A stretch of 64,000 nucleotides of DNA, from positions 278,300 to 342,299 of the forward strand of contig MFEQ01000006.1 in NCBI GenBank assembly GCA_001777665.1, read 5' to 3'. The notes under the pieces were generated by a model. It saw only the letters and a list, made by a program, of their open reading frames with translations, had not been told where the DNA came from and made no database searches. The translations under genes and the position numbers were made by a program. Shown here piece after piece: positions 1 to 64,000 of the stretch. The first letter of the stretch is position 1, and every line of letters begins with the position of its first letter. The stretch is from Candidatus Doudnabacteria bacterium RIFCSPHIGHO2_02_FULL_42_25 (lineage in GTDB: Bacteria > Patescibacteriota > Doudnabacteria > UBA920 > O2-02-FULL-48-8).

Positions 1-130
1 TTGCGGTTGAAGCGTCGCAGTAAACTTTCAAACGACTCGTTGTCTTTTCTTTTGACTTCTACCAAACTAAACCACCCCTTTCTAGTGTAAGATGGGGTGA
101 GTATAACATAAATTAGCGAATTTGCCAAGG

Positions 131-1411
131 TTATCGGCCTAGGCGTTTCTTTACTTCCTCGATAATTCGCTCATAAGTAAACAATTCCTGCATACCTGAA
201 CGGACATCTCGCAGGATCACCGTGCCTTCCCGGGCCTCTTTTTGACCGATGATTAAAGCAATTGCGACTTTGTTCGATTCGGCTAATTTCAGCTGAGTTT
301 TAATTGACCCGGGACCTATGAATTCCGAAGCCACGATATTATGATTCCAAAGCTCTGTGAACAAACGCAGAGTTTTTTTGGCAGCAAGGTCACCGAGAGG
401 GACCAAAAACACATCAACTTTATTTTTTGTGGAAAATTTTAGGTTCGCCGCTTCCAGTGCTGATAAAATTTTATCAAGCGTGGTTGAAAATCCTAATGCG
501 GGTGTCGGTAACCCACCCAAGCCCTGAATTAAATCATCCGCATGGCCGCCACTTCCGAGCAACCACTCCCCAGCTTCGGTCCGCATGCGGATTTCAAACA
601 CAGTGCGCTTTGACCACGGCTTGCCAATGACTTTTTGGTTAAGATTATAAGCAAGGCCTAATTCATCCAATCCTTCCAATACCCCTATAAAATGTCGACG
701 GCAATTTTCACAAAGAAAATCTATAATCACTGGGGCTTCTGAAGCAACCGTCGAACAAGACAGATTGGTACAAGCCAAAATCTGGAGCAGGCGGTTATTT
801 TCGAAATCATCCAAACTCTCCTCGCACAAATCGTATTTTTTATCTTTAAAATAATTTCGGAGCTGGTCTTGGTACGCCGGTTGGCACTCGATACAGCCAA
901 TGTTGTTGATTTCCAAACTTAAATTCGGCATCCCGAGTTCAGAAAACAATTTCAGGAGCAAATTAATCAGCTGCGCATCAGCAATCGGTGCGGTTTGACC
1001 AAAAATCTGAAACCCAAATTCCATGGTTTGCTTCGTCTCACCTGCACTATTCATCCAGGCCACTGGGGAATGGTAAAACCATTTGCTGACTTTTTCGCGA
1101 TCAGCGAAATGATATTCCAGATAACACCGAGCCAACCCGAAAATATTGGTCGGCTTCACCGCAATCAAGGTGTTTTTTTGGTCAGTAAAAGTTAAAAGCT
1201 GGTCTGTTCCCTGTGACCAGAAGCTATAAAGCCTGGCATCTTCCATGATCGGAGTCTCGATTTTACTAAAACCAAAGGTATGGGACAAAGTTTGAAGCTT
1301 TTCCAAACAGACATCCCAAGAAACCAGATGTTCTGGCAACAAATCCATGGCTCCCGGTAGTCTAGGTGGAGCTTTTTCAACCGTTGGAGTTAGTTTTTTT
1401 GGTCTTCCCAT
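131..1411 (-). CDS. hisS: histidyl-tRNA synthetase (class II aaRS)
   Basis: 426 aa. HisRS motifs are visible in the translation, including the class II core and the C-terminal anticodon-binding region (…GETKQTMEFGFQIFG…). Confidence 0.85.
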   Translation of the reverse strand: MGRPKKLTPTVEKAPPRLPGAMDLLPEHLVSWDVCLEKLQTLSHTFGFSKIETPIMEDARLYSFWSQGTDQLLTFTDQKNTLIAVKPTNIFGLARCYLEYHFADREKVSKWFYHSPVAWMNSAGETKQTMEFGFQIFGQTAPIADAQLINLLLKLFSELGMPNLSLEINNIGCIECQPAYQDQLRNYFKDKKYDLCEESLDDFENNRLLQILACTNLSCSTVASEAPVIIDFLCENCRRHFIGVLEGLDELGLAYNLNQKVIGKPWSKRTVFEIRMRTEAGEWLLGSGGHADDLIQGLGGLPTPALGFSTTLDKILSALEAANLKFSTKNKVDVFLVPLGDLAAKKTLRLFTELWNHNIVASEFIGPGSIKTQLKLAESNKVAIALIIGQKEAREGTVILRDVRSGMQELFTYERIIEEVKKRLGR

Positions 1412-1449
1412 GTATTCGTGATCCTTGTTACGTGATCCGTGTTACGGGA

Positions 1450-2136
1450 TTAAAAATTATATGCTGGTCTGGAAGTAAAAAATTTAAATTCAGTTAATGG
1501 CAGGGCTCGGACAAAGACTTTTCCGATGATATCTTTTTCCGGTAAAACGCCCCAGTCCCTAGAATCTGAAGATGCAAGCCTGTTATCGCCCATTACAAAG
1601 TATTCGCCAGCTCCAAGAGTTAGAATCTTACTCCCACCGAGTAATACTGTATCTTGCTCATAAGTCATGCTTTGGTTGGGTAGATATTTTTCATCGAGTG
1701 CAACTCCGTCGGGGTGTTCATCGTTATAAATGATTACCTTGCCATTCTGCAACTGAAGTTTTTCACCAGGTAAGACGATTATTCGCTTGATAAAAAATTG
1801 GTTTTCGTCTTTCGGGTAACGCATAACGATGACATCACCGCGTTTGGGGTCTCCAAAGTTGTAGGATAATTCATCTATAATCAAATACTCACCATCTTGG
1901 AAATTCGGGACCATGGACGATCCAGAGACGATAAAGGGCTGGAATACAAAATAACGAATCGGGATAATAATTACAAGGGCAACCAATACAATTTTCAGAA
2001 AATCCCAAATTAATAAGGCTGTGGCAGTAAAACCACCAAAGAAATTTCGATTTTTAGATGTTTTTTCTGTTTGATTGTCTGAATTTTGTTGAGTTGTCAT
2101 AAATTTATCTGGTGGATCCGGATGGATTTGAACCAT
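1450..2136 (-). CDS. lepB: signal peptidase I (S26 family)
   Basis: N-terminal TM segment, an 'SGSSMVPNF' Ser box, the 'GDNRLASSDSRDWG' box and 'IIGKVFVRALP' are all present in the translation. Confidence 0.85.
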   Translation of the reverse strand: MVQIHPDPPDKFMTTQQNSDNQTEKTSKNRNFFGGFTATALLIWDFLKIVLVALVIIIPIRYFVFQPFIVSGSSMVPNFQDGEYLIIDELSYNFGDPKRGDVIVMRYPKDENQFFIKRIIVLPGEKLQLQNGKVIIYNDEHPDGVALDEKYLPNQSMTYEQDTVLLGGSKILTLGAGEYFVMGDNRLASSDSRDWGVLPEKDIIGKVFVRALPLTEFKFFTSRPAYNF

Positions 2137-2164
2137 CGGCCTTTTGGATGTGAACCGAACGCTC

Positions 2165-2289
2165 CCCGCCTGCCACGCCTAATTAAATTTCTTGGTGGAC
2201 GATAGTGGATTCGAACCACTGACCTCGTCGATGTGAACGACGCACTCTAACCAGCTGAGCTAATCGTCCAAGATGGCATGGCGGGCAGG
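2165..2289 (-). repeat. palindromic-element arms CCTGCCCGCCATGCC / GGCGTGGCAGGCGGG flanking a complete tRNA-Val, inserted in the D-loop of the outer tRNA
   Basis: Read on the minus strand, the arms are the same 15-nt pair found in-frame in topA, uvrA and uvrC. Here the 'loop' between them is a whole tRNA gene. Confidence 0.7.
2194..2269 (-). tRNA. tRNA-Val (anticodon CAC)
   Basis: 76-nt cloverleaf GGACGAT-TA-GCTCAGCTGGTTAGAGT-G-CGTCG-TTCACAT-CGACG-AGGTC-AGTGG-TTCGAAT-CCACT-ATCGTCC-A. CCA follows in the genomic sequence. Confidence 0.85.
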
Positions 2290-2314
2290 TAACCCCTGAG
2301 CTACGGATCCAAAC

Positions 2315-2554
2315 TTAGATGCGTCCTTTTAAAAATCTTCGGCCAAAACCGGTTTTAAAATACTTTTCTCGTTTAATAGCATTCTCTTTGCTCAAACAGG
2401 CCTCGTAATATACTAATTCAAACGGGATTCTAGCCTTTGTTGCTTCGACTAAACCTTTATTATGCTTATCTACTCGTTCTTGCAAATCAACAGTCCAGCC
2501 TATATAAAGCTTTAAATCTTTAAGACTTTTTAGTACATAAGTATAGTAAAACAT
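2315..2554 (-). CDS. GIY-YIG nuclease family protein
   Basis: 79 aa. The 'YVLKS…LYIGWTVDLQERVDKHNKG' block is the GIY-YIG catalytic motif. The gene lies directly beside the IR-flanked tRNA insertion. Confidence 0.75.
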   Translation of the reverse strand: MFYYTYVLKSLKDLKLYIGWTVDLQERVDKHNKGLVEATKARIPFELVYYEACLSKENAIKREKYFKTGFGRRFLKGRI

Positions 2555-2567
2555 AACGCTCTAACCA

Positions 2568-2634
2568 GCTGCCCGCCCGCCATCGCAAGCCTGACACTTA
2601 CGCTTTATAACTTGCTCAGGCGTTGCGGGCGGGA
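2568..2634. repeat. intergenic GC-rich palindromic element, long variant, copy A
   Basis: CTGCCCGCCCGCC…GCAAGCC…GGCTTGC-like…GCGGGCGGG. It shares terminal arms with the 51-bp in-frame elements. Confidence 0.7.
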
Positions 2635-2704
2635 GCTAACCGCCCACTGCATTGATTTAACGACTAGTCTTTACAGCTTAGCAGAGACCCCGCATTGAGA
2701 TCAA

Positions 2705-2766
2705 CCTGCCCGCCTTCGCAAGCCTGACACAAATGCTTAAGGCTTGCTCAGAGCGTTGCAGGCGGG
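2705..2766. repeat. intergenic GC-rich palindromic element, long variant, copy B
   Basis: CCTGCCCGCCTTCGCAAGCCTGACAC…GGCTTGCTCAGAGCGTTGCAGGCGGG. It has nested inverted repeats and the same terminal arms as the in-frame copies. Confidence 0.7.
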
Positions 2767-2808
2767 TACTGATTTCGAGTATAATTACAAAGCGAATGTA
2801 AAAAACTG

Positions 2809-4299
2809 ATGAACTATATGAACGACTTTCCTGAACTTCAACAACAATACGCCCCCTCACACCCCAAACGCCATCGTCGTCGATGGAAATGGGTGGTTTT
2901 AATTCTGATCATTCTCGGGATAGCAGGAGGGGTCGCTTTCAAATACCTAACTCAAGCAAATCAAATTTTTACGGGCGACAAAAATATCTTTGCCCGGATC
3001 GGAAATTTGCTCCTAAGCCCGGATAAGGAATTGATTGGAGAGTCGAATGGTCAAATCAATATTCTTTTGATGGGAATCGGAGGCCCCGGACACGAGGGAG
3101 CGCTTCTCACTGACACCATGCTCGTTGCGAACATCAATATACAGACCAACGAAGTGGTGCTCACCAATATTCCTCGAGACTTTATGGTGGATCTCCCGAA
3201 ATATCGGTTACAAAAAATTAATGCAGCTTATGCGTATGCCGAGCGAGATAATCCTGGGACTGGAGGAGAAGCTGCAATCGATGAAATCGAAGCCGTAACT
3301 GGACTTGAGATCCCCTACTACGCTGTGATTGACTTCAAAGGGTTTGTGAAAGGAGTGGATGATGTGGGCGGGCTGGATATTACGATTGACCGCACCTTTA
3401 CTGATGCTTTCTATCCTGATTACAAAAATGGTTATCTCGCCCCAGTGACTTTTACTAAAGGGCCGGAACACATGAATGGCGAACGGGCCTTGATTTTTGC
3501 CCGTTCCAGAAAAGGTAATAATAATGAAGGCTCGGATTTTGCCCGCAGCGAACGACAGAAAAAAATTCTGGTCGCCTTCAAAGAAAAAGTTTTTGCTTTA
3601 AAATTAAATGACCTCAAAACATTAAATAATCTCCTCGGGGCTTTTACTGATAACTTTCGAACTAATATGGAACCTCATGAGCTAAAAAGGCTCACCGATC
3701 TGGGTAGTAAAATCCAAGAACAATCAGTCTATTCATTTTCGCTCGAACCTGATGGGGAATTAGTTTGCTCGGCTCTAATTGATTTAGCCACTGGGAAGCC
3801 ACCAGTGCCGATCGCTGTCCCGCCAACGCCTACACCTCCGCCAGCTGGCGGACCAACTCCAACCCCCAGCCCGTCTCCATCGCCAACGCCTACACCTGAA
3901 GAAGAACCAGAACTAGACAACCCATCGACGACAGCCTACGTCGTCATCCCGTGTGTGGGCAAAACTCTAGCTGACATCCATACCCATCTCAAAGATTCTA
4001 TTTATTTCGCCAAACTCAAAAAAGAATCAGCAATTGTTGAGATACAAAATTCTACAGGCAAAACTGGATTGGCTAACTCACTTTTCGGCACCCTGACCAA
4101 CCTCGGGTTTGAGATTAAATTCACTTCTTTCACGGGTAAAGTCCCGCTCGAGCAGTCAATTATCTATGACAACTCCCATGGGGGCAAGCCCAACACGCTA
4201 GAATATTTAAATTCAAATTATAAGCTAACTATCTCCGACGTTAACTACACCGGCTCTACAGCTGATTTTGTGATAATATTAGGGAAGGATGCTCTCTAA
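2809..4299 (+). CDS. LytR-CpsA-Psr (LCP) family cell-envelope transferase with Pro/Thr-rich linker and C-terminal domain
   Basis: N-terminal TM segment, then an LCP core (GQINILLMGIGG…LTDTMLVANI…IPRD…INAAYA…). A PT-rich linker contains an in-frame PPAGG palindrome. Confidence 0.8.
   Translation: MNYMNDFPELQQQYAPSHPKRHRRRWKWVVLILIILGIAGGVAFKYLTQANQIFTGDKNIFARIGNLLLSPDKELIGESNGQINILLMGIGGPGHEGALLTDTMLVANINIQTNEVVLTNIPRDFMVDLPKYRLQKINAAYAYAERDNPGTGGEAAIDEIEAVTGLEIPYYAVIDFKGFVKGVDDVGGLDITIDRTFTDAFYPDYKNGYLAPVTFTKGPEHMNGERALIFARSRKGNNNEGSDFARSERQKKILVAFKEKVFALKLNDLKTLNNLLGAFTDNFRTNMEPHELKRLTDLGSKIQEQSVYSFSLEPDGELVCSALIDLATGKPPVPIAVPPTPTPPPAGGPTPTPSPSPSPTPTPEEEPELDNPSTTAYVVIPCVGKTLADIHTHLKDSIYFAKLKKESAIVEIQNSTGKTGLANSLFGTLTNLGFEIKFTSFTGKVPLEQSIIYDNSHGGKPNTLEYLNSNYKLTISDVNYTGSTADFVIILGKDAL
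3838..3851. repeat. 14-bp perfect palindrome CCGCCAGCTGGCGG, in-frame, encoding PPAGG
   Basis: Exact palindrome containing a PvuII site, located inside the LCP linker. Confidence 0.8.
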
Positions 4300-5629
4300 T
4301 ATTCATATGAAAACTCCACTGGTCGCGATTATAGGCCTACCGAATTCAGGTAAGTCGACATTATTTAATAAAATTCTGGGACGAAGGGCGGCTTTAACTT
4401 ACCCTGAAGCTGGGACGACCAGGGATCGCGCCTATGGCCTTTCTGATTGGAATGGCCTTTCTTTTATTTTAATTGATACTGCTGGTATCGACATTCGAGC
4501 GAATTCTGATCTTGAAAAAAATGTTCAAAAGCAAACCCAGATCGCGAAAGACGAAGCAGATCTAATTTTACTCCTCGTCGATGGCAAAACTCCGCTTGGT
4601 TCCAAAGATCTCCAGGTTGGGGCTGATCTTAATCGCTCCGGTAAAGTCATAGTGTTAGCGGCGAATAAAATAGATGCCCGCAATACAAAAATTGAAGCAC
4701 TAGCCTCTGAATATCAAAAATTAGGATTGGGAGATCCCCTCCTTGTGTCCGCAGTCAACGGCACTGGAGTCGGAGATTTACTCGACCAAGTTGTCGAAAA
4801 ACTAAAAGCCGCTGGATTTGGCCTTCAAACAGATGACAATTCTGGGATCCGAGTCGCTTTTGTCGGCAAACCAAATGTCGGGAAATCTTCACTGATCAAT
4901 GCTCTGATCAAACAAGAACGGCTCCTCGTCCATGACCAAGCAGGAACTACGCGCTCAGTAGTCGAAATCCCATTTACACACGAAGGCCAAGATTTTATTT
5001 TGCTGGATACTGCAGGAATCAAAAAGAAATGGCAGCAGGATTCTGATGTCGCAGCTGCTGCAGCTTTTCAATCCATTCGGACTATTACTCAAACCGATGT
5101 GGTATTTTTCGTCATTGATGCGACCACTGAAATCACCACCCAAGACCAGTCCATCTCCTCGGATATTCTCGACGCCGGTAAAGCTGTGGTTTTGATTTTG
5201 AATAAAATTGATAAATTATCCAAAGAAAACCAAAATAAGTTTGTCGATAATCTCCCAAACTATCTCCCCCAAATGTGGTATGTACCTGTGATTTTTACAT
5301 CAGCCACTGCTGGTACAGGTATGGATCTTTTGTTAAAATTTGCTAAGGATGTGCTGGATACTTCCAAGAAACAGATAGATCAAACCGAACTTGATGATTT
5401 CTTACAAAAAATTCTGGCTGAAAATATGCCTGGTAAAATGGAAGACCAAAGAGAGCCAAAAATTTTCTCTCTCAGGCAAATCGGCATTCTCCCCCCAACT
5501 TTCAAACTGACTGTAAACTTCCCAGCGGCTATTGCCGAAAGCTGGAAACGCTGGTTTGAAAAACAGTTTCGCTTGAAATTTGGCTACGAAGGCACCCCAG
5601 TATTAATGCGTTACTTTAGAAAAGTATGA
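4289..5629 (+). CDS. der: ribosome-associated GTPase Der/EngA (tandem GTPase domains plus KH-like domain)
   Basis: Two G1 P-loop motifs are present (GLPNSGKSTLFN and GKPNVGKSSLINAL), each followed by DTAG. Confidence 0.9.
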   Translation: MLSNIHMKTPLVAIIGLPNSGKSTLFNKILGRRAALTYPEAGTTRDRAYGLSDWNGLSFILIDTAGIDIRANSDLEKNVQKQTQIAKDEADLILLLVDGKTPLGSKDLQVGADLNRSGKVIVLAANKIDARNTKIEALASEYQKLGLGDPLLVSAVNGTGVGDLLDQVVEKLKAAGFGLQTDDNSGIRVAFVGKPNVGKSSLINALIKQERLLVHDQAGTTRSVVEIPFTHEGQDFILLDTAGIKKKWQQDSDVAAAAAFQSIRTITQTDVVFFVIDATTEITTQDQSISSDILDAGKAVVLILNKIDKLSKENQNKFVDNLPNYLPQMWYVPVIFTSATAGTGMDLLLKFAKDVLDTSKKQIDQTELDDFLQKILAENMPGKMEDQREPKIFSLRQIGILPPTFKLTVNFPAAIAESWKRWFEKQFRLKFGYEGTPVLMRYFRKV

Positions 5630-6180
5630 CTATCATCATCGGCCTCGGCAATCCAGGGAAGCAATACGAAAACACCCGACACAGCTTCGGGTTTCGGGTT
5701 TTGGATTTTCTAGTCGGGCGCCGTAGCCTTGGCGAAGGCGGCTGGGATGAAAAATATTCTAGTAAATTTATCAAGCTTGAAGATGTAATTTTGGCCAAAC
5801 CGCAAACTTTCATGAATAAAAGCGGTGAAGCAGTAAAAGAAATTTTAAAATACTACGATAATGCACAACTGATTGTTATCCATGACGAATTAGATTTGCC
5901 ACTGGGTAGCATTCGAGTCCAAAAAGATATTTCTGCTGCTGGGCACAATGGCGTACAATCAATTATCGATGAGTTGGGAACCAAAGATTTTATCCGAATC
6001 AGACTCGGTATCGATAATCCTCAAACGCGCGGCCAAATTCCTGGTGATGATTTTGTTTTACAAAAGTTCACTGAACAAGAAGAACAAATCGTCAACGAAG
6101 TTTTAGAAATAACCAAAACGGCTATCGAAACCTTGCAGACTGAAGGCTTTGATATGGCCCAGTCAAAATTTAACGGCTAG
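5626..6180 (+). CDS. pth: peptidyl-tRNA hydrolase
   Basis: The N-terminus IIGLGNPGKQYENTRHSFGF and an H…D catalytic motif are present. The start overlaps the der stop, indicating an operon. Confidence 0.9.
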   Translation: MTIIIGLGNPGKQYENTRHSFGFRVLDFLVGRRSLGEGGWDEKYSSKFIKLEDVILAKPQTFMNKSGEAVKEILKYYDNAQLIVIHDELDLPLGSIRVQKDISAAGHNGVQSIIDELGTKDFIRIRLGIDNPQTRGQIPGDDFVLQKFTEQEEQIVNEVLEITKTAIETLQTEGFDMAQSKFNG

Positions 6181-6196
6181 CTTATTTATCAAAGCA

Positions 6197-6226
6197 AAAG
6201 GCCAGCTCCTTGCGGGGCTGGCCTTT
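6197..6226 (+). terminator. rho-independent terminator after pth
   Basis: 10-bp stem AAAGGCCAGC/GCTGGCCTTT followed by a T-rich tail. Confidence 0.6.
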
Positions 6227-6239
6227 CAAATTCTTTCGA

Positions 6240-6860
6240 GCTAGACGGCGACTTACATCGCCGGCGGGTAGTACGGCCGACCGTTGACGAGGCGTTGCGG
6301 CACTTTTTTTTGTGTCGCTACATCGCGCCGACCGTCAGTATTGTTCTTTTCACGTTGGTTGCGTCGGTAGAGCACATCCGACGCGCTACCATTGGGACGG
6401 ACAGCTTTGTCCTCCCGACTACTGGACATGTTGTTGCTCACTCGATCCTCCGAAACGACGACGATAAGGTTAAGAACGTAGCCCCTCTGGGATCGGGACC
6501 GATTCTTTCATGCCTGTCTGGGGGCAGGCGAGGTTGGGGGTCTTACGAGGCTAGGAGTTGCTTCCTTCCGGTCGCACCATGTCGAGGTCGAAGAATGTCC
6601 TTGCTGCATCCAGTGACGTGGTTCTGGTTGTCACTGGTGCCAGCTGATCATCCACCGCGATGCCGGTGAAGATACGCTGCGCCATGGGCGGTATCCCAAG
6701 ATAAACCGGGGTTTCCGCTTTGCGAACAAGCCTTGGTGGACCTAAGTTTTCTTTCATCCCCAGACTCCGATATTCAATTGTCCTATTGTTCTAGTCGACG
6801 TACCACCCAACATGGGTAGTTTCGCGCTCGCTTTCCCTCCTTAGGGTTTGCGATCTTTAG
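6240..6860. other. GC-rich (~55%) non-coding block, probably structured RNA gene(s) of untyped class
   Basis: ~620 bp with no credible ORF; the six-frame ORFs here are R/C-rich nonsense. GC content is well above the ~40% background. It contains many local hairpins and a CCGGAAGGAAGCA 13-mer on the minus strand. Confidence 0.4.
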
Positions 6861-6910
6861 TTCAAAAAAATTTTGAAACAAAAACCGAAAACCCAATTCC
6901 ATATATCCCA

Positions 6911-7018
6911 GAAGCGAGGTACTTGGTAAAATTAACTCGCGCAGGACGACGGTCCGAGCGCGTAGGCCAAAAATTCAGCAGAATTTTATGGCCGGTAATT
7001 TTACCAACGTACCGAGCG
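6911..7018 (+). ncRNA. ~110-nt conserved structured element, copy 1, upstream of dprA
   Basis: AAGCGAGG…GTAAAATTA.CTCGCGCAGGACGACGGTCCGAGCGCGTAGGCCAAAAATTCAGCAGAATTTTATGGCCGGTAATTTTAC…CCGAGC. Compensatory changes are seen relative to copies 2 and 3. Confidence 0.55.
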
Positions 7019-7205
7019 TAATATTCTTGACCCCACCTCCGAGTGTTGGACTAGTCCGGAAAACCGTACCGGCCCAAACTTGAGGTTACTAGGAAACAAT
7101 AGGAGGGATGCTGCTTCCATTCACCACTCATGAGGTAGGATGAAGAATACTACTGGTTGTATTGTTAATGATACGAATATATAATAATAGCACAAAATCA
7201 CCCTC

Positions 7206-8309
7206 GTGTCAACACTCAATCTATTAGACGAAAAAATCTACGGAAACGCACTAAATTTGATTCCAGCATTGGGTCCAGTCAATTTAACCAAGCTTCTCAA
7301 CTACTGTGGGGGTTTTCTCAAGGCCTGGAATGCTGATGGACAAGATTATTTCAACGCTGGGATCTCGCCGAAAACTGTCGATAAGATTATAACAGATAAA
7401 CAAAAAATCAATCCAGAGCAATCATTCGCCGAAACTACTCGAAGACAAATCGAAATTTTGCTGATTTCTGAAAAATCGTATCCGCAATTGCTAAAAGAAA
7501 TTATTCCGGCGCCACCTCTGCTTTATGTCCGCGGCAATAAAAAAGTTTTGAATTCGCTAACAGTCGCTGTAGTCGGCACACGCAAAATCTCGAGCTACGG
7601 CACGATGGCTTGTGAAGAAATTACACTCGGTCTCACAAACAGTGGCATGACGATTGTTTCTGGACTAGCATACGGCGCCGACGCTGTAGCTCTCCAGACA
7701 GTAGTTGATAATCGTGGTAAAGGCATCGCCGTGCTGGCTTCTGATCTCAACGACACGAGTATTGCGCCGCGGTCAAATTTTAATCTAGCTCAAAAAATCC
7801 TAGAAAAAGGGTGTCTGGTTTCTGAATACCCGCTGGGCTACAGCGTACAAAAACAAAATTTCCCTATTCGTAATCGAATCATTTCTGGTTTAAGCCTCGG
7901 CACACTAGTTGTCGAAGCTGACATCGAAAGTGGAGCGCTGATCACGGCTAATTATAGTTTAGAACAAAATCGGGAAGTATTCGCTATACCCGGATCTATT
8001 TTTTCACCAACCAGTCGGGGCACGAATCAGCTCATCAAATCCGGAGCGAAAGTCGTGACTTCGGCCAATGATATTTTGGAAGAGCTGAATTTAGACACTG
8101 AAATTGTGGAGGCTCAAACCAACAATATCGAAATTACAGAAATCGAAAGCAAAATTCTGGAATTGCTTTCAAAAATCCCGATTCATATCGATGAGATTAT
8201 CAAATCTGCACAGGTCAATCCAGCGATCATCAGTGCGAATTTGACTCTGTTGGAAATAAAAGGCCGGATAAAAAATCTCGGAGGCGCGAAGTATGTTAAA
8301 ATTCGTTAG
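7206..8309 (+). CDS. dprA: DNA processing protein DprA (Rossmann-fold DNA-protecting protein, SMF family)
   Basis: The block VAVVGTRKISSYG…SGLAYGADAVALQ…FPIRNRIISGLSLGTLVVEA is the SMF/DprA signature. GTG start. Confidence 0.85.
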   Translation: MSTLNLLDEKIYGNALNLIPALGPVNLTKLLNYCGGFLKAWNADGQDYFNAGISPKTVDKIITDKQKINPEQSFAETTRRQIEILLISEKSYPQLLKEIIPAPPLLYVRGNKKVLNSLTVAVVGTRKISSYGTMACEEITLGLTNSGMTIVSGLAYGADAVALQTVVDNRGKGIAVLASDLNDTSIAPRSNFNLAQKILEKGCLVSEYPLGYSVQKQNFPIRNRIISGLSLGTLVVEADIESGALITANYSLEQNREVFAIPGSIFSPTSRGTNQLIKSGAKVVTSANDILEELNLDTEIVEAQTNNIEITEIESKILELLSKIPIHIDEIIKSAQVNPAIISANLTLLEIKGRIKNLGGAKYVKIR

Positions 8310-9396
8310 TCGTTTTACGTCAGCGCCACGCGTATCGGTTAACGTTAGACGATACGCGCAGCGCAGCCTTATAACGCTCACCGTGATTCTTCTCGTTCTT
8401 TTAATAGTTGTCTTTCTAAGTCCTAAAACTGCCCTAGGGCCAAAAACTGATAACCAAAAACCAAACCAACTTCCAAAACCTCCAACCACTACCCTGTTTT
8501 TTGCGGGTGACATCATGCTTTCGCGCAATGTCGCAGGCAAAATTTATACAGCCAACGACGTTCATCTCCCTTACTTAAACGTCAGTGAGAAAATTTTATC
8601 CGCTGATATTGCTTTTGCGAATCTAGAATCTCCGTTTAATAGCCAAGGAGATCATTCAGTCCAGAACAGTTTGATATTCAACGCTGATCCGAAATTCGCG
8701 GATGGACTATCAAATGCTGGTTTTGATATTTTATCTACAGCCAACAACCATTCGTTTGATCAGGGTAAATCCGCAATCGAATTTACGAGGGTCACCCTCG
8801 TAAATAATAATCTCGTGTCAGTTGGCACAGGAGTAGACTGTCACAGCGGAAAAATTATAGAAAAAAATCAGATCAAATTTGGATTTTTGGCTTACTCTTA
8901 TGCCGCACACAATGATGGTGGTAAAATTCCAGATCCTCTGGTTTGCGACTGGAATGATGAACAACAAATTGTTGCTGATATTCAGGCCATGCGGCCACAG
9001 GTCGATTTTTTGATCGTTTCCGCGCATATAGGCACTGAATACAAGCGAGTTCCAGACGAAGACAATGCATTGCGAGCGCGCAAAACCATAGATGCCGGAG
9101 CGGATTTATTTATCGGCCACCATCCACACTGGATCCAAACGATTGAGCAATATCAAGGTAAATGGATTTTCTATTCTTTGGGCAATTTTGTATTCGATCA
9201 AATGTGGAGCCAAGATACAAAAGAAGGTTTGACTATTACTGTCACACTTGAAGAAAAAGCGATCAAAAAAATCGAACTTAATCCGGTAGTTATCGAAAAT
9301 TATTGTTGTCCCATATGGGCTGATGACATGGAAAGTTTGGCCATCTTAAAGAAGATTGGCTTGACAACTAGAGTTTTATTAGGTGAAAATAAGTGA
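8293..9396 (+). CDS. CapA/PgsA-family metallophosphatase-like protein (poly-gamma-glutamate capsule synthesis family)
   Basis: FFAGDIM…FANLESP…ANNHSFD…SAHIGTEY…GHHPHWIQ…GNFVFDQ motifs are present. The exact start is uncertain because a palindrome lies at the 5' end. Confidence 0.75.
   Translation: MLKFVSRFTSAPRVSVNVRRYAQRSLITLTVILLVLLIVVFLSPKTALGPKTDNQKPNQLPKPPTTTLFFAGDIMLSRNVAGKIYTANDVHLPYLNVSEKILSADIAFANLESPFNSQGDHSVQNSLIFNADPKFADGLSNAGFDILSTANNHSFDQGKSAIEFTRVTLVNNNLVSVGTGVDCHSGKIIEKNQIKFGFLAYSYAAHNDGGKIPDPLVCDWNDEQQIVADIQAMRPQVDFLIVSAHIGTEYKRVPDEDNALRARKTIDAGADLFIGHHPHWIQTIEQYQGKWIFYSLGNFVFDQMWSQDTKEGLTITVTLEEKAIKKIELNPVVIENYCCPIWADDMESLAILKKIGLTTRVLLGENK
8321..8364. repeat. palindromic element, family 3, copy 1
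   Basis: CAGCGCCACGCGTATCG-GTTAACGTTAGA-CGATACGCGCAGCGCAG. A near-identical copy lies at 15165-15210. Confidence 0.7.
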
Positions 9397-9399
9397 GTT

Positions 9400-11709
9400 A
9401 TGGCAAAATCACTAGTCATAGTAGAGAGTCCGACTAAGGCAAAAACGATTTCCAAATTCCTCGACGGAAAGTATAAAGTCGAGGCGTCTTTTGGTCATAT
9501 CCGCGATTTGCCGACCAGTAAAATGGGAATCGACATCGAACATGATTTCGAACCTACATATGTCATTCCACCGAAAGCAAAAAAGAAAATTGCTGAACTA
9601 AAAAAATTGGCGAAAGATGCCGAAGAAATAATTCTCGCGACTGACGAAGACCGCGAAGGTGAAGCCATTGCCTGGCATTTGGTAGAGGCTTTGGGCTTAA
9701 ATAAAACTCATAAACCAGAAGCTAAAATCAAACGCATCGTTTTCCACGAAATTACGAGGTCGGCTATAGAAACCGCGATGGAACATCCTCGGGAGCTGGA
9801 TATAGATTTAGTCGACGCCCAGCAAGCACGCCGAGTACTCGACCGGTTGGTGGGTTATGAACTCTCCCCTTTCTTATGGAAGAAGGTTAAGAGAGGCTTG
9901 TCAGCCGGACGTGTCCAATCTGTCGCTGTGAGATTGGTCGTGGATCGCGAACGCGAAATCCAAAAATTTACTCCAGAAGAATATTGGAACATTATTGCGA
10001 CTTTTCATAAAGATAATAATTTCCTAGGTAAACTCAACAAAATCGACGGCAAAACTTTGGATAAACTCGGGATAAAAAACGAGACTCAAGCCAAGAAAAT
10101 TTTAGCTGATCTCGCCAACCGACCAGCCGAGGTCACAGAGGTTACGAAAAAAGAAGTCCGACGCAATCCAGCTGCTCCTTTTATTACATCTTCACTCCAG
10201 CAAGAAGCAGCTCGGAAGCTCGGTTTCAGTGCCAAACAGACCATGATGTACGCCCAGCAATTATATGAAGGTGTGGAACTTGGCGACGGCAGTGCGACAG
10301 GTTTAATTACCTATATGAGAACGGATTCAGTTAATCTTTCTGAGTTTGCGCTCGATTCAGCCCACAAAGCGATCATGGAACGATATGGTAAAGACTATTT
10401 ACTCGATACTCCTCGCAAATATGCGTCCCGATCGAAAAACGCCCAGGAAGCACATGAAGCCATCCGACCAACTGATTTACAAAGAGATCCCGAAAGTCTC
10501 AAAGACCACCTCGATCGCAACCAACATCGACTTTATGATTTGATTTGGAAACGAACAATCGCTAGCCAAATGCCAGAAGCTGTATTTGATCAAACCGCGG
10601 TTGATATCGAGATTAAAGGTGATAAAAAATACACCTTCCGTGCCAATGGCCAAGTCATCAAATTCGATGGATTCATGAAAGTTTACCTAGAAGGCACTGA
10701 TGAAGAAGAGCCTACTGAAGAAGACCTGCCCGCCATGCCTCGTGGTGGGCCAGATGACAAGGCGTGGCAGGCGGGCGGGTTGCTACCTGAACTCAAGGTT
10801 GGCGATAAACCAAAAGTCGTTAAAATTTTACCGAAACAATCTTTCACCCAACCTCTACCTCGCTACACTGATGCCACTCTGATCAAAGCTTTAGAAGAAC
10901 AAGGGATCGGCCGTCCCTCGACTTATGCGCCAACCCTGACAACAATTCAAGAACGCGATTACGTCAATAAAATTGATAAAAAATACCATCCGACTGAAAT
11001 GGGTTTTATCGTTAATGATATTTTAGTTGAACATTTCCCAAAAATTGTAGATCTCCAATTCACAGCGCTTATGGAAGATGAATTGGATGGCATAGCCACG
11101 GGTGAAAAGGCCTGGGTGCCGGTGATCAAAGAATTTTATGGCCCCTTCCATGAAAATTTGAAAACTAAAGAAAAAGAAGTCGAACGCCATGTCGAAATTT
11201 TGGATGAAAAATGTCCTCTTTCGGGTCATCCCCTACAGATTAAGTTTGGCCGGTTTGGAAAATTTGTGGCATGTACTAATTATCCAGAATGTAAATTCAC
11301 CCGTCCGATGCCAGAAGAACAAAAATTGATCGAAGAAAATAGCGGGGAAATTTGCGATGTTTGCGGTCGTCCTATGATCGTAAAGTTTGGTCGGTTTGGT
11401 GCTTTCCTCGGTTGCAGTGGTTATCCGGATTGTAAAAATATCAAAAAGATTCAAAAAGGTACTGGTGTCACTTGCCCATCCTGCGGCGAAGGCGAATTGG
11501 TAGAACGACGCAGCAAACGTGGAATTTTCTATTCTTGTTCCAAATATCCGAAATGTAAATTCCTGATGAATGGTAAACCGACTGGTGAAAAATGCCCGCA
11601 ATCGGGCGATCTATTGATGGAAACTAAAAACGGTACTCTGAAGTGCAGCAACAAAGAATGTGACTATGAACGCGAAGCTGCCCCCGCTGAAGTTGAAAAA
11701 GCAAAATAA
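9400..11709 (+). CDS. topA: DNA topoisomerase I with three C-terminal zinc ribbons
   Basis: Toprim N-terminus (LVIVESPTKAKTI), an active-site Tyr region and repeated CxxC…CxxC zinc-ribbon modules are present. Confidence 0.9.
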   Translation: MAKSLVIVESPTKAKTISKFLDGKYKVEASFGHIRDLPTSKMGIDIEHDFEPTYVIPPKAKKKIAELKKLAKDAEEIILATDEDREGEAIAWHLVEALGLNKTHKPEAKIKRIVFHEITRSAIETAMEHPRELDIDLVDAQQARRVLDRLVGYELSPFLWKKVKRGLSAGRVQSVAVRLVVDREREIQKFTPEEYWNIIATFHKDNNFLGKLNKIDGKTLDKLGIKNETQAKKILADLANRPAEVTEVTKKEVRRNPAAPFITSSLQQEAARKLGFSAKQTMMYAQQLYEGVELGDGSATGLITYMRTDSVNLSEFALDSAHKAIMERYGKDYLLDTPRKYASRSKNAQEAHEAIRPTDLQRDPESLKDHLDRNQHRLYDLIWKRTIASQMPEAVFDQTAVDIEIKGDKKYTFRANGQVIKFDGFMKVYLEGTDEEEPTEEDLPAMPRGGPDDKAWQAGGLLPELKVGDKPKVVKILPKQSFTQPLPRYTDATLIKALEEQGIGRPSTYAPTLTTIQERDYVNKIDKKYHPTEMGFIVNDILVEHFPKIVDLQFTALMEDELDGIATGEKAWVPVIKEFYGPFHENLKTKEKEVERHVEILDEKCPLSGHPLQIKFGRFGKFVACTNYPECKFTRPMPEEQKLIEENSGEICDVCGRPMIVKFGRFGAFLGCSGYPDCKNIKKIQKGTGVTCPSCGEGELVERRSKRGIFYSCSKYPKCKFLMNGKPTGEKCPQSGDLLMETKNGTLKCSNKECDYEREAAPAEVEKAK
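10725..10775 (+). repeat. 51-bp palindromic element inserted in-frame in topA
   Basis: CCTGCCCGCCATGCC-N21-GGCGTGGCAGGCGGG. It encodes LPAMPRGGPDDKAWQAGG. Confidence 0.85.
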
Positions 11710-11741
11710 TCATGTATAATAAATTTAATTAATTTATAAAT

Positions 11742-11930
11742 ATGGAATCAGAAGCATACAACCACGAAAAAATTAAGGCTGAACTCGATGATTTACAGAG
11801 ACAAATCGCTCAGCTAGAAGCAGAAAACAATCCAGCAAGCAAGGAAGACCGAGATCTTCTGCACCAAAGGTACGAAGCATTACAGAAAAAATATAGCGCT
11901 GATCACGAACACCTCTCTAGAGCAGCATAA
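11742..11930 (+). CDS. small coiled-coil hypothetical protein
   Basis: 62-aa ORF followed immediately by a strong bidirectional terminator. Confidence 0.4.
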   Translation: MESEAYNHEKIKAELDDLQRQIAQLEAENNPASKEDRDLLHQRYEALQKKYSADHEHLSRAA

Positions 11931-11965
11931 AAAAAATCCCCCGAGATATCGGGGGATTTTTTTAT
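11930..11965. terminator. bidirectional rho-independent terminator
   Basis: AAAAAATCCCCCGAGATATCGGGGGATTTTTTT. Confidence 0.8.
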
Positions 11966-12702
11966 TTCTTATCATGACCAGTGAAGGCTTTAAGAACCTC
12001 CAACGGTATAGTGAAAACAATCGTATTCGACGCGTCAGAGCTAATGTCATTCATGGACTGTAATGTTCTCAAATGGAGAGCACCTGGTGCCGCTGATAGT
12101 ATTCCTGCGGCTTTGGCCATATTACCTGCCGCGGCTACTTCTCCTTCGGATTGAATGATCACTGCTCGCCTTTCTCTTTCTGCTTCTGCCTGTTTCGCTA
12201 TGGTCCGCTCCATTTCTTGAGGCAATGCTACATCTTTCAGTTCGACGTTGTCAACCTTGATTCCCCAATCATCCGATGCCGCATCGACTATTGTGCGAAT
12301 TCTATCTGATATTGCATCCCGCTGACTTAAAAGTTCATCCAATTCTACCTGTCCGACGACATTTCGCATGGTCGTTTGCGCTAGCTGGGACATGGCGTAG
12401 AAAAAATCTTCAACTTCGAGTACAGCTTTGGATGCATCCGCGACTTTATAATAAATAACTGCATTGACCCCGACAGCGATGTTGTCTTTGGTGATCGCTT
12501 TTTGATCTGGCACATCGACTGCTTTGACCCGGATATCCACTCTAGTCATGCTCTGGAACACTGGCACGACTATCCGCCAACCTGGTTCTTTGATCCCCGA
12601 AAAACGACCCATAGTGAACATCACTCCGCGCTGGTATTGGTTGACCTGACGCAAGAACGACAGAAACAAAATCACCAAAACTATTACTACTACATATGTC
12701 AT
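11962..12702 (-). CDS. SPFH/band-7 (stomatin/prohibitin-like) membrane protein
   Basis: N-terminal TM segment and an SPFH core (…IDIRVKAVDVPDQKAITKDN…VGQVELDELLSQRD…). Confidence 0.8.
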   Translation of the reverse strand: MTYVVVIVLVILFLSFLRQVNQYQRGVMFTMGRFSGIKEPGWRIVVPVFQSMTRVDIRVKAVDVPDQKAITKDNIAVGVNAVIYYKVADASKAVLEVEDFFYAMSQLAQTTMRNVVGQVELDELLSQRDAISDRIRTIVDAASDDWGIKVDNVELKDVALPQEMERTIAKQAEAERERRAVIIQSEGEVAAAGNMAKAAGILSAAPGALHLRTLQSMNDISSDASNTIVFTIPLEVLKAFTGHDKK

Positions 12703-13766
12703 ATATTTTTGTTAATTGCTGAAGTTATAATAGCACTTTCTACGATTTCTTCCACTTCCTTTGCATTCTGGGTCTCCATTAATTTCACTCGCAATTCTTT
12801 GGCCCCGTCGAATCCGTTGACATAGGCTTTGTAATGTTTCTTCATGGTCTCGAAACTTTTGATCCCGGCAAATTTTTGCTCAAATAGTTTCGTATGCTCG
12901 ATCATGACTTTCAAACGTTCGGACAAAGAAATTTGTGGCTTGCGACTAAACAGCCACGGGTTGCCGAAAATTCCACGGCCAATCATGATCCCATCACATC
13001 CGGTTTCTGCAACTTTCTGTTCTGCTTCAGCTAAATTTGCGACATCCCCATTGCCTAAGATTAAAGTCTCTTTAGATATCTGATCTCTGATATCTGTTAT
13101 CTGTCTCATAACTTCCCAGTGCGCAGGGACTTTGGACATTTCTTTTACAGTACGCAGGTGCACAGTCAGTACAGAAATCTCGGTTTTCAATATTGTCGGC
13201 AACCACGTATCAATTTCAATTTTGTTAAAACCAATTCTGGTTTTGACCGAAACCGGGAGCTCCCCTGCTCCTTCTTTCGTCGCATGAATAATCTCTTGTG
13301 CCAGAGCTGGTGTTTTGATTAAAGCCGAGCAGGCTTTTTGATTGAGAATTTTTTTGACTGGACAACCCATGTTTATATCCACGCCATCAAACCCTAATTC
13401 TTTGATTAATTTAGCAGCTTTATAAAAATTTTCAGGATTGGATCCAAAAATCTGGGCGACTATCGGATGTTCGTTTTCTCCATACCAAAAATCAACCAGT
13501 AATCGACTCAATCCTTCGGAGTTGAGCCCATCTACAGATACGAATTCGGTCCAGAACACATCTGGCTTGCCGTATTTAGCAATCAATTCCCGAAACGCGG
13601 CATCGGTCACATCTGCCAGCGGAGCCAAAACCATTATCGGCCTGCCCGCAACGCCAGCAAGCTGGCTTGCGTGGCGGGCGGGCTTTTTCAATTTTTCCCA
13701 AAATCCTAAATTCATAAATGCTTCCCATCCCAGCGAAAGCTGGGATCCACTACTTAAATTACACAA
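12699..13766 (-). CDS. dus: tRNA-dihydrouridine synthase (TIM-barrel FMN enzyme)
   Basis: LAPLADVTD…VDINMGCPVKK…SVKTRIG motifs are present. The likely true start is the internal Met near 13717. An in-frame palindrome lies in the N-terminus. Confidence 0.8.
   Translation of the reverse strand: MCNLSSGSQLSLGWEAFMNLGFWEKLKKPARHASQLAGVAGRPIMVLAPLADVTDAAFRELIAKYGKPDVFWTEFVSVDGLNSEGLSRLLVDFWYGENEHPIVAQIFGSNPENFYKAAKLIKELGFDGVDINMGCPVKKILNQKACSALIKTPALAQEIIHATKEGAGELPVSVKTRIGFNKIEIDTWLPTILKTEISVLTVHLRTVKEMSKVPAHWEVMRQITDIRDQISKETLILGNGDVANLAEAEQKVAETGCDGIMIGRGIFGNPWLFSRKPQISLSERLKVMIEHTKLFEQKFAGIKSFETMKKHYKAYVNGFDGAKELRVKLMETQNAKEVEEIVESAIITSAINKNI
13640..13684 (-). repeat. ~45-bp palindromic element variant in-frame in the dus N-terminus
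   Basis: GCCTGCCCGCAACGCC-AGCAAGCTGGCTTGC-GTGGCGGGCGGGC. It encodes KKPARHASQLAGVAGRP immediately ahead of the conserved LAPLADVTD. Confidence 0.65.
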
Positions 13767-13859
13767 TCAGGTTTTTAATTATTGAAATGGACCCCGGATC
13801 AAGTCCGGGGTGGTTACAGTAAATCTTACCAAATTTTCCCCAACAAAAAAAGCCCTCCC

Positions 13860-15173
13860 TCAATCATTTTTCATGAAGATCCTGTTTTCGGTAGTCCAAT
13901 AAGAAATCGCTTTGGTGAATGGTAAAATAGATAGAAAATATCTCAAATCCGCGGCTTTGCGGATGAGCCAACCCGAAAATCCGGACATAATCACACTCGG
14001 TGTATAAAAAATAGCAAATTTTCCAGTCACAGGAATAATAAATCGTAACGCTACTGGATGATAACTAAGCAGCGGCTTGTCTTTGATCATGCGGTAAATA
14101 TTTTTGGCGACATATTTGCCTTGATTGATAGCTTCTTGTGCAGTTTGTGGCACTGGCTTTTTTGTAACTGGATCCACTATTCCGGTATTGTCCCCGGCGA
14201 GAAATACGCGTGGGTATTGCGATAAATTCAAAGCAGTCGCCACGATGGTCCGATCTTTTTTATCTCGTTCGAGTTCTCCGCCAGCTGGCAGATCTAGCGG
14301 CAACCGGATGGACCTGACTCCACCCGTCCAAATCAGCAAATCACAATCCACCCGTTCTTTCATATTTAGAATCACGTGATCCTTCCCAGTGTCAGTAATC
14401 AGTGATGAGAATCTAGTTTCAATTCCCATAGTAGTAAGTCGACTGCCGATTATTGCCGAAATTTTCTCCGACAGTCCGGATAAATAACTCGTCCCCCCTT
14501 CGACCATCACAACCTTGTAATTATTTAAATCTTTTTGATGGTGTGCACATTCATGCTTGAGCAGATTGTGTACTTCCCCGGCAAATTCAGTTCCAGCAAA
14601 ACCAGCACCACCGATAATAATGCAGCCACTGTCCTTTTTCGCAACTAAATCTTCGATACGATTCCGAATCATAATCGCATCTTCTAGACTTTTCAGTGTA
14701 AATCCGTACTTATCCAAATTCGGAATGTCATAATAATCGGGAACACTTCCCATAGCGATCACCAAATAATCAAAAGCTAAGATGCGCGAGTCAGTTATTA
14801 CTTTGCCGTTTATTAAATCAATCCGATCAACATAACCTTTGAAAACTTTTACTCTTGTTCGTTTAAAAATGTCATCGAAAGAAATCGCCACGGTATGCTT
14901 AACTTTTTTTGCTTCGACTAATCGGTGTTCTGTCGTGGCTGCTTCATAGAGAGCGGAATTAAAAGTTTGATAATCCTTTCGGTCAACTAAAATAATTTCG
15001 TATTCTAAATCATCGTGGAGGTAATTGTTCAAATCCAAAGCCGCTCGGACTCCGGCGAATCCGCCACCAAGAATGATAATATGTTTTTTCTCTTCTGGAA
15101 TTTTTGATTTCATGAATAAAAACAGCCCCTTTATTATACCATAAGCTGCGTTAATAGTTTTTCGGCAGCGCAA
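13860..15173 (-). CDS. type II NADH dehydrogenase-like FAD/NAD(P)-binding oxidoreductase
   Basis: Two GxGxxG dinucleotide folds are present (IIILGGGFAGV and IIIGGAGFAGTEFAGE). The C-terminal extension contains a near-copy of the PPAGG palindrome. Confidence 0.75.
   Translation of the reverse strand: MRCRKTINAAYGIIKGLFLFMKSKIPEEKKHIIILGGGFAGVRAALDLNNYLHDDLEYEIILVDRKDYQTFNSALYEAATTEHRLVEAKKVKHTVAISFDDIFKRTRVKVFKGYVDRIDLINGKVITDSRILAFDYLVIAMGSVPDYYDIPNLDKYGFTLKSLEDAIMIRNRIEDLVAKKDSGCIIIGGAGFAGTEFAGEVHNLLKHECAHHQKDLNNYKVVMVEGGTSYLSGLSEKISAIIGSRLTTMGIETRFSSLITDTGKDHVILNMKERVDCDLLIWTGGVRSIRLPLDLPAGGELERDKKDRTIVATALNLSQYPRVFLAGDNTGIVDPVTKKPVPQTAQEAINQGKYVAKNIYRMIKDKPLLSYHPVALRFIIPVTGKFAIFYTPSVIMSGFSGWLIRKAADLRYFLSILPFTKAISYWTTENRIFMKND
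14278..14290. repeat. near-palindrome CCGCCAGCTGGCA in-frame, encoding LPAGG
   Basis: 13/14 match to CCGCCAGCTGGCGG. Confidence 0.5.
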
Positions 15174-15210
15174 CGCGTATCGGTTAACGTTAGACGATAC
15201 GCGCGGCGCC
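15165..15210. repeat. palindromic element, family 3, copy 2 (intergenic)
   Basis: CAGCGCAACGCGTATCGGTTAACGTTAGACGATACGCGCGGCGC. Confidence 0.7.
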
Positions 15211-15221
15211 GACGAATAACT

Positions 15222-15938
15222 CTAGACGATGTCTTTTTTAGTTATGAATTTATGCTTGCCTAGGGGTAAATCACCCAACTTTACTTTTCCAACCCGGATT
15301 CGCTTGAGATTGCGAATCGTATAACCAAAAGCCGCAAACATTCTACGGACTTGGCGATTCCAGCCTTCGTGAATTGTGATATAGATAGTTGTACCGTTTG
15401 CTCGAACTTTGGCTGGTGCTGTTTTCTTGCCATCCAATTCCATGCCTTCCCGAAGTTTCGTGATCCGTCCTTCTGATAACTCTTTATTCAAAACCACCTC
15501 GTACTCTTTTTCGTGTTCTTTCGACGGATGTGCCAAGTCCTGAGTTAATTCTCCGTCATTAGTAAACAATAATAATCCTTCGGTATTGAAATCCAGGCGC
15601 CCGATGGGCCAGACCACTGATCGAAGATCTGCAGGTAATAAATCAAAAACAGTTTTGCGTTTTCGGGGATCATTCCGCGTAGTCAAATATCGCTTCGGTT
15701 TGTTCATCATGAGATAGATTAAACTTTTAACAGTTAACTTTTTACCATTAACCTCTACACGGTCTTTGGCAATGTCGGCTTTGGTTCCCAGCTCACGAAC
15801 TACTTGGCCATTCACTTTGACTTTGCCAGCCAAAATCAACTCCTCGGCATGACGCCTGGAAGCAATTCCTGCTTGGGAGATTATCTTTTGTAAACGCTCT
15901 TGCATGAGGTTTAATGCTATAATTAATTTATTAACCAT
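15222..15938 (-). CDS. pseudouridine synthase, RsuA/RluB family (S4 domain plus catalytic domain)
   Basis: An S4 domain at the N-terminus and the catalytic-Asp motif GRLDFNTEGLLLFTNDG are present. Confidence 0.85.
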   Translation of the reverse strand: MVNKLIIALNLMQERLQKIISQAGIASRRHAEELILAGKVKVNGQVVRELGTKADIAKDRVEVNGKKLTVKSLIYLMMNKPKRYLTTRNDPRKRKTVFDLLPADLRSVVWPIGRLDFNTEGLLLFTNDGELTQDLAHPSKEHEKEYEVVLNKELSEGRITKLREGMELDGKKTAPAKVRANGTTIYITIHEGWNRQVRRMFAAFGYTIRNLKRIRVGKVKLGDLPLGKHKFITKKDIV

Positions 15939-16062
15939 TGCGAGAAGCTGATTATTTTTGACTAGAGTTAGTCTGGTCAGCGACGAAGCAATCTTAGGAC
16001 AAGATCGCCACGCGACCGCTTAGCTGGTTCTAGTAAGCTTCGGCCGCTCGCGATGGGCTACA

Positions 16063-16578
16063 ATGATCAAAAGATTTCTTGATAACTTCTGGGCATGGTA
16101 TAACGAACATTATTTATTTGCGATAACAGCAACTACACTGTTGTTTTTGCTGCAAGCCTTCCATCTTTACTGGCTATTTACTGATGTGGTGCTGCAAAAA
16201 ATTACTGGTAGCAGCTACTTCGTTTTTCCTCCATTCTGGGGAGCGCTATCTGCTATATTAGATTACACGGAAATCCCGGCTTTGATAAGTACCTCACTCG
16301 TCTATATCAATCAGCTCCGAAAATCAGAAACCGATCAATCCAAATGGCGAGCTATCAGATATTTAGTTATGATCAATATCCAGTGGTTGCATTTGTTCTG
16401 GATTACAGATGAAGTGGTGATTGAACACTTCCGTGGTCAAGAGGCACTTTTTCATTGGTCAGCAATTATCGCCTGGATCGCCATTCTGATTGACTACGCT
16501 GAATTACCTGTCATGTACGACACGGCCAAAGAAACAATCAAAGAATTCAGGAAGAAGTATAGCACACCCAAGGCTTGA
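16063..16578 (+). CDS. hypothetical multi-pass membrane protein
   Basis: 171 aa with four predicted TM segments. Confidence 0.5.
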   Translation: MIKRFLDNFWAWYNEHYLFAITATTLLFLLQAFHLYWLFTDVVLQKITGSSYFVFPPFWGALSAILDYTEIPALISTSLVYINQLRKSETDQSKWRAIRYLVMINIQWLHLFWITDEVVIEHFRGQEALFHWSAIIAWIAILIDYAELPVMYDTAKETIKEFRKKYSTPKA

Positions 16579-16602
16579 AAAAATCCATAAAATCTGTATA
16601 AT
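16575..16602 (+). promoter_or_regulatory. sigma70-type promoter for tRNA-Lys
   Basis: TTGAAA, a 16-nt spacer, then TATAAT, about 15 nt upstream of the tRNA 5' end. Confidence 0.7.
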
Positions 16603-16617
16603 ATCTAGGTCTTGTGA

Positions 16618-16692
16618 GGGTGTGTAGCTCAGTGGTAGAGCACCTGCCTTTTAAGCAGAGGGTCGCGCGTTCGATCCGCGCCACACCCACCA
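16618..16692 (+). tRNA. tRNA-Lys (anticodon TTT)
   Basis: GGGTGTG-TA-GCTCAGTGGTAGAGC-A-CCTGC-CTTTTAA-GCAGA-GGGTC-GCGCG-TTCGATC-CGCGC-CACACCC-A-CCA. Confidence 0.9.
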
Positions 16693-16759
16693 AGAATATT
16701 GACAACTTAGTTAAAAACCAAGTACAATAAATATATAAGGCGGCTGAAAGGCCGTTTTT

Positions 16760-17080
16760 GTGTTTAAAATATATATTGATCCCGAAGTTCAAAAATTTAT
16801 TTTAAATCTCGAACCAGTTACCAAGGCAAAAATTGCGAGAAACCTCGATTTACTGGAAAATTTCGGATATAAATTAGAGATGCCGCATTCTAAAAAAATA
16901 TCTGACACTCTATTTGAGTTACGTATTCGAGGTCAACAAGAAATCAGAATTTTCTATTGTTTTCACAACGAAGTTATTAAATTGTTACATGGGTTTACAA
17001 AAAAATCTCAAAAAATCCCGCTTAAAGAACTACGCGCCGCAGAAAATAAATATAAAGCCTTGACACAATATAACTTATAA
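16760..17080 (+). CDS. type II toxin, HigB/RelE-like (Gp49/DUF891-like)
   Basis: 106 aa. The block …SDTLFELRIRGQQEIRIFYCFHNEVIKLLHGFTKKSQKIP… fits the family. The gene lies immediately upstream of an HTH antitoxin. Confidence 0.6.
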   Translation: MFKIYIDPEVQKFILNLEPVTKAKIARNLDLLENFGYKLEMPHSKKISDTLFELRIRGQQEIRIFYCFHNEVIKLLHGFTKKSQKIPLKELRAAENKYKALTQYNL

Positions 17081-17094
17081 GTTATATTAGTAAC

Positions 17095-17367
17095 ATGCAA
17101 ACTTGGATAAATTTTAAAAAAGAACTACTAAAAAATCCAGCAGTAAAAAAAGCCTACGATGAATTAGGACCTGAATTTAATTTAATCAAATTGATGATCC
17201 AAAAGCGTTTAGAAAAAGGATTAACCCAAAAACAACTGGCTAAAAAAATGGGAATTAAACAACCAATGATCTCTCGTTTTGAACAAGGTATGTCTAACCC
17301 TACCTTGAAATTTTTAGGTCGTATCGCAAAAGGTTTAGACGCTAAAATAAAAATTACAATCAGTTAA
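17095..17367 (+). CDS. HTH_XRE-family antitoxin (HigA-like)
   Basis: LTQKQLAKKMGIKQPMISRFEQG is a helix-turn-helix motif. Confidence 0.7.
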   Translation: MQTWINFKKELLKNPAVKKAYDELGPEFNLIKLMIQKRLEKGLTQKQLAKKMGIKQPMISRFEQGMSNPTLKFLGRIAKGLDAKIKITIS

Positions 17368-17535
17368 TTTAAATTACCTGTTCCAAATAAAGCCCCAAGG
17401 CCTCTTTAAGCACTAAATTTCGTCAATCGCCGAATCCGCCTTCGTTAGTGCATTGTGGTCAAATACTACCATACTCTGTAGTATGGTAGTATTTAGCTTG
17501 TTTTAATTTAGTTTAGATTCTGATAAAATTTAAGT

Positions 17536-18054
17536 ATGAATCTATTGCTTTATATAATCATTATCGCTGCTATTTATTCTTTTATAGTTTTTATTTTACT
17601 GCGTTTAGTGACGCCTTATACAGGATTTGGAAAACTGCCAAAGCCAAAACAAATTCCGCATGAGATTATTGTAAAAATTTCAGAATTAGAAACTGCCTCG
17701 AGTAATTCTCAAGAATATCTGCAAAAAATTTACGATTTCGTCACTTCTAGATGGCACGCTGGCAGGTTTACTACGATCTTCTACGCACCTCTCGCCTTTC
17801 GTACGAATTTAATGAAAATCTGGAAAAGTCCAGGATTTGCCCAATGCAATACACAAAACTATATCGTGTTCGTCATGCTGACTAATAGTAAATTTTTCAA
17901 ACCTGAAGATATCAAGCTCCGAACTGTCTTTTTTAACTTTTTCTTGCATCAATACCTGAAAGTGAAAGTGGGCAATGAATGGATCAATGTCGACCCAGCC
18001 GGTGCCAGCATCCGCGGGAAACCCCTCGGTGCCTACATAAGTATATTTGGATAG
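17536..18054 (+). CDS. hypothetical protein with N-terminal TM segment
   Basis: 172 aa, no recognised domain. Confidence 0.4.
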   Translation: MNLLLYIIIIAAIYSFIVFILLRLVTPYTGFGKLPKPKQIPHEIIVKISELETASSNSQEYLQKIYDFVTSRWHAGRFTTIFYAPLAFRTNLMKIWKSPGFAQCNTQNYIVFVMLTNSKFFKPEDIKLRTVFFNFFLHQYLKVKVGNEWINVDPAGASIRGKPLGAYISIFG

Positions 18055-18112
18055 TGTACTAGCGGGAGCTAATTTTGGTATAATATAGGAAATCCTTAAC
18101 TTTTCGAAACAA

Positions 18113-18763
18113 ATGGACAATATAGAGCTCAAGAATTACGTCGATAATGCCCGCAAACAAGGCATGACCGATGAGCAAATTAGGCAAAATTTGGCTATGG
18201 CTGGATGGGCCGAACACGATATCAATCAAACATTAACCCCGGCCCCAGTGGCTTCTATGGGCGTGACCGTACCCACCCCGAGTCATACTGCTTCAACAGA
18301 TTATCATGTAAACATGTGGATAGTATTCCAATACATTTTAATGTTTATCACATTGGCCACGAGCGCTATCTCTTTATCTGGAATCGGACATCACTTTATT
18401 GATGAAAATTTGGGAATGGAGTCTGGTTCTAGCTACGCCAGTTATTTCGGCAATTCTCTCATCTTAGGTTATGTTGCCAGTTTGATCGTCGCTTTTCCTG
18501 TGTTTGCCGCTTTATTTATCATCCTACGTAGAAAAATTGAAATCGAACCAGCGATTCGTAATATTAAATCACGTAAATTCTTTATTTATGTGGCTCTACT
18601 TTGGACATTTATCGTTCTCGTCGTCAGAGTTATCGGGTTAGTTTATGGTTTTCTCTCTGGCTCAGAATACGCTGGTGCATCGTTCGCACATTTATTAGTG
18701 ACATTTGCCACAGCTGGGTCTATCTTCACCTATTTCATCCTTGACGTCAGAAAGAAAGGATAA
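18113..18763 (+). CDS. hypothetical membrane protein
   Basis: A soluble N-terminal domain is followed by four TM helices. Confidence 0.5.
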   Translation: MDNIELKNYVDNARKQGMTDEQIRQNLAMAGWAEHDINQTLTPAPVASMGVTVPTPSHTASTDYHVNMWIVFQYILMFITLATSAISLSGIGHHFIDENLGMESGSSYASYFGNSLILGYVASLIVAFPVFAALFIILRRKIEIEPAIRNIKSRKFFIYVALLWTFIVLVVRVIGLVYGFLSGSEYAGASFAHLLVTFATAGSIFTYFILDVRKKG

Positions 18764-18765
18764 CA

Positions 18766-19181
18766 TGCGTAACGTTTACATAGTTGTCATTATTCTTTCT
18801 GCTTTAGTTTTGGGTGCGATCATCTACGGCTTCACAGTCGTTGGGTCTCCTGGAAAACAACAAGCACTTAAACTAGATCAGCAACGCATCACTGATTTCA
18901 ACAATATCAATTACAAGATGCAAACTTATTACGGCACCAACGATAAGTTGCCGGACAAACTAGATGATCTTACTGGGTCAAATCTATCTTTGAAAGATCC
19001 TAAAACTAAGCTTGATTATTCCTACTTTACACTGACAGACAGAAGTTATAAGCTTTGTGCGACTTTTGAGACTGATTCAAAAGATGCAGATAAATCAGCC
19101 AATTACTATTATTACGACACCAAAAACGAACATAAAAAAGGTTACGATTGTATAACCTTTGAGATTCCAGATTATTACTAA
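18766..19181 (+). CDS. secreted or membrane-anchored protein, 'LCATF' family paralog 1
   Basis: N-terminal TM/signal segment. It shares LP(D/E)KL…DPKTK…Y.Y…KLCATFE.DS…YYYYD with the next ORF and with 39494-40435. Confidence 0.55.
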
Positions 19182-19184
19182 ATA

Positions 19185-20339
19185 ATGCGCAAAGTTTATT
19201 TCATAGTTGCAATAATTTCTGCTGTCGTGATAGCTGCCATAATCTATGGCTTTTCTATTATTGGATCACCTTTCAAGAAGGCGGCTCTTAAAAATGACCA
19301 GACTCGAATCCTAAATTTAAATTCGTTGAGTTGGGATATTGAAAATTATGCTACGGAAAATAAAAAATTACCTGAGAAATTATCAGACGTATCCTTCACT
19401 AACAGCAATTATCTGAATGATCCAAAAACAAAAAAACCCTATACTTATGTAAAGGAGTCGGATACAGAATACAAATTATGCGCGACTTTTGAACTAGACT
19501 CTTCGGAGGAGACTCAAACCGATACCCAATACTATTATTACACTCCGACCGAGGCAACTCTAGCACAATTTAAAGTTCCCACTGATACTTACTCAGACCC
19601 AAAAACGCACAAAAAAAGTTACGATTGTATTGAATATGACATTACAAATTATTCGTCCAGCTTTAACTTGAACTATGACAAAATTTCAATTAGTAGTCCC
19701 ACTACAAATACGGACTTTCAACAGGGCGGGTTCAATCAAATATCCTGGACAGGTGATTATGTGTCAAAGGTGGATATTGTCTTAATAAATTCTAATAACG
19801 AAAAAATTGGATATATAAGCTCACCAGAAATTGCGACTATGCTTGATGTTCAAGATTATTCCTATTTTTCTTGGTCAGCAGCTACTGTATTTGTTGACAA
19901 TACGGGGGGAACCTACATCCCTATTCAACCGGGAAAGTATAAAATTCAAATTAACAGCACAGTAGGAAAATCTACCGCAACCAGTTCCGAATTTATAGTC
20001 TCTCCTCAGGAAGAATACTTTTCGTTATTCGCTCCATCGGAAAATTACAAAATGAAACAAGGATCCGATAACTATATCGTATGGAGTAAAAAAACCATTT
20101 CCCAAATCAATATCAGCTTGTGGGATTCGGATCGGAAAAATGTAATTGGTTACATCAGTGCTGGCAGCCAATATACCTCAACTGATAATCGAACAAACCT
20201 TATTTGGAAAGCAGATAAAATTTCAGCTACTTTGGGAGGTGCTGCAACAGTTCCCGTCTCACCTGGTAAATACACTCTGTTTGTTCTGGATCTTACTGGA
20301 CAAGGAGTTGGCAGTGCGCCATTTACTATTGTTAAATAG
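19185..20339 (+). CDS. secreted or membrane-anchored protein, 'LCATF' family paralog 2, with C-terminal extension
   Basis: The N-terminal domain is paralogous to 18766-19181. Confidence 0.55.
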   Translation: MRKVYFIVAIISAVVIAAIIYGFSIIGSPFKKAALKNDQTRILNLNSLSWDIENYATENKKLPEKLSDVSFTNSNYLNDPKTKKPYTYVKESDTEYKLCATFELDSSEETQTDTQYYYYTPTEATLAQFKVPTDTYSDPKTHKKSYDCIEYDITNYSSSFNLNYDKISISSPTTNTDFQQGGFNQISWTGDYVSKVDIVLINSNNEKIGYISSPEIATMLDVQDYSYFSWSAATVFVDNTGGTYIPIQPGKYKIQINSTVGKSTATSSEFIVSPQEEYFSLFAPSENYKMKQGSDNYIVWSKKTISQINISLWDSDRKNVIGYISAGSQYTSTDNRTNLIWKADKISATLGGAATVPVSPGKYTLFVLDLTGQGVGSAPFTIVK

Positions 20340-21464
20340 CTATTTCTTAAACTTATCCCAGAAACCTTCTTCCACCTCCACCGACTCGCCAGTTTCCTCG
20401 GCGAGTTTTTTGAATAATTCTTTTTCTTTCTTGGTTAGTTTCGTCGGTGTCACGACATGAACAGTGACGAAATGATCACCACGGGATGAACTATTGAGTC
20501 TTGGTGCCCCTTTGTCTTTAATCCGGAATACTTTACCCGACTGTGTGCCTGCTGGAATTTTGAGTTTAACATTACCATCCACAGTCGGAGTTTCGATTTC
20601 TGTCCCTAACGCTGCTTGATAAAAACTGATCGGCAGTTCATTGTAAATATTTTCTGCTTCTCGTTTGAATTTCGGATGGGGCTTTACATGCAATCGCAAA
20701 TACAAATCACCAAAGTTCGAGCCCCTGTAACCGACTTCTCCTTCATTCGTGATCCGAATTCTCTGACCATTCTCGACCCCAGCTGGAATTCTGATTTTTA
20801 AATTCTTTTGTCTGCGCTTAGCTCCAGTCCCCCGACATTCGCTGCAGGATCGCTCTGGAATTTTGCCACTGCCATCACACCGATCACAGGTCGAGGCTGA
20901 CTGCATGACACCGAAAATTGTCCGGCGTTGGGTTTTAATCTGTCCCTGTCCATGACATTTCGGACAAGTATTAATTTTACTACCTGGTTCTGCTCCTGAT
21001 CCCTGACATTTCTCACAAGTATCTTTTTTCTCTAGTGTCAGTTCTTTTTCCACACCAAATACTGCCTCATCAAAAGTCAGATCGAGGTCCATTTCCAAAT
21101 CCACTCCGCGTTCTCTCCGCGCTCTGGTTCGAGTATTAACTCCTCCTCCGCCAAAAATATCTGAAAAAATATCGAACGCATCTTCAAATTCGACATTAAA
21201 TCCAGAAGTAAAGTCCTGTGGGTTAAAACCACCGAACCCACTCCCACCCATATTTGGACCAGTTGATCCAAATCGATCGTACTGCGAACGCTTATTCGGA
21301 TCAGAAAGTACCTGATAGGCTTCGTTGATTTCCTTGAATTTGCCTTCATTTCCTTTATTTTTGTCCGGATGGTGTTCGTGCGCCAATTTCCGATACGCCC
21401 GCTTGATCTCATCTTGCGTAGCAGTCTTGGAGACACCCAATGTGTTGTAGTAATCCTGTGCCAT
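20340..21464 (-). CDS. dnaJ: chaperone DnaJ
   Basis: J-domain (HPD), G/F-rich region and four CxxCxGxG zinc-finger repeats are present. Confidence 0.95.
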   Translation of the reverse strand: MAQDYYNTLGVSKTATQDEIKRAYRKLAHEHHPDKNKGNEGKFKEINEAYQVLSDPNKRSQYDRFGSTGPNMGGSGFGGFNPQDFTSGFNVEFEDAFDIFSDIFGGGGVNTRTRARRERGVDLEMDLDLTFDEAVFGVEKELTLEKKDTCEKCQGSGAEPGSKINTCPKCHGQGQIKTQRRTIFGVMQSASTCDRCDGSGKIPERSCSECRGTGAKRRQKNLKIRIPAGVENGQRIRITNEGEVGYRGSNFGDLYLRLHVKPHPKFKREAENIYNELPISFYQAALGTEIETPTVDGNVKLKIPAGTQSGKVFRIKDKGAPRLNSSSRGDHFVTVHVVTPTKLTKKEKELFKKLAEETGESVEVEEGFWDKFKK

Positions 21465-21468
21465 GTGT

Positions 21469-21934
21469 CTACGAAATTACGAAATTAATACGAAAATACG
21501 AACTAGTTAATATTAAGAATTCTTTTGTATTGTAATCCTTTTGCAGTAAAGTTTGCTAGTATTCCAAGTTTTAAATCTAAAGCCTTTAGATACGCTATAA
21601 CTTGTTCAATATTCTTATAAGAAAAATTATTATCTTTCTTGATTTCGAGTGCAACTTTATTCTCGACAAGAAAATCTAGGCGATAAGAGCCTATTGCCTT
21701 ATCTTTATACATCAGAGGGATTCTAGCCTGCTCAGTAAATGAAAGATTGCTCTTTTTCAACTCAATTGCAACAGCTCTTTGATAGTATTTCTCGTGATGT
21801 TTATTGCCTAGCTGCTTAAATACTTCAAACAAAACGCCGACTATTTGATAACTTAATTCTGGATAAACTAGATTTTTTTTACTACCACTGGTTTAGGCAT
21901 GTTCGTACTTTCGTAATTTTTTCGTAGTTCGTAG
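21469..21934. repeat. TACGAA×4 … TTCGTA×4 palindromic element whose loop contains the GxxExxY gene
   Basis: Left arm CTACGAAATTACGAAATTAATACGAAAATACGAA (21469-21502). Right arm TTCGTACTTTCGTAATTTTTTCGTAGTTCGTAG (21902-21934). Confidence 0.6.
21503..21832 (-). CDS. GxxExxY-family protein (PD-(D/E)xK nuclease-like)
   Basis: YQRAVAIEL…IGSYRLDFLVENKVALEIK matches the GxxExxY protein family signature. Confidence 0.65.
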   Translation of the reverse strand: MFEVFKQLGNKHHEKYYQRAVAIELKKSNLSFTEQARIPLMYKDKAIGSYRLDFLVENKVALEIKKDNNFSYKNIEQVIAYLKALDLKLGILANFTAKGLQYKRILNIN

Positions 21935-21936
21935 AT

Positions 21937-22863
21937 TTAAATTTCGAGTTTCTCTACCTCGACAGCAACTTTCGAGAGTCGGAAAAATTGCAGTTGCAAT
22001 AGTGATTCAAAAATTACCCAAGTAAAAAATGTGGCAACCCATCGCAAGACAAATGAAAATGTTCGCAGTAAAGCTAAAATAATTAAAGTAAAAATAATTG
22101 GAAACAATTCAGTATTTTTTTCGGCCGTTGCCCTTACTCTATCTACTGCAAATTGCGCGACGACTTCAGAAAGCGGCTGATCTCCAGGAATTTGGATATT
22201 GAATTGACGGAAAAAATCTTGCTTGGCTTGTTCCAAATATTGTTGCTTAAACTCTTCGGGAATTTGATCAAAATCAGGATTCTGCTTTACGGTCTCGGCT
22301 CGGATATACTGATCCAAGGTTTGATTAAGATCAATTCCTGTCCGGCCTTCGCTCCCCAAATACCGAGTGCTCTTTGCCGCGGATCGGCCAAGTGCTTCAT
22401 AAAATGAATCAGGATTGGCTTTAAATTCTGCCGAGGTATTGTAGTAAATATTCAAACTCAATGAAAGCAAAAAAGCATAAATGATGACATTGATACCAGC
22501 AGACGTCACACTGCGAATCGAGAAATGCTGCCGCACAGCTTCCTCCGATCGAATCCGTCGTTCAAACCACAGCATCAGGCTTATAAACACTAGGCCTGCC
22601 AGAGCCACGACCCATGCTTTAGGAAAAATCAGTAAGTAAGTAACTAGGGCTAGAGCGCCGAATCCATAGGTAATCCAGCGGTTGTTGTTTACCAGCCCAA
22701 ACAGAGTCAGAAATGCTATCGATATAGCTGTAACTAGCCCGGGCCAGATCCAAAACAATAAGGGTTTGTCACCAAATAAAGCCGAGTTAATCAAAACCCA
22801 GTCGAGAACCAAGAAAAACAAACTAACAAACCCTGAAGTTATAATTTTTATTTTTGTGGTCAT
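21937..22863 (-). CDS. hypothetical polytopic membrane protein
   Basis: 308 aa with multiple TM helices. Confidence 0.5.
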   Translation of the reverse strand: MTTKIKIITSGFVSLFFLVLDWVLINSALFGDKPLLFWIWPGLVTAISIAFLTLFGLVNNNRWITYGFGALALVTYLLIFPKAWVVALAGLVFISLMLWFERRIRSEEAVRQHFSIRSVTSAGINVIIYAFLLSLSLNIYYNTSAEFKANPDSFYEALGRSAAKSTRYLGSEGRTGIDLNQTLDQYIRAETVKQNPDFDQIPEEFKQQYLEQAKQDFFRQFNIQIPGDQPLSEVVAQFAVDRVRATAEKNTELFPIIFTLIILALLRTFSFVLRWVATFFTWVIFESLLQLQFFRLSKVAVEVEKLEI

Positions 22864-23151
22864 TTATTCGGTTCTAAAGCCGATTTCCGAATGAGTCGGA
22901 GCTGAAGCTTGTTTGATCTGCCCATGCTGCGCTTCATATTTCTTGAGAGTATCGGCCAACACTGCTACCATGCGCTTCATATGGCCTGGGCTTATGAAAA
23001 CCCGACTGACTATGATGCCTTGTGGTGGAAACAGATTCATAAAATCAAGAATAAATTCTTCTGGACTAAATGCAATCTGCATATTGTTGGCATAAGCGCC
23101 TTTTAGAGTCTTATCATCTATCTTCACATTTATACTTTGCTGTTGATTCAT
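22864..23151 (-). CDS. hypothetical small protein
   Basis: 95 aa. Its start is adjacent to the stop of the upstream gene. Confidence 0.45.
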   Translation of the reverse strand: MNQQQSINVKIDDKTLKGAYANNMQIAFSPEEFILDFMNLFPPQGIIVSRVFISPGHMKRMVAVLADTLKKYEAQHGQIKQASAPTHSEIGFRTE

Positions 23152-23159
23152 GTTATTAT

Positions 23160-23222
23160 CTACGAAAGTACGAATTCTCGAATTACGAACTGTTCGTAGT
23201 TTCGCAATTTCGTATTTCGTAG
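23160..23222. repeat. TACGAA/TTCGTA palindromic element (downstream of dnaK)
   Basis: CTACGAAAGTACGAATTCTCGAATTACGAAC-TG-TTCGTAGTTTCGCAATTTCGTATTTCGTAG. Confidence 0.7.
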
Positions 23223-23228
23223 TATTAA

Positions 23229-25067
23229 TTATTTCTCTTCATCTACAACTTCGGCATCGACTGGGCCCTGGTTTTCTGTTGTCTGTTTACTGTTATCTGT
23301 TTCCTGACTTTTGTACATAGCTGCCCCGACTTTTTGGGCTACAGTAGATAACTCGTCCATAGCTTTTTTGATCGCATCGATATCAGGTTTATCTTTTACA
23401 TCTTTCAAAGCCTGAATTTTCGTTTCCACATCCTTCCGATCTGCTTCTGGAACTTTGTCTCCGGCATCTTTCAGGGTGCGTTCAGAAACTGAAATCAAAG
23501 TATCAGCATGGTTTCTCATTTCCACAGTTTCTTTATTCTTGCGATCTTCCTCGGCGTGCATTTCCGCTTCTTTCTTCATGCGCTCGACTTCTTCTTTTGA
23601 CAGAGTAGATGATCCGGTGATGGTGATATCTTGAGATTTGCCAGTAGCCTTATCTTTCGCTGTTACCTTAAGTATACCATTCGCATCGATGTCGAAAGTA
23701 ACTTCGACCTGTGGGATTCCTCGTGGAGCGGCTGGGATACCATCGAGATGGAATTTACCCAAAGATTTGTTGTCCCGAGCAAATGGGCGCTCACCCTGCA
23801 CGACATTGATTTCTACAGAGGTTTGATTGTCTGCTGCAGTGGAAAAAATTTGAGATTTCGAAGTTGGGATCGTAGTATTGCGTTCAATCAACGCAGTGGC
23901 CACTCCACCCAAAGTTTCTAAACCCAAAGTTAACGGGGTCACGTCAAGTAAAAGAATTTCTTTGCCTGCGACATCTCCAGAGAGTACCCCGGCTTGGACT
24001 GCAGCGCCTTTGGCTACAGCTTCCATCGGATCAATTCCTCGTTCAACTTGTTTGCCGATATATTCTTCGACAAACTTCTGCACGACAGGCATACGAGTCG
24101 GACCTCCGACCAAAATAATTTTCGCAATATCATTCGGGGTTAATTTCGCATCAGTTAGTGCTTGCTCCACTGGATGACGCATGCGTTCGATGGTTGGCTT
24201 CACTAATTCTTCCAGTTTGGATCGGGTTAATTTCATATTCAAATGCTTCGGTCCTGATGCATCAGCCGAAATAAACGGCATATTGAGATCTGTTTCGAGT
24301 ACAGTGGAGAGCTCAATTTTACCTTTTTCCACCGCTTCTCGCACGCGGTTCATAGCCATTTTGTCGTTTTGTAAATCCAAACCGGTTTCGCGCTTGAATT
24401 CAGAAGCAACATAATCAATCAAAGATTTATCCATGTCTTTACCACCGAGCTGCGTATCCCCGGAGGTCGAAAGCACTTCGAAAGTTGCCTGCCCTTCGTG
24501 TTCGCCGAAATCCATGATCGTGACATCGAGTGTTCCTCCGCCCAAATCAAAGACTAGGATTTTCTGATCTTTCCCTGATTTATCCAATCCATACGCAAAT
24601 GCAGCAGCAGTCGGTTCATTGATGACGCGAACGACTTCCAGGCCTGCGATCTCACCAGCATTTTTCGTAGCTTGGCGCTGACTGTCATCGAAGTATGCCG
24701 GTACTGTAATCACCGCTTTCTTTACTGGCTCACCCAAATAAGCTTCCGCATCCTTTTTAATTTTTTGCAGCAAAAAAGCAGAGAGCTGTTCTGGGGCGTA
24801 TTCTTTGCCGGCGAGTTTGTACTTTTCAGAAGTTCCCATTTTGCGTTTGAATTCAAACGCGGTTCCTTCTGGATTAGTCACAGCCTGACGTCTGGCAGGT
24901 TCGCCCACCAAAAGCTGACCATCTTTGGTAAAGGCAACATAAGATGGGAAAGCTTTCCCAGCCATGGTTTGCCCTTCTGCTGATGGAATAATGACTGGCT
25001 TCCCAGCTTCCATGACAGAAGCCGCACTGTTTGATGTTCCTAAATCTATCCCAATTATTTTAGGCAT
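23229..25067 (-). CDS. dnaK: chaperone DnaK (Hsp70)
   Basis: [19 protein letters not shown] and a C-terminal EEVD-like acidic tail are present. Confidence 0.95.
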
Positions 25068-25090
25068 TGTTTTGTCCTTTCTTGTTTATA

Positions 25091-25162
25091 CCATTTCGAG
25101 CGATTAGCGAGAAATCGCTTCTTAAAGCTTTAGGGAGCGATCTCTCACTTCGTTCGAGATGG
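25091..25162 (-). promoter_or_regulatory. ~72-nt intercistronic repeat, copy 1 (grpE-dnaK spacer)
   Basis: ACCATTTCGAGCGATTAGCGAGAAATCGCTTCTTAAAGCTTTAGGGAGCGATCTCTCACTTCGTTCGAGATGG. Confidence 0.55.
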
Positions 25163-25165
25163 TAA

Positions 25166-25645
25166 TTAATTAATGCTCTGTTTTCCTACGGCCACTTTGG
25201 CCGGAATTATTACTTTAGTATTTAATATAAATCCTGGCTGTATCTCTTTAATTATTTGCCCTTCTTCTCCCTCCACTTCTTCTATAGCCTCGTGCATCGT
25301 GGGATCAAACTGCTCGCCAACTGTTTTGATCTTTTTCAATCCCAGTTCTTCCATATCTTTTTCCAGCTGCATGATCGTGGCTTTCAATCCTGTGACCCAA
25401 TCCTTATAAGTCTCATCACTCGGCGCGTATTTCAGGACTTGTTCGAGGTTCTGAAGAGAGGGCATGAGTTTTGACACCGTCAGTTCTTTCGCAAATTCCA
25501 GAATTTCTTTCTTATTTTCTTCATTTCTGCGTTTAAAGTTTTCAAAATCCGCCGCAGTCTTCTTCCAGTTATTGAGGAGTTCTAGATTTTTTTCTTGTAA
25601 TTCTTCTAGACTTAAATTCTCTTGTTGATCTTTTTCGTCTGTCAT
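25166..25645 (-). CDS. grpE: nucleotide exchange factor GrpE
   Basis: Coiled-coil N-terminus and a GrpE core (…DFENFKRR…) are present. Confidence 0.9.
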   Translation of the reverse strand: MTDEKDQQENLSLEELQEKNLELLNNWKKTAADFENFKRRNEENKKEILEFAKELTVSKLMPSLQNLEQVLKYAPSDETYKDWVTGLKATIMQLEKDMEELGLKKIKTVGEQFDPTMHEAIEEVEGEEGQIIKEIQPGFILNTKVIIPAKVAVGKQSIN

Positions 25646-25665
25646 CTTTTTTTTACCATTTCGAG

Positions 25666-25729
25666 TGATTAGCGAGAAATCGCTTCTTAAAGCTTAAGGG
25701 AGCGATCTCTCGTTCCACTCGAGATGGGA
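25666..25729 (-). promoter_or_regulatory. ~72-nt intercistronic repeat, copy 2 (hrcA-grpE spacer)
   Basis: ACCATTTCGAGTGATTAGCGAGAAATCGCTTCTTAAAGCTTAAGGGAGCGATCTCTC…CGAGATGG. Confidence 0.55.
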
Positions 25730-25886
25730 TTTAAAATAAATTAATATTAAAAGTCTCAGCCGAGGAATCAGAAATAACACTTGAAAATATTCCAGCGAGA
25801 GTTTCTAAACCTTCTTTTTCTCTTGTATAATCGTTGAGCTTTCTTTCAATAACTATTTTTGGCTGAGGGTTATCTATATACATCAT

Positions 25887-26618
25887 TTAAATATTAATTA
25901 TTAAAACAATTACAGCACTTCCGGAGATTAATTTTGATAAATAATTTAGAATCGACATATTTTTCGCATAAGACATGCGCTTCGAACCCACGATCCCGAT
26001 CACACCTTTTTTACCATTCTTGAGTTGAATATTTGAAACAACTAGACTCAAATCTTTCGGTACAGTGACTGGAGCTTCCCCGCCAATAAATGCTTCTGCG
26101 GAGACTTCTGAAGTTTTGATGAGTTTCGTCGCGTGATCGTCAATGTTTTCCAAAAGCTCGGCGACTTGCTTCATGGTCCTATTATCTGCAAATTCCGGTT
26201 CTCCGATGATGTGGGAAAGGCCTGTGGCAGATGTTTCGTTTGGAAGCAGGGTAAAAGCAGCTTGGCCGGAAACTTGAGAGATCAGGTTCGAGAGCGAACG
26301 CCCGAGCTGTTCATGCGAGGCTTGAAGTTTGATTAGTTCGCCCTTTAGCAGCCTGCGTTCTTTTTCTGACAATTCAAATCTCCGCATAAGCTCGTTTACG
26401 AAATAACGATATCCCTGATCAGTGGGTATCCTGCCTGCGGATTTGTGCGGCTGGTAGATATAGCCAGCTTTTTCCAAAGCAGCCATTTCATTGCGAATAG
26501 TTGCAGAAGACTCCCGAAAATTATATTTCTCGGCCAATTCTTTGGATCCGACTGGATTGGCCGTTTCTGAGTATTCTTTGACTATTGCAGCTAGTATTTT
26601 TTGAGCCCGTATTTCCAT
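25887..26618 (-). CDS. hrcA: heat-inducible transcription repressor HrcA
   Basis: Winged-helix N-terminus, placed upstream of grpE-dnaK, with CIRCE operators in its own promoter. Confidence 0.85.
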   Translation of the reverse strand: MEIRAQKILAAIVKEYSETANPVGSKELAEKYNFRESSATIRNEMAALEKAGYIYQPHKSAGRIPTDQGYRYFVNELMRRFELSEKERRLLKGELIKLQASHEQLGRSLSNLISQVSGQAAFTLLPNETSATGLSHIIGEPEFADNRTMKQVAELLENIDDHATKLIKTSEVSAEAFIGGEAPVTVPKDLSLVVSNIQLKNGKKGVIGIVGSKRMSYAKNMSILNYLSKLISGSAVIVLIINI

Positions 26619-26621
26619 ACA

Positions 26622-26648
26622 TTAGCACTTAAACGAATTGAGTGCTAA
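26622..26648 (-). promoter_or_regulatory. CIRCE operator 1 (TTAGCACTT-N9-GAGTGCTAA)
   Basis: Consensus HrcA operator overlapping the +1 region of the hrcA promoter. Confidence 0.9.
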
Positions 26649-26651
26649 GTC

Positions 26652-26680
26652 ATTATAAAATTAGCACTCAACCCTGTCAA
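26652..26680 (-). promoter_or_regulatory. sigma70 promoter of hrcA-grpE-dnaK
   Basis: On the minus strand: TTGACA, a 17-nt spacer, then TATAAT. The -35 box lies inside CIRCE 2. Confidence 0.75.
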
Positions 26681-26687
26681 GTGCTAA
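26661..26687 (-). promoter_or_regulatory. CIRCE operator 2 (TTAGCACTC-N9-AAGTGCTAA)
   Basis: Second inverted-repeat operator, overlapping the -35 box. Confidence 0.85.
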
Positions 26688-26689
26688 GA

Positions 26690-26800
26690 TCGCTCGGACA
26701 GATTGTAAAATTACCGACCGTAAAATTCTGCTGAATTTTCGGCCTATGCGCTCGCACCGTCGTGCTGCGCGAATTAATTTTACAACTATCCTCGCTTAAG
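26690..26800 (-). ncRNA. ~110-nt conserved structured element, copy 2 (minus strand, abutting the hrcA promoter)
   Basis: The reverse complement aligns with copies 1 and 3. It shows compensatory changes (GGAC/GTCC to GCAC/GTGC, and CCA…TGG to CCG…CGG). Confidence 0.55.
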
Positions 26801-26850
26801 CATTTATTGGAATTATGCTAGAATTTAATTACACATGAGGAGGGTTCACT

Positions 26851-27087
26851 ATGATCACACGGACCAAGGTTGCCGTAGGTGTTACCACCACGGTGGCCGG
26901 TATAGTGCTACTCAGCGTCATCTATGCACATCGGTACTCCCTCGACCCACGGCTGGTGATCGTGCCCCGCGAAGATCCACCCGAAGATGACTGGGGTCGA
27001 CCATTCCCCGAATTCCCTCCAGAGCAACACAAACTAGGCTCACAGCTCCAAGCAGATCCGAGCGATCGTTGGTCGACAGTCCACTAG
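26851..27087 (+). CDS. small GC-rich hypothetical protein (foreign-looking)
   Basis: Strong SD GAGGAGGG before the ATG. One TM segment. Followed by a terminator. Confidence 0.5.
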   Translation: MITRTKVAVGVTTTVAGIVLLSVIYAHRYSLDPRLVIVPREDPPEDDWGRPFPEFPPEQHKLGSQLQADPSDRWSTVH

Positions 27088-27099
27088 TCTCGCCGACTA

Positions 27100-27142
27100 G
27101 GCTTCCAGCTTCCCGCTTCCCCCACCGGAAGCTTTTTTTTAT
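27100..27142 (+). terminator. rho-independent terminator
   Basis: GCTTCC-CCCACC-GGAAGC followed by T8. Confidence 0.7.
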
Positions 27143-27178
27143 TTCACTAATTTACCAGTAATACTTATCCCTTGTCCC

Positions 27179-27754
27179 TTACTTCTTGAGTTCGGCTATG
27201 ACTATATACCTCTTCCACGCAGTACCAATTGGATAAGACGTTTGAAGTGTTAATAAATACTTAGATTCATCTTGCTGCAACACTGACAGGTCTTTTGCAT
27301 CCACGACTTTTTTCTCTTTGACTTCATAAGTATATCCGCGGCCAGCATGATCACTGATGATAATTTTCGCGCCGATGTCGATATTTGGAAGAGTCGCAAA
27401 CACAGTTTTATAGTCGCCTTTTGACCACAGGTAATCCGAGGAGTGACCGAAGATATAAACATTCCCAGATTCACCAGGAACTGCCGTGTCAGGAAAATGC
27501 ACGACACCTTTTCTTAAATCTTCTTGAAACTTTTTCTCATCGTTGTCTGTGGCATAGATAATCGGAGCTTTCACAGCCAGGGAATCGATAACCAGTAAAT
27601 TCGGTTCAACTAAATTTTCATCCGTTGGCTCATTCGGTGTATTTTCAATTTTACCAAAAAAAACATAATCTATGTTTTTATAAACATAGTCCCAGTTTAG
27701 GACTACGATAATAGCCACGAGTAAAAAAAGTACTTTAAAAATATATTTAATCAT
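27179..27754 (-). CDS. sortase-family transpeptidase-like protein in which the catalytic Cys appears to be replaced by Ser
   Basis: N-terminal TM segment. A His motif (NVYIFGHSSDY) is present. 'LLTLQTSYP' aligns to the sortase 'LTLITC' motif, and a downstream Arg is present. The gene is adjacent to an LPXTG substrate. Confidence 0.6.
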   Translation of the reverse strand: MIKYIFKVLFLLVAIIVVLNWDYVYKNIDYVFFGKIENTPNEPTDENLVEPNLLVIDSLAVKAPIIYATDNDEKKFQEDLRKGVVHFPDTAVPGESGNVYIFGHSSDYLWSKGDYKTVFATLPNIDIGAKIIISDHAGRGYTYEVKEKKVVDAKDLSVLQQDESKYLLTLQTSYPIGTAWKRYIVIAELKK

Positions 27755-27804
27755 GAGTTTATTTTAGCATTATAAAAAGCCCCCGCACATGGGGGCTTTA
27801 AAAT

Positions 27805-29607
27805 TTATACTTTTACTACTTTTAGTCTTTTTCTTCCGAGCAATACTACTGGTACTAGTAATAGTCCTAGTAAGTCTGCGTAGATATTCGGATTAACTCC
27901 GGTTCGAGGAAGTTCAGTCGTAGCTCCCAAAATCTGGGGGGTCGGACTTGGACTTGCAGCTGGACTTGGAGTTGGTCCGCCAGCTGGCGGAGGTGTCGGA
28001 CTTGGAGGAACTGGGCCTGGCCCTGAAGCTCCACTACTCGAACCACCGCCCCCGCCGCCTCCACCGCCCCCGCCGCCACCTGGATTACCACCTACGTCAT
28101 TCAAGGTAAAGTGGGCGTTGAGAGTAATATCACCATTGATAGTAACCTGACAAGGTGTAGTTGGTCCTAGACAAGTATTGGCCGCAGGAGCCCCACTAGT
28201 CACTGACCAGCTGTTATCGAAATTCGAGCCTTCATCAGCAGTAGCGGTTAAGCTAACTACTGTTCCTTCATCATAAACTTGAGCACAATTATTTGCTTCG
28301 CCATTGCTGTCGCAAAGAATCAATTCATCATCGTCAGTAACTACACCTTCCCCATCGCCACTCGTGGTTATAGTCAAAGTGAATTGAAGCGGGCCCCCAC
28401 TGCCTTCATCTTCTTCGAAAACTACTGAAACATTTTTGTTAGAATCCATAGTTAAAGTACAGACTGTGGTGGTTTCCGCGGCACAGTCGCCGCCCCAGCT
28501 GACAAAATGCCAACCAGCATCAGCAGTTGCGGTCAAAGTCACGACTGTATTTTCATTATAAACATCATCGCAGTCAGTGGCTTCACAATCAATACTACCA
28601 ACATCAGAACCTGCAGAACCATCCCCTGTGACGTCAGTCACGGTCAGCGTGTACTGAATAGGTTCATGGACAATTTCGTTACAAACGCCATCATGGTCAG
28701 AATCTTCGTAGCCTTCAGGAATTACAACTTGAATTCCTTCAAGATTAGTACAAAGATCTGGATGTGGTTCTTCTTCTGTAAAAGTGTTTACTATGGTACA
28801 GCTAGCTGAACCATTGGAGCTGACTTCAACACTATCACAATTATTACTAGTCTGACTCCAATTATTATTTGGAACTGAAATTTCAGATACAGTATAAGTA
28901 CCAGGAGCCAATGTCAAAACTTCACTACCAATACCTCCATCAGTTTCGATAGTGAAATTATCGTCAGTACCCGTGGTGTAGGAAAAACCAAAAGTCCCAT
29001 TAGCGTTATGGGTTTCTTTGATCACTCTCAAAGTTCCGTTATAAAAACAAGAGCCGTCATCTTCTGTAGCTTCCTCATCAAAATTCAGAGCAGAACCATC
29101 AGTACAACCGAGCACTGGATCTGGCTCGCCATCGCCATCACATGCTCCTTCATTCCAAATATCTTCGTTGACATCATTCCAATTTTTTCCAGGATAGGAA
29201 CCAACACTATTACCGTCTTGGTAGTGGAATGGCGGAATAATGTCATTGATATGGCCATCGTGCCCAGTGATAGCACTGTTTACAGAAACATCTCCTGAAG
29301 ACTTATAAGCATCAGATGCATCCCAGTGACAAAGTGCAATTTTCTTCATCACTGCCCCGCCAAATGGATCATGATCAGCAGTAGCCATTAACGGGGACAT
29401 AGCTAAAACTAGCATGGCGATGACCATACCTGCATGCAAAAATTTGATGTTGCTTTGGCTGTTAACTTTTGATTTTCGAGCGACTCGGACTCGCCCTTTA
29501 CTCTGGGACCGAACTAGTTTTTTCTTGGAAGTACTGCGCATAGAGTTTTGACCTTTCTTTTCGCCAACTGGCGAATTAATTTTAACTGTAGACTGTAGCC
29601 TAAGCAA
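27805..29607 (-). CDS. large surface protein with C-terminal LPXTG cell-wall sorting signal
   Basis: N-terminal signal/TM segment. The C-terminus is …LPRTG, a hydrophobic segment, then RKRLKVVKV. Gly-rich and PT-rich linkers are present. Confidence 0.8.
   Translation of the reverse strand: MLRLQSTVKINSPVGEKKGQNSMRSTSKKKLVRSQSKGRVRVARKSKVNSQSNIKFLHAGMVIAMLVLAMSPLMATADHDPFGGAVMKKIALCHWDASDAYKSSGDVSVNSAITGHDGHINDIIPPFHYQDGNSVGSYPGKNWNDVNEDIWNEGACDGDGEPDPVLGCTDGSALNFDEEATEDDGSCFYNGTLRVIKETHNANGTFGFSYTTGTDDNFTIETDGGIGSEVLTLAPGTYTVSEISVPNNNWSQTSNNCDSVEVSSNGSASCTIVNTFTEEEPHPDLCTNLEGIQVVIPEGYEDSDHDGVCNEIVHEPIQYTLTVTDVTGDGSAGSDVGSIDCEATDCDDVYNENTVVTLTATADAGWHFVSWGGDCAAETTTVCTLTMDSNKNVSVVFEEDEGSGGPLQFTLTITTSGDGEGVVTDDDELILCDSNGEANNCAQVYDEGTVVSLTATADEGSNFDNSWSVTSGAPAANTCLGPTTPCQVTINGDITLNAHFTLNDVGGNPGGGGGGGGGGGGGSSSGASGPGPVPPSPTPPPAGGPTPSPAASPSPTPQILGATTELPRTGVNPNIYADLLGLLLVPVVLLGRKRLKVVKV
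27977..27990. repeat. CCGCCAGCTGGCGG palindrome in-frame (PPAGG) within the PT linker
   Basis: An exact copy. About 30 nt of flanking sequence is identical to the LCP gene linker at 3838-3851. Confidence 0.8.
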
Positions 29608-29668
29608 TGTAAATTGTCAAGACTGACAAAAAAACCGCTCTTTTCGAGCGGTTTTTGTGGATTTCGAG

Positions 29669-31276
29669 CTATTGGTTAACGTTTGAAATCGGTAAACCGA
29701 TTACATACGCGAACCGACCACAATCTACAACCACGAGATGGCTGAAGCTGTGCCCTCGTTCCTCAAACACGCTAGCACTTGGGAATGGGAAACGAGTGTT
29801 GTTTTTCACTTCAAACACTGCAGCAGAATTGCCGCACTTGATGATCGATCCATCTGGATGCGAGTCATTTTCAGTGATAGCTGCATCAGTACTCATGGTT
29901 CCGAGATCAGAATCAGAAATTTTCTTGACTTGTCCGAAGGCAAATCCGAGTCTTCGGAAAGCGTTTTCAGATGTAAATCCTTTTTTCTTACCTTTGTTGG
30001 TGACAAACCAAACTGTCGCATCAGTTCCTTGAACCAGTGTTCCACCAGCTGGTAGTGCTGGTAAGTCAGTTACTGGAATTCCTGTAGGAGCAGAGGCAAG
30101 TACAGTGATGTTTTGAAATTTATGACCGCGAGCATGGAAAACTGCAGCACCACGGAAGGGCTTCAGTCTGCAAGCAGCAGCCAGATAGACAGTTGGGCTA
30201 TCCCCAATTTTGTAGAGTCGGCCATTTCTAATTCCTTGACCGCAATTTTTTCCCGTTTCTTCTTCTTCCTCATCCCCATCCTCGTCATCATCGTCAGAAG
30301 GAGGTGTAACTACTGTACCACCGAAGTCACCTGTGATAGCAGGGTCGCCAGTGGCATTATTATTGGCAGCATCTTTGATCACTGAACCTGTGACAGTGAC
30401 AGTATCACCGACTGCAACTGTTGGCACTGAAGTACCAGCTGAAAGAACAATAACCAGCTCAGTACCAGCAGTATTCCATGTCGCAGATCCGAGAGCACCA
30501 GCGCCATCTTTCCATGAATGTGTATTGTTTAAGACCAATACCGTATCAATATTAGCAGCATCGATCGTGGCTTTGTTAGTCGCTTCACCAAAAGTCAGCA
30601 ATACTCGGTCGCCGGCTTCCAGAGCAGCTGTTCCACCTGTGTTTTGGGCCACTGCTGTAGTCAGCACTGGACCTGCACTATCCGCATTGATCGCAGCTGT
30701 AGTAACAGCAACAACCGTCGGCGAATTGGCAGAGGTGACAATTCCGTCTGTAGCTAACGTTACTGTGACGCTATCTGGACTAGCCCATCCAGTAGCAGCA
30801 GTTTTCAAAACTACAAAAAACTTTCCAGCAGCATTGTTGGAAGCTGTAGTAACTGTAGTTACACTCCCGATGTTCACGGTAGTGTTGCTGCCCGCGAGCA
30901 TGTCTCCTGAATCAAATGAACCATCACCATCGTCCATAAATACTGAAACGTTGGCAAGGTCAGCAGAAACAGCAGTGGCACTGTCCACAGTGACTGCTAC
31001 AGAAGATAAGGTTTCAGCAGCATCAGCTGTAAAGGTGAACTCAATCACGGCTTTTTCGCTATCTGCAGCTACAGCAGTAGCTGAGGTGACCAGTGAGGTC
31101 GGACCCACACTGACTGAAACAGCAGCTAAAGCTACACCTGCGACAAGAAACAACCCCCCTAAAATCGCAAATTTCTTCATATTTTCCTTATTAATGATAT
31201 TAATATTATAGTACATATTATAATCGTTTGTCATCAGATGTTCGTTACATGGTATAATTAACCCAAATGCCCTCAT
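29669..31276 (-). CDS. secreted Ala/Thr/Val-rich surface protein
   Basis: Signal peptide, then a low-complexity beta-rich region, then a C-terminal globular domain. Confidence 0.55.
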
Positions 31277-31776
31277 TTTTAAGAAACAAAAACCAAGGAT
31301 TTATCCAGCACCACTTTTCTTTTGGAAAAGTGGTGACTGGATTTACACTGATAGAACTACTCGTAGTCATTGCGGTTATCGGGATTTTAGCTGCGGTAGT
31401 TTTGGTTGCTATGCAACAATCGAGAATTAAAGCGCGAGATGCCGTACGTAAAGATCAAATTCAAACAATCAGAAGAGCTTTGGAGATTCATCGGTTTGAA
31501 ACCGGAGCCTATCCAAATGGCGGAGCAGTAGGGGGTCCGAACAATGAAACTGATATTCAAAATCTCGCGGGATTCCTTGTTCCGAACTATCTCAAATCCA
31601 TCCCAAATGATCCGAAAAATTCACCACAAAATTACAGGTATGTCTGGCGGCAGGCGGGAGCCGCGATGGGATTGTTTGTTCCATTTAGCAATGACGGTGG
31701 GACGAGCTGTAAAATTGTCACCCCAGGTGCTCAAGCTAATTGGTTTGGCAACGGCACCCCAATTTGTAATTTTTAA
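31267..31776 (+). CDS. type IV pilin / pseudopilin (prepilin-type N-terminal methylation domain)
   Basis: …G|[19 protein letters not shown]… is the prepilin peptidase cleavage and methylation motif. Confidence 0.8.
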
Positions 31777-31779
31777 CTT

Positions 31780-32322
31780 ATGTCCTCCAGGGTATTCGCT
31801 TTACTATGTCTAATAGTTTTAATGCTCGTTGCCGGATTTTTCTTTGTGCAGCAATATGATCAAAATAACCCAGCTGATGTTATAGTCACGCCTACGCCAG
31901 AAGCAACTCCACTTCCCTCACCGCAACCAATCACATCTCCGACGCCGCCTCCGAGTATTACTCCAACTCCAGAACCAACCCCCACGCCGACGCCGACGCC
32001 AACCCCGACTCCAGAACCCATACCTACTCCAACCCCGCCACCTACCCCCAAAACTGTCACTGTTTATATGAACAATAACACCTTTAACCCCTCTAACCTC
32101 ACGATCAACAAAGGTGACACTGTCAAATTCGTGAACGATGACGATGTCTCCCACTGGCCAGCATCAAGTCCCCATCCCACGCACACTACTTATCCTGAAT
32201 TTGATTCAAGCAGACCCATAGCCGCTGGCGGAAGCTGGTCATTCACTTTCACCTATGTCGGGGCTTGGAGTTATCACTGCCATCTCCATCCCAGTATGTC
32301 AGGATTTATTACTGTCCAATAA
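31780..32322 (+). CDS. membrane-anchored cupredoxin (type 1 blue-copper, plastocyanin/amicyanin-like)
   Basis: N-terminal TM segment and a PT-rich linker. C-terminal ligands fit a type 1 copper site: …VSHW… and …YHCHLHPSM (His, Cys, His, Met). Confidence 0.7.
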
Positions 32323-32367
32323 AAAATTTCACTTTAAAAATAGCCCGGTCACCCGAGCTGTTTTTAA

Positions 32368-33273
32368 TTATTTATTCTTTTTCTTGTTATTATCATTACT
32401 CGTGCTTTGGATTACAGAAGGCCCGGCAAGTCCTGAATTATTCCCGAGTGGACACGGATCTTGCAAATCTTCGTATTTGTCCTTCAGTGTATTATAAGCA
32501 CCGTTTGATCCGGGATATACGGCTTGGAACTCACTTGTCACCTCTGCTGGTGTATGTGGAAAGCCATCTATCGTTTTTGCATTGAGATAAGCAGACACAA
32601 TAATTCTACCCAAAGCATTTAATCCACCGCCGCCCTGTTCCAAAACTTGCAGTAAAGACTTTCCTGGAAAAGCATCTTCTCCAAACACAGTCAGGAACAA
32701 AGTATTTGGGTAAATGCCATCACTGGTTGGGTAGCTCCCAAAGTGCTGTTCCTGCTTCCAATATCCAGGACTGCAACCTTGGACTGGAGGAATGACTGTA
32801 ATTGTAATTTTACAGCCATAGTCCCCTCCCTCAATCACGATTTCCCCATCATGATTTTGAGAGACATGTCCTTCTATTGCTGGAACATTAAATTTGACTT
32901 GCCAATGATCAGCTGGATCAGTTTCGGTCACTGTGGCCGAAACCAAAGTATCCGGTTCCACCGGCAAATCAATACTGGTTAAATCCAAAAATGGACACAA
33001 ATTTTTTAGCCCGTCTACCGGATCCAATGTAGTAAAGTATTCAGCAAAATTATTATCAGTATCCAGCTGAACCGTGTATGTCTCATCCACATTTTCACCA
33101 GGAAAGACAGTACCGAAAGGAATGGCAGTATGCGAAACTAAAATCACATCAACCGAGGCATTAACTTTTAACGTGCTGCTTTGAACCAAACTTAATCCAG
33201 ACACCAACAACATAGTGACTATGAGTAAAGCCAAACGCTTGATAACTTTATTTCGAAAATTCTCAAATTGCAT
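32368..33273 (-). CDS. secreted protein, TasA/camelysin-like paralog
   Basis: Signal peptide. It shares the 'FGTVFPGE' block with 36387-37835 and 37860-38942. Confidence 0.5.
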   Translation of the reverse strand: MQFENFRNKVIKRLALLIVTMLLVSGLSLVQSSTLKVNASVDVILVSHTAIPFGTVFPGENVDETYTVQLDTDNNFAEYFTTLDPVDGLKNLCPFLDLTSIDLPVEPDTLVSATVTETDPADHWQVKFNVPAIEGHVSQNHDGEIVIEGGDYGCKITITVIPPVQGCSPGYWKQEQHFGSYPTSDGIYPNTLFLTVFGEDAFPGKSLLQVLEQGGGGLNALGRIIVSAYLNAKTIDGFPHTPAEVTSEFQAVYPGSNGAYNTLKDKYEDLQDPCPLGNNSGLAGPSVIQSTSNDNNKKKNK

Positions 33274-35389
33274 CTTCTGGTTCCTCTACTGGTTCCTCTG
33301 GCAAAACTGCTGAATTCTGTTCCGGGTCTGTGCTTTCGATCGTTTCTGGCGCAGGCACTGACTCTGGTTCTGGCTCTGGCTGCGATTCCGGTTCGGATTG
33401 TGGTCCTGGTTCCGTTTCGGTTGACTCAACTTCTGGTTCTGGCTCAAGTTCCGTTACCACAGACATTGCCGGCTCTGAATACTCGGGTTCGGAATTTTCA
33501 TAAACAATCGGATCAGTAAGCCTAAGATTGGTTGAGAAAAATTCCAAATTCGGGTCACCTGGGGTCGGATCTGGGTCAATCCAATTCGCAGTACCGTCTG
33601 GTACCCTAGAAAACGATTTGTTGTCCGGTACCGGGGAGTAAGTATATACTTTTTGATCAATTAAGATGCCCAGACCAATCGCGGCATTATAAAGTCTCAC
33701 CGTATCTCCGCCACTATTATTCAGTTCAAAATCAGCATCGCCATCTCGATAGACAACCAAGCGCTCTCCTGGATCAACTGTTGTCACCCCAGCTACCACA
33801 TTGGCTGTGCTAATTATTAATTCATTAGCATCATTGTTGTCATAGAGAACATAATTATTCACATCAATTGATGCGTTCGTGCCATTATACAATTCCACAA
33901 ACTCACCATCAATGTCAGACCCGGTTGGATTGGGCAAAAATTCGTTGATTAAAAGTTGATTAAGCGTATCGATTTCTTCCCCACAAACAATTTGATCTGG
34001 CAACTCTCGATAATTCACTGTGACATTGCTTTCAAAATCTATCGCGGCATTAGTAGCTGATGTACCGTGTGTCGCAAATACGGCGAGAACAACTCGGTTA
34101 GCATTGATGTGGATATCACCGTTGGAAGCGTACAGCACAGCATCACCCAAATCAGAATTATCATTGGAAATTTCTATAGCTGCATTGTCACCAGCTTGCG
34201 CTGCTGCGGTAGAGATAAGCAAGAAAGCACCAGAACCATCGCCAGAGCCATTGCCCACAAAATTTACGTTATTATCGATGTCGATTGTGCCGTCAACGAT
34301 GATCGTCACAAAATTATTACCAAGCGCTGGGTCTTGGGTAAGCGTTGTGTTTTGTTCTATAACCAAATTGCCGTGCACATAAACAGGGCCTGCAAAAGTT
34401 ACAGAGTTACTGCCATTGAACACAAGGTTGCCCATAATTTCGGTTGGGCCTAATTCAATCCCAGATGTGCCGTTGGGAAAAACAAAACTTCCATTGACTG
34501 TACCTCCGGCTTGCGCATTTGCTTGCCAGGTTGGAATTTGGACATCAGGCAACGTTGTGGTTGGTGCTCCTTGAGTAGTTGAACCACTGATTATATAGTT
34601 AGCAACTGATACTGCACCTGAGGCAGTAGCATTGCCATTGATGTTTCGGTTCGCGCCACCACCACTCGCGGTAATATCGTTATTCGATCGCAAATCTCCA
34701 TTGATAATAATATTTGCAGAAGCTATAAAGTCATCATTCGTCGGATTATCCCCCGCTGCCAATACTGCTAAATTCGTTGGAAAAACCACATCTGTCGGTG
34801 GGCACAAAACATCGAAATCATAAACTTTGGTATTGATAATACTCTCGTGAGCCAATCCATCTGCTCCATCACAGGCAATTGCTTTGATGACTGTATCAGA
34901 AGTGAGGGAAAGTTGAATCAATTCTGTTTTCAAATCACCCCCGCCATCTGCATCATTTGGCTCACCACATACTGGGTCAGGAATAGTACTAGGGTTGAGT
35001 CCTGACCCATAAGTATAGAAGATATATGTCGCATCCGGATCATCATCGGTCATGACCACATCCACAGTCCCAGCTAGCCCAGTACCCCCAATTAAACTAT
35101 TGTTGTCCACCGCACCAGGTAGGGTCAGAATCGGAGGCTCTATAAAAGCAATTTCTGCGGTGACATTGATGATATGGGCTTCGTATGCTGATAAGAATGG
35201 AACAGCTGAAAGCATAATTACTAAAGTCATAGCAGTCATCTTGAATCCGCGTTTGAAAAGTGTGCCAAAGGAATTGGATGACGAGACAAAGTTACTCTGC
35301 GAAGTAGCTAAAATCCGCACGCGAACATTCCCCCGTTTCCGCGGTGGGATAATATCGAAATTATTAATTGGATTGCTATGTTGAATCAT
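33263..35389 (-). CDS. large secreted protein with SipW-cognate-type N-terminus, beta-helix-like repeats and a Lamin-Tail-Domain
   Basis: The N-terminus SAYEAHIINVTAEIAF matches the paralogs. 'LLINEFLPNPTGSDIDGEFVELYN…YVLYD' is an LTD motif. The C-terminal tail is acidic and P/E-rich. Confidence 0.6.
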   Translation of the reverse strand: MIQHSNPINNFDIIPPRKRGNVRVRILATSQSNFVSSSNSFGTLFKRGFKMTAMTLVIMLSAVPFLSAYEAHIINVTAEIAFIEPPILTLPGAVDNNSLIGGTGLAGTVDVVMTDDDPDATYIFYTYGSGLNPSTIPDPVCGEPNDADGGGDLKTELIQLSLTSDTVIKAIACDGADGLAHESIINTKVYDFDVLCPPTDVVFPTNLAVLAAGDNPTNDDFIASANIIINGDLRSNNDITASGGGANRNINGNATASGAVSVANYIISGSTTQGAPTTTLPDVQIPTWQANAQAGGTVNGSFVFPNGTSGIELGPTEIMGNLVFNGSNSVTFAGPVYVHGNLVIEQNTTLTQDPALGNNFVTIIVDGTIDIDNNVNFVGNGSGDGSGAFLLISTAAAQAGDNAAIEISNDNSDLGDAVLYASNGDIHINANRVVLAVFATHGTSATNAAIDFESNVTVNYRELPDQIVCGEEIDTLNQLLINEFLPNPTGSDIDGEFVELYNGTNASIDVNNYVLYDNNDANELIISTANVVAGVTTVDPGERLVVYRDGDADFELNNSGGDTVRLYNAAIGLGILIDQKVYTYSPVPDNKSFSRVPDGTANWIDPDPTPGDPNLEFFSTNLRLTDPIVYENSEPEYSEPAMSVVTELEPEPEVESTETEPGPQSEPESQPEPEPESVPAPETIESTDPEQNSAVLPEEPVEEPEDAI

Positions 35390-35850
35390 GGCTTAAAAGT
35401 TCTGGCAATTACTCCGACAAAAGGTATCCGAAGTGGACTGTCCCCAATATATACAGCGCGCCCAATCACCTGGTCTTCTGTGATCGGATTGTCTTTGCTG
35501 CTGTTGGCATCCCCTTTCGTAATTAATTTCCCATCTTTTTTCTCCACCAATCTGTGAATCGTAAATCCTCTGGAATTCTGATAAATAATTATTTGTCCCA
35601 ATTCCACTTCACTGCCCGACACTCCTTTCATAAAAATCAAATCATTCGTTTTGAGTGCTGGCCACATCGATCCCGAAGTAATCGTGGCCATCGGGTAGTC
35701 TGTATGCAGTGCTTGCGATAGAATTTTCGGCGTGTAGTAAACTGCTGCTCCTACAAATACAACATAAAGCAGCAATTTAACCAGCCGAATTGCTATTCGC
35801 GTGCCGAGTGATCTTTTTGGTTGTTCAATTGTTTCCACGGCTTCAATCAT
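35386..35850 (-). CDS. SipW/archaeal-type signal peptidase I (S26B)
   Basis: TM anchor and an 'SGSMWPAL' Ser box (SGSMEP-type), plus a downstream His region. It sits in an operon with TasA-like substrates. Confidence 0.7.
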   Translation of the reverse strand: MIEAVETIEQPKRSLGTRIAIRLVKLLLYVVFVGAAVYYTPKILSQALHTDYPMATITSGSMWPALKTNDLIFMKGVSGSEVELGQIIIYQNSRGFTIHRLVEKKDGKLITKGDANSSKDNPITEDQVIGRAVYIGDSPLRIPFVGVIARTFKP

Positions 35851-35859
35851 AGAATTTAA

Positions 35860-36303
35860 CTACCAAATCTTAGGGATCTGAAAAACCCAAACTTTTCCTT
35901 TGTAATATTTGTACTCGGCACTATTTGGAATATGAACGTTGAACTCCAGCCGTTCAGTTTGACCAGGTTCGAGGGTAAAATAATTTTTATTGACTTTCAT
36001 AAAATCCGAGATAGCTCCGAATTTCCAAACCATGACATAGGTTGCGGTATTTCCTTTACTTTCGAGTGTCACGGTCCTGACTGCACTCTTGTCTCTCGGC
36101 AAATCACCAAAGTCCAATCGCTCCCCTGTTGGGTTAACACCAATCTTGTCCTCTTCGATTACTTGAACCAGTGCCTCGTACTTTGCAGCGTTAAAAAACT
36201 GCACTGCTATAAACATCAGAACTAATACCAAAATTCCGTACAAGACCCAACGCAGCCAGGATTTTTTCGGCTTAGATTCTACATTAGTAATTTCTTGTTC
36301 CAT
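35860..36303 (-). CDS. small membrane-anchored protein in the SipW operon
   Basis: 147 aa with an N-terminal TM segment. Confidence 0.45.
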   Translation of the reverse strand: MEQEITNVESKPKKSWLRWVLYGILVLVLMFIAVQFFNAAKYEALVQVIEEDKIGVNPTGERLDFGDLPRDKSAVRTVTLESKGNTATYVMVWKFGAISDFMKVNKNYFTLEPGQTERLEFNVHIPNSAEYKYYKGKVWVFQIPKIW

Positions 36304-36386
36304 AAAATTAATTAATTATTTCATCCCTCACTCCTCCCCGCCAAAAATTGACGGAGAGAGAGTGAAAGATCAAACTAGTTTAATCT

Positions 36387-37835
36387 TTACTCGGGGCAAA
36401 CAGTCAAACCTACTAAGATGGCTTGCAAATCGTCGAAGTCAGTGGCAGCGAAGTAATGTGCTGCATTATCTGCAATATCAGTTTGCAAGAATGTAGCATC
36501 TACATCACCACCAACACCAACTACGAAAATTTCCACTCCAGCTAATCGTGCTGCATCTGCTTCAGCAGCAGCTGCGGCTTTGGCTGTAGCTTCGTTGGTT
36601 GGCTGATTTGGATTACCATCAGTGATAACGACGATAATATCTTTCACAGCTGGCCGTTCATGCTCATGACCATTATTCAGTTCGGCGTTAGCCAAATCTA
36701 ATCCTTCGAAAAGATTAGTTAAGCCGCCAGAGGTTAGAGCATTGATAGCAGTGTGGACATCAGCTTCAGTACCAGTTAGATGAAGATCCAAAGTTCCTGT
36801 GCTCGAAAAACTAGACTGTCCAACATGGACTCCAACTCCAGTCGGAGCCAGAGCAGTGGCGAATGCATTCGCAGCATTCTTGAGCGTGGTTAATTCACCA
36901 GCATCAATACTGCCACTTCGATCCAGGACCAACATCAGATCTATCTGTTCCTCACAACCGATCTCGGTCAGAGAAATTCCAGTTACTTCAATCCACAAAT
37001 CCGTGCCAAACACCAAGTGTTCTACCTCGGATGGCAATCGAAATTCTTCAGGTACATGGAACCCTGGAGTATCGTCGTCAAGGTCATTTCCTTCATCATC
37101 AGCTTCTTGCGCACAATGATTAACGAAACATGGGACCTTGAGATCAATCGTCCAGTTATCAGCTATGTCCTGGGCTGATTTCGCCAATCTACCTACAGCT
37201 ATAAACCCAGGATTCAAGATACTTACGTCCTCCCAGAAATAAGATTCATGGAATGCTTCCACTGATTTATCATTATCAGTTTCAGACCCATCTTCAGTGG
37301 TTTCATGCTTGGATAGATAGTTGGCTAACGGAAGATAACAATATCTCCAATACTCATCCAACGGATTATAAGCTCCGTATGGAGAATTGAGAGGGAGATT
37401 ATCTTCACAGTACTCCCAGGCCGGGCCCTCGAATCCCTCGATATCGAGTGAGCTATATGGATCGCCAGGGAACGGATTCATATTCGAATCACATCCCTCC
37501 AGCGGTACGTCGCCCGCCACTTGGCGAGTTTCGCCACAAACCCATCCGCCTTTGACTTTCGGCTTTTGCTTAATGACATACTCAACGTCATCCACACGAT
37601 TTTCACCCTGGAATGAATCCGACAATTCCACTTGGATATCCCTAGTCAGATATTCTTGTGGGAACACGGTGCCGAATTCGAGCGGGCCTTCGCTGACCGA
37701 GAGTGCGTTTTCAATTCGAGCCGTGACGTTCACAATATGCGCTTCGAATGCTGAAAACGCTGCAGCACCAGCGATTATAACAACTGCTGTTATACCCCCT
37801 AACCCTATTTTCCTCAACCATTTAATGTTTTTCAT
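36387..37835 (-). CDS. secreted TasA/camelysin-like protein with C-terminal von Willebrand factor A domain
   Basis: N-terminus AAAFSAFEAHIVNVTARIENAL. The vWA MIDAS motifs are 'LVLDRSGS' … 'ITDG'. Confidence 0.7.
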   Translation of the reverse strand: MKNIKWLRKIGLGGITAVVIIAGAAAFSAFEAHIVNVTARIENALSVSEGPLEFGTVFPQEYLTRDIQVELSDSFQGENRVDDVEYVIKQKPKVKGGWVCGETRQVAGDVPLEGCDSNMNPFPGDPYSSLDIEGFEGPAWEYCEDNLPLNSPYGAYNPLDEYWRYCYLPLANYLSKHETTEDGSETDNDKSVEAFHESYFWEDVSILNPGFIAVGRLAKSAQDIADNWTIDLKVPCFVNHCAQEADDEGNDLDDDTPGFHVPEEFRLPSEVEHLVFGTDLWIEVTGISLTEIGCEEQIDLMLVLDRSGSIDAGELTTLKNAANAFATALAPTGVGVHVGQSSFSSTGTLDLHLTGTEADVHTAINALTSGGLTNLFEGLDLANAELNNGHEHERPAVKDIIVVITDGNPNQPTNEATAKAAAAAEADAARLAGVEIFVVGVGGDVDATFLQTDIADNAAHYFAATDFDDLQAILVGLTVCPE

Positions 37836-37859
37836 TTTAGGTTAGGTTAATAAGATTTA

Positions 37860-38942
37860 TTATGGAACTTGTACTTCTTCTAGTACGTTAGTAATTGTAC
37901 ACGTTACTGCTCCACTACTGGCCAAAGGAAGGTTATCACAGTCTGCATTACCGTTTACGCTGTTACTATAAGTCGTAGTATAACCCGCTTCGGCATCTTC
38001 CACTACGCTGTAGCTACCTGCTGGAAGACTGATGTCATTGCTACCATCACCCTCAAAAGCTACGGATACACCACCGTTAACAGTAAAACTGAAATCGGCG
38101 AAATTCTGACCTGCCACAACTTTCGTCACAGTCAACGTTCCTGGTGGAGGTGGAGTTTCGCTTACACCATTAACTTCTATCCAGAGATTACAACCAAAAA
38201 CTTTATGCTCATCAGCTGGATCAAGAACAAAATCAGCAGCAACCGCTCCCTGGTTATGTCTAGCGACGAAGTCTTCCCAATCTTGGGCTGAAAACCCTAA
38301 AAAAGTTGGTACAGCTAAGTCAATAATCCAATCATCAACCACATCTCCACCAATCTTTGTGAGATGGCCATTTGTATCATTCCAAGTGACGACACCATTA
38401 GCGAATGTCCAAGGTGTATGGAAGGATGGAAGACTTTCATCATTTTGTGGGACATTCCCATCTGGATCGCTTCCATCTTTGGAAATATATTCACAAAGTG
38501 AAGGAAGCAGACCCCAGGTTTCGTCTCCGACTAACACACGTGGTTCTGGACCACAATCAATAATGAAGTCATCTGGATCATCAGTTTGTAGATTCGGCAA
38601 GATGTGTCCAGTGCCAGTTGGGCCAACGAGTACAGTTCCACCATTAGTTGTCACACCGCACTTTGGCTTTTGGCGAATGAAGTATGATACATCATCTACC
38701 CTATCCTCATCTAGAAACGATTGCGAGAGAGAGACTGCAAGTGGTTTCTCCAGATGTTCTTGTGGGAACACTGTTCCAAAGTCGATGGCATCAACTGGAA
38801 CATTCAATGCATTCTCGATTCGGGCTGTCACATTGATGATGTGTGCTTCGAAAGCTGAAAACGCTGCAGCGCCGGCGATGACAATGGCGAGAGTGCCTAC
38901 TGCCAAGCCTGACTTCTTCAGCGCTTGTTTTAATTTAATCAT
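37860..38942 (-). CDS. secreted TasA/camelysin-like paralog
   Basis: N-terminus AAAFSAFEAHIINVTARIENAL. It is paralogous to the N-terminal half of 36387-37835. Confidence 0.65.
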   Translation of the reverse strand: MIKLKQALKKSGLAVGTLAIVIAGAAAFSAFEAHIINVTARIENALNVPVDAIDFGTVFPQEHLEKPLAVSLSQSFLDEDRVDDVSYFIRQKPKCGVTTNGGTVLVGPTGTGHILPNLQTDDPDDFIIDCGPEPRVLVGDETWGLLPSLCEYISKDGSDPDGNVPQNDESLPSFHTPWTFANGVVTWNDTNGHLTKIGGDVVDDWIIDLAVPTFLGFSAQDWEDFVARHNQGAVAADFVLDPADEHKVFGCNLWIEVNGVSETPPPPGTLTVTKVVAGQNFADFSFTVNGGVSVAFEGDGSNDISLPAGSYSVVEDAEAGYTTTYSNSVNGNADCDNLPLASSGAVTCTITNVLEEVQVP

Positions 38943-39457
38943 TTACTTTTCCTTTTTTACCCCGTCAAATTTGGCTGGGTAAATTAATTTTTTTACTCTT
39001 TTTTCCTGCTTAAACCTCCAAATATTTTTCTAGATGGGGCGATTTTACGCCCCCAGATTGGAGCTAGAAACTAGTTCCGGCCCCATTTAGGGGGCCTAAC
39101 GCAGGAGTTTTTGACACTCAACTACTCTTATAGAGTTCGACTTTTAATTAAGTGTAAATAAAAAATCCCAAAACAAATAAAAAATTGCTTAGGATTTTAC
39201 ATTTTTAAATTGGATGTTTTTTACGAAGCGATAAAAAAGCATATTTTAGACAAACAAAAAGTCATCTACTTAAATTAGATTTCTCCTTTAGTAACTAGTG
39301 ACTTTTGTCTTGGAGTTGAATTATATCAGTTGAATTGTTCAAGGCAATTAAATTTATTTGGCCATAAATATCATACAAATTTCAAGCAATTTTAGTTGCA
39401 TCTGATTGAGCTGTTTATAAGTTGTGATAAACAGTTTATAACGTGCGCATAAATAAA

Positions 39458-39482
39458 AAGACCCGCTCGAGCAGGTCTTTAA
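39458..39482. terminator. bidirectional terminator hairpin
   Basis: AAGACCCGCTC/GAGCAGGTCTT. Confidence 0.55.
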
Positions 39483-39493
39483 GAATCTTTTTT

Positions 39494-40435
39494 CTATCGA
39501 ACTGGTGCGGTTTTTGGAGTGACTGGATAGAGTTGTGGATCAATCGTGCGATCGAAACAAACACGCCCTGCAGTATGACTCCAGTTGAAATTGGTGCCGT
39601 ATGGATCGTAATAAGGTTGTGGGACTGACTTCCCTCGACTGTCGTCTTCTGAGGCGAGATTGAATGTCGCACAGAGATCAAAATTCAAAGCACCTTTGAT
39701 ATGATATTCGTAAGCTGCGTTTGTTTCAGGATCCGCAGGGGGGACAAATCCGGAAATTGAATCTTTCAAATTATCGAGAGAAGCAGGAAGTATGCCTTTC
39801 AACTGATAGTGACTAATGATTTGAGATTGGAGTTCTTGTAGATTCATGACGCGTCGTTCATCAAACCCTCTCTTGCGTTGTGTAGCTGGACTACCGGCTG
39901 CAACAAATCCACCGATGATCGCAGCCAGGACCACGACCGACATAATCCAGGCAAATTCTTTGCTGTGTTCTGTTTTGCCATGCAATGCTCGGAGGTAATA
40001 AAAGAAAATCGCCGCTGAAACTGCCAAAACGACTAAAACTTTCAGGACGAATCGAGCAGTCAGTTCTCCGCCAAAAAAACTGTTGAACAGAGTGGCCACA
40101 TCCACGATCGCCACGATCGCAGAAATAAACAGGGTCAGATAGCCGAGCCATTTGCGGATTTTGAGTTCGCTGTGTCCTGGTTCTTTGACTATGTCTTTGT
40201 GGATCAACCACATCAGGAATATATATACTGGGAAGCTGACGAACAAAATCGAAGCTGACCAGCGAATAGATTCGTTCAAACCATAACTGTACGAAAGCTG
40301 ATCCGGTAGCCAAGCATTTACTAACTGAAATACGAGCACAATAAAGCTTACCGCACTCATATATAGAGTGACGATCGCTAGAAGATGATAGAACACATCT
40401 TTCGGCGTCGTGGCTGAAGTATTATTTGATGCCAT
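39494..40435 (-). CDS. polytopic membrane protein with C-terminal 'LCATF' domain
   Basis: Six TM helices. The C-terminal domain shares LP.SL…DPET..AYEY…DLCATFNL.SEDD with 18766-19181 and 19185-20339. Confidence 0.55.
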   Translation of the reverse strand: MASNNTSATTPKDVFYHLLAIVTLYMSAVSFIVLVFQLVNAWLPDQLSYSYGLNESIRWSASILFVSFPVYIFLMWLIHKDIVKEPGHSELKIRKWLGYLTLFISAIVAIVDVATLFNSFFGGELTARFVLKVLVVLAVSAAIFFYYLRALHGKTEHSKEFAWIMSVVVLAAIIGGFVAAGSPATQRKRGFDERRVMNLQELQSQIISHYQLKGILPASLDNLKDSISGFVPPADPETNAAYEYHIKGALNFDLCATFNLASEDDSRGKSVPQPYYDPYGTNFNWSHTAGRVCFDRTIDPQLYPVTPKTAPVR

Positions 40436-40479
40436 AAATTTTGGTTAATTCGTTACTTTTAGTATACCAGAAAACCAAC

Positions 40480-43380
40480 TTAGACTCGAACCGGTTTCAG
40501 GGCTTTGGCCAAGTATTGGCCGGTGTAACTTTTTTTGACTTTCGCGACGTCTTCTGGGGTGCCAACTGCCACGACCTGTCCGCCCTTATTCCCACCTTCA
40601 GGACCGAGATCAATAACCCAGTCCGCCGATTTGATGACATCGAGGTTGTGTTCAATGACTAGAACTGTGTTCCCTTTCTCGACTAAACGATTGAGTACGC
40701 CGAGTAAGCGCTTGACGTCATCAAAGTGCAACCCAGTCGTTGGTTCATCTAAAATGTATAGTGTGCGGCCAGTGGAAGCTCTGGATAATTCAGAAGAGAG
40801 TTTGATACGTTGCGCTTCTCCGCCAGAGAGTGTGGTAGCTTGCTGACCCAAATGCATGTAACCGAGACCGACTAAAGATAGCGTTTCTAATTTACGAGCA
40901 ATTAATGGCACGTTGCGGAAAAAAACATGTGCTTCATCCACTGTCATTTCCAGGACATCAGAAATATTTTTACCTTTGTAGTGGATGTCGAGAGCTTCTT
41001 TATTATAGCGTTTACCTTTACACTCTTCACAAGCGACATAGACATCTGGCAAGAAATGCATTTCGATTTTGATTACCCCATCGCCGCCACAGACTTCACA
41101 ACGGCCACCTTTAACATTGAAACTAAATCGGCCGGCTTTGTAACCACGCATGCGAGCTTCCGGTACAGATGCAAACAGATCGCGAATATAGGTGAAGACG
41201 CCGGTATAAGTCGCTGGGTTGGAGCGTGGTGTCCGGCCAATCGGTGACTGGTCAATATTAATAACTTTGTCGATGTTGTCGATGCCGAGGATTTTTTTAT
41301 GTTCACCTGGTGATTCTTTGGCATTGTAGAAATAAGCAGAAAGGGATTTGGCTAAAATCTCATTGAGCAATGTTGATTTGCCACTGCCCGAAACTCCAGT
41401 CAGACAAACAAATTTACCCAAAGGGATTTCGACATCAATGTTTTTAAGGTTGTGTTCAGTCGCACCTACAACTTTGATAGTTTTACCATTCCCTTTCTTG
41501 CGTGCCATAGGTACCGAGACTGATTCAGCACCAGACATGTACTTGCCAGTGAGAGAATTTTTATCTTTGGCTACTGTATTAGGTGTGCCTTCAGCAACTA
41601 ACTGCCCGCCGTGTTTGCCAGCACCAGGCCCGATATCTACGACCCAGTCCGAGGCCCAGATGGTTTCTTCGTCGTGTTCAACCACGATGACAGTGTTTCC
41701 GAGATCGCGCAAATTTTTCAAAGTTCGAAGTAATCGATCGTTATCGCGTTGGTGAAGCCCGATCGATGGTTCGTCTAAGATATAGAGCACGCCGGTCAAT
41801 CCTGAACCGATTTGGGTGGCCAGACGAATGCGCTGGGCTTCTCCGCCAGAGAGTGTATCCGCAGATCGATCGAGAGTCAGATAATTCAAACCGACATCTT
41901 GTAAAAATTTCAAACGAGAAACAATTTCTTTGAAGATCTGATGGGCGATTTTCATGTCTTTCTCGGACATTTTCTTCGGCAGGGATTCTGTAAACTCAAT
42001 CGCTTCGTCAATTGAGAAGTTGGAAACATCGACAATCGATTTCGCATCGATAGTGACTGCCAAAAATTCTGGTTTCAATCTCTTCCCTTTACAGGTCGGA
42101 CATTTCTGCACCCGCATATACTGTTCAATCTCACCACGCATATAGTCTGATTCGGTTTCTTTGTATTTGCGCATTAAATTATGGACCACACCCTCAAACG
42201 GACCGAAGTGGCCATAACCAGATTCATCCTGAAATGAAATTTTCGTGTCTCCAGTACCGTACAAAACTGCATCCAGTGCTTTCTTCGGTAAATCTCGAAC
42301 TGGAACGTGGATAGAAAACCCGTAAACTTTCGAAACTGCTTCGAGAACTCGGGAATACCAAGACATTCTGGAGGTAGTTTTGCTCCATGGTCGGATCGCA
42401 CCTTCGGCGAGAGTCAATCTTTTATTTGGGATGACTAATTCAGCCTCGATTTCCAGTCTAGTGCCAAGTCCGGTACAATCCGGACATGCGCCGTGTGGAG
42501 AGTTAAAAGAGAAGTTCCTTGGGTTCAATTCAGGTAGATTAGTATGGCCCTCCGGACAGGCAAAATTAGATGAGAGCAGTATCTCTCCCGCCTGCCACGC
42601 CTCTATCTCTTGCTTTGACCGAGGCATGGCGGGCAGGTCTTTCTCATCTTTGGCAATTATCACGGAATCGTTCCCCAAATCCAGTGCTGTTTCGAGAGAA
42701 TCAGCAATTCTGGCTCGATCTCCTGAATCCAAAGATATCCGATCCACCACAATATCTATAGTGTGTTTTTTCTTTTTGTCGACATTGAGCTGCAACGCCT
42801 CGGACAAATCCATAATCGTGCCGTCAAATCGGATTCGCTGGTAGCCGGATTTTTTGGCTTCTTCCAGTAAATGTTTGTGCTCGCCTTTTTGGTCACGAAC
42901 CAGTGGCGCCATGATCACGATCTTGGTGGATTCTGGCCAACTGACGATCTGGTCTACCATTTGAGTGACACTTTGTCCGGTAATTTTTTTACCACAAACC
43001 GGACAGTGCGGAGTGCCGACACGAGCGTAGAGTAATCTCAAATAATCATAAATTTCGGTAACAGTTCCGACAGTCGAGCGCGGATTGTGTGATGCAGATT
43101 TCTGGTCGATAGAAATCGCTGGTGAGAGTCCTTCTATCTTGTCGACATCAGGTTTATCCATAAGTCCTAAAAATTGTCTGGCGTAAGCCGAGAGGGATTC
43201 AACATAGCGTCGCTGACCTTCCGCGTATATGGTATCGAATGCCAAAGAGGATTTGCCGCTACCTGAAAGACCCGTGATGACCACGAGTTTGTTTCTGGGG
43301 ATATCGACATTGATGTTTTTTAAGTTATGGACCCGAGCTCCCCTTATTACTATCTTATCTGACATTGCGTATTCTCCCAT
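40480..43380 (-). CDS. uvrA: excinuclease ABC subunit A
   Basis: Two ABC ATPase modules with zinc fingers are present. The likely true start is the internal Met at 43365. Confidence 0.95.
42587..42637 (-). repeat. 51-bp palindromic element inserted in-frame in uvrA
   Basis: On the coding strand: CCTGCCCGCCATGCC-N21-GGCGTGGCAGGCGGG. It encodes [18 protein letters not shown]. Confidence 0.85.
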
Positions 43381-43542
43381 CCCGGACTACGATCCGGGAT
43401 CCACTTCTATAAATTAATACAGACTGGTTTCTTATAGTCACTCTGAACTTCTAAAAACGCTGACGACGATACAACCCTCTATTTTTGGGGGCCTTAAATT
43501 AGCCAAAATAGCCTAACATAAAAAAACCGCCCTGGCAAGAGC

Positions 43543-43905
43543 CTAGAGGGCAGAAGATGTTTTTTGCTTTGCGACCGTCTTGAGCAGTTGCCGGCGCATA
43601 TACCAGGATCCAGCCATAATCGCGACCGTCAGCCGATAAAACAGATCGTCGTGAGTTAACACGACAGCTGCTGCATACCAGTAATGGTTCACGCGTAGGA
43701 TCGCTGCTACAACCTCCAGTAGTCTCTCAAAGACGGTAACTACACCGAACATGAAAAAAAGTGTCCTGGCCAGATTAGTTTTCGCCTTTCGCACTGCCCA
43801 AAACGGGAGCACGATTAACGCGACGTCATTCACTAAAAACTGCATCATTCCGTCGAGTGCTGGATCACTCATGGATCGAGATTGCGCAATTACCACTAAC
43901 AGCAT
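43543..43905 (-). CDS. hypothetical small membrane protein
   Basis: 120 aa with three TM segments. GC content is above the local average. Confidence 0.4.
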   Translation of the reverse strand: MLLVVIAQSRSMSDPALDGMMQFLVNDVALIVLPFWAVRKAKTNLARTLFFMFGVVTVFERLLEVVAAILRVNHYWYAAAVVLTHDDLFYRLTVAIMAGSWYMRRQLLKTVAKQKTSSAL

Positions 43906-43914
43906 GTCCCCTCC

Positions 43915-44337
43915 TCAGGTGTGTTGTCTATCTGCCGGATAAACCGGAGGTATCGGCAAGCCGGACAAAGAACGAGCGATCAGCATGACCAGACAAATCA
44001 GATCCAACCAGTAACCGGCGTAAGGCCACATCCCGGTGAAATCCTCCGGGAAAAATCTGCTGGCCTGATAGGGCACCACTGGAAAAATCAGAAGCACTAA
44101 AGCACCTAATGCTGCCCAGCTCGCACGATAGGCGCCGCGACGATCCCTGTATCTGGTTCGTTCCATCCAATCGTGAGTTGCGGCGAGCAAGATGGCCGTC
44201 AAAGCGCCAGCCATCAAGGATACTGGAACAAAAATGAACCAGCGATGACTGACACCGGCAATTGCCGCGTACCCATGTCCGAGCAAGAGCGAGCCTGTTA
44301 CAAAAATCACGGCGAGGTAAAGTATTCCAATTTCCAT
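43915..44337 (-). CDS. hypothetical small membrane protein
   Basis: 140 aa with four TM segments. Confidence 0.45.
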   Translation of the reverse strand: MEIGILYLAVIFVTGSLLLGHGYAAIAGVSHRWFIFVPVSLMAGALTAILLAATHDWMERTRYRDRRGAYRASWAALGALVLLIFPVVPYQASRFFPEDFTGMWPYAGYWLDLICLVMLIARSLSGLPIPPVYPADRQHT

Positions 44338-44457
44338 CTTTTCCTCCTTCGGAAGACATTCGAAAGTGAATTCAGTATAGTACTTTCACTAAATGTTTAA
44401 AAGATATAAAAAAAACCGCCGGCGCAAGGGTTACTTGTCAGACGGGGTGCAGGGTCT

Positions 44458-44775
44458 TTACTCGAGTGGCTCCAGTTGAGACCATGACTCAAATAGCTTT
44501 TGTTGCTTCCAGGTCAGATCGATGACTTCAGCGGCGCGGAACTGCCTGAACATTCCTGGATTAAAACTTCTTCGCCGGGGCTCTGGACCGAAGCTACGCA
44601 AGGCTCTCCGCCTACTACTCCTTTCCGGAGAAGGAAGTTCTTGCCACAGTCGGCCGAGGCCTTCTCGAGTATTCCTGGCAGCATCAAATTCAGCAAACGC
44701 AATATTTGCTTGAATCAGAACCCGCCCAAGGGGATCTCGACCACCCAGAATCAGACGCATTTTCCTGTCAGCCAT
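44458..44775 (-). CDS. small GC-rich hypothetical protein (foreign-looking)
   Basis: SD AAGGAGG before the ATG, and a downstream GC hairpin with a T-run. Confidence 0.45.
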   Translation of the reverse strand: MADRKMRLILGGRDPLGRVLIQANIAFAEFDAARNTREGLGRLWQELPSPERSSRRRALRSFGPEPRRRSFNPGMFRQFRAAEVIDLTWKQQKLFESWSQLEPLE

Positions 44776-44820
44776 GAGACCTCCTTTGGCTGTATTCTTA
44801 TATCAAAGTATAATACTTTC

Positions 44821-46641
44821 ATGTCGAAACAGCTAGAACAAAAGATTAAAGACCTCCCCCAGAAACCCGGTGTCTATGTATTCAAAGATGCCAAAGGGTT
44901 GGTTTTGTACGTCGGGAAAGCGATCAAACTCAAAAACCGAGTTAGTTCTTATTTCAAACGGGACGGTGATGATGGTCGCGGACCTCGGATCCAACAAATG
45001 ATTTCTCTAATTCGTGACCTCAACTACACGGTCACAGATAATGAAACTGAAAGTTTGATCCTGGAGAAAAATTTCATTTCACAACTCAAACCCAAATACA
45101 ACGTTGATCTCCGTGATGACAAAAATTATTTATTTATTAAAATAAATATCAAAGATGAAATCCCGACGATTGGCTATGAACGAAAACTGATGGATCGAAG
45201 TAGCCGTTATTTCGGTCCTTATACTTCAGGACTTGCCATCAAAGACACACTTCGGATGCTCCGAAATATTTTTCCTTACTGTTCCAACAAAAAAATCGGT
45301 AATAAACCTTGCTTCTTTTATCACATCGGTAAATGTCCGGGTGTTTGCTTTGGCAAAATAAGTACCCAAGAATACCGCGACAATTACATCAAAAAAATTA
45401 TCCAATTTCTGGAAGGCCGCCAATCTCAAGTTCTGAAAGATTTACAAAAACAGATGCGATCTTTTGCGTCCCATAAACAATTTGAAAAAGCAGCGAAGGT
45501 TCGCAACCAAATTTTTGCCCTGAACCGAGTGCTCGAACGACAAAAATTGGTTTACCCGAAAAAACTCGACCAAGATGTGTTCTCTGTTTATACAGACCTG
45601 CCCGCCATGCCTCGGGTAAAGCAATCCGACAAGGCGTGGCAGGCGGGTGGTGTCGCATCCATCAATTTATTCATGATCCGAGAAGGAAAACTCATCCAAA
45701 AAGAAAACTTCATCATGGAAAATACGAAACAAGTCCCGGTTGATGAAATTTTGCAAAGTTTTCTCGAAAGATATTATCTAGAGGCTTCAAGCATACCCAA
45801 AGAAGTATTACTTCCAGCCCAAATTATCCCTGATGAACTATATCCGGTATTTATCGGTCGTCGATTTCCCAAATTTACAGTACCAGTCCAGGGTCAAAGA
45901 CTACAGCTTCTGAAATTAGGCCAAGAAAATGCCAAACAATATCTGGAAAGCACCACAGATAAACATTTGTTAGAAGAAGCTCGATTGCTCGCCTCGCTCA
46001 AAGAATTGCAACGAGTTTTGGATCTACCGAATTTGCCAGGTCGCATCGAAGCGTACGACATTTCGAATATCCAAGGCACCAACCCTGTCGGCTCGATGGT
46101 TGTGTTTGACTTCGCCCGACCGAAAAAATCTGATTATCGTAAATTTAAAATTAATAAAAAACAAACTCCTGATGACTTCGCTATGATGCGCGAAATGCTC
46201 GAACGACGATTTCGCAACGATTGGCCTCTTCCCGATCTGATCCTGATCGATGGCGGGAAGGGTCAATTGAATGCAGCCCTTTCAGTGCTTCAGGTTTCAG
46301 GTTCCAGGTTTCAGGTCATTGGCCTCGCCAAACGCTTAGAAGAAATTTTTACTCCCCTTAATACTTCCCCCTTGATACTTCCTACTAACTCCCAAGCACT
46401 TTATCTCTTACAACGCATCCGCGATGAAGCTCATCGCTTCGGCGTGAAATACCATAGACATTTGCGATCGAAGGGATCTCTCTCTTCTGTGCTCGATCAA
46501 ATCTCCGGCATCGGTCCGGCCAAGAAAAAAACATTGCTCCAAAAATTTGGCTCTGCTGCCAAAGTTCGTTCTGCTAGTCTTACAGAACTTGCCGCGATCG
46601 TTGGGTCTAAAACCGCCGAGAAGATCAAGGCATCTCTTTGA
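44821..46641 (+). CDS. uvrC: excinuclease ABC subunit C
   Basis: GIY-YIG N-terminus (GVYVFKD…LYVGKA), UvrBC-interacting region and C-terminal HhH. The true start is at 44821, six nt after a TATAAT box; the N-terminal extension in the ORF track is spurious. Confidence 0.9.
   Translation: MSKQLEQKIKDLPQKPGVYVFKDAKGLVLYVGKAIKLKNRVSSYFKRDGDDGRGPRIQQMISLIRDLNYTVTDNETESLILEKNFISQLKPKYNVDLRDDKNYLFIKINIKDEIPTIGYERKLMDRSSRYFGPYTSGLAIKDTLRMLRNIFPYCSNKKIGNKPCFFYHIGKCPGVCFGKISTQEYRDNYIKKIIQFLEGRQSQVLKDLQKQMRSFASHKQFEKAAKVRNQIFALNRVLERQKLVYPKKLDQDVFSVYTDLPAMPRVKQSDKAWQAGGVASINLFMIREGKLIQKENFIMENTKQVPVDEILQSFLERYYLEASSIPKEVLLPAQIIPDELYPVFIGRRFPKFTVPVQGQRLQLLKLGQENAKQYLESTTDKHLLEEARLLASLKELQRVLDLPNLPGRIEAYDISNIQGTNPVGSMVVFDFARPKKSDYRKFKINKKQTPDDFAMMREMLERRFRNDWPLPDLILIDGGKGQLNAALSVLQVSGSRFQVIGLAKRLEEIFTPLNTSPLILPTNSQALYLLQRIRDEAHRFGVKYHRHLRSKGSLSSVLDQISGIGPAKKKTLLQKFGSAAKVRSASLTELAAIVGSKTAEKIKASL
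45597..45647 (+). repeat. 51-bp palindromic element inserted in-frame in uvrC
   Basis: CCTGCCCGCCATGCC-TCGGGTAAAGCAATCCGACAA-GGCGTGGCAGGCGGG. It encodes LPAMPRVKQSDKAWQAGG. Confidence 0.85.
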
Positions 46642-46741
46642 TTGTTATCTGTTATCTGGTAACTGTTGACTGATTTCTCCTTTTCTGGCAAAATAGCTAA
46701 GTCCCGCCTGCGCTAAAGCTTCGGCGGGCAAGCATAAATAT

Positions 46742-46969
46742 ATGCAGATTACACAAAATACTTTAATTTTTGCCCTGATAGTCATCGATGTTTTGATTAT
46801 CATTACCATCCTTATGCAACAGCGCGAGGGCGGACTTTCCACTGTATTTGGCGGCGAAGGACAAGTTTATCGTTCCAAACGAGGTTTAGCTCGTGGACTA
46901 CATTACTTTACTATTTTACTCGCTGTCATATTCGTCGGCCTCTCGGTCGCCGTGCTCTTCGTCAAATAA
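46742..46969 (+). CDS. secG: preprotein translocase subunit SecG
   Basis: 75 aa with two TM segments and a central GG…LS motif. Confidence 0.7.
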   Translation: MQITQNTLIFALIVIDVLIIITILMQQREGGLSTVFGGEGQVYRSKRGLARGLHYFTILLAVIFVGLSVAVLFVK

Positions 46970-46972
46970 CGA

Positions 46973-48718
46973 ATGAGTAATATCTGGTTACAAATCAAAA
47001 ACTTTTTTCGCAATTTTTGGTTGGGAATACGAACATTGCGAACCCTGCGCCGAGGGCAGATTCCTCATATCCTCGAAAACTTTTCGAAAAAAGAATTCTA
47101 TACATTTATCGCCACCTTATTCTTCCTTGTGATCAGCGGTGGTTTTTTACTTGTCCAAGCATTTGCCGAAAAGGGTCCAGGCCCTCACTATGGTGGCGAA
47201 ATCGTGGAAGGGCTGGTGGGTCAACCTCAATTTATAAACCCACTTCTATCGCTAACCAGCAGCGTCGACACCGATGTCAGTCGAGTGGTCTATGCTCAGT
47301 TACTCAAATTTGATCAAGAACAAAATTTGACCACGGATTTAGCAGAAAGCATACCGACCGTAAGTGAAGACCAAAAAACTTATACTCTGAAACTAAAACC
47401 GAATCTTAAATGGTCAGATGGTAAGCCTCTCAATGCTGACGACGTCTTGTTTACCATCCAACGAATTCAAAATATCGAGTATGAATCCCCGCTTCGCCCG
47501 AACTGGTCTCGGGTCAAAGCCGAAAAAATTGATGATTTGAGTATTCAACTTACATTGCGCGAAGTTTCAGCAAGCTTCATGAACAATTTTACACTAGGCA
47601 TCATCCCGAAACACATCTGGGAAGAGCTCTCCCCTCGGAATTTCCGACTTTCTGACTCCAACCTCAAACCAATTGGCTCAGGACCATACACTGTGCGCGA
47701 AATTCGTAAAACTTCTGATGGTGACATCAAATCTATCACTTTGCGTGCCAACCAAAACTATCACGAAGGCTCTCCATATATCACGACTCTGACCTTCAGG
47801 TTTTACGATGACTACGATAGTTTGCTTGCAGCATACCAAGGCAAAGAAATCCAGAGCATAGGGTTTTTGCCATTTGATAAAAAAGCATTTCTATCCCAAT
47901 CCGATCGTGTAAATCAATACCGAGTCAACCTGCCCCAGTACCAAGCCGTATTTTTTAATCTCCCGAAGAATTCCATCCTCGCCGAAAAAGCTGTCCGTCA
48001 AGCGCTATGGCTCGCCACAGACCGCAACCAAATCATCACAGAAGTATTCAATGACAATGCCGCTCCCGCATTCGGTCCCATCTTACCGGGGAGTATGGGA
48101 TACAACGAAAAAATTGAAGAAAGTGTCCACTACAATCTCGATGAAGCAGTGATATTGTTAGAAAAGGCTGGATGGGTACTTCCACCTAACTCAACTGTGC
48201 GTGCCAAAAAAGATAAATTGTTAGAATTTAATTTAGCGCTCTCAGGAAATTTGGTTTTAAATGTCAAAACCGCGCAGCTACTCCAAAGCCAGTGGGAAAA
48301 AATCGGGGTTAAAATAAATTTAATTCCAGTCGGACCTGATGAACTCGAAACTGATTTCATCAGACCCCGCGCATTTGATGCATTACTTTTTTCTGAAAAT
48401 GTCGGGGCTGATCCAGACCCATTTCCATTCTGGCATGGGACCCAACGCAACGACCCTGGTCTCAATCTTTCTGGGTTTGTAAACACAGAAGCTGATAAAT
48501 TACTCACAGATGCCAGACAAACCATCGACGAAGCAACTCGGGTCAAAAATTATTTACGGTTCCAGGAAATTATCAATGATGAACTGCCTGCGATCTTTCT
48601 AGCCCGTTCTCTCTATATCTACAATGTCCCGAAAAAAATCCAGGGCATTAACCTCGACAATATCGTCAGCCCAGCTGACCGCTTCCTCGACATTAAGAAC
48701 TGGTATTTTAGTAACTAA
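46973..48718 (+). CDS. ABC transporter substrate-binding protein, family 5 (peptide/nickel type)
   Basis: N-terminal TM anchor followed by an SBP_bac_5-like core. Confidence 0.75.
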   Translation: MSNIWLQIKNFFRNFWLGIRTLRTLRRGQIPHILENFSKKEFYTFIATLFFLVISGGFLLVQAFAEKGPGPHYGGEIVEGLVGQPQFINPLLSLTSSVDTDVSRVVYAQLLKFDQEQNLTTDLAESIPTVSEDQKTYTLKLKPNLKWSDGKPLNADDVLFTIQRIQNIEYESPLRPNWSRVKAEKIDDLSIQLTLREVSASFMNNFTLGIIPKHIWEELSPRNFRLSDSNLKPIGSGPYTVREIRKTSDGDIKSITLRANQNYHEGSPYITTLTFRFYDDYDSLLAAYQGKEIQSIGFLPFDKKAFLSQSDRVNQYRVNLPQYQAVFFNLPKNSILAEKAVRQALWLATDRNQIITEVFNDNAAPAFGPILPGSMGYNEKIEESVHYNLDEAVILLEKAGWVLPPNSTVRAKKDKLLEFNLALSGNLVLNVKTAQLLQSQWEKIGVKINLIPVGPDELETDFIRPRAFDALLFSENVGADPDPFPFWHGTQRNDPGLNLSGFVNTEADKLLTDARQTIDEATRVKNYLRFQEIINDELPAIFLARSLYIYNVPKKIQGINLDNIVSPADRFLDIKNWYFSN

Positions 48719-48739
48719 CCTGATAAAATATTAAACACT

Positions 48740-49273
48740 ATGAAATGCCCAAATAATCACGAATCATTTCAAGAAATTAAATTTGGCAACGTAAAAGTTG
48801 ATCGATGTTCTGAGTGCGAAGGATTGTGGTTTAACCATGATGAATTGAGACAGGCTAAAGACGTCCAAGATGAGTATGCCAAGTGGTTTGATGTGGATCT
48901 TTGGAAAGATGAAAAAGATTTTAAATCAACATCGAGTACCAAACTCTGTCCGATCGACAACGTTCCTCTGTATGAAATCGATTATGGTAATTCGGGAGTT
49001 AAAATTGATGCCTGTAAAACTTGCCAAGGGATTTGGTTAGATAAAGATGAATTCAAACACTTGATAGATTATATAAAAAAAAGCTATCCGTACGATCTGG
49101 CCTTTAATTATACGAAATCTATTCTTGAAGAAGGTAAAGAAATCTTTACTGGTCCAGAAAGTTTAAAATCAGAAATTACAGATTTCTTATTACTGGTAAA
49201 ACTCGTTCAGTTTAAAGTTTTTATAAGTCCTACGCTAACTAACGTCATTCTGAATCTGCCTCTGACAAAATAA
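48740..49273 (+). CDS. tandem zinc-ribbon domain protein
   Basis: Two CP..H…C.EC / CP…C.TC ribbon modules are present. Confidence 0.55.
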   Translation: MKCPNNHESFQEIKFGNVKVDRCSECEGLWFNHDELRQAKDVQDEYAKWFDVDLWKDEKDFKSTSSTKLCPIDNVPLYEIDYGNSGVKIDACKTCQGIWLDKDEFKHLIDYIKKSYPYDLAFNYTKSILEEGKEIFTGPESLKSEITDFLLLVKLVQFKVFISPTLTNVILNLPLTK

Positions 49274-49281
49274 AGTTTTCA

Positions 49282-49352
49282 GGGTACGTGGCGGAATCCC
49301 GGTAGCAGACGCTTCGCGTCGCTACGGGGCAGGCTGGAATATTTATCCCGTA
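49282..49352 (+). other. tRNA-like fragment (acceptor-like GGGTACG … CCCGTAC)
   Basis: GC-rich and partially foldable. It shares its acceptor-stem sequence with the truncated tRNA-like element at 49487-49558. Confidence 0.3.
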
Positions 49353-49369
49353 CTAAATTTTGCAAGTAT

Positions 49370-49456
49370 GCTCGAGTGGTGGAACTGGCATACACGTACG
49401 CTTCAGGAGCGTATGACCGCAAGGTCGTGGGAGTTCAAATCTCCCCTCGAGCACCA
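49370..49456 (+). tRNA. tRNA-Leu (anticodon CAG), class II with long variable arm
   Basis: GCTCGAG…TACGC-TTCAGGA-GCGTA-(long variable arm)-GGAGTTCAAATCTCC-CCTCGAGC-A-CCA. Confidence 0.85.
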
Positions 49457-49486
49457 AAATCAATTTGATAACTCAGCAAAATTTTA

Positions 49487-49558
49487 GTACGGAGCGCGCA
49501 CGCTTCAGGAGCGTGTGGGAGCAATCCCGTGAGAGTTCAAATCTCTCCGTACCCGCCA
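49487..49558 (+). other. truncated tRNA-Leu-like partial duplicate
   Basis: It lacks a D-arm. The anticodon arm CACGC-TTCAGGA-GCGTG is a copy of the tRNA-Leu arm. A variable arm and a T-arm are present. Confidence 0.4.
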
Positions 49559-49577
49559 AAATAATACATTTACCCAT

Positions 49578-49628
49578 CCCGGACTTGACCTGCCTGCCGG
49601 CAAGCAGGTCCGGGATCTTCTTTTTTTT
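49578..49628 (+). terminator. rho-independent terminator
   Basis: CCCGGACTTGACCTGC-CTGCC-GGCAAGCAGGTCCGGG followed by T8. Confidence 0.8.
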
Positions 49629-49859
49629 GTGGGGTTTCCAGCATTTATATCGCATCTGCGAGCGACTGCTTTATCGATAAAGCGTTAACCTGGGCAGTCG
49701 CGTGGCAGTCTAAAACCCAAGCCAACCATGAGTCAGATTGCTTCGTCGGTGCCTAAGCTAATCCCTTAAGGACAAAGCACCTCCTCGCAAATGCGGTGGG
49801 TTCTCCAACCCTGATGGAACAAGGATATAATTGCATTAGCAATATTAACCCTTGTAACC

Positions 49860-50654
49860 ATGATCGCAGCATTAAACCAAATCCCCTCAGAAGCCAAGAT
49901 TAAGAAACAATTAAGGCTAATCATCTTTGGTCAGAACGTTTCATGTCCCCATTGCCGGTCTAGAAGAATCATTGTTTTTGAGAAGCGATATCGTTGCAGA
50001 AGATGCCGGAAACGATTTAGCCTGTTGTCAGGTACCTGGCTTGCTGATATGAAAATTTCCCTCAGAACAATGTATGCGCTACTCTGGTGTTGGACCCAAA
50101 GGATTCCGGTATTGCAAACAGAGAAACTCTGTCATCTCTCAGAAAAGGCAGTCAGACACTGGTTTAGGGTCTTTAGGCTCCATTTGCCCCAGGTAGAGGC
50201 CGTTCTAGAGGGGAAGGTCCAAATGGATGAAGCATACTTTAAGAATCTTTCTCTGATCATGGCCAAACAGGTTGGCAGCAAACACCTAGCCCATCAGATG
50301 ATATTTAAAAACTCCGTAGACAAGACTGAAACAGCAAGATTCCTTTTCCATTGGGTCAAGCCTAACAGTAAACTGCAAACCGATGGCGGGGCGATGTACA
50401 AAAAGATTGACCAGTGGTGGCAAGTCAAGCATCGAGTTGATATTCATAAAAGATTCGAATTTGGCTTAACCTCAGAGATCGAAGGGATGTTCGGGAACTT
50501 AAGAACATTTATCCGAAGAATGTATCACCACACCAGCCCTGAATACTTACCAGAGTACGTGAGTGAATTCTGCGTCAGATTTTCCTCACCGGAAATCTTT
50601 AGTTCACCCAATGATTACTTATCTAAAACATTAAAGCCTGTTCCAACACGGTAG
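49860..50654 (+). mobile_element. IS1595-family (ISXO2-like) transposase gene
   Basis: N-terminal zinc ribbon (CPHCRS…CRRCRKRF) and a DDE core with a 'VQMDEAYF' motif are present. It lies between the tRNA-Leu cluster and a GC-rich island. Confidence 0.7.
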
Positions 50655-50838
50655 GATTACCCAATGCGGTCGTCTTGACAAAACCGCCAAAAAGGTGTAT
50701 AATTGTTGGTCAAAATAGAAAAACGAGCTTAGCAATTTGCGCATAAAATATTTATGCTTAAGATGCTCAGCTTGTGGTGATCCATATGAGGTGGATACAC
50801 AAGGGAGTCCTGGCTCAGGTAGAGCGATTACGGAGGAG

Positions 50839-51168
50839 ATGGAAATGGCATTGAAGCTCGACGAGATGAAAGCGTCTGCAACGAGTCAGTTCGAGAAACT
50901 CGTCCTCGAGAAATTCGAATTCATGTGCAACCATGTCTACGCAAGCAACATCAAGCACTACCTCGACGAGGTGAACGAGCTGATCAGGGCCGCCCGGAAG
51001 CTCCATGTGACCGAGTCATCGACGTTCGGTGACGATGAGATCAAGACGGCAGTCGATGACCTCGCGGCTTTGCGAACGTTGAAGATGAACGACGAGACGC
51101 GTGCCTATCTCACCCCGCTCTTCGAACTGCACGGTCTGGACAGCATCATCGCGCAGCCCAAGAAGTAG
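50839..51168 (+). CDS. hypothetical protein (GC-rich island)
   Basis: SD GGAGGAG before the ATG. GC content ~57%. Confidence 0.5.
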   Translation: MEMALKLDEMKASATSQFEKLVLEKFEFMCNHVYASNIKHYLDEVNELIRAARKLHVTESSTFGDDEIKTAVDDLAALRTLKMNDETRAYLTPLFELHGLDSIIAQPKK

Positions 51169-51343
51169 CTCGACGGGCGAGCGTGTCGCAGACACGCTCG
51201 CCTCCCCTTTCTCAAGTTTTCATTAAATTGCAGTTATGTTCATTGTTACGTGATTCTTGTACATGACTTTAGTCCAATGAGCGCTTACATAGGCTCAGAC
51301 GTTCTCAAAACCGGCTTTCTCTGCCACCTAAGGAGGGCTAGAG

Positions 51344-51610
51344 ATGAATTTAATTCGACGTTTCGTGGAAGCCTTTCGGCTGACCCTGCTTCGTCTGGAA
51401 TTGGCCCTACTCAAGTGGGATTGGACCGATTGCACGAATCGGATGATCGCGATCGGCAAGGCTATGGACGAGCTTTTTGAGGCCCGGCCCAAAGTTCCCG
51501 ATTTTGACAAGCAGGTCACTTACCTTCGCGTGCAATATCATGCCACCGTTAGTCTCAGGAACGAGGCTGAAAAACGGATCAACGCAATCAAGCGCAACAA
51601 TCCGCTTTAG
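51344..51610 (+). CDS. hypothetical protein (GC-rich island)
   Basis: SD AAGGAGGG. 88 aa. Confidence 0.5.
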   Translation: MNLIRRFVEAFRLTLLRLELALLKWDWTDCTNRMIAIGKAMDELFEARPKVPDFDKQVTYLRVQYHATVSLRNEAEKRINAIKRNNPL

Positions 51611-51649
51611 GGTTACCATTCAACCGCAACACTTTCAGGAGACTCGCAA

Positions 51650-52513
51650 ATGACACGCATTCTCTCCCTCATCGTCCTCCTTGTCCTCGGCTTCGCGTTC
51701 ACGGTCTCGGCGCAGGAGCGCGTCACGATCACGCCGGTTCTCGAGTTCGGCAACTACAGCCACAGCGTCGACACCAGCGAAGGAGCCTCCGGATACGCCA
51801 GCACCGTATCGAAGCACAGCACGGTGCAGAAAGGCTTCGAAGTCCGGATGATCGGCAACGCTCGCTGGTCGACGAAGCTCCGCTTCACCACTGGTGGTAT
51901 CGACACCCCGAAGTACCGGCTGCAGTACAACGACGGTCGGGTCGACTCGTCCGGTTACTTCGAGAACACCACGAACGCACTGTTCGAGTTCAACGGAAGC
52001 AGCCGCGTTCTGGAAGCCATGGGCGAATACAGCCGCGGTCCGCTCACCTACCGATTCGGTGTTGGGTATCGCTTGCTGGAAACCGAGGATGCCGGGACGA
52101 TTTACGAGTTCTCTGGGTTCTCAGGGTTTAGCCGCGACGTTCGGAGCACAATCAGCGAAAGCTTCTTTGCGCCGAAGGTCGGCATCACTGCCAAGCATCG
52201 GTTCAACAAGCTCACTCCTCACGCGACAGTTGATCTCGCTCCGATGATCCGGCATGCCGGCCACTACACTTACCGTAGCGAAGGGTATCCGGACTACGAA
52301 AAGACCGGATCGACTTGGTCGTCGCGCGGACTCGATGTGGACCTCGGTGCGAGCTACTCAGTCCACAAGTACGTCGCGGTTGGCGCCGGTTGGCGGTATT
52401 CACGGATCTACACGGAGCGAACGGACTACCTGTTCACGAATCCGTACGGGCCGTCATTCCCCAACAACGACACCTGGGGAGGCCCATACTTCTCAGTCCG
52501 ACTCCAGAAGTAG
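51650..52513 (+). CDS. predicted outer-membrane beta-barrel protein with signal peptide (GC-rich island)
   Basis: A cleavable signal peptide ends …VSA|QE. Alternating hydrophobic beta-strand pattern, aromatic girdle residues and a C-terminal …YFSVRLQK are present. Confidence 0.5.
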   Translation: MTRILSLIVLLVLGFAFTVSAQERVTITPVLEFGNYSHSVDTSEGASGYASTVSKHSTVQKGFEVRMIGNARWSTKLRFTTGGIDTPKYRLQYNDGRVDSSGYFENTTNALFEFNGSSRVLEAMGEYSRGPLTYRFGVGYRLLETEDAGTIYEFSGFSGFSRDVRSTISESFFAPKVGITAKHRFNKLTPHATVDLAPMIRHAGHYTYRSEGYPDYEKTGSTWSSRGLDVDLGASYSVHKYVAVGAGWRYSRIYTERTDYLFTNPYGPSFPNNDTWGGPYFSVRLQK

Positions 52514-52543
52514 TTCGGTTCATCTCGTTCAACGTTTCCCCGA

Positions 52544-52582
52544 GGCGGACGCGCGCAAGCGCTGTCCGCCTCTTCTTTTTTT
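52544..52582 (+). terminator. rho-independent terminator, island copy 1
   Basis: GGCGGACGCGCGCAAGCGCTGTCCGCC followed by a T-run. Confidence 0.8.
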
Positions 52583-52644
52583 AATTGTTGATTAAAGCTG
52601 CAAAAAATGCTATAAATTATAGTTCGTCAACAAGGAGGAAGACG

Positions 52645-53931
52645 ATGCATTGGTCACAGAAAAACGAAGACTCACACTTCGAGTACACCCAGAGCCTTCG
52701 CGATCAAGCACTGGGTCGAATCCTATGGGGTAAAATTCTGCTAGTGGCAGCAGCAGTATTTGTCGCAGTTCCATTCACAGTGGAGCGCGGCACCTGGGCC
52801 GCCGGAGTACTGGCTTTGATCCAGTTCGGGTTCATCTCCATCGGCTGGCGGCTGATCTACTTCAACCGTGTGACATTGTTCGACCTTCGGGATCGGTTTT
52901 GTTCTCGTAAGCTTATTCCCGAATCCCGTAGGTTTCGCAGGCTCAATCCGAGGGTCCACATTTGGATCCCAAAGATGAAGATCTTCTGCAAAACCAACGA
53001 CCTTCGGGAACTGGAACAGCGGTTTCTCGATTATCTTCACCGGGAGTTCCGACTCTTTCAGCATGAAGATCAACTCCATAAATGGGTGCCTATCAATAAC
53101 CGACTTTGGGAAGATCTTGAAGTCGATCTCCGCACCCGCTTCTATCTCAAAGAGGAGACAATCGACGAAATCTTCGCGAAGTGGAAGACGAGTCCCCCTC
53201 AGCCAGCGCGACGGAAGCAGTTTGTCCAAAAACTTACTGCTGCCCTAGAACACAAACAGTTCACACTCCGCTTGCAACGGCCGAAAGTGAACTCTGACTC
53301 CGCTGGTGAGAAAGTTGCTCCTGCTGCACCTTTTGATCCTATAGTGTTCTATGAACTGGAAGCGTCAAACGCCGTGAAGCCTGAAGCAATTGCACTTTAC
53401 AAACGCGGACTAAATGAACCCGAACGAAGGAAAAAAATCCGGTTATTCAAACAGGCGACTTGGATTGAGCGCCAATCTGAAAAACAGGAACCAGTACCCC
53501 TACAGGCTGACGTTAACCAGTTTTCGGCAACACCTCGAGAAGTTGAAGTTTTGGACCTCAGTGGTCTGATCGAGGAGCAGCTGTCGAAATTCATTCGCCC
53601 AGGTATCGATCCACGGATGGCAGTGGAAATCCTCATGGTCCTGGCTTCTCCAAGGCGTCGATTCAGGATCTGGGGTGATGAAACGGTCTTGGTTCGTCGG
53701 ATTCGTCGACGTTATGAAATTACCACCGGAAAACCATTTGAGCTGAGTACTCTTCGCAACACACTCAACTGGTTATCTGGCATTGGCGTCGTGATTTCAG
53801 AACCGGCGAAGTCCAATACTGTCGTCTACCACATCCCACGAAACTCTTCGTCAGCCCGAACTGACGAAGCGAAAGAGCTGATTCGAACAGTGTCAAAACT
53901 GCGAGAACTTCTCATTTCTGGGAAATACTAA
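52645..53931 (+). CDS. hypothetical protein with N-terminal TM hairpin (GC-rich island)
   Basis: SD AAGGAGGAAG. The likely start is the Met at 52645 (MHWSQ…). No recognised domain. Confidence 0.5.
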   Translation: MHWSQKNEDSHFEYTQSLRDQALGRILWGKILLVAAAVFVAVPFTVERGTWAAGVLALIQFGFISIGWRLIYFNRVTLFDLRDRFCSRKLIPESRRFRRLNPRVHIWIPKMKIFCKTNDLRELEQRFLDYLHREFRLFQHEDQLHKWVPINNRLWEDLEVDLRTRFYLKEETIDEIFAKWKTSPPQPARRKQFVQKLTAALEHKQFTLRLQRPKVNSDSAGEKVAPAAPFDPIVFYELEASNAVKPEAIALYKRGLNEPERRKKIRLFKQATWIERQSEKQEPVPLQADVNQFSATPREVEVLDLSGLIEEQLSKFIRPGIDPRMAVEILMVLASPRRRFRIWGDETVLVRRIRRRYEITTGKPFELSTLRNTLNWLSGIGVVISEPAKSNTVVYHIPRNSSSARTDEAKELIRTVSKLRELLISGKY

Positions 53932-53936
53932 ACTCA

Positions 53937-53975
53937 GGCGGACGCGCGCAAGCGTGTCCGCCTCTTTTCTTTATT
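53937..53975 (+). terminator. rho-independent terminator, island copy 2 (near-identical to 52544-52582)
   Basis: GGCGGACGCGCGCAAGCGTGTCCGCC followed by a T-run. Confidence 0.8.
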
Positions 53976-53979
53976 TGCG

Positions 53980-54088
53980 GAAGCGAGGCACTTTGTAAAA
54001 TTAGCTCTCGCAGGACGACGGTCCGAGAGCGCAGGCCAAAAATTCAGCAGAATTTTATGGCCGGTAATTTTACAACAGTGCCGAGCTG
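53980..54088 (+). ncRNA. ~110-nt conserved structured element, copy 3, upstream of rnj
   Basis: It aligns with copies 1 and 2 and directly abuts the -35 box of the rnj promoter. Confidence 0.55.
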
Positions 54089-54092
54089 TTAT

Positions 54093-54121
54093 TGACAATT
54101 CGCGCGGCTGGGTGTATAATA
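54093..54121 (+). promoter_or_regulatory. sigma70 promoter for rnj
   Basis: TTGACA, a 17-nt spacer, then TATAAT. Confidence 0.7.
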
Positions 54122-54247
54122 TATCTACATTGAATTACTCTTGAAAAAGTAAATAATCTAGTTAATACGATAAAGTTCGTATTTTTTGTGGATTTTCTTG
54201 TGTTAACTAGCGCTCAAGCCTTGGGTCAAGCCCTGCTTCGCGCTTGT

Positions 54248-54325
54248 CTACGAAGTACGAAAAGCTACGAAAATACGAAAAAGGTTAACCACTTCGTAAT
54301 TTCGTAAAAAATTCGTACTTCGTAG
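54248..54325. repeat. TACGAA×4 / TTCGTA×4 palindromic element in the rnj leader region
   Basis: CTACGAAGTACGAAAAGCTACGAAAATACGAAAAAGGTTAACCACTTCGTAATTTCGTAAAAAATTCGTACTTCGTAG. Confidence 0.75.
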
Positions 54326-54364
54326 ATAAAATTTACCATTAGCATTAACACAAGAATAAATTTT

Positions 54365-56113
54365 ATGATTTTGCGTAAACAGCAAAACACCGCGGTTGCA
54401 ACACGACCGCAAGAACAAAAAGCGACTCCGCCAGCTGGCGGAAAAGCGACTTTAAAGGTCATCCCTCTCGGAGGTATCGAAGAAGTCGGGGAAAACATGA
54501 CAGTCCTAGAATATGGCGATGATATTCTCGTCATCGATATGGGACTTGGGTTCCCTGACGAAACCATGCCCGGGATCGACTACATCATTCCAAATACCAA
54601 ATATTTGGAAGATAACAAAAAGCGCATCAAAGGAGTAATTATTACTCACGGTCACTTGGACCACATAGGAGCCATTCCCTACATCATGCCGAAAATTGGC
54701 GATCCGCCAATCTACACCATGAAATTAACCGGTGAGCTGATTAAGAAGCGTTTGGAAGAATTCCATTTGCTCGGTCGCTCCCAGATTCATGAATTGAACA
54801 AAGACGATATTTTGACTTTGGGCAATTTCAGTATTCGATTTTTCCGAATCAACCACAACATCCCTGATGGTGTGGGGCTGGCGATCAAAACTCCAGCAGG
54901 ATTGCTGGTCTACGCTACTGACTGGAAATTCGATCACACACCAGTCGATGGTCGTCCATCAGAATTCGACAAACTAGCCAACTATGGCGGTGAGGGTGTG
55001 GCTCTGCTCATGTCAGATTCCACTAACGCCGAAAAGCCAGGCTATTCTATGTCTGAGAAAACTTTGGGAGAAACAATTGATCGGATTTTGCAAGATGCCA
55101 AAGGCCGTGTCATTTTCGCGACTTTCTCTACTCTGATTTCTCGTATCCAACAAGTTATCGATGCGGCTCACAAATCTAATCGCAAATTAGTAGTGACTGG
55201 ACGCTCCATGGTCAACAACATCGAAATTTGTTTGGCTACAAATTACCTGACGCTACCTGCTAAAGGTATGATTATAAAAATGGAACAAGCCAAAAAGCTT
55301 CCAGATAATCAAGTCGTCATTCTCACCACGGGTTCTCAAGGTGAAGAAGCAGCAGCCCTGGCTCGTATCGCGCGCAACGAGCACAAAACCATCCAGGTCA
55401 AAAAGGGAGATACTTGTGTAGTCTCAGCGAACCCAATTCCAGGGAACGAACGATCGGTTTCTTCCGTGCTTTCCAACCTGGCACGTCTGGGTGCTCGAGT
55501 TATCTATAATAAAAATCTAGACATTCACACTTCTGGACACGCTTATCAAGAAGATTTGAAGCTGATGATTGCTTTGACCAAACCCAAATTCTTCATGCCG
55601 ATTCACGGCGAGCATCACATGTTAGTGGCGCACGCCAATATCGCTTCGTCCGTCGGGATTCCCGATGATAACATCTTTACTCTGGACAATGGTCAGATGT
55701 TGGAACTAAGCACCACTGGAGTCCAGGTTCTGGAAGCCAAAATTCCAACTGGTTATGTTTTCGTCGATGGCCTGGGTGTTGGTGACGTCGGTGAAGTCGT
55801 CCTTCGCGACCGCCAAGTCATGGCCCAAGACGGCATGTTCGTCATCATTATGAAAATTGAACGCAACACCGGTAAAATTTCAGGACAACCTGACATTATC
55901 TCTCGCGGCTTTATCTATATGAAAGGATCAGAAGATCTGCTCAAAGAAGTAAAGCATGAAGTCAGAAAAGTTGTCGAAAGCAAAGGCAATGGCAAAGTCA
56001 AAGAACCCAACTGGGCCTATATCCGTTCCGAGGTTCGCGACCAAATCGGCGAATTTCTCTTCCAACGAACCGAACGCCGCCCAATGGTTTTGCCAGTAGT
56101 CATCGAGGTCTAA
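54365..56113 (+). CDS. rnj: ribonuclease J (metallo-beta-lactamase / beta-CASP RNase)
   Basis: HGHLDHIG motif, a beta-CASP region and a C-terminal domain are present. The N-terminal tail carries the in-frame PPAGG palindrome. Confidence 0.9.
   Translation: MILRKQQNTAVATRPQEQKATPPAGGKATLKVIPLGGIEEVGENMTVLEYGDDILVIDMGLGFPDETMPGIDYIIPNTKYLEDNKKRIKGVIITHGHLDHIGAIPYIMPKIGDPPIYTMKLTGELIKKRLEEFHLLGRSQIHELNKDDILTLGNFSIRFFRINHNIPDGVGLAIKTPAGLLVYATDWKFDHTPVDGRPSEFDKLANYGGEGVALLMSDSTNAEKPGYSMSEKTLGETIDRILQDAKGRVIFATFSTLISRIQQVIDAAHKSNRKLVVTGRSMVNNIEICLATNYLTLPAKGMIIKMEQAKKLPDNQVVILTTGSQGEEAAALARIARNEHKTIQVKKGDTCVVSANPIPGNERSVSSVLSNLARLGARVIYNKNLDIHTSGHAYQEDLKLMIALTKPKFFMPIHGEHHMLVAHANIASSVGIPDDNIFTLDNGQMLELSTTGVQVLEAKIPTGYVFVDGLGVGDVGEVVLRDRQVMAQDGMFVIIMKIERNTGKISGQPDIISRGFIYMKGSEDLLKEVKHEVRKVVESKGNGKVKEPNWAYIRSEVRDQIGEFLFQRTERRPMVLPVVIEV
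54428..54441. repeat. CCGCCAGCTGGCGG palindrome in-frame (PPAGG) in the rnj N-terminal tail
   Basis: Exact copy. Confidence 0.8.
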
Positions 56114-56114
56114 T

Positions 56115-56423
56115 ATGGAAGAACGAGACCGCCAAAGAGCTTTGGCAGAAATTGCTTCAGCCATCCGTCAGGAATTAGACAGTATACAAAGTGGTGAAGA
56201 ATTTCCAGGTACAAAAGCGTTTGAGTACATGCAAATCTTGCTTGATCTTATAGCTGACGAGACTGTTGCTCCACAAATTCCTAACATCAAGAAAAGCTTG
56301 GATGAAAGATTAAAAGAATTACAAGACGATTATAGTAAAGCTAGTCCTGAAGAGCGCTCAAAAATTGTTGAGAATATAAAAAAAGATCTTGAATCGTTCC
56401 TCAAACGATTCGAGTCAAGATAA
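56115..56423 (+). CDS. hypothetical small acidic protein
   Basis: 102 aa. Its start overlaps the rnj stop. Confidence 0.45.
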   Translation: MEERDRQRALAEIASAIRQELDSIQSGEEFPGTKAFEYMQILLDLIADETVAPQIPNIKKSLDERLKELQDDYSKASPEERSKIVENIKKDLESFLKRFESR

Positions 56424-56498
56424 TACAAACTAAAATCCCGGATCATTCCGGGGTTTTTATTTCCGAAAAAAGAGCCGCGAGTCATAATTTACTCGGGC

Positions 56499-56906
56499 TT
56501 AAGTTCTGGCGAGGACTTTTTCGTTCAGTCTCGTAAGATCGGCCTGGCATTGCGCTTCGTCCCGCGGAGGAACCGGAGGCAAACCGCACAAAGCCAAAAC
56601 TTTTGTTAGATCGATCACCGTCAGACTTTCCTTATGAGAAACTACCTTCCAGTTAATCCACTCGGTACCGCTGTCATCAGTAGTATGCTGGGATCCGAAA
56701 AGGAAGTCTGCCAGGACATGAGCCTGGAAGAAGGTTCCATAAAACGGTCCTCTCAACTGACGACTTTCACCGAGTTTGCGAGGATCGATGATGTCCCAAA
56801 AATCCGGGACTTCATACGTTTTTGTTTCAGGAAGAGCGGTCGAAGACAAGATAGCGAATGCCGCTTCGGTCTCGATCATGTTCACTCCTTTTTCTGATAT
56901 TACCAT
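56499..56906 (-). CDS. hypothetical protein
   Basis: 135-aa ORF with no recognised domain. Confidence 0.4.
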   Translation of the reverse strand: MVISEKGVNMIETEAAFAILSSTALPETKTYEVPDFWDIIDPRKLGESRQLRGPFYGTFFQAHVLADFLFGSQHTTDDSGTEWINWKVVSHKESLTVIDLTKVLALCGLPPVPPRDEAQCQADLTRLNEKVLART

Positions 56907-57020
56907 TTGAAAACTTCTCAGTCAACGCTGCCTATAAGAAATGGATCCCGGATCGCCCTTCACCTTAGGAGTATTCTAAAGAACGTAGCGTCCGGGATGG
57001 GTTATTGCTATAATATTACT

Positions 57021-64000: not shown

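Follow-up and report, generated by a model that had tools for sequence, protein, structure and literature searches.

The window (the whole stretch of DNA analysed, 64 kb in length) comes from a tiny groundwater bacterium and carries on its minus strand one tRNA-Val(CAC) gene inside another. The outer gene, referred to below as the GGATCCG type, is divided into a 5' part (2290-2310, minus strand; nt 1-21 of the tRNA) and a 3' part (2110-2164, minus strand; nt 22-76 plus CCA), with the break in the D-loop between nt 21 and 22. The two parts are separated by a 125-bp insert (2165-2289), 77 bp of which are tRNA. Read along the minus strand, the insert comprises the 15-bp left arm CCTGCCCGCCATGCC (2289-2275), the spacer ATCTT (2270-2274), which is the 5' leader of the inner tRNA, the complete inner tRNA-Val(CAC) (2193-2269), which is of a different type (GGACGAT type), the spacer AGAAATTTAATTA (2180-2192), which is its 3' flank and resembles the native tRNA-to-lepB spacer of sister loci, and the complementary right arm GGCGTGGCAGGCGGG (2179-2165). 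The two arms pair at 14 of 15 positions.

The inner tRNA was called intact by ARAGORN, forms a full cloverleaf and scored 66.1 bits against the Rfam tRNA model RF00005 (gathering threshold 29 bits). It is presumed to be functional, and the D-loop sequence that served as the insertion site is still present in it. When 2165-2289 was deleted in silico, ARAGORN also called the 76-nt outer tRNA-Val(CAC), rebuilt from 2310-2290 and 2164-2110, as a full cloverleaf in which the 7-bp acceptor stem, the D stem and the T stem are perfect and the anticodon stem has one C.A mismatch (A at 2145). The unspliced 3' part alone reached 27.1 bits, against the gathering score of 29. The first-pass annotation had read the outer halves as a canonical 76-nt tRNA(CAC) held 125 bp apart by an arm, an intact tRNA-Val(CAC) and a second arm; both readings hold, and the coordinates of the halves and the insert are unchanged.

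The 5' leader of the outer tRNA contains a stand-alone, UPF0213-like GIY-YIG nuclease gene (2315-2554, minus strand), the stop codon of which lies 4 nt before the outer tRNA; its position directly beside the nested tRNAs, already recorded in the first reading, was borne out. The predicted protein of 79 aa contains the GIY-YIG catalytic domain (Pfam PF01541, E=2.7e-14) and no separate, linker-joined DNA-binding domain. Its best relatives of solved structure are the UPF0213 proteins 1zg2 (PDB, E=2.6e-6) and 1ywl, and it scored 20 bits against TIGR01453 (cut-off 56). Its homologues form 1543 clusters.

Upstream of the nuclease gene lies a third tRNA, a relic that had been overlooked. Its nt 1-12, GGGCGGTTAGCT (2634-2645, minus strand), and nt 13-26, CAGCTGGTTAGAGCG (2571-2558 and a further G, then TT ahead of the ATG; feature 2555-2571, minus strand), are separated by PE-B, a 62-bp palindromic element (PE) at 2572-2633. 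The relic (GGGCGGT type) is read as a remnant of the ancestral resident tRNA-Val and matches the uninterrupted tRNA-Val of four sister genomes (L004-L007). Further upstream, a tRNA promoter shared with sister loci (2675-2704, minus strand; TTGATC at 2704-2699, TG at 2683-2682, TAAGCT at 2680-2675) was recognised by its conservation in an alignment; a scan with the sigma-70 consensus missed it. A second 62-bp element, PE-A (2705-2766), abuts the -35 box. These are the two further palindromes that had been placed within 2568-2766. From this promoter, one precursor would contain the relic, PE-B, the GIY-YIG mRNA, the outer 5' half, the inner tRNA and the outer 3' half, and the inner tRNA would be freed by RNase P and 3' processing.

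The PEs are GC-rich, have inverted-repeat ends and occur in eight copies in the window; the motif CCCGCCNGC was found 12 times, against 0.84 expected. The arms of the 125-bp cassette are the ends of PEs of 51 nt, a match that had also been missed at first. Elements of 51 bp with arms identical to those of the cassette lie in frame in topA (10725-10775, plus strand; reading DLPAMPRGGPDDKAWQAGG) and in uvrC (45597-45647, plus strand), the right arm of the cassette being identical to the right ends of both. A further 51-bp PE lies in frame in uvrA (42587-42637, minus strand), where comparison with solved UvrA structures shows it to be a pure insertion. All three are in the same frame. The PEs are DNA elements that are translated when they lie inside genes. 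No consistent target-site duplication was found at the eight window copies. Among arm pairs, 50 G.T and 45 A.C were counted, without strand bias, and this balance led to rejection of RNA-level selection on the arms. PEs also occur in ORFs and intergenic DNA without a nearby nuclease gene. At 49487-49552, a tRNA-Leu relic without a PE adjoins a tRNA-Leu.

In the sister genomes L004-L007 (HisRS 75-83% identical), a single uninterrupted tRNA-Val(CAC) lies between the same promoter and lepB, and neither a PE nor a GIY-YIG gene is present at this site; the proposed comparison with sister genomes thus yielded an intact but different tRNA-Val. The type found as the inner tRNA in the window is the resident tRNA in L008, L196 and L133. 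L009 contains nt 1-22 of the GGACGAT type, the left arm and a different intact tRNA-Val, but lacks the right arm and the 3' half, and is clearly a relic, broken at the same point. In L202, which belongs to a more distant member of the Doudnabacteria (lepB and HisRS 56-57% identical, but GIY-YIG 82% identical), tRNA of the window's outer type survives as a 5' and a 3' relic on either side of the GIY-YIG gene, together with a third tRNA-Val type; the invasion site in L202 is 37/38. The recurrence of this type as relics in L202 agrees with the reading of the outer halves as tRNA. At the position of the window's A (2145) the L202 relic has a G, which gives a perfect anticodon stem; compared with L202, the outer tRNA of the window has thus undergone a substitution that breaks this stem (likewise overlooked in the first reading). 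The GIY-YIG gene is patchy at this locus: L004-L007 lack it, the window and L202 have it, and the tRNA-Val types at the site differ. In total, at least six different tRNA-Val(CAC) sequences occupy this one orthologous site within one candidate phylum.

A metagenome scan, for which the junction pattern was lengthened beyond a 15-mer, yielded about 50-51 distinct tRNA D-loop/PE junctions at nt 21/22. In twelve of these, a second tRNA that shares the identity of the outer one (Val, Met, Thr) lies nested between the two arms; in about 20, a truncated relic contains a simple hairpin and precedes an intact tRNA of its own identity; and in at least nine a hairpin is followed by GIY-YIG and then an intact tRNA. 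At some loci the nesting is three to five layers deep. The arm family CCCGCCCGCCTTGCTTCGCC...CAAGGCGAAGCGGGCGGG with a GGGTTTG-type inner tRNA was found in at least four different outer tRNAs. Inner and outer tRNAs nearly always share their identity (exception: L185, outer GAT versus inner GAC) but are often of different lineages, and an intact tRNA of the same identity was present or adjacent in all cases but one, which is decayed. In L009, L138, L147, L176, L134, L174 and L201 the outer tRNAs are truncated, chimeric or without a 3' half. The outer tRNAs of L162 and L180 carry several insertions and are otherwise flawless. The near-perfect outer halves of the window (one mismatch) and such flawless outers with multiple insertions fit very recent events, and function of the outer tRNAs is also compatible with them. 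In viral contigs, the 15-mer junction GGTTACCTGYCCGCC had 106 matches, none in a tRNA context, a number by rough estimate in the range expected by chance for a 15-mer, given the size of the collection. On comparison of these sequences, the tRNA-inside-tRNA design with a miniature nuclease gene and GC-rich palindromes is a recurrent one, found in dozens of related uncultured bacteria.

Seven GIY-YIG homologues were picked without reference to tRNA, and six of them are flanked by the PE-bearing relic of a tRNA 5' part on one side and by an intact tRNA on the other (Val, Gln, His and, at three loci, Thr). The PE-B type also precedes GIY-YIG in L202, L204 and L210. In L206 and at least eight protein clusters, a GIY-YIG ORF lies between PE arms inside an epimerase gene and is followed by a fresh copy of the epimerase 5' end. 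A 42-bp PE of the window (13641-13682) is the same as the pair of arms around GIY-YIG in L206 when these are fused directly, with no ORF in between, as in a MITE-like derivative; arms matching this PE enclose GIY-YIG in L206 and in proteins P0053, P0069, P0020, P0034, P0082, P0096, P0058 and P0119. No integrase or transposase gene was found near any locus examined, and the nuclease gene is the one constant protein partner.

The reading that we consider likely is that the outer tRNA-Val(CAC) is a dead, formerly resident gene, split in its D-loop by a 125-bp PE-ended cassette that brought a foreign tRNA-Val(CAC), that this inner tRNA is its replacement and the working copy, and that the locus was invaded at least twice by homing-like PE/GIY-YIG elements. 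In the first invasion, a PE and GIY-YIG cassette that brought along the tRNA-Val now seen as the outer one would have replaced the GGGCGGT tRNA, of which nt 1-26 were left upstream; in the second, an arm-tRNA-arm cassette would have entered the tRNA-Val of the first invader. The PEs would be either the termini of elements encoding the 79-aa GIY-YIG nuclease or non-autonomous derivatives of them. The putative nuclease would break conserved target DNA or PE hairpins, and repair would copy the element from a donor, with conserved tRNA sequence serving as homology arms. If the target is taken as an essential single-copy gene (64 kb of a roughly 1-Mb genome were seen), only those elements would persist that bring a replacement, either a whole tRNA or the 5' part of a gene.

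Disruption of the outer tRNA by an element with a tRNA cargo, one of two possibilities raised by the first-pass annotation, is supported by the uninterrupted genes of the sister genomes and by the same D-loop breakpoint with the same arm in about 50 independent contigs. The accompanying proposal of a mobile cassette, consisting of the nuclease and palindromic ends and targeting a tRNA gene, is supported with one refinement: GIY-YIG homologues do lie in tRNA leaders beside PE relics, and in a subfamily between the arms, but the window has its nuclease gene outside the pair of arms around the tRNA. Because of this placement, the 125-bp cassette is probably related to the nuclease element but non-autonomous. 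The placement also counts against the preferred reading, as do the missing DNA-binding domain, which characterised homing GIY-YIG enzymes possess, the lack of an evident target-site duplication, the insertion-site sequence retained in the D-loop of the inner tRNA, and the nearly perfect outer halves.

As an alternative, an independent MITE, similar to the Rickettsia palindromic elements, could have combined with ordinary tandem tRNA duplication, the GIY-YIG gene being an unrelated neighbour. The PEs that lie in ORFs and intergenic DNA away from any nuclease gene would agree with this, as would the several different hairpins gathered in single relics and the PE-free tRNA-Leu relic beside tRNA-Leu. 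Tandem duplication does not, however, explain a complete tRNA between the arms of one palindrome, which recurs 12 times with the precise 21/22 break; the lineages of inner and outer tRNAs often differ, and GIY-YIG is tied to PE-bearing tRNA relics in six of the seven unbiased samples and, in a subfamily, is enclosed by PE arms. We regard this alternative as unlikely.

Exchange of cassettes by a recombinase encoded elsewhere, or by RecA alone, was also considered; the PEs would then be att-like or homology sites for circular or linear tRNA cassettes acquired from the environment, and the GIY-YIG protein would be a passenger or have another role, e.g. in RNA processing. Repeats of about 80 bp do flank some cassettes, and in L204 and L210 they are direct repeats (PE plus flanking tRNA nucleotides) around the block of GIY-YIG and tRNA, as after Campbell-type integration; the mosaic anticodon arms of inner and outer tRNAs moreover indicate gene conversion. 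Against this, the loci examined have no integrase or transposase nearby and have the nuclease gene as their one constant partner, which leaves such an exchange rather improbable.

The other possibility raised at first, that the transcript is processed as a split or intron-containing tRNA, is very improbable. The arm helix would join the outer halves, much like the complementary GC-rich leaders of Nanoarchaeum split tRNAs, RNase P/Z would excise the inner tRNA, and the outer one would be ligated or work in two pieces, so that both tRNAs would be functional. In the predicted RNA fold (-77.5 kcal/mol, z=-3.6), the acceptor stem of the outer tRNA, the 15-bp helix of the arms and the cloverleaf of the inner tRNA are all preserved. 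Such processing would also fit the near-intact outer halves, and the outers elsewhere that are perfect despite two or three insertions. There is, however, no bulge-helix-bulge and there are no 3-nt bulges, both junctions lying at the base of one continuous 15-bp helix beside the D stem. The inner tRNA nearly always shares the identity of the outer one (L185 excepted), which would not be needed if the outer tRNA were functional, many equivalent outers are truncated, chimeric or without a 3' half, and an intact copy of the same identity accompanies all but the one decayed case. The stem-breaking substitution relative to L202 and the lack of RNA-strand bias in the arms also argue against splicing. 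The same PEs are translated in frame inside genes and are therefore not removed from RNA. An assembly or binning artefact joining two tRNA-Val loci, suggested by nothing but the oddity of the structure, has a negligible probability, since the locus is identical base for base in three independent assemblies (NCBI GCA_001780055.1, an ENA MEGAHIT assembly and JGI) and so is not misassembled, a strain variant differs by one SNP in 2.5 kb, and dozens of analogous structures occur in unrelated samples.

Three further candidates were rejected. A group I/II intron or other known RNA received no support from Rfam, with no intron match in the window and no match beyond the tRNAs at E<=10 in 2000-2900. 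An island of the integrase type in a tRNA gene disagrees with the lack of a recombinase among the neighbours, with the break in the D-loop and with the duplication of the 5' and not the 3' end. De novo duplication of the resident tRNA with its flanks disagrees with the spacers inside the arms, which mismatch the outside flanks in L143 and L201 and match them only loosely in the window.

Several known systems share features with the locus. SegB of phages T4/T6, which is about 220 aa long and includes a DNA-binding domain, is able to bring about segmental amplification of a tRNA gene. This free-standing GIY-YIG homing endonuclease cuts the tRNA-gene DNA of rivals and favours the inheritance of its own tRNA region (PMC2330249); the association of segB with tRNA genes is widespread in phages (PMC13096335). 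The locus described here likewise has a GIY-YIG nuclease gene embedded among tRNA genes; it differs in that the protein is a bare catalytic domain of 79 aa, encoded chromosomally in Patescibacteria in the leader of one tRNA, and in that palindromic elements lie alongside and the target tRNA is split and replaced, which results in nested relics.

Insertions that bring a replacement piece of their target are known from the hybrid atp6 gene of Allomyces mitochondria and from partial duplications beside endonuclease genes in fungal mitogenomes. In these cases, as here, an essential gene is invaded, the displaced part is restored by a foreign copy and the resident fragment becomes a pseudogene, and the epimerase gene of L206 is an exact match. 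The Allomyces and fungal cases are organellar, affect protein genes and have no palindromic termini, whereas here a whole tRNA gene can be the cargo and the invasions stack into multi-layer nests.

In-frame insertion in protein-coding genes is the hallmark of the Rickettsia palindromic elements (RPEs), which the copies in topA, uvrC and uvrA resemble. To our knowledge, RPEs have neither a partner enzyme nor a cargo; REPs do have a partner, a tyrosine HUH transposase (RAYT). In contrast to both, the partner here is a GIY-YIG nuclease whose gene is found between the same arms, which can also enclose a tRNA gene. Among archaea, Nanoarchaeum has tRNA halves with complementary GC-rich leaders, and Thermoproteales have non-canonical introns in the D-loop. 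The locus shares with these a break at a non-canonical position, including the D-loop, and GC-rich complementary segments at the break, but it has no bulge-helix-bulge, the host is bacterial, an intact tRNA of the same identity is nearly always present and many interrupted copies are plainly dead.

Within Patescibacteria, tRNA genes are interrupted by group I introns, which are self-splicing ribozymes in the anticodon loop (PMC13011429). These share with the present case the phylum and the interruption of tRNA genes by mobile DNA, but the 125-bp insert has no group I core; that paper makes no mention of hairpins, palindromes, nested arrangements or GIY-YIG. Full-text searches of the literature turned up no account, for Patescibacteria, of nested tRNAs, of palindromes in D-loops or of cassettes combining GIY-YIG and tRNA.

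A spare copy brought along by the invader would be a third route by which an insertion in an essential gene is tolerated, besides self-splicing (introns, inteins) and working split pieces. In-frame palindromic insertions of the Rickettsia type, for which none was known before, would be linked to a partner enzyme. For annotation, only the innermost tRNA is visible to gene finders, so that relics are missed and the tRNA sets of Patescibacteria are possibly miscounted.

The minimal GIY-YIG proteins, a very large uncharacterised family (>1500 clusters), thereby gain a testable role. It is tentatively suggested, with somewhat less confidence than doubt, that the 79-aa proteins related to UPF0213 may be the nucleases of an unrecognised class of bacterial mobile elements with GC-rich palindromic ends, which invade essential, conserved genes, mainly those of tRNAs, and carry a replacement copy. 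Genes for tRNAs are usually regarded as stable, vertically inherited markers; contrary to this view, tRNA-Val(CAC) would have been replaced by cassette invasion at one orthologous site. If the suggestion is true, tRNA genes would undergo rapid horizontal turnover in Patescibacteria and leave 'Russian-doll' tRNA fossils behind, and if such turnover is advantageous, e.g. as an escape from toxins that cleave tRNAs or from defence nucleases, partial domestication of the elements would be conceivable.

On the minus strand, the nested tRNA-Val locus at 2110-2310 consisted of the 5' part of an outer tRNA-Val(CAC) (2310-2290, GGATCCGTAGCTCAGGGGTTA), the left arm of a cassette (2289-2275, CCTGCCCGCCATGCC), the spacer ATCTT, a complete inner tRNA (2269-2193), the spacer AGAAATTTAATTA, the right arm (2179-2165, GGCGTGGCAGGCGGG) and the outer 3' part (2164-2110, GAGCGTTCGG...CGGATCCACCA). 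The first-pass annotation had held that an intact tRNA-Val(CAC) lies between the arms and that the outer halves would form a tRNA(CAC), and both statements were borne out: ARAGORN and Rfam found the inner tRNA as the sole tRNA at the locus, intact in sequence (66.1 bits), and once 2165-2289 was deleted in silico ARAGORN called a 76-nt tRNA-Val(CAC) whose acceptor, D and T stems are all perfect and whose anticodon stem has a single C.A mismatch. By itself, the outer 3' part scored 27.1 bits with the Rfam tRNA model. A cassette with a different tRNA-Val(CAC), bounded by a GC-rich palindromic element (PE), interrupts the outer tRNA; the arms are paired at 14 of 15 positions, and the insertion point is exactly nt 21/22 of the outer tRNA, the boundary of D-loop and D-stem. 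The nested structure is real, since three assemblies, one from JGI, an independent one from ENA and the NCBI MAG GCA_001780055.1 (Candidatus Doudnabacteria), have the same 900-bp locus; in a strain variant one base differs.

The GIY-YIG gene reported beside the outer tRNA was confirmed as a 79-aa ORF with a GIY-YIG domain (2315-2554, minus strand), its stop codon 4 nt 5' of the outer tRNA. On the same strand, its start codon is preceded by GGGCGGTTAGCT, the 62-bp element PE-B (2633-2572) and CAGCTGGTTAGAGCG; the two flanking segments together are nt 1-26 of another tRNA, into which PE-B is inserted at nt 12/13. The promoter 5' of this relic (TTGATC, 18 nt, then TAAGCT with TG before it) is conserved among sister genomes, and no terminator was predicted over 1900-3000; a single transcript from this tRNA promoter thus probably comprises the nuclease mRNA together with the outer halves and the inner tRNA.

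Six close relatives were obtained by scanning genomes with the neighbouring HisRS. An uninterrupted tRNA-Val, expected in sister genomes if the site had been invaded, was found in four of them (HisRS 75-83% identical): the same promoter is followed by one tRNA-Val(CAC) starting GGGCGGTTAGCTC, with lepB ~10 nt on and neither PE nor GIY-YIG at this HisRS/lepB site. Another tRNA was thus ancestrally at the window site, and the upstream nt 1-26 fragment is its relic. At locus L008 the resident tRNA is the window's inner type (GGACGAT...). Locus L009, with nt 1-22 of the GGACGAT type, then CCTGTCCGCCGTAC and then a different intact tRNA-Val, lacks the right arm and the 3' half and is unmistakably a fossil with breakpoint and arm as in the window. 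A more distant Doudnabacterium (L202) has the gene order of the window; its lepB and HisRS are 56-57% identical to the window's, its GIY-YIG 82%. There, two relics of the outer type (GGATCCG...), a 5' one whose D-loop contains PE-B and a 3' one of nt 38-76 with ...GGCGGG before it, enclose the GIY-YIG gene and another intact tRNA-Val (GGGCAAT...). Since this relic reads CCGAA where the window's outer tRNA has CCAAA, the C.A mismatch is derived; it breaks the stem, which is what one would expect of a copy free of constraint. With L174 counted, the site has been occupied by at least six sequence types of tRNA-Val(CAC). Horizontal movement is suggested, as GIY-YIG and outer tRNA type are common to the distant relative and absent from the close ones, and inner and outer copies have mosaic anticodon arms.

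The nested design is a recurrent one, and its breakpoint is fixed. In a single metagenome scan, the pattern GCTCAG-N0-3-GGTTA joined to CCYGYCCGC matched 75 stretches, which came down, after removal of duplicates and non-tRNA matches, to ~51 distinct tRNA/PE junctions at nt 21/22, in four classes. The nested class (12 loci, including the window's organism) has a full tRNA of the same identity between both arms (Val/Val with CAC, GAC or TAC, Met/Met, Thr/Thr); the sole identity exception, L185 (outer GAT, inner GAC), could be explained by one C-to-T change in a copy undergoing decay. Loci with the left arm only are followed by an intact tRNA; those with a simple hairpin (~20) have a truncated relic stopping at nt 26-50 and an intact tRNA of the same kind 30-130 nt after it; the GIY-YIG class comprises hairpin, few tRNA nucleotides, GIY-YIG ORF and intact tRNA. 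Nested tRNAs bounded by other inverted-repeat families had breakpoints at nt 16/17, 35/36 and 37/38, and three to five layers were present at L164, L168 and L210. Outer copies were intact (window, L149, L170), otherwise perfect with extra hairpins (L162, L180, L143, L189), or chimeric or truncated (L134, L201, L174), a range that resembles successive stages of decay, not a functional class that is conserved. That the arm-tRNA-arm unit moves is argued by an arm family, with an inner tRNA of the GGGTTTG type, that sits in at least four different outer tRNAs.

Some further arrangements were seen. A degenerate tRNA-Leu(CAG)-like relic without D-loop (49487-49552, plus strand), which scores a sub-threshold 22.5 bits with the Rfam tRNA model, follows an intact tRNA-Leu(CAG) (49370-49456) at a distance of 31 nt, making this a second window locus with a relic beside a tRNA of the same identity; a hairpin with T-run, probably a terminator, follows at 49587-49625, its stem resembling the mini-hairpin CCTGCCTGCCGGCAGGCAGG in the relic tRNAs of L162 and L168. 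In the tRNA-His region of L137, a PE-bearing relic is followed by tRNA-His-like 3' ends repeated in tandem with a period of ~109 nt, which may be a segmental amplification. At L139, L140 and L158 a tRNA-Ile(GAT) relic has a PE-like hairpin in its D-loop and stands beside intact tRNA-Ile and tRNA-Ala, in an arrangement that rRNA operon spacers typically show; as these contigs are not Doudnabacteria-like, the D-loop hairpins may reach beyond Doudnabacteria.

The motif CCCGCCNGC occurred 12 times in the window (0.84 expected), and eight PEs could be delimited. Three of them, each of 51 bp, share identical arms with the inner-tRNA cassette and lie in frame in topA (10725-10775), uvrC (45597-45647) and uvrA (42587-42637), all in one orientation and reading frame (DLPAMPR-x-AWQAG); compared with solved UvrA structures, the 17 residues encoded by the uvrA copy are cleanly inserted. 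It follows that PEs are DNA elements kept in the mRNA and translated, not self-removing RNA elements, and behave like the palindromic elements of Rickettsia. All three host genes are DNA-handling genes. A second, unrelated palindromic repeat family (...CGCGTATCGGTTAAC|GTTAGACGATACGCG...) occurs at 8311-8376, directly 3' of dprA, and at 15149-15228. Between pth and dprA, ~770 bp of GC-rich sequence (6250-7020) lack a long ORF and any Rfam match at E<=0.1; a decayed gene or a structured RNA that has diverged may lie here.

That the outer tRNA is joined by split-tRNA processing, as had also been proposed, is very improbable: the predicted RNA fold is compatible with it, but neither junction has a bulge-helix-bulge motif, PEs inside genes are translated, an intact tRNA of the same identity is present in all cases except the decayed L185, and counterparts of the outer tRNA are plainly dead in many loci. 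G.T and A.C pairs in the arms are moreover balanced (50 vs 45 over 34 elements), which fits a DNA palindrome and not an RNA helix under selection.

The 79-aa protein is a bare catalytic domain, under every NCBIfam cut-off, with UPF0213 proteins as its nearest solved relatives. Its homologues form 1543 clusters (E<=1e-10), nearly all of 78-79 aa, and those with a taxon name among the 120 matches listed are all from Patescibacteria. Linkage between GIY-YIG genes and tRNA relics with a PE is tight, and some of these genes lie between PE arms. Seven homologues were chosen from the matches listed, tRNAs being disregarded, and six showed a PE-bearing 5' tRNA relic, the ORF, 0-6 nt and an intact tRNA (Val, Gln, His, and Thr at three loci), often followed by a PE-bearing 3' relic. 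In the seventh (L206) the ORF lies exactly between PE arms (CCCGCCCGCATCGCCAGCGAGC ... GCTGGCTCGCGTGGCGGGCGGG); this element (701-1021) is inserted after codon 11 of a NAD-dependent epimerase gene (MKILVTGGAGF|) and is followed by a fresh copy of the gene's 5' end. The arm-encoded tails TRPHRQRA and LAGSRGGRVG recur in at least eight further protein clusters. The two L206 arms joined without the ORF make up the 42-bp PE at 13641-13682, which is related to the L206 element as a MITE to an autonomous element. GIY-YIG elements likewise follow codon 11 of the epimerase gene in the proteins P0053 and P0069; in some epimerase-site variants the first 11 host codons run in frame into the nuclease, which would thus take the host's translation start. 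The 134-aa protein P0003, in which YYEAC...KREKYFKTGF occurs twice, looks like two GIY-YIG cassettes recombined in frame and suggests recombination between element copies.

The proposal of a mobile cassette with tRNA cargo is supported by the fixed nt 21/22 breakpoint, the tRNA at the sister site and the GIY-YIG/PE linkage. For such a cassette, the inner tRNA would be functional and the outer halves relics; the nuclease would initiate breaks, and repair would copy the element from a donor, with conserved tRNA sequence as homology. To persist, the element would have to bring a replacement: a complete tRNA enclosed by the arms, or a fresh 5' part that follows the nuclease gene. Direct repeats of ~80 bp at L204 and L210 would allow RecA-type recombination at PEs without the nuclease.

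Among known systems, organellar endonuclease genes, which bring a replacement fragment of their target, ranked next after the nearest precedent, phage SegB. SegB, a homing enzyme of the GIY-YIG type found in tRNA clusters, skews inheritance and causes tRNA genes to be amplified (PMC2330249; PMC13096335). A literature search of non-exhaustive coverage, which took in a recent survey of Patescibacteria tRNA introns, found no report of such a system, and what appears undescribed is the combination of minimal nuclease, palindromic termini, whole-tRNA cargo, fixed D-loop site and multi-layer nesting, chromosomal in Patescibacteria. The element is selfish DNA of the homing-endonuclease or MITE type, with an anatomy that is both unusual and general.

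What the first reader, a model, noticed from the sequence alone, without database searches (positions are those of the whole stretch)
3838..3851. 14-bp perfect palindrome CCGCCAGCTGGCGG encoding PPAGG in-frame in five unrelated genes
Exact copies lie in the LCP-family linker (3838-3851), the LPXTG surface protein (27977-27990), the rnj N-terminal tail (54428-54441) and trpS (57765-57778). A 13/14 copy lies in the NDH-2 C-terminal extension (14278-14290, encoding LPAGG). In every case the frame translates to P-P-A-G-G, in a linker or terminal extension. A 14-mer should occur by chance roughly once per 10^8 bp in an AT-rich genome. The palindrome contains a CAGCTG (PvuII-type) site. It could be a restriction-modification or nickase target, or a DNA uptake/recombination signal embedded in tolerant protein linkers. 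It could also be a second in-frame mobile micro-element.
Basis: seen in the sequence. Interest (0 to 1): 0.7.

Follow-up and report, generated by a model that had tools for sequence, protein, structure and literature searches.

The report
In-frame mobile GC-rich mini-hairpin repeat
A 16-base perfect DNA palindrome was recently inserted into surface loops, linkers or tails of at least six genes of an uncultivated Doudnabacteria genome (four of them housekeeping enzymes or FtsZ), always reading Pro-Pro-Ala-Gly-Gly, and it belongs to a widespread, apparently undescribed family of tiny hairpin repeats that may be linked to small GIY-YIG nuclease genes.

Summary
There are four exact copies and one 15/16 copy of TCCGCCAGCTGGCGGA; the unit is 16 bp, not 14. 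Shuffles predict 0.1. All lie in frame 0, reading (P/L)PAGG. A sixth copy sits in FtsZ, 3 kb outside the window.

They are insertions. TrpS and NDH-2 carry exactly +4 codons against 10-17 relatives. RNase J carries +8 codons with a flanking 8-10 nt duplication. About 900 kb of relatives' DNA holds no exact copy.

The same 16-mer, in the same frame, interrupts TsaD, MetK, CysRS, RecJ, DnaK and other genes in many other Patescibacteria. It also sits in tmRNA, RNase P RNA helices and tRNA D-loop fragments.

It is the AGCT-loop member of a hairpin family with the stem TCCGCC/GGCGGA and a variable loop. This is the commonest GC-rich mini-hairpin in relatives. It has no stop codon in any of the six frames.

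Best reading: a non-autonomous mobile mini-hairpin, filtered by selection to harmless in-frame sites. The candidate driver is a small GIY-YIG nuclease. In one genome two copies flank such a gene, and all nine cassettes examined begin with a related hairpin inside a tRNA fragment.

Restriction, uptake-signal and chance readings are not favoured. I found no prior description.

The parts
3837..3852 (.). Exact 16-bp palindrome TCCGCCAGCTGGCGGA in the Pro/Thr linker of the LCP (LytR-CpsA-Psr) protein (ORF 2809-4299 +). It reads PPAGG.
   Evidence: It shares 31 identical nt with the LPXTG copy.
14277..14292 (.). 15/16 copy. On the gene strand it reads TCTGCCAGCTGGCGGA, in an internal loop of NDH-2 (ORF 13860-15173 -), giving D-L-P-A-G-G. 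The net insertion is 12 nt (PAGG).
   Evidence: In the alignment with 17 relatives, all lack the 4 residues (RLPLDL----ELERD). The one mismatch falls in the 4 nt that are native (Asp-Leu).
27976..27991 (.). Exact copy in the Pro/Ser/Thr stalk of the LPXTG-type surface protein (ORF 27805-29607 -). It reads PPAGG.
54427..54442 (.). Exact copy in the N-terminal tail of RNase J (ORF 54365-56113 +). It reads PPAGG.
   Evidence: Relatives have a single KAT-LKVIPLGG.
54419..54450 (+). The RNase J copy together with its flanking direct duplication: AAAGCGAC | palindrome | AAAGCGAC (KAT..KAT). This is a 24-nt insertion with an 8-10 nt target-site-like duplication.
57764..57779 (.). Exact copy in an internal loop of TrpS (57021-58022 +). 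It reads PPAGG. The net insertion is 12 nt.
   Evidence: The NLF..IKY spacing is 26 aa in all 10 relatives' loci and 30 aa here.
30041..30056 (.). Possible decayed copy (12/16, TCCACCAGCTGGTAGT) reading LPAGG in ORF 29669-31276 (-).
   Evidence: Weak; not tested against orthologs.
29560..29575 (.). Possible variant hairpin TTCGCCAACTGGCGAA. It has 3 mismatches, two of which are a compensating stem pair. It lies just upstream of the likely start of the LPXTG gene.
2315..2554 (-). 79-aa stand-alone GIY-YIG nuclease ORF. It is the candidate trans-acting driver of the hairpin repeats.
   Evidence: Pfam PF01541 on the called gene. Identity to the window is shown. The cassette architecture is shown.
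2572..2633 (-). GC-rich armed hairpin (CCCGCCCGCAACGCC...GGCGATGGCGGGCGGG). It interrupts the D-loop of a tRNA 5' fragment (2634-2645 and 2557-2571) directly upstream of the GIY-YIG start codon.
   Evidence: The same layout is seen in 8/8 other GIY-YIG loci.
2110..2310 (-). Split tRNA-Val-like gene. Its D-loop holds arm ACCTGCCCGCCATGCC (2290-2275), an intact tRNA-Val(cac) (2269-2193) and arm AGGCGTGGCAGGCGGG (2180-2165).
10722..10778 (+). Solo in-frame copy of the second hairpin family, with the same arms as in the GIY-YIG cassette. It lies in TopA and reads DLPAMPRGGPDDKAWQAGG.
42587..42640 (-). Solo in-frame copy of the second hairpin family in UvrA ([18 protein letters not shown]).
45594..45650 (+). 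Solo in-frame copy of the second hairpin family in UvrC. It is a 51-nt insertion between T-D and G-V-A relative to a relative (L125).

Best explanation
What it is. The palindrome is the AGCT-loop member of a family of very small GC-rich DNA hairpin repeats. The family has a 6-bp stem TCCGCC/GGCGGA and a 3-4 nt loop. The repeats behave as non-autonomous mobile DNA.

What is shown. New copies arose by insertion in this Doudnabacteria lineage after it split from relatives whose RNase J is at most 91% identical (TrpS at most 80%).

Why the copies look as they do (inferred). The genome is about 80% coding in the window. The element has no stop codon in any of the six frames and, being a palindrome, encodes the same peptide in either orientation. 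Purifying selection would then leave only copies that keep the reading frame, read the small flexible peptide PPAGG, and sit in loops, linkers or tails. Elsewhere copies survive at the tips of RNA or terminator hairpins.

Why the junctions look as they do (inferred). 16 = 1 mod 3. An in-frame outcome therefore needs the junction to absorb 1 or 4 bases already present at the target, or to duplicate 2, 5 or 8 bases. The observed classes are 16-4 = +12 nt (four cases) and 16+8 = +24 nt (one case). Variable, microhomology-type junctions fit break repair or template switching that copies the hairpin from an existing copy. They fit a fixed-stagger DDE transposase poorly.

Proposed driver (inferred from gene neighbourhoods). 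A small stand-alone GIY-YIG nuclease makes the breaks or recognises the hairpin. The relation would resemble REP repeats and their RAYT gene, or a MITE and its parent element. This step is the least secure.
For: Excess and frame:
- 5 copies against 0.09 expected.
- Six of six copies are in the PPAGG frame. The possible target TCCG is spread over all three phases: 74/59/44.

Insertions, not substitutions:
- TrpS is +4 codons against 18 homologous proteins and 10 relatives' loci.
- NDH-2 is +4 codons against 17 relatives.
- RNase J is +8 codons with the duplication AAAGCGAC.

Recent and lineage-specific:
- No exact copy in 901,786 nt of relatives' loci.
- Four identical copies in the window, and three independent assemblies identical to the window over both window ends.

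Same element elsewhere:
- The 16-mer scan of genomes hit its 120-locus limit, with 69 loci below 45% GC and many Patescibacteria classes.
- In long ORFs of low-GC loci it reads PPAGG within TsaD, MetK, CysRS, RecJ, GDH, MetAP, PNPase, DnaK and RpoD tails.
- It is exactly +4 residues against solved TsaD and MetK structures.
- It is about 10-fold more frequent than three composition-matched palindromes in low-GC viral contigs: 10 against 1, 1 and 1.

In structured RNAs:
- An insertion in a tmRNA.
- It forms P3 and P12, or the P8/P9 hairpin, of three Bacteroidota RNase P RNAs.
- It lies in tRNA D-loop fragments.

A family with a conserved stem and variable loop:
- TCCGCC-N3-5-GGCGGA is the most frequent GC-rich mini-hairpin in relatives: 18 copies against 9 and 7 for the next two stems. 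Some copies read SAFGG, SAQGG, PPKAD or PPLAE within open reading frames.

GIY-YIG link:
- In L062, PAL - 28 nt - GIY-YIG ORF - 3 nt - PAL, each palindrome inside a tRNA D-arm fragment next to an intact tRNA-Asn.
- A palindrome lies 142 nt (L055) and 81 nt (L029) from GIY-YIG ORFs.
- All 9 cassettes examined (8 fetched plus the window) have a related GC-rich hairpin in a tRNA fragment 7-22 nt upstream of the ATG. Two of these hairpins contain the palindrome arm TCCGCCA.
- The window's cassette arms are identical to those of the solo in-frame copies in TopA, UvrA and UvrC.
Against: - No GIY-YIG gene lies next to a palindrome copy in the window. The window's only GIY-YIG cassette carries the other hairpin family.
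- The palindrome-to-GIY-YIG proximity rests on three loci. My rough estimate of the chance probability is 0.01-0.03.
- Insertion junctions are heterogeneous. Most low-GC copies (96 of 113) show no flanking direct repeat of 4 nt or more, and three of the five with repeats of 7 nt or more lie in A-rich low-complexity sequence.
- No presence/absence polymorphism was found within the species.
- An identical 16-mer in distant phyla needs either horizontal spread of a driver or a host-independent mechanism. Neither is shown.
- Short RNase P helices could have this sequence natively, because the P12 consensus base is CCGCC..GGCGG.
- The LCP and LPXTG copies may be one event.
Confidence: 0.6

Rival explanations
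1. DNA uptake or recombination signal. Competence machinery would preferentially take up DNA carrying the palindrome, so the motif accumulates by molecular drive. It would sit only where proteins tolerate it.
For: - DprA is encoded in the window.
- By my background knowledge, Patescibacteria are often naturally competent.
- The motif is over-represented, strand-symmetric and confined to tolerant protein positions. The same is true of known uptake sequences.
Against: - Copies arose by insertion, not point mutation.
- Density is about 1 per 14 kb. By my background knowledge, Neisseria and Haemophilus signals occur about once per kb.
- It is absent from 900 kb of close relatives, the most likely recombination partners.
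- The identical 16-mer occurs in Bacteroidota, Elusimicrobiota and phage contigs.
- The family varies in its loop but not its stem.
Confidence: 0.1
2. Target of a restriction-modification or orphan methyltransferase system (CAGCTG, PvuII-type; or GGCGGA, EciI-type). It would be enriched in the way HIP1 is in cyanobacteria.
For: - The palindrome contains CAGCTG.
- It contains two head-to-head GGCGGA sites. By my own knowledge these match known enzyme specificities.
- HIP1 shows that palindromes tied to methyltransferases can become hyper-abundant (PMC4390886, PMC5861425).
Against: - CAGCTG is neither depleted nor enriched outside the element (36 against 33.5 expected).
- I recognised no methyltransferase or restriction gene among the window ORFs. 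Only ten were scanned against Pfam.
- The copies are insertions, whereas HIP1 spreads by substitution.
- Loop variants lacking CAGCTG form the same family.
Confidence: 0.06
3. A functional structural module selected in place. Examples would be a hairpin bound by a protein, a transcription or translation pause site, or a stabilising RNA hairpin. It would be recruited repeatedly rather than spreading selfishly.
For: - Stem conserved with loop variable.
- Some intergenic copies form terminator-like hairpins followed by T-runs (L045, L084, L127).
- It forms whole helices in RNase P RNA.
- The DNA hairpin folds at -5.9 kcal/mol.
Against: - No common position or function links the hosts: loops of TrpS, NDH-2, TsaD and MetK, tails of RNase J and FtsZ, and cell-surface linkers.
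- Close relatives do without it.
- Selection in place does not explain how an identical 12-16 nt insert arrives at each site.
Confidence: 0.12
4. Chance or codon-usage by-product of Pro/Ala/Gly-rich linkers, or an assembly artefact.
For: Two copies lie in low-complexity Pro/Thr linkers and share flanks.
Against: - Shuffles give 0.09 expected against 5 observed.
- Four copies (TrpS, NDH-2, RNase J, FtsZ) lie outside Pro/Thr linkers, two of them in ordered domains.
- Synonymous positions are identical in all copies.
- Three independent assemblies are identical over both ends of the window, covering three of the copies.
- The proteins carrying the insert are seen on 23-26 contigs.
Confidence: 0.02

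Closest known systems
Rickettsia palindromic elements (RPEs)
   Same: Palindromic repeats inserted in frame into unrelated housekeeping genes. The proteins tolerate them because they land in surface regions (PMC10969869).
   Different: RPEs are about 100-150 bp, encode 30-50 residues and are restricted to Rickettsia. This element is 16 bp (4-5 residues), is a perfect palindrome, and occurs across phyla.
REP/REPIN repeats and their RAYT (Y1 HUH) transposase
   Same: A short species-specific hairpin repeat in many copies. The putative enzyme gene is itself flanked by copies of the hairpin (L062).
   Different: By my background knowledge, REPs are extragenic, 20-40 nt, carry a GTAG head, and are tied to a tyrosine HUH enzyme. 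Here the copies are intragenic, the neighbour is a GIY-YIG nuclease, and the cassette sits in tRNA genes.
Prokaryotic MITEs
   Same: Non-autonomous and made only of inverted repeats. One copy has a target-site-like duplication. The family shows lineage-specific bursts.
   Different: No parent IS with matching ends was found. The IS1595 transposase in the window is unrelated. Junctions are variable (-4 or +8). At 16 bp it is shorter than the MITEs I know of.
Mitochondrial GC clusters (yeast GC42) and repetitive hairpin-forming elements of sponge mtDNA
   Same: GC-rich hairpins spreading in an AT-richer compact genome. Stems are conserved and loops variable. The mechanism is unknown, and endonucleases or RNA-mediated routes have been proposed (PMC4478555, PMC2800124).
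   Different: Those elements are organellar, 30-60 nt and mostly intergenic. Here the setting is bacterial, the element is 15-16 nt, it is mostly intragenic and in frame, and the same sequence is shared across phyla.
HIP1 (GCGATCGC) of cyanobacteria
   Same: A short perfect palindrome, hyper-abundant, frequent inside genes, of unresolved function (PMC5861425).
   Different: HIP1 is 8 bp, arises by substitution and is linked to methyltransferases. This element is 16 bp and arises by insertion.
Free-standing GIY-YIG homing endonuclease genes in tRNA clusters (phage T4 SegB)
   Same: A GIY-YIG nuclease gene embedded among tRNA genes and acting on the tRNA gene region (PMC2330249).
   Different: By my background knowledge, SegB is a full-length site-specific enzyme with a DNA-binding domain, and no hairpin repeats are involved. 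The ORFs here are 78-101 aa, close to the length of a catalytic domain alone, and are always preceded by a GC-rich hairpin inside a duplicated tRNA 5' fragment.

Membership tests
MITE | Terminal inverted repeats | tested here: met
   The element consists of nothing but an 8+8 bp inverted repeat.
MITE | Target-site duplication of fixed length at every copy | tested here: not met
   Only RNase J shows a clean 8-10 nt duplication. TrpS, NDH-2, TsaD and MetK are +12 nt with none. 96 of 113 low-GC copies show no direct repeat of 4 nt or more.
MITE | Ends match those of an autonomous IS or transposase element | tested here: not met
   There are no half-sites at the IS1595 ends or elsewhere in the window. 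The IS1595 transposase is absent from all other palindrome loci.
REP/RAYT system | Hairpin repeats flanking a Y1 HUH (RAYT) gene | tested here: inconclusive
   No RAYT was searched for genome-wide. The flanked gene found is a GIY-YIG nuclease, not a RAYT.
REP/RAYT system | Extragenic location | tested here: not met
   6 of 6 copies in this genome, and most Patescibacteria copies, lie inside coding sequence.
Rickettsia palindromic elements | In-frame insertion into unrelated protein genes at tolerant sites | tested here: met
Rickettsia palindromic elements | Sequence relatedness and about 100-150 bp length | tested here: not met
   The length is 16 bp, so it cannot be a member. Sequence relatedness to RPEs was not compared. 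It works like one only in outcome.
DNA uptake sequence (DUS/USS) | High density (about 1 per kb), shared by recombining relatives | tested here: not met
   6 copies in about 84 kb. None in 900 kb of relatives.
DNA uptake sequence (DUS/USS) | Biased uptake of DNA carrying the motif | not testable with these tools
   Needs a transformation assay.
HIP-type iterated palindrome / restriction-modification target | Arises by substitution, with a cognate methyltransferase | tested here: not met
   The copies are insertions. I recognised no methyltransferase in the window (only ten ORFs scanned against Pfam). CAGCTG is at expectation. Methylation itself is not testable here.
GIY-YIG homing-endonuclease element | Nuclease gene physically linked to the repeat or target | tested here: inconclusive
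   The link is seen in L062 (flanked on both sides), L055 and L029. The analogous hairpin is present in 9 of 9 cassettes. No GIY-YIG gene was seen next to a palindrome copy in the window.
GIY-YIG homing-endonuclease element | Cleavage of an empty target followed by copying of the element | not testable with these tools
   Needs biochemistry or genetics.

The most novel reading that the evidence does not exclude
TCCGCC-loop-GGCGGA mini-hairpins, together with the larger CCCGCC-armed hairpins, would be the non-autonomous partners of a previously unrecognised, very abundant class of mobile elements in Patescibacteria and Bacteroidota. These elements would be built around a roughly 80-residue GIY-YIG nuclease that nests in tRNA genes. 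The 16-bp palindrome would then be among the smallest mobile DNA units I know of. It would spread across phyla and seed 4-residue insertions into the loops of essential proteins and the helices of RNase P RNA, tmRNA and tRNAs. This would be a general, so far overlooked, source of indels in the proteins and RNAs of these compact genomes.
Probability: 0.3. Interest if true: 0.85.

Novelty: new variant of a known kind. Interest (0 to 1): 0.72.

Why it matters
If correct, a 16-bp hairpin is enough to behave as mobile DNA and to be tolerated inside essential enzymes. That would be a new lower size limit for repeats of the REP, MITE and RPE kind.

It would explain a class of short Pro/Ala/Gly-rich insertions in the proteins of Candidate Phyla Radiation bacteria. 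It would also explain odd helices in their tmRNA, RNase P RNA and tRNA genes.

It gives a testable function to the very abundant small GIY-YIG ORFs of these genomes, which are currently annotated only as 'putative endonuclease'.

It offers a bacterial counterpart to the long-unexplained mobile GC clusters of mitochondria.

Practically, such elements create assembly breaks. They could also confound alignments, indel-based phylogenetic markers and structure models for these lineages.

Tried and rejected
- IS1595 transposase at 49860-50654 as parent element. Its flanks lack the half-site, and tblastn finds it in no other palindrome locus.
- A larger element with ends TCCGCCAG...CTGGCGGA. None exists in the window.
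- Fixed target-site duplication. The excess of flanking repeats of 7 nt or more is real (5 against 0.33 expected). However, it applies to few copies, and three of these lie in A-rich period-7 sequence where the repeat is out of frame with the gene.
- Overall enrichment in phage contigs. The target gave 55 loci against 22, 91 and 30 for control palindromes. Only the low-GC subset differs.
- A PvuII-like restriction signal. CAGCTG is at expectation.
- Within-species presence/absence polymorphism. All cluster members of TrpS and LCP carry the insert; the two LCP entries differ only in their called start.
- One-mismatch hits in relatives as decayed copies. Three are chance frame-1 matches in native sequence and one is a terminator-like hairpin.
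- A known RNA family for the hairpin itself. Rfam gives none; hits are to the host RNAs.
- Literature search for the sequences and for palindromic in-frame insertions in Patescibacteria. Nothing relevant was found.
- The exact 4 native bases in the +12 events. TCCG^, T^GGA and TC^GA are all compatible with TrpS, TsaD and MetK. Only NDH-2 favours TCYG^. This could not be resolved.
Full report
OBSERVATION

The 14-mer CCGCCAGCTGGCGG occurs exactly at 3838, 27977, 54428 and 57765, and with one mismatch at 14278. Dinucleotide shuffles give 0.09 matches at up to 2 mismatches. K-mer counting shows that the conserved unit is the 16-bp perfect palindrome TCCGCCAGCTGGCGGA. No other GC-rich perfect palindrome of 14 nt or more exists in the window.

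All five copies sit in frame 0 of long ORFs and read PPAGG, or LPAGG in NDH-2. The window is about 44% GC. It comes from a Candidatus Doudnabacteria (Patescibacteria) genome; TrpS is identical to OGE74449.1 and related entries.

Extending 10 kb on each side found a sixth exact copy, again in frame PPAGG, in the FtsZ C-terminal linker. Three independent assemblies are 100% identical to the window over 11.2-11.3 kb at each of its ends, including the LCP, RNase J and TrpS copies.

Two details of the finding are wrong. The NDH-2 and TrpS copies are internal loops, not terminal extensions or linkers. The LCP and LPXTG copies share 31 identical bases and may be one event.

THE COPIES ARE INSERTIONS

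TrpS. The window protein has FADPPAGGNTF where 17 of 18 aligned homologs have four fewer residues. In all 10 relatives' loci that contain trpS, the distance NLF..IKY is 26 residues, against 30 here.

NDH-2. The window has RLPLDL[PAGG]ELERD against 17 relatives that all lack the four residues. At the DNA level, 12 nt (CCAGCTGGCGGA) follow a native GAT CTG. The single 'mismatch' of this copy therefore lies in native bases.

RNase J. Relatives have one KAT before LKVIPLGG. The window has KAT-PPAGG-KAT, a 24-nt insertion flanked by the duplication AAAGCGAC.

Relatives. In 901,786 nt from 82 loci of relatives (RNase J 48-91% identical) there is no exact copy. The copies are therefore recent and specific to this lineage.

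THE SAME ELEMENT ELSEWHERE

A scan of one genome per species for the 16-mer stopped at its 120-locus limit.
- 69 of the 120 loci are below 45% GC.
- Among the 80 titled hits, about 31 are Patescibacteria of many classes and about 20 are Bacteroidota.
- High-GC hits are ordinary chance matches in frame 1 (RQLAE, for example in ABC ATPases).
- In low-GC genomes, copies in long ORFs read PPAGG inside CysRS, MetK, TsaD, RecJ, GDH, MetAP, PNPase, MurD-like proteins, DnaK and RpoD tails, and phage proteins.

Against solved structures, the TsaD and MetK copies are exactly 4-residue insertions.

In viral contigs the palindrome is not special overall: 55 loci against 22, 91 and 30 for three composition-matched palindromes. 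Below 45% GC it is 10-fold enriched: 10 against 1, 1 and 1.

The element also lies in structured RNA genes:
- It is an insertion relative to the Rfam model in a Spechtbacterales tmRNA.
- It forms both P3 and P12 of one Bacteroidota RNase P RNA, P12 of another, and the P8/P9 hairpin of a third.
- It sits in the D-loop position of tRNA 5' fragments.

Some intergenic copies cap longer hairpins followed by T-runs. Others sit in the centre of the widespread gtcattgcgag..gcaatc repeat.

A FAMILY WITH A CONSERVED STEM

I surveyed all hairpins with a 6-bp GC-rich stem and a 3-5 nt loop in the relatives' loci, which were not selected for the palindrome. The stem TCCGCC/GGCGGA is the most frequent, with 18 copies against 9 and 7 for the next two stems. 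Its loops differ: TTT/AAA, TTG/CAA, AGAT, AGTG, AGCC and others.

Some of these copies lie within open reading frames (SAFGG, SAQGG, SASGG, PPKAD, PPLAE). Others look like terminators or nest in other repeats.

In genomes that hold the AGCT-loop form, that form dominates. The window's palindrome is thus one loop variant of a wider family. A conserved stem with a variable loop is the pattern reported for mobile GC clusters of yeast mitochondria (PMC4478555).

The 16-mer folds as a 6-bp stem with an AGCT loop at -5.9 kcal/mol as DNA. It has no stop codon in any of its six frames, as read directly from the sequence.

JUNCTIONS AND FRAME

Four informative events are +12 nt (TrpS, NDH-2, TsaD, MetK). 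From memory, a comparison with RecJ also looks like +4 residues. One event is +24 nt with an 8-10 nt duplication (RNase J).

The conserved unit is 16 nt. In the +12 events, four of its bases must therefore coincide with bases already present. NDH-2 favours a native TCYG followed by CCAGCTGGCGGA. In TrpS, several relatives have Pro (CCG) at that spot.

Because 16 = 1 mod 3, only overlaps of 1 or 4 nt, or duplications of 2, 5 or 8 nt, keep the frame. Selection alone can therefore explain why -4 and +8 are what is seen. This is inference.

Flanking direct repeats of 7 nt or more are in excess (5 against 0.33 expected) but rare. Three of them lie in A-rich low-complexity sequence.

The frame bias is 6 of 6. 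It is not explained by the phase of TCCG in coding sequence, which is 74/59/44. The other two frames would insert RQLA or ASWR. Selection for the small flexible PPAGG is the simplest reading.

A CANDIDATE DRIVER

The window holds a 79-aa stand-alone GIY-YIG ORF at 2315-2554 on the minus strand.
- Upstream, 17 nt from its start codon, a tRNA 5' fragment has its D-loop interrupted by a GC-rich hairpin with arms CCCGCCCGC..GCGGGCGGG.
- Downstream, a tRNA-Val-like gene is split in its D-loop by two arms (ACCTGCCCGCCATGCC / AGGCGTGGCAGGCGGG) that enclose an intact tRNA-Val.
- The same arms bound three solo, in-frame copies of a second repeat family in TopA, UvrA and UvrC (DLPAMPR..AWQAGG).
- In UvrC this is a 51-nt insertion between T-D and G-V-A relative to a relative.

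This GIY-YIG family has 1553 hits in the protein collection, many on short contigs; the listed top hits are 64-82% identical. All 8 loci fetched for six family members show the same layout:
1. a tRNA 5' fragment;
2. a GC-rich hairpin in its D-loop (once in the anticodon loop);
3. 7-22 nt, then the ORF;
4. an intact tRNA with the same 5' sequence.

Two of those hairpins contain the palindrome arm TCCGCCA.

In a Wolfebacteria locus (L062) the palindrome itself fills that slot. The order is PAL, 28 nt, GIY-YIG ORF, 3 nt, PAL. Each palindrome lies between GCTC and GG(T/G)AGAGC of a tRNA-Asn D-arm, and the intact tRNA-Asn follows.

In Mucilaginibacter flavidus (L055) and another Patescibacteria contig (L029), a palindrome lies 142 and 81 nt upstream of a GIY-YIG ORF. 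Palindromes next to tRNA fragments but without an ORF occur in L022 and L057.

This resembles REP repeats flanking their RAYT gene, or a MITE and its parent element. It is suggestive, not proven. I estimate the chance probability of the three proximities at roughly 0.01-0.03. No palindrome-flanked GIY-YIG gene lies in the window.

MECHANISM (COMMITMENT)

Most likely, the hairpin is copied into new sites at DNA breaks or stalled forks through short-microhomology junctions, using existing copies as template. A small GIY-YIG nuclease would make the breaks or recognise the hairpin.

Selection then removes every copy that breaks a frame or a fold.

What is shown: insertion, recency, frame bias, the family structure, occurrence in RNA genes, and the cassette architecture. 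What is inferred: the copying mechanism and the identity of the driver.

RIVALS

- Uptake signal. It does not fit insertion, the density, absence from relatives, or the cross-phylum identity.
- Restriction or methylation target. CAGCTG is at expectation, I recognised no such enzyme gene in the window, and loop variants lack the site.
- Selected structural module. It does not explain how the insert arrives at each site.
- Chance or artefact. Excluded.

COMPARISON WITH KNOWN SYSTEMS AND NOVELTY

In outcome it works like Rickettsia palindromic elements, which insert in frame into housekeeping genes (PMC10969869). In dynamics it resembles mitochondrial GC clusters and hairpin elements (PMC4478555, PMC2800124). 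In its relation to a neighbouring enzyme gene it resembles REP/RAYT.

It fails the membership tests of each:
- Size and sequence, for RPEs.
- Fixed target duplication and a parent IS, for MITEs.
- Extragenic location and a RAYT gene, for REPs.
- A substitution origin, for HIP1.

Free-standing GIY-YIG genes in tRNA clusters are known from phage T4 SegB (PMC2330249), but without hairpin repeats.

Full-text searches for the sequences and for the concept found nothing. I rate it a new variant of a known kind, namely short palindromic mobile repeats. There is a realistic chance that it marks a new element class built on mini GIY-YIG nucleases.

Noticed in passing
window 2100-2780 (minus strand): A GIY-YIG cassette nested in tRNA genes. 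In order it contains: a hairpin at 2704-2767; a tRNA 5' fragment GGGCGGTTAGCT | hairpin 2572-2633 | CAGCTGGTTAGAGCG; the GIY-YIG ORF at 2554-2315; and a tRNA-Val-like gene (2310-2110) split in its D-loop by GC-rich arms that enclose an intact tRNA-Val(cac) at 2269-2193. The same layout appears in 8/8 other GIY-YIG loci (L405-L413).
   Followed up: partly
window 10722-10778, 42587-42640, 45594-45650: A second in-frame GC-rich repeat family of about 55 nt, with imperfect inverted arms CCYGCCYGCCAYGCC and a variable centre. It reads DLPAMPR..(K/E)AWQAG(G) in TopA, UvrA and UvrC. In UvrC it is a 51-nt insertion relative to a relative.
   Followed up: partly
L121-L126, N-terminal tail of RNase J (e.g. 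L125 7140-7300): At one position of the RNase J tail, relatives carry different GC-rich mini-hairpins (CCTGCC-NNNN-GGCAGG, GCCTG-NNNN-CAGGC). These read N(L/P)P..RQ. Other relatives (L127, L129, L165) and the window have none at that position.
   Followed up: partly
L073 4274-4680, L092 480-873, L070 2699-3091: Bacteroidota RNase P RNA genes in which the 16-mer palindrome forms whole helices: P3 and P12 in L073, P8/P9 in L092, P12 in L070.
   Followed up: partly
L026 5052-5448: A tmRNA of a Spechtbacterales MAG carries the palindrome as an insertion relative to the Rfam model, in the linker after PK4 (5359-5374).
   Followed up: partly
L062 2094-2524: In a Wolfebacteria locus, two tRNA-Asn 5' fragments each have the palindrome in place of the D-loop AAT. 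They bracket a GIY-YIG ORF (2480-2214) and are followed by the intact tRNA-Asn (2166-2094).
   Followed up: yes
window 49860-50654 and 49.8-53.9 kb: An IS1595-family transposase (DDE_Tnp_IS1595 plus a zinc ribbon) lies just after tRNA-Leu (49370-49456). It is followed by ORFs without family matches in a stretch of higher GC (0.46-0.48), possibly an integrated island.
   Followed up: partly
window 6895-7018, 26691-26814, 53976-54086: Three copies of a 110-124-nt intergenic repeat (80-91% identical) containing AAAATTCAGCAGAATTTT and TAATTTTACAA. They lie upstream of dprA, next to hrcA, and upstream of rnj. They may be a shared promoter or operator region.
   Followed up: no
window 8297-8378 and 15142-15223: An 82-nt repeat (83% identical) with an internal hairpin CGCGTATCG..CGATACGCG. 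It overlaps the starts of ORF 8293-9396 and of the NDH-2 ORF.
   Followed up: no
window 15968-15994 and 49735-49761; L055, L069, L167, L204, L218: The widespread 'gattgcttcgtcg / gtcattgcgag' hairpin repeat is present in the window. In other genomes its centre is replaced by the palindrome or by a loop variant.
   Followed up: no
window 26622-26687: A pair of TTAGCACT..AGTGCTAA inverted repeats lies upstream of hrcA-grpE-dnaK. By my background knowledge these look like CIRCE operators. They appear ordinary.
   Followed up: no
P0003 (TrpS of a related organism; no DNA held): This protein has FGQEPATGSAI at the same site and with the same length as the window's FADPPAGGNTF. It may be a decayed copy of the palindrome or an independent insertion.
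   Followed up: no

Follow-up and report, generated by a model that had tools for sequence, protein, structure and literature searches.

A probable mobile palindromic repeat with a covarying three-way-junction fold in Doudnabacteria and other CPR genomes

Three copies of a structured element have been detected in the window, that is, the whole 64-kb stretch of Doudnabacteria DNA analysed here. The element represents one subfamily within a family of hairpin-forming repeats that occurs in CPR (Patescibacteria) genomes and has so far gone undescribed. The members of this family, which are non-coding and range in size from 85 to 150 nt, are probably small, non-autonomous mobile palindromic repeats, most likely selfish DNA and not promoter-specific regulatory RNA. 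The evidence for mobility is that the element is present in multiple copies in this genome, is absent from the same sites in close relatives and occurs in many unrelated contexts.

The window copies lie at 6911-7019 on the plus strand (copy 1), 26690-26798 on the minus strand (copy 2) and 53980-54088 on the plus strand (copy 3). Each is 109 nt long, and they score 127.8, 120.5 and 118.5 bits, respectively, with the covariance model. A first-pass annotation of this DNA had already reported the three copies, and their limits are refined here. The copies share 79-89% pairwise identity and the ends AAGCGAGG...CCGAGCG, and they are dispersed, not in arrays. There are exactly three occurrences of a reduced core motif, CGSANNNNGACGNNNNGAG, in the window, where 0.02 would be expected, and a covariance-model scan of all 64 kb with filters off returned three copies only. 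Another 10 kb of this genome, searched with the model, gave no copy. Three of the six reading frames are free of stops in every window copy, and a pseudo-protein derived from three stop-free frames found no match among 5.8 billion proteins. One contig of the same species breaks off within copy 3.

The window copies fold as a three-way junction with minimum free energies of -47 to -52 kcal/mol and z-scores of -7.4 to -9.2. P1, a long helix that contains a GA-rich internal loop, closes the structure, and P2 and P3 are hairpins. In copy 1, where all of these features are on the plus strand, the 5' strand of P1 (6918-6934) pairs with the 3' strand (6996-7013) over 17 bp with one bulge, as indicated by both the fold and the family covariation. 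At the base of this copy, GC followed by GA (6914-6917) lies opposite GA followed by GC (7014-7017), which folds as a 2x2 tandem G.A internal loop with two closing G-C pairs; a purine-rich GA loop was found at the same position in other subfamilies when the sequences were compared by eye. The P2 hairpin (6936-6962; CTCGCGCAGGACGACGGTCCGAGCGCG) is composed of the stem P2a, an internal loop (GCA/GA), a 4-bp stem P2b and a GACG loop, and the P3 hairpin (6965-6993; GGCCAAAAATTC-AGCA-GAATTTTATGGCC) of a 5-bp outer stem, a bulged A, a 7-bp A/T stem and an ANCA loop. The invariant core of P2 is located at 26751-26769 on the minus strand in copy 2 (CGCAGCACGACGGTGCGAG, the GCAC/GTGC variant) and at 54009-54027 on the plus strand in copy 3 (CGCAGGACGACGGTCCGAG). 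With DNA parameters, the same fold is stable.

Across the family every stem covaries, the sequence being free and the pairing kept. Among five close copies, 97% of the alignment cells are paired and nine of the 41 pairs have changed on both sides, while the corresponding values for 14 family members are 94.5% and 35 of 39. In neither alignment did any of 500 shuffles do as well, and only 35-51% of cells were paired in slid controls for the 14-member alignment. Two covariations had been noted earlier, from GGAC/GTCC to GCAC/GTGC and from A-U to G-C in the second hairpin; both are real, and seven more occur among the five close copies. The conserved secondary structure then proposed is upheld, the additional copies showing compensatory and not random substitutions. 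Changes on both sides affect all 19 pairs of P0/P1, all four pairs of P2b (100% paired) and nine of the 12 pairs of P3 (97.9% paired). For P2a, the register proposed by RNAalifold (pairs 30:52 and 32:50) was dropped, since it fails in 6-7 of 12 sequences, and the shifted register was adopted, which gives a pair of all four Watson-Crick types (GC, UA, AU and CG at columns 30:50). The sole invariant nucleotides of the family reside in P2, namely C-G-N-A on the 5' side, the GACG tetraloop and G-A-G on the 3' side, in a set of 14 distinct sequences of which 9 or 10 came from a search pattern in which the P2 core is fixed. In the finds made by the model only, which this pattern had missed, the GACG loop and the GA motif are kept and all four P2b pairs have changed.

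The family is common to Doudnabacteria, Nomurabacteria and other CPR lineages. Two of the 14 known copies are intragenic, both in essential genes, and in both cases the host protein is otherwise intact and the copy carries no cargo. The first (L064) is a sense, in-frame and stop-free insertion of ~55-57 aa in DnaE. Residues 1-190 of the query align to 692-885 of Thermus aquaticus (Taq) Pol III alpha and residues 245-287 to 883-925, which places the insertion between residues that adjoin each other in the Taq protein. The second (L041) is a stop-free, 120-nt (40-codon) antisense in-frame insertion in TruB, which has ~35-40 extra residues when compared to Thermotoga maritima TruB (chain 1ze2). 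Other members are located between smpB and the tmRNA gene (L062/L035; in L062, 55 nt upstream of the latter), in antisense between a 23S rRNA segment and a group I intron (L102) and between convergent genes (L075 and L101). A Nomurabacteria contig (L040) harbors four copies in 8 kb, with two tail-to-tail (inverted) doublets, and in its copy A a T-run follows the element. Copy 1 of the window is nearest to L075 (90%) and copy 2 to L101 (89%), and no flanking DNA is alignable between the window genome and these two genomes.

Comparison with related Doudnabacteria has shown that the hrcA CIRCE/promoter, the rnj promoter and leader and the dprA-adjacent block are all kept, and that the element is missing at all three sites. 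At the dprA site of three relatives (L135-L137), homology starts at window position 7019/7020 (TAATATTC...), the 3' end of the element. At the hrcA site of L127, a terminator is followed by 7 nt and CIRCE, and at the rnj site of L127-L134 the promoter and leader are conserved, in both cases with no element. A model search of ~190 kb from about nine related genomes gave no match, and no copy was found in other Doudnabacteria (L142-L144). As regards traces of movement, inspection by eye of the five Doudna-type copies revealed neither a target-site duplication nor a conserved target sequence, and no direct repeat was seen flanking the truB copy; the dnaE copy has a possible 4-nt CACA direct repeat, which is not convincing. 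No excision product was seen, nor an empty/occupied polymorphism within one population.

A functional structured non-coding RNA is another reading of the fold. It would consist of small RNA genes or of a cis-acting module bound by a conserved CPR protein, duplicated and at times captured in other transcripts, and the invariant P2 would be a protein-binding or tertiary-contact site, an arrangement compatible with mobility. The strong covariation points in this direction, along with the invariant loop and internal-loop nucleotides and the GA-rich internal loops, as seen in many protein-binding RNAs. The strands are also asymmetric: the named strand, which holds the G-U pairs, folds better than its complement in eight of ten distinct members, in copy 2 by up to 12 kcal/mol. 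In the promoter-adjacent cases, of which there are five or six (copies 2 and 3, L040 copy A and L062/L035), the element is oriented as the downstream gene. Mobile repeats normally conserve their termini, whereas here the conserved part is an internal hairpin, a pattern more typical of functional RNA and one which counts against mobility. Nonetheless, compensatory change alone does not prove RNA function, because it has also been reported for mobile hairpin DNA, the REPINs (PMC3116915). No promoter or terminator is common to the copies, whose 5' flanks are only loosely AT-rich. Copies 2 and 3 are probably in untranscribed spacers, one between divergent genes and the other in a gap from terminator to promoter, which makes a free-standing function as RNA less likely. 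Transcription of copy 1 would be in antisense, from the conserved minus-strand promoter at 7212-7184, and the members in truB and in the rRNA locus are antisense as well. Moreover, close relatives with the same flanking regulatory DNA are without the element, and none of 4227 Rfam families matches it, even at E<=10. Taken together, a functional RNA is considered an unlikely account of the family.

The database searches covered several kinds of sequence. With Rfam 15 (4227 models), the window yielded three tRNAs only at the gathering threshold, and copy 1 with its flanks yielded nothing on the element at E<=10. Seven loci of other subfamilies, searched at E<=0.1, gave tmRNA, LSU rRNA and group I introns nearby and no credible match to the element; the sole overlap was with MIR821 in L102, which at 33 bits, against a gathering score of 249, is far sub-threshold. 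As judged by eye, the element does not fit the hammerhead, group II intron domain V or the kink-turn, whose possible resemblance was considered. Two search patterns gave chance matches only in viral contigs, and BLAST against phages and plasmids gave no match. Exact occurrences of the P2 pattern in GC-rich genomes outside the CPR were set aside as chance, given that they score 20-28 bits with the family model and the rest of the structure is absent.

The surroundings of the window copies have been linked to promoters. It had been claimed that each copy abuts a -35 hexamer, which holds for hrcA and rnj. The hrcA promoter (TTGACA-17-TATAAT; 26652-26680, minus strand, inside CIRCE) has a -35 box starting 10 nt past the end of copy 2, and that of rnj (TTGACA-17-TATAAT; 54092-54120, plus strand) has a -35 box starting 4 nt past the end of copy 3. 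Both promoters are outside the element, are the only ones called directly after a copy and match the consensus at 12/12 positions, as does just one further promoter in the window. The claim fails at copy 1, where the 'TTGACC' gave no promoter call and falls in the 3' closing stem of a candidate structured RNA that is conserved on the minus strand; an identity of this conserved block as SRP RNA was rejected, as Rfam gives no support. The genes had also been interchanged, since it is copy 1 that precedes dprA (7206-8309) and copy 3 that precedes rnj (54365-56113). Copy 1 is set between a variable GC-rich minus-strand region and the conserved minus-strand RNA block upstream of dprA, copy 2 between a small divergent GC-rich ORF (26851-27087, plus strand) and the hrcA CIRCE/promoter module, and copy 3 between the intrinsic terminator of a GC-rich island (53936-53973) and the rnj promoter.

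These positions would suit an insulator or promoter accessory, acting as DNA or RNA, which is recruited or targeted to the upstream edge of strong promoters and shields them from neighbouring transcription or foreign DNA. Copies 2 and 3 stop just before two of the three perfect promoters, the L062 element is close upstream of the tmRNA gene and all three window copies divide GC-rich variable DNA from conserved core DNA. However, the same promoters work without the element in relatives, and there is nothing to insulate: copy 3 is preceded by a canonical terminator which ends the upstream gene, and at copies 1 and 2 there is no read-through to block because the upstream genes are divergent. The 'promoter' of copy 1 is none, and further members lie between convergent gene ends (L075, L101), inside ORFs (L041, L064) and in the rRNA/intron region. 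An identity as intrinsic terminators was rejected for the window copies, as none has a hairpin directly followed by a T-run. A terminator scan called the true terminator at 53936-53963 and the CIRCE palindrome and called no element as a whole, the sole call within an element being a 5-bp stem in copy 2, on its antisense strand (26760-26772). The role of promoter-proximal RNA, insulator or terminator that had been suggested is accordingly not borne out, and an insulator or promoter accessory is judged very improbable.

GC-rich DNA had been described on the 5' side of copies 1 and 3; it is indeed present there, and equally at copy 2, the 380 nt 5' of all three copies having a GC content of 0.51-0.52, within the top 4-7% of the window. 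One explanation would be that the element serves as a motif at which integrating foreign DNA rich in GC is attached or joined, or that it forms the end of larger mobile units of high GC content, so that it and its 5' flank arrived together. In line with this, homology to relatives starts exactly at the 3' end of copies 1 and 3, and copy 3 is the final feature of a 4.4-kb insertion, located between a tRNA-Leu fragment and the rnj promoter, which carries an IS1595 transposase. This IS1595-type gene (49860-50654) is the sole transposase in the window; no inverted repeats resembling the element were found around it, and IS1595 was set aside as the parent element, no matching ends having been found. 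Against such a motif, the three GC-rich flanks are unrelated, with no similarity among them by blastn or tblastx, by which they were also rejected as diverged parts of a longer element, and their gene orientations differ. At the rnj and dprA loci, relatives that lack the element hold variable GC-rich genes, copies in other genomes are not flanked by GC-rich DNA and the in-frame copies in dnaE and truB carry no cargo. Neither attC-like core sites nor an integrase was found, the latter among the annotated neighbours of the window copies. The integration-site motif proposed in the first-pass annotation thus finds no support here, and the reading is regarded as very improbable.

A mobile palindromic repeat, the preferred reading, has counterparts among known systems. 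The Rickettsia palindromic elements (RPEs) are likewise palindromic repeats of ~100-150 nt with stable predicted hairpins, present in multiple copies scattered over a reduced genome, with no known transposase and no target duplication found. They occur in intergenic regions and in-frame in unrelated housekeeping genes, here dnaE and truB, and their in-frame insertions are translated as extra peptide segments (PMC10969869); the DnaE and TruB insertions described above are of this kind. The RPEs differ in belonging to another phylum, the comparison being a functional analogy, whereas the present element forms a three-way junction in which one internal hairpin is invariant, has divergent subfamilies across several distant CPR lineages and has two of 14 copies within genes.

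REPINs and REP sequences (RAYT = TnpA-REP, Y1 HUH) are also non-autonomous hairpin repeats, of ~70-110 nt and with no target duplication, and they share with this family the inverted doublets (here in L040) and strand-specific folding. The REPIN hairpin is kept by compensatory changes, as is that of the element, and is thought to act as ssDNA (PMC3116915). However, a REPIN consists of two inverted copies of the same short REP, while P2 and P3, enclosed in a long P1, differ in sequence and loop (GACG vs ANCA). The element has no GTAG-type REP motif, no RAYT was found adjoining or near any copy, and the family also occurs within ORFs, unlike the extragenic REPINs. The classical MITEs (Correia/NEMIS, ERIC, BOX and RUP) are, like the element, small, non-coding and multi-copy with terminal inverted complementarity; here the P1 arms form inverted repeats of 17-18 bp, with three copies in the window and four in L040. 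MITEs are often just upstream of genes, can alter their expression, and can be co-transcribed and make in-frame fusions (PMC10969869). In contrast to them, the element shows no target-site duplication, its termini covary instead of being conserved, no parent insertion sequence with shared ends was found in the window and no promoter or IHF site was recognised in it.

The IS200/IS605-derived PATEs and integron attC sites would resemble the element in that a folded single strand is recognised, in that the bulges and mismatches of their imperfect hairpins outweigh the stem sequence and in that insertion is not known to leave a duplication. PATEs differ in having separate left-end and right-end hairpins and in inserting 3' of a fixed tetra- or pentanucleotide, there being no such target at the five Doudna-type copies, and attC sites differ in their R''/R' core sites (RYYYAAC / GTTRRRY), cassette arrays and integrase, all of which are absent at the element.

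On this basis, an enzyme acting in trans may copy or move the element, recognising the folded single strand (ssDNA or RNA) through the P2 motif, and mobilisation would resemble that of REPINs as thought to be moved by RAYT/Y1 transposases. No transposase, RAYT, reverse transcriptase or other partner has been linked to the element, and no Y1_Tnp was found among the annotated ORFs and called genes in 76 kb of the host genome; one Y1_Tnp gene is present in the relative L132, which is without the element. In a compact genome, copies would survive only where they are harmless, such as the gap from a terminator or divergent gene to the next promoter, convergent gaps, introns and, if in-frame and stop-free, tolerant protein loops. 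The three window copies would be such survivors, not required for the control of hrcA, rnj or dprA. Survivorship alone explains only loosely the association with promoters (two of three perfect ones) and the GC-rich 5' flanks, and for the P2 core to be nearly identical in distant CPR lineages, either strong purifying selection or horizontal spread is required. As a more speculative proposal, held to be rather doubtful, the invariant P2 motif may serve as the handle for a system of mobilisation or processing, structure-specific and so far undescribed, that is common to CPR and copies the three-way-junction single strand to new sites without target duplication, perhaps preferring places where the DNA is unwound at the upstream edge of strong promoters.

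Repeats and mobile DNA are barely described in the CPR/Patescibacteria, a group with tiny, densely packed genomes that is known almost exclusively through metagenomes. For RNA discovery, the element serves as a caution that clean compensatory covariation, when found in a multi-copy element, is not in itself a sign of a regulatory RNA. It also provides a marker for strain-level variation and assembly breaks, and it points to a putative protein reading the invariant hairpin. Should P2 act as such a handle, the family would constitute a novel class of mobile nucleic acid in bacteria, or else a functional RNA that is mobile, and not just another MITE. If the preferred reading is true, selfish palindromic elements like those of Rickettsia, or like REPINs, reside in CPR genomes and are tolerated even in dnaE and truB.

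The three stretches described in the first-pass annotation are indeed copies of one element, alignable over about 109 nt: copy 1 at 6911-7019 (+), copy 2 at 26690-26798 (-) and copy 3 at 53980-54088 (+). A repeat finder matched 6911-7017 to 53980-54086 at 91% identity and reported 26691-26814 as an inverted repeat (80%) of both, with pairwise identities of 79-89% for the element itself. A reduced core motif, CGSANNNNGACGNNNNGAG, has three exact occurrences in the window against 0.02 expected, and scanning the entire window with a covariance model, all filters off, gave 116-121 bits for the three copies and 13 bits (E=0.2) for the best match that was not simply the reverse strand of a copy. Each copy is predicted to fold as a three-way junction in which a long helix (P1) closes off two hairpins (P2 and P3), with minimum free energies of -47 to -52 kcal/mol (z -7.4 to -9.2) that none of 200 shuffled sequences equalled. 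The fold is equally significant under DNA and RNA parameters. In eight of ten members the named strand, which carries G-U (G-T) pairs, folds better than its complement, so that one specific single strand matters, a conclusion that fits RNA and single-stranded DNA alike.

Two extra copies of the same subtype were obtained from public data, L075 from a Doudnabacteria MAG and L101 from a metagenome contig (L-numbers designate loci or contigs fetched from other genomes or metagenomes). Across the resulting five close copies, RNAalifold predicted 41 pairs, nine of them changed on both sides, among which are the two changes reported earlier from the window alone, GGAC/GTCC to GCAC/GTGC and an A-U to G-C pair in P3. 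In this alignment 97.1% of cells are paired, compared with 90% in shuffles, the covariation was matched by none of 500 shuffles, and pairing falls to 28-46% when partner columns are slid. The wider family comprises 14 distinct sequences, most of them collected via one fixed pattern; here pairing extends to 94.5% of cells, both sides have changed in 35 of 39 pairs, and again 0/500 shuffles match. The RNAalifold register of lower P2 was rejected as wrong for half of the family sequences; in a shifted register the pair occurs as G-C, U-A, A-U and C-G, and overall pairing rises. The only nucleotides invariant in all 14 are C-G-N-A before the upper P2 stem, a GACG loop and G-A-G after the stem, and all four pairs of that stem covary. 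Since copies found independently of the pattern keep the P2 motif, its conservation is not merely a collection artefact.

A scan for the conserved P2 stretch (P2 core), using one genome per species, gave 41 loci, with the whole structure present in six: L075 (Doudnabacteria), L040 (Nomurabacteria), L064 (Minisyncoccia), L041 (Patescibacteria group) and the unclassified MAGs L062 and L035. The remaining loci, in GC-rich non-CPR genomes, were discarded as chance occurrences of the 18-nt pattern, scoring only 20-28 bits with the family model. L101 and L102 were added by a metagenome scan, and a second, family-based model recovered three more L040 copies missed by the pattern, giving four copies within 8 kb of that contig, arranged as two tail-to-tail doublets. 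These composite units (1707-1923 and 7490-7707) lie in opposite orientations 5.6 kb apart, each consisting of two copies of different subtypes separated by 19-35 nt, and they recall the doublets of REPINs. Copy 2 resembles L101 (89%) more than it does either other window copy, and copy 1 is nearest to L075 (90%), with DNA alignment of the L075 and L101 contigs to the window genome revealing nothing beyond the element.

The element has inserted, in either orientation, between genes, in an rRNA/intron region and in frame within essential genes. In L064 the element lies in sense inside dnaE with the reading frame open, the DnaE flanks aligning to adjacent residues (885, 883) of Thermus aquaticus (Taq) Pol III alpha and enclosing about 55-57 extra residues. 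In L041 a perfect 120-nt hairpin (40 codons) sits antisense, in frame and stop-free, inside truB, whose product has approximately 35-40 additional residues compared with solved TruB. In every window copy, three of the six frames contain no stop. In L062 and L035 the element is flanked by smpB and a bona fide tmRNA gene (83.7 bits); in L102 it lies antisense, with a 23S rRNA segment on one side and a group I intron on the other, and in L075 and L101 it is found between convergent gene ends.

The genes following copies 1 and 3 had been interchanged in the first-pass annotation: copy 1 precedes DprA (ORF 7206-8309) and copy 3 precedes RNase J (ORF 54365-56113). Its proposal that each copy abuts a -35 box holds for copies 2 and 3, which stop 10 nt and 4 nt short of the -35 of TTGACA-17-TATAAT promoters, two of the only three 12/12 promoters in the window, and does not extend to copy 1. 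No promoter was called at the TTGACC found 3' of copy 1, which is part of a block of approximately 140 nt conserved in three related genomes. On the minus strand this block folds at -53.8 kcal/mol (z -4.6, compared with -0.7 on the plus strand), with 48 predicted pairs, many of them G-U and eight compensatory, and a conserved minus-strand promoter is located at 7212-7184. Copy 1 therefore adjoins the 3' end of a minus-strand structured RNA candidate (7019-7177, between copy 1 and dprA; in relatives, L135 9802-9950, L136 9795-9945 and L137 9786-9935), and no promoter. This candidate matches no Rfam family (best NLPC-P60, E=2.9), is followed by GC-rich small ORFs different in every genome, and may serve a variable gene slot as its leader or as a riboswitch-like element. 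The GC-rich DNA noted 5' of copies 1 and 3 is present and is shared by copy 2, the 5'-side GC of all three ranking in the top 4-7% of the window. Segments of 0.56-0.60 GC occur at 6200-6750, 26850-27150 and 50800-53950 (genome GC 0.43), and the slots between pth and dprA and between an SBP gene and rnj hold different GC-rich small ORFs in L128, L129 and L135-L137; such segments look like variable-gene hot spots with GC well above that of the host genome.

RNase J and DprA encoded in the window each match a protein of Candidatus Doudnabacteria bacterium RIFCSPLOWO2_02_FULL_42_9 (GCA_001780055.1) at 100% identity, and the relatives compared were Doudnabacteria with RNase J 84-89% and DprA 61-72% identical. 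At the rnj locus, L127, L128, L129-131 and L132-134 retain the gene order, the promoter and a conserved 5' leader, and the element is absent from all of them. In L132 the rnj promoter is immediately preceded by a tRNA-Leu and a tRNA fragment, so that the corresponding interval of the window, within 49370-54090, looks like a 4.4-kb island: tRNA-Leu (49370-49456) and an incomplete second copy of its 3' half, 66 nt long (49497-49562), are followed by an IS1595-family transposase (49860-50654), a perfect promoter (50675), GC-rich ORFs without Pfam matches (50737-53931), a terminator and copy 3. The dprA locus of L135-L137 reads pth, variable GC-rich stretch, conserved block, dprA, and similarity begins at window 7019/7020 (TAATATTC...), the 3' end of copy 1. 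At the hrcA locus of L127, a terminator, seven bases and a CIRCE with TTGACA follow one another, with the element absent. About 190 kb sampled from some nine related genomes gave no copy with either model, nor did a further 10 kb of the window's own genome (76 kb covered). All three copies are thus insertions specific to this lineage, in control regions that are otherwise conserved.

Several other features were observed at these loci. The rnj 5' untranslated region (54125-54364, about 240 nt) shares blocks with L127, L128, L129 and L132, conserved across Doudnabacteria (e.g., TTTTGTGTTAAYT...GGCC..GGGTTTAGCCC) and probably representing an RNase J leader; its TTCGTA-type short repeats recur at 21900-21937 and 62702-62805. 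A same-species contig from another sample (L126, 1-70) begins inside copy 3 after low-complexity G/A junk, which indicates that the element breaks short-read assemblies. In Doudnabacteria RIFCSPLOWO2_01_FULL_44_21, a diversity-generating retroelement (RVT_1 reverse transcriptase and bAvd-like genes; L143 5166-8445, L144 5164-8445) lies between der and pth, beside the same variable slot upstream of dprA.

Multiple copies, absence in close relatives, patchy occurrence, shared subfamilies and varied insertions are together the signature of a small non-autonomous mobile repeat. Copies 2 and 3 occupy sites with little or no expected transcription and copy 1 would be transcribed in antisense, and a DNA-level life cycle is therefore favoured, in which the invariant P2 motif would be the recognition site of a mobilising protein. 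The sequence covered, 76 kb of it from the host genome, revealed neither a partner enzyme nor a target site, nor an excision product. A 208-aa Y1_Tnp (IS200/RAYT-type) is encoded between rnj and trpS in L132 (11786-12412; also L133 2011-2637), a genome with no element copy in the 20 kb read. As for promoter adjacency, the next promoter in these genomes follows a terminator or divergent gene after only a few bases (7 nt in L127; around copy 3, about 12 nt altogether); such gaps would be among the few places tolerating 109 added nt without damage, and the adjacency may be ascribed to the survival of copies in harmless positions. Survivorship does not fully explain the occupation of two of the three perfect promoters or the GC-rich 5' side of all three copies, and small weight is left to the element being a promoter shield, or an attachment or junction motif for GC-rich foreign DNA. 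As to the GC-rich flanks, those of the three copies show no relationship among themselves, such flanks are missing beside copies in other genomes, and the rnj and dprA loci of relatives carry GC-rich variable genes without the element.

Several families of hairpin repeats are present in the window genome. A repeat of 90 nt (88% identical) on either side of grpE (25080-25169 and 25645-25734), in the hrcA-grpE-dnaK operon, folds stably into a hairpin when read on the strand of the genes (-36 kcal/mol, z about -7) and could be another such family or an operon-internal processing/attenuation signal. A unit of 82 nt that contains a GC-rich hairpin (ACGCGTATCG...CGATACGCG) occurs at 8297-8378 and 15142-15223, and a GGCGGGCAGG/CCTGCCCGCC-type palindrome occurs three times (10722-10778, 42610-42640 and 45594-45650).

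When compared to known systems, the element behaves most like Rickettsia palindromic elements (RPEs) and REPINs, although it is not a REPIN and is probably not an RPE. In-frame, translated insertion of palindromic repeats is the hallmark of RPEs (PMC10969869), and the likeness is one of mode of working, the host here being of a different phylum. In REPINs a hairpin in mobile DNA is kept by compensatory changes, and movement is thought to occur as folded single-stranded DNA aided by RAYT transposases (PMC3116915); the present element lacks the REPIN architecture of a single REP repeated in inverted orientation, and it had no linked RAYT in the sequence covered. Unlike classical MITEs it shows no target duplication, and no parent insertion sequence was found in the 76 kb of host genome covered. 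The element matches no Rfam family, and no description of it was found in a limited full-text search of the literature. A three-way junction with one invariant internal hairpin and freely covarying termini, spread over distant CPR lineages, is unusual.

Follow-up and report, generated by a model that had tools for sequence, protein, structure and literature searches.

Introduction

REPs are extragenic repeats with a GTAG or CGTC head and are mobilised by RAYT (Y1/HUH) transposases. Rickettsia palindromic elements (RPEs) are about 100-150 bp long, are found in Rickettsia and encode one conserved peptide in one frame per family. They are described as in-frame repeated palindromes whose added peptide probably lies on the protein surface, with no transposase known (PMC10969869). 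Yeast mitochondrial GC42 elements have variable loops and stems conserved below the background rate, and their mobilisation mechanism is not established (PMC4478555).

Here we describe a 51-nt palindrome found in a 64-kb stretch of DNA from a Candidatus Doudnabacteria genome, which was analysed as a whole and is called the window. With a probability of about 0.72, we read this palindrome as a member of a small non-autonomous GC-rich palindromic mobile DNA family that is confined to a narrow set of Candidatus Doudnabacteria. The element is best read as an analogue of RPEs and of yeast mitochondrial GC clusters. Like RPEs, its copies lie in frame in unrelated housekeeping genes, are found also in non-coding DNA and RNA genes, and are missing in orthologues. 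Unlike RPEs, they are 30-62 nt long with a G+C content of 73%, their host is a CPR bacterium rather than a member of Rickettsiales, at least four frames are used, conservation is confined to 15-nt arms, and tRNA cargo is possible; the comparison is by description.

The closest analogue appears to be yeast mitochondrial GC42. Like GC42 and fungal and sponge mitochondrial hairpins, the element is GC-rich, about 40-50 nt long and multicopy in an AT-richer genome, with conserved stems and variable loops. However, GC42 is mitochondrial, mostly intergenic and associated with an AG target duplication, whereas the Doudnabacteria element resides on a bacterial chromosome, makes no duplication and occupies essential ORFs and tRNA genes. 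REP/REPIN sequences resemble the element in being short, GC-rich and imperfectly palindromic, in conserving the stems but not the loops, and in making no target duplication; both plausibly act as folded single strands. Unlike them, our element has CCYGCCYGC / GCRGGCRGG termini without GTAG or CGTC, and half of its window copies are in ORFs. No RAYT gene was found among the about 50 window ORFs. Incidentally, a Coxiella QMITE was suggested by a G+C content of 43% but was rejected, because the host belongs to Doudnabacteria and QMITEs are 150-400 bp long.

The genomes of CPR bacteria are very small and are regarded as poor in repetitive DNA. In this CPR bacterium, an active family of tiny palindromes appears to have remodelled essential genes, whereby topoisomerase I and two excision-repair proteins gained loops and a tRNA gene was split. 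RPE-like protein remodelling would then not be peculiar to Rickettsia or organelles.

A palindromic repeat family in the window

The sequence CCTGCCCGCCATGCC-N21-GGCGTGGCAGGCGGG occurs exactly at 10725-10775 on the plus strand, 42587-42637 on the minus strand and 45597-45647 on the plus strand, so that all three 51-nt copies listed for topA, uvrA and uvrC in a first-pass annotation of this DNA were reproduced. When up to 3 mismatches are allowed, the 15-nt arm has 13 matches in the window against 0.60 expected by chance, and 13 or more matches were obtained in 0 of 100 shuffles of the window sequence. The arm matches are a repeat family rather than chance. The window holds 8 copies in 64 kb, 4 of them within ORFs, as follows.

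2165-2289, minus strand: A-type arms with cargo, 125 nt; left arm 2275-2289, right arm 2165-2179, intact tRNA-Val(CAC) at 2193-2269
2572-2633, plus strand: B-type copy, 62 nt, with termini CCCGCCCGC..GCGGGCGGG, in the D-loop (TAGCT^CAGC) of a truncated tRNA 5' fragment
2705-2766, plus strand: B-type copy, 62 nt, intergenic, upstream of a LytR_cpsA_psr gene (2809-4299)
10725-10775, plus strand: A-type copy, 51 nt, in frame in topA (9400-11709), encoding LPAMPRGGPDDKAWQAG
13641-13682, minus strand: B-like variant, 42 nt (14 codons), in frame at the dus N-terminus, which reads KLKK-PARHASQLAGVAGR-PIM
42587-42637, minus strand: A-type copy, 51 nt, in frame in uvrA (40480-43380, minus strand), a 17-residue insert
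45597-45647, plus strand: A-type copy, 51 nt, in frame in uvrC (44821-46641), encoding LPAMPRVKQSDKAWQAG, residues 260-276
46703-46732, plus strand: mini-copy, 30 nt, CCCGCCTGCGCTAAAGCTTCGGCGGGCAAG, intergenic between uvrC and secG

Some of these positions refine earlier ones. The dus variant is in frame as claimed if dus starts at 13715, but it spans 42 nt at 13641-13682 rather than 13640-13684. Two longer variants had been described as intergenic, and each is 62 nt long. The one at 2705-2766 stands; the other, placed at 2568-2634, occupies 2572-2633, in the D-loop of a truncated minus-strand tRNA fragment. The mini-copy at 46703-46732, near-identical to a mini-copy in another genome (L014), was absent from the earlier list, as was a possible 24-nt mini-palindrome in a terminator loop at 49587-49610. 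A further 10 kb of the same contig contained 0 additional copies.

The 30-, 42-, 51- and 62-nt subfamilies have in common the 9-nt termini CCYGCCYGC...GCRGGCRGG. An identical insert-bearing TopA is recorded in 41 blocks of the sequence collection, and the 24 contigs examined come from NCBI, ENA and JGI assemblies, which excludes an assembly artefact.

In-frame inserts in TopA, UvrA and UvrC

On translation, the three 51-nt copies encode LPAMPR-x7-AWQAGG inserts, DLPAMPRVKQSDKAWQAGG among them, and each splits a GAN codon between GA and N, confirming both the peptide and the shared phase that had been proposed for them. The TopA insert is missing in 20 relatives with identity of up to 85%, which read EE(E)-GLLPEL at that point. 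The UvrA insert appears as a 17-aa gap in alignment to PDB 2r6f and is missing in a 93%-identical orthologue (P0006), and the UvrC insert is missing in 32 homologues. In the relative with the 93%-identical UvrA (L217), neither uvrA nor uvrC holds the element in the nucleotide sequence.

In an AF2 model of UvrC, the sole segment with pLDDT below 50 consists of residues 262-271, which lie in the insert, between strands 251-258 and 278-287, and the insert is predicted to sit at a β-hairpin turn. The insertion sites in TopA, UvrA and UvrC are variable loops or turns. As judged from these alignments, the 17-aa segments are evidently recent lineage-specific insertions of one repeated palindrome. The first-pass annotation had expected orthologue alignment to find the segments lineage-specific and structures to place them in loops; the former is borne out by their absence from TopA, UvrA and UvrC relatives, and the latter by the modelled UvrC turn and the UvrA gap relative to 2r6f.

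All ORF-internal copies are stop-free, in at least four reading frames, and have lengths divisible by 3; little can be concluded from length, as the basic unit itself measures 51 nt. From their location and structure, the copies surviving in protein genes would be those that keep the frame, introduce no stop and fall in tolerant surface loops, and they would be translated as loop extensions of 14-17 residues. Such inserts account for some 'CPR-specific' indels in conserved proteins.

Copies in other genomes

Exact arms were found at 11 further metagenome loci. In related metagenome contigs, the identical-arm copies are at unrelated sites; both orientations occur, and four or more reading frames are used. 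The element is translated as PARHAS..GVAGG in L011, L014, L026 and the dus variant, and is antisense in two frames in L007 and L005. The same-frame claim, therefore, holds for the three window copies but not elsewhere. On the other hand, the ideas of RPE-like in-frame insertion and of a family extending beyond the window are borne out by the orthologue gaps and the 11 metagenome loci.

Outside the window, the element is hosted by typA, pth and dus, and by membrane genes or genes of unknown kind. The window Pth is without the copy that is carried by the 68%-identical Pth of L014, and the arms are identical in both genomes. The insertions are recent and independent, and differ between genomes; within-species presence/absence polymorphism was not seen.

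The exact-arm pattern had 0 matches in a scan of 185,579 species-representative genomes, indicating that the host range is poorly sampled among them. Viral contigs scanned with both arms also gave 0 matches, and a 15-mer scan of them gave chance matches in GC-rich phages only. A literature search on CPR palindromic or in-frame repeats and on nested bacterial tRNA genes found nothing relevant.

A tRNA-Val gene nested in a tRNA-Val gene

The arm pair at 2165-2289 had been described as flanking a tRNA. It does enclose tRNA-Val(CAC) at 2193-2269, but the description was an understatement, as the whole unit is inserted in the D-loop of a second tRNA-Val. The surrounding features are listed below.

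2110-2164, minus strand: 3' part of the outer tRNA-Val(CAC), 55 nt, with a C.A mismatch in the anticodon stem
2290-2310, minus strand: 5' part of the outer tRNA-Val(CAC), 21 nt, GGATCCGTAGCTCAGGGGTTA, split in the D-loop by the 125-nt element
2315-2554, minus strand: 79-aa GIY-YIG nuclease ORF (Pfam PF01541, E = 2.7e-14), also present as a gene call, with the truncated tRNA fragment on one side and the outer tRNA-Val on the other
2634-2645 plus 2555-2571, minus strand: truncated tRNA 5' fragment that hosts the 62-nt B-type copy

Exact removal of 2165-2289 leaves a 76-nt tRNA-Val recognized by ARAGORN; thus the element ends at the arm tips and is accompanied by no target-site duplication. In L014, removal of its two inserts also restores a tRNA, and its 30-nt mini-copy is at the same D-loop site as the 62-nt copy at 2572-2633. 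By sequence, then, the arms enclose an apparently functional tRNA-Val within the D-loop of a split tRNA-Val pseudogene, which is the most unusual feature of the family. Several further Doudnabacteria also have nested tRNA-Val genes at this locus. The outer tRNAs are decaying in relatives, having lost 2 nt of the anticodon in L022, the T-arm in L024 and the 3' half in L023, so they are not rescued by excision. Once the element had destroyed a tRNA-Val gene, only a copy bearing a working tRNA-Val would be viable.

Free-standing homing-endonuclease cassettes beside tRNA genes, such as that of phage T4 SegB, and tRNA-targeting integrative elements similarly have a tRNA gene as their target and bring in DNA that restores tRNA function. 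As with SegB-type homing cassettes, a GIY-YIG ORF is present at the window tRNA-Val locus, but most nested loci are without a nearby nuclease gene. The GIY-YIG nuclease was rejected as a general driver of nested tRNAs, because it is at the window locus only and is missing in L014, L016, L022, L023 and L024. Integrase-mediated insertion yields a complete tRNA with a displaced 3' fragment after it, whereas here one complete tRNA, with inverted repeats on either side, is enclosed by another complete tRNA that has been split.

We conceived, as a tentative reading that we hold to be somewhat improbable, that Doudnabacteria carry a so far undescribed class of self-compensating, gene-targeting, hairpin-armed cassettes of ~125 nt, which precisely enter the D-loop or anticodon loop of tRNA-Val or tRNA-Leu and have a complete same-anticodon replacement tRNA at the apex. 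Repeated invasions would then produce nested tRNA genes, and the cargo-less 30-62-nt hairpins such as those of topA, uvrA and uvrC would be empty derivatives. The apex would capture filler DNA, for which the uvrA loop with its 13/14 target copy may be compared. In a more radical form, the cassettes would be ligated into cleaved loops at the RNA level and then copied back to DNA. If the tRNA-carrying form is truly mobile, the element supplies a spare of the gene that it destroys, which would be a new answer to the problem that introns meet by splicing.

Conserved arms, variable loops and folding

In pairwise comparison of the window copies, differences are found at 0 of 90 arm positions and 30 of 63 loop positions (Fisher p = 1e-14). 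Arm invariance among the metagenome copies is in part a product of the scan, which demanded exact arms. Arm 1 and arm 2 differ at three fixed positions in every copy, supporting that the whole unit is copied and that the arms are not made one by one. Cargo copies have perfect arms and have lost the loop motifs, and the passenger between the arms, usually 18-23 nt, can be a whole tRNA gene. The conserved functional unit is the two 15-nt arms, and the intervening DNA is a passenger.

The loops are very different despite recent insertion, for which ordinary copying is no explanation, and the uvrA loop matches its target sequence at 13/14 positions. A role of the loop as a guide or target copy was rejected when own targets were compared with other targets over 14 copies (permutation p = 0.89). 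Replication-strand bias was rejected as well, with the four window copies split 2:2 and the GC skew monotonic.

On the sense strand, the proposed 15-bp stem with wobbles contains a C.A mismatch in addition to two T.G pairs, and the antisense-strand stem has one wobble and two mismatches. In the sense direction, the hairpin folds at -32 to -34 kcal/mol (z-score of -3.8 to -6.4) and is more stable than the antisense hairpin at -27 to -29 kcal/mol. Folding of all copies together with covariation analysis had been suggested as a check; the stable hairpin was found, but no arm covariation was seen across copies, because the arms are invariant.

The wobbles had also been taken as a hint of selection on the RNA form. 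They are invariant in all copies, which indicates a pattern inherited from the element rather than selected copy by copy. The orientation of A-type copies relative to transcription is 7 sense versus 3 antisense (binomial p = 0.34), and the 62-nt copy at 2572-2633 is antisense within its tRNA fragment. RNA-level selection on the hairpin is not supported.

The greater stability of the sense hairpin would also suit an intron-like or processing hairpin that is excised from mRNAs and tRNA precursors at the RNA level, leaving host proteins unaltered, with the stem round tRNA-Val as a processing stem. The sense orientation of 4/4 perfect window copies, the location in tRNA loops, as for archaeal introns, and the precise ends without duplication are in line with such excision. 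However, we regard it as very unlikely. Antisense copies exist in L007a, L005, the rpsF-ssb spacer of L010 and the tRNA fragment with the 62-nt copy. ORF copies are always in frame, stop-free and at tolerant loops, which would be needless if they were spliced, and the outer tRNAs of L022, L023 and L024 are decaying or truncated. In addition, Rfam matches in the window are to tRNA only, with no intron family. A ribozyme core would not fit into 51 nt. We know of no bacterial enzyme that excises such a hairpin and religates the ends.

Insertion sites and the search for a mobilising enzyme

Copies enter new sites as DNA, precisely, with no target-site duplication and no target bases lost. At the empty topA, uvrA and uvrC sites, there are no duplicated bases. 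Of 18 insertion points, 7 fall in hairpin loops closed by 4 bp or more, versus 22% at random positions (p = 0.08), and 6 of the 7 hairpin-loop insertions are 0-1 nt from the 3' stem. As this p value is not significant, hairpin-loop targeting was rejected as an established preference and is suggestive only.

Terminal inverted repeats, small size and multiple copies are also features of an ordinary DDE-type MITE derived from an IS of the same genome, and the sole transposase of the window (49860-50654) is of the IS1595 type. Its 25-nt inverted repeats at 49797-49821 and 50639-50663 are, however, unrelated to the arms, and IS1595 was rejected as the parent. Target-site duplication is missing at every site with a known empty state, and no ORF is bounded by an arm pair among the sequences examined. 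A DDE-type origin is thus highly improbable. Also, no Y1/RAYT, IS200 or IS110-type protein was detected by Pfam among the about 50 window ORFs. The precise, duplication-free insertion of a 15-nt-armed hairpin points to a structure-specific recombination activity.

In our preferred reading of a non-autonomous mobile palindrome, the element may move in a folded form, either as a single strand or as a cruciform. A structure-specific enzyme acting in trans, of HUH/Y1 type or similar, could move it and leave no duplication, and single-stranded loops of hairpins already present might be somewhat preferred. Breakage might recur at the palindrome centre and be repaired with filler DNA, which would account for both the loop variation and the cargo at the apex.

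Alternatively, the arms could be a selected genomic signal, a DNA-uptake-type or host-protein binding site, spread by recombination after natural transformation. Such a signal would account for arm conservation across diverged genomes, as between the two genomes with 68%-identical Pth proteins, and for the location in genome-maintenance genes, topA, uvrA and uvrC being 3 of the 4 ORF-internal window copies (post hoc p about 0.01 by gene length). Neisseria uptake sequences are inverted pairs and are enriched in repair genes, and dprA is in the window. Yet this is the least probable of the readings, because the three fixed arm-arm differences mark a whole copied unit, the copies are 51-nt insertions rather than point-mutational motifs, they are sparse and unevenly spread (8 in 64 kb, against 0 in the adjoining 10 kb), and outside the window they are found in typA, pth and dus and in membrane genes or genes of unknown kind.

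Gene starts and the dus variant

Insertions of this kind lead to gene-start miscalls, dus being an example, and conceal tRNA pseudogenes from annotation tools. The dus variant is in frame only with a start at 13715, which is backed by the conserved N-terminus MNRGFWDKLKKPIM in L026, and the NCBI dus call begins downstream of the element. The Dus N-terminus of L026 is without the variant present in the window, and dus has been struck at two distinct sites in two genomes.

A probable mobile palindrome family and its copies in the window

The best-supported reading of the element, a GC-rich palindrome of two 15-nt arms and a loop, is that of a non-autonomous, DNA-level mobile palindrome family, whose activity in a few Doudnabacteria lineages would be recent and independent, with precise insertion and without duplication. 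On predicted translation, ORFs appear to tolerate it only as in-frame, stop-free surface-loop additions. As the first-pass annotation had it, three 51-nt copies lie in topA, uvrA and uvrC, and the pattern CCTGCCCGCCATGCC-N21-GGCGTGGCAGGCGGG is exact at all three positions.

Copies of the element in the window
2165-2289, 125-nt copy, arms around tRNA-Val(CAC)
2572-2633, 62-nt variant
2705-2766, 62-nt variant
10725-10775, plus strand, exact copy in topA (gene 9400-11709)
13641-13682, 42-nt variant in dus
42587-42637, minus strand, exact copy in uvrA (gene 40480-43380, minus strand)
45597-45647, plus strand, exact copy in uvrC (gene 44821-46641)
46703-46732, 30-nt mini-copy, absent from the first-pass list

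When 15-nt arm matches with up to 3 mismatches were counted, 13 were found in the window vs 0.6 expected, and none of the 100 shuffles used as the null reached 13. The 9-nt termini CCYGCCYGC...GCRGGCRGG are common to all window members (30, 42, 51, 62 and 125 nt), and the G+C content of the element is 73% vs 43% for the window. The topA, uvrA and uvrC copies are in sense orientation and share one codon phase, each splitting a codon between GA and N; the predicted peptide is LPAMPR-x7-AWQAG. DNA-metabolism genes make up three of the four window ORF hits (p about 0.01, post hoc). A TopA with the identical insert is also encoded on NCBI contig MFFA01000003.1 (GCA_001780055.1), and because the assembly collection has this insert-bearing TopA in 41 blocks, an assembly artefact is excluded.

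Inserts are absent from relatives

The proposal that the 17-aa segments are lineage-specific insertions was borne out, as they have no counterpart in relatives of TopA, UvrA and UvrC. None of 20 relatives has the TopA insert; in all of them, close Doudnabacteria with up to 85% identity among them, EE(E) runs uninterrupted into GLLPEL. The site is an acidic linker of variable length. Alignment with Geobacillus UvrA (2r6f) leaves an exact 17-residue gap at the UvrA insert. More decisive is the 93%-identical UvrA P0006, which is without the insert. Its contig, L217, also carries uvrC, and the uvrA and uvrC sites are both empty there at the nucleotide level, with no bases duplicated or lost.

The UvrC insert is missing in all 32 best homologues. 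Two of these hold short insertions of other, unrelated sequence there, which identifies the site as a tolerant turn. In the AlphaFold2 model of UvrC (mean pLDDT 87.7), the only segment below 50 is residues 262-271, located within the insert (260-276) and flanked by strands 251-258 and 278-287. From these sequence comparisons, the inserts in all three proteins are judged recent and lineage-specific.

On L217, uvrA is followed by hrcA-grpE within about 2 kb, whereas sortase, SpaA-like pilin, VWA and DUF5671 genes over about 13 kb (27000-40400) separate them in the window. Judged by gene order, this stretch is a lineage-specific insertion or rearrangement.

Precise ends without duplication

When exactly 2165-2289 is removed, from arm tip to arm tip, ARAGORN recovers a 76-nt tRNA-Val(CAC). 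Thus the element ends at the arm tips, with no target-site duplication and no removal of target bases. Two inserts in the related contig L014 are likewise precise, and the empty topA, uvrA and uvrC sites likewise indicate neither duplication nor target-base loss. Such ends disfavor an ordinary DDE-type MITE, membership being ruled out by the absent duplication.

An IS1595-family gene (49860-50654) is the only transposase present in the window, and the 25-nt inverted repeats of this IS element are unrelated to the arms. Among about 50 ORFs of the window scanned with Pfam, none encoded a Y1/RAYT, IS200 or IS110-type protein.

Nested tRNA genes

An arm pair had been described as flanking a tRNA. 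The arms do enclose tRNA-Val(CAC), but the description was understated, because the cassette itself sits within the D-loop of a second, outer tRNA-Val. The 125-nt copy interrupts this outer gene (2290-2310 plus 2110-2164), which has a C.A mismatch in the anticodon stem, at GGTTA^GAGC; the tRNA-Val(CAC) at the apex of the copy is intact. Upstream, a 62-nt variant interrupts a truncated tRNA 5′ fragment at TAGCT^CAGC. Between the fragment and the outer tRNA-Val is a 79-aa free-standing GIY-YIG nuclease ORF (2315-2554, minus strand); none was found at the equivalent locus in seven related genomes. Related arrangements of the lepB / tRNA-Val / LytR-family locus occur in other Doudnabacteria, with tRNA-Val(CAC) nested two or three deep.

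tRNA-Val loci in related contigs
L014 790-1060, outer tRNA-Val split at the window's D-loop position by a 125-nt cassette with hairpin arms and a further tRNA-Val
L014, 30-nt mini-copy in the anticodon loop
L023 3680-3780, tRNA 5′ fragment, then an element-like arm, at the window's D-loop position
L022 1540-1960, minus strand, three nested tRNA-Val genes
L024 2860-3110, one nested tRNA-Val pair

In L022 and L024, it is the anticodon loop of the outer tRNA that is interrupted, by ~126-nt cassettes whose inverted repeats are different. The outer genes are damaged, with anticodon bases missing, the T-arm lost or no 3′ half. Judged by this degeneration, the inner tRNA is the one that works and the outer genes are pseudogenes; this argues against excision of the element at the RNA level and accounts for the finding of cargo-bearing copies alone in the tRNA-Val gene.

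Elsewhere in the window, tRNA-Leu(CAG) (49370-49456) is nested in a second, split tRNA-Leu(CAG), with its 5′ part from about 49283 and its 3′ part to about 49560. On either side of the inner gene lies an arm of the inverted repeat CCGTACTAAATTTT / AAATTTTAGTACGG (49348-49361, 49479-49492), and the exact insert boundaries are ambiguous in that many deletions restore tRNA-Leu in ARAGORN. No description of nested bacterial tRNA genes of such kind was found in the literature searched; for tRNA introns in Patescibacteria, a recent survey records only those of groups I and II. The tRNA-carrying form could be the part that is new in kind.

The IS1595-family element (49797-50663, 25-nt inverted repeats) adjoins the tRNA-Leu locus. 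Beyond it, G+C rises to 0.50-0.52 vs about 0.43 (50000-54000), and the ORFs there have no clear Pfam match; this stretch may be an acquired island.

Conserved arms and variable loops

Within the window, pairwise differences number 0/90 in the arms and 30/63 in the 21-nt loops (Fisher p = 1e-14). Over 14 copies, the loops follow only a loose consensus, TCG-nnn-AAWGCTT-nnn-ACAA, and cargo-bearing copies have perfect arms without keeping its motifs. Conserved stems combined with variable loops are also on record for yeast mitochondrial GC clusters of 42 nt (PMC4478555).

The RNA hairpin is stable on both strands (sense -32 to -34, antisense -27 to -29 kcal/mol). The arms are invariant and hence show no covariation. 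Compared with the complement of the right arm, the left arm has three fixed differences in every copy (in sense, two T.G and one C.A), so the unit is copied whole. The T·G wobbles had been taken to hint at selection on the RNA form; this was not supported, as they are fixed in all copies and sense and antisense orientations with respect to transcription stand at 7:3 (p = 0.34).

Insertion targets

Of 18 insertion points, 7 fall within the loop of a hairpin already present (stem of at least 4 bp), vs 22% for random positions (p = 0.08), and six of the seven are 0-1 nt from the 3′ stem. Preference for hairpin loops is suggestive but not established.

Hairpin-loop targets
tRNA D-loop
L010 (related contig), rpsF-ssb spacer, ATCCCCGC-GA^AA-GCGGGGAT
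L004 and L007 (related contigs), stems of 8-9 bp

Terminator hairpins also hold mini-copies at the apex. Short GC-rich mini-palindromes with CCTGCC termini as in the element occur at window 49576-49627, L004 1493-1545 and L026 12453-12510, each at the apex of a longer terminator-like hairpin; they may be the smallest family members or the family's source.

The loop of the uvrA copy (42602-42622) contains AAAGCAAGAGATAG, which matches at 13 of 14 positions the empty-site uvrA of L217 (about nt 722-735) across the insertion point and is nearer to this uninterrupted target than the window's own joined flanks are. This would fit a palindrome center that was broken and then repaired with filler DNA. 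That loops generally copy their targets was not supported (permutation p = 0.89), the uvrA loop being the sole case.

Distribution and known systems

The exact-arm pattern had 0 matches in 185,579 species-representative genomes, 0 in viral contigs and 11 in metagenome contigs. With relaxed matching, one copy, in L026, was found in 1.3 Mb surrounding topA from 80 further CPR genomes. Sites in other genomes are quite different from those in the window: in-frame copies in a TypA-like GTPase, Pth and Dus, read as PARHAS..GVAGG, antisense copies in two further ORFs, and copies in intergenic spacers, the sizes being 48, 51, 52 and 53 nt. Therefore the common reading frame noted at first pass, which stands for the topA, uvrA and uvrC copies, is local to the window. 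The dus gene was struck twice independently, at KLKK^PIM (window) and KYGK^PDV (L026). Between the window and L014, Pth is only 68% identical while the element arms are identical.

In its behavior the element resembles Rickettsia palindromic elements (PMC10969869) and mitochondrial GC clusters, yet it is a member of neither. REP/RAYT membership is ruled out by wrong termini and the intragenic position. Identity with Coxiella QMITEs is wrong, the sources naming the organism Candidatus Doudnabacteria.

Other features in the window

A second palindromic repeat family, unrelated to the element, occurs at 8311-8376 and 15149-15228, with the exact 32-nt core ACGCGTATCGGTTAACGTTAGACGATACGCGC in two occurrences. 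One falls within the called N-terminus of a PGA_cap gene right after the dprA stop, and the other spans the junction of pseudouridine synthase and Pyr_redox_2 genes. A small PD-(D/E)XK nuclease (PDDEXK_3) ORF (21503-21832, minus strand) adjoins dnaJ, and a Gp49-like (HigB-type toxin) ORF (16760-17080, plus strand) adjoins tRNA-Lys.
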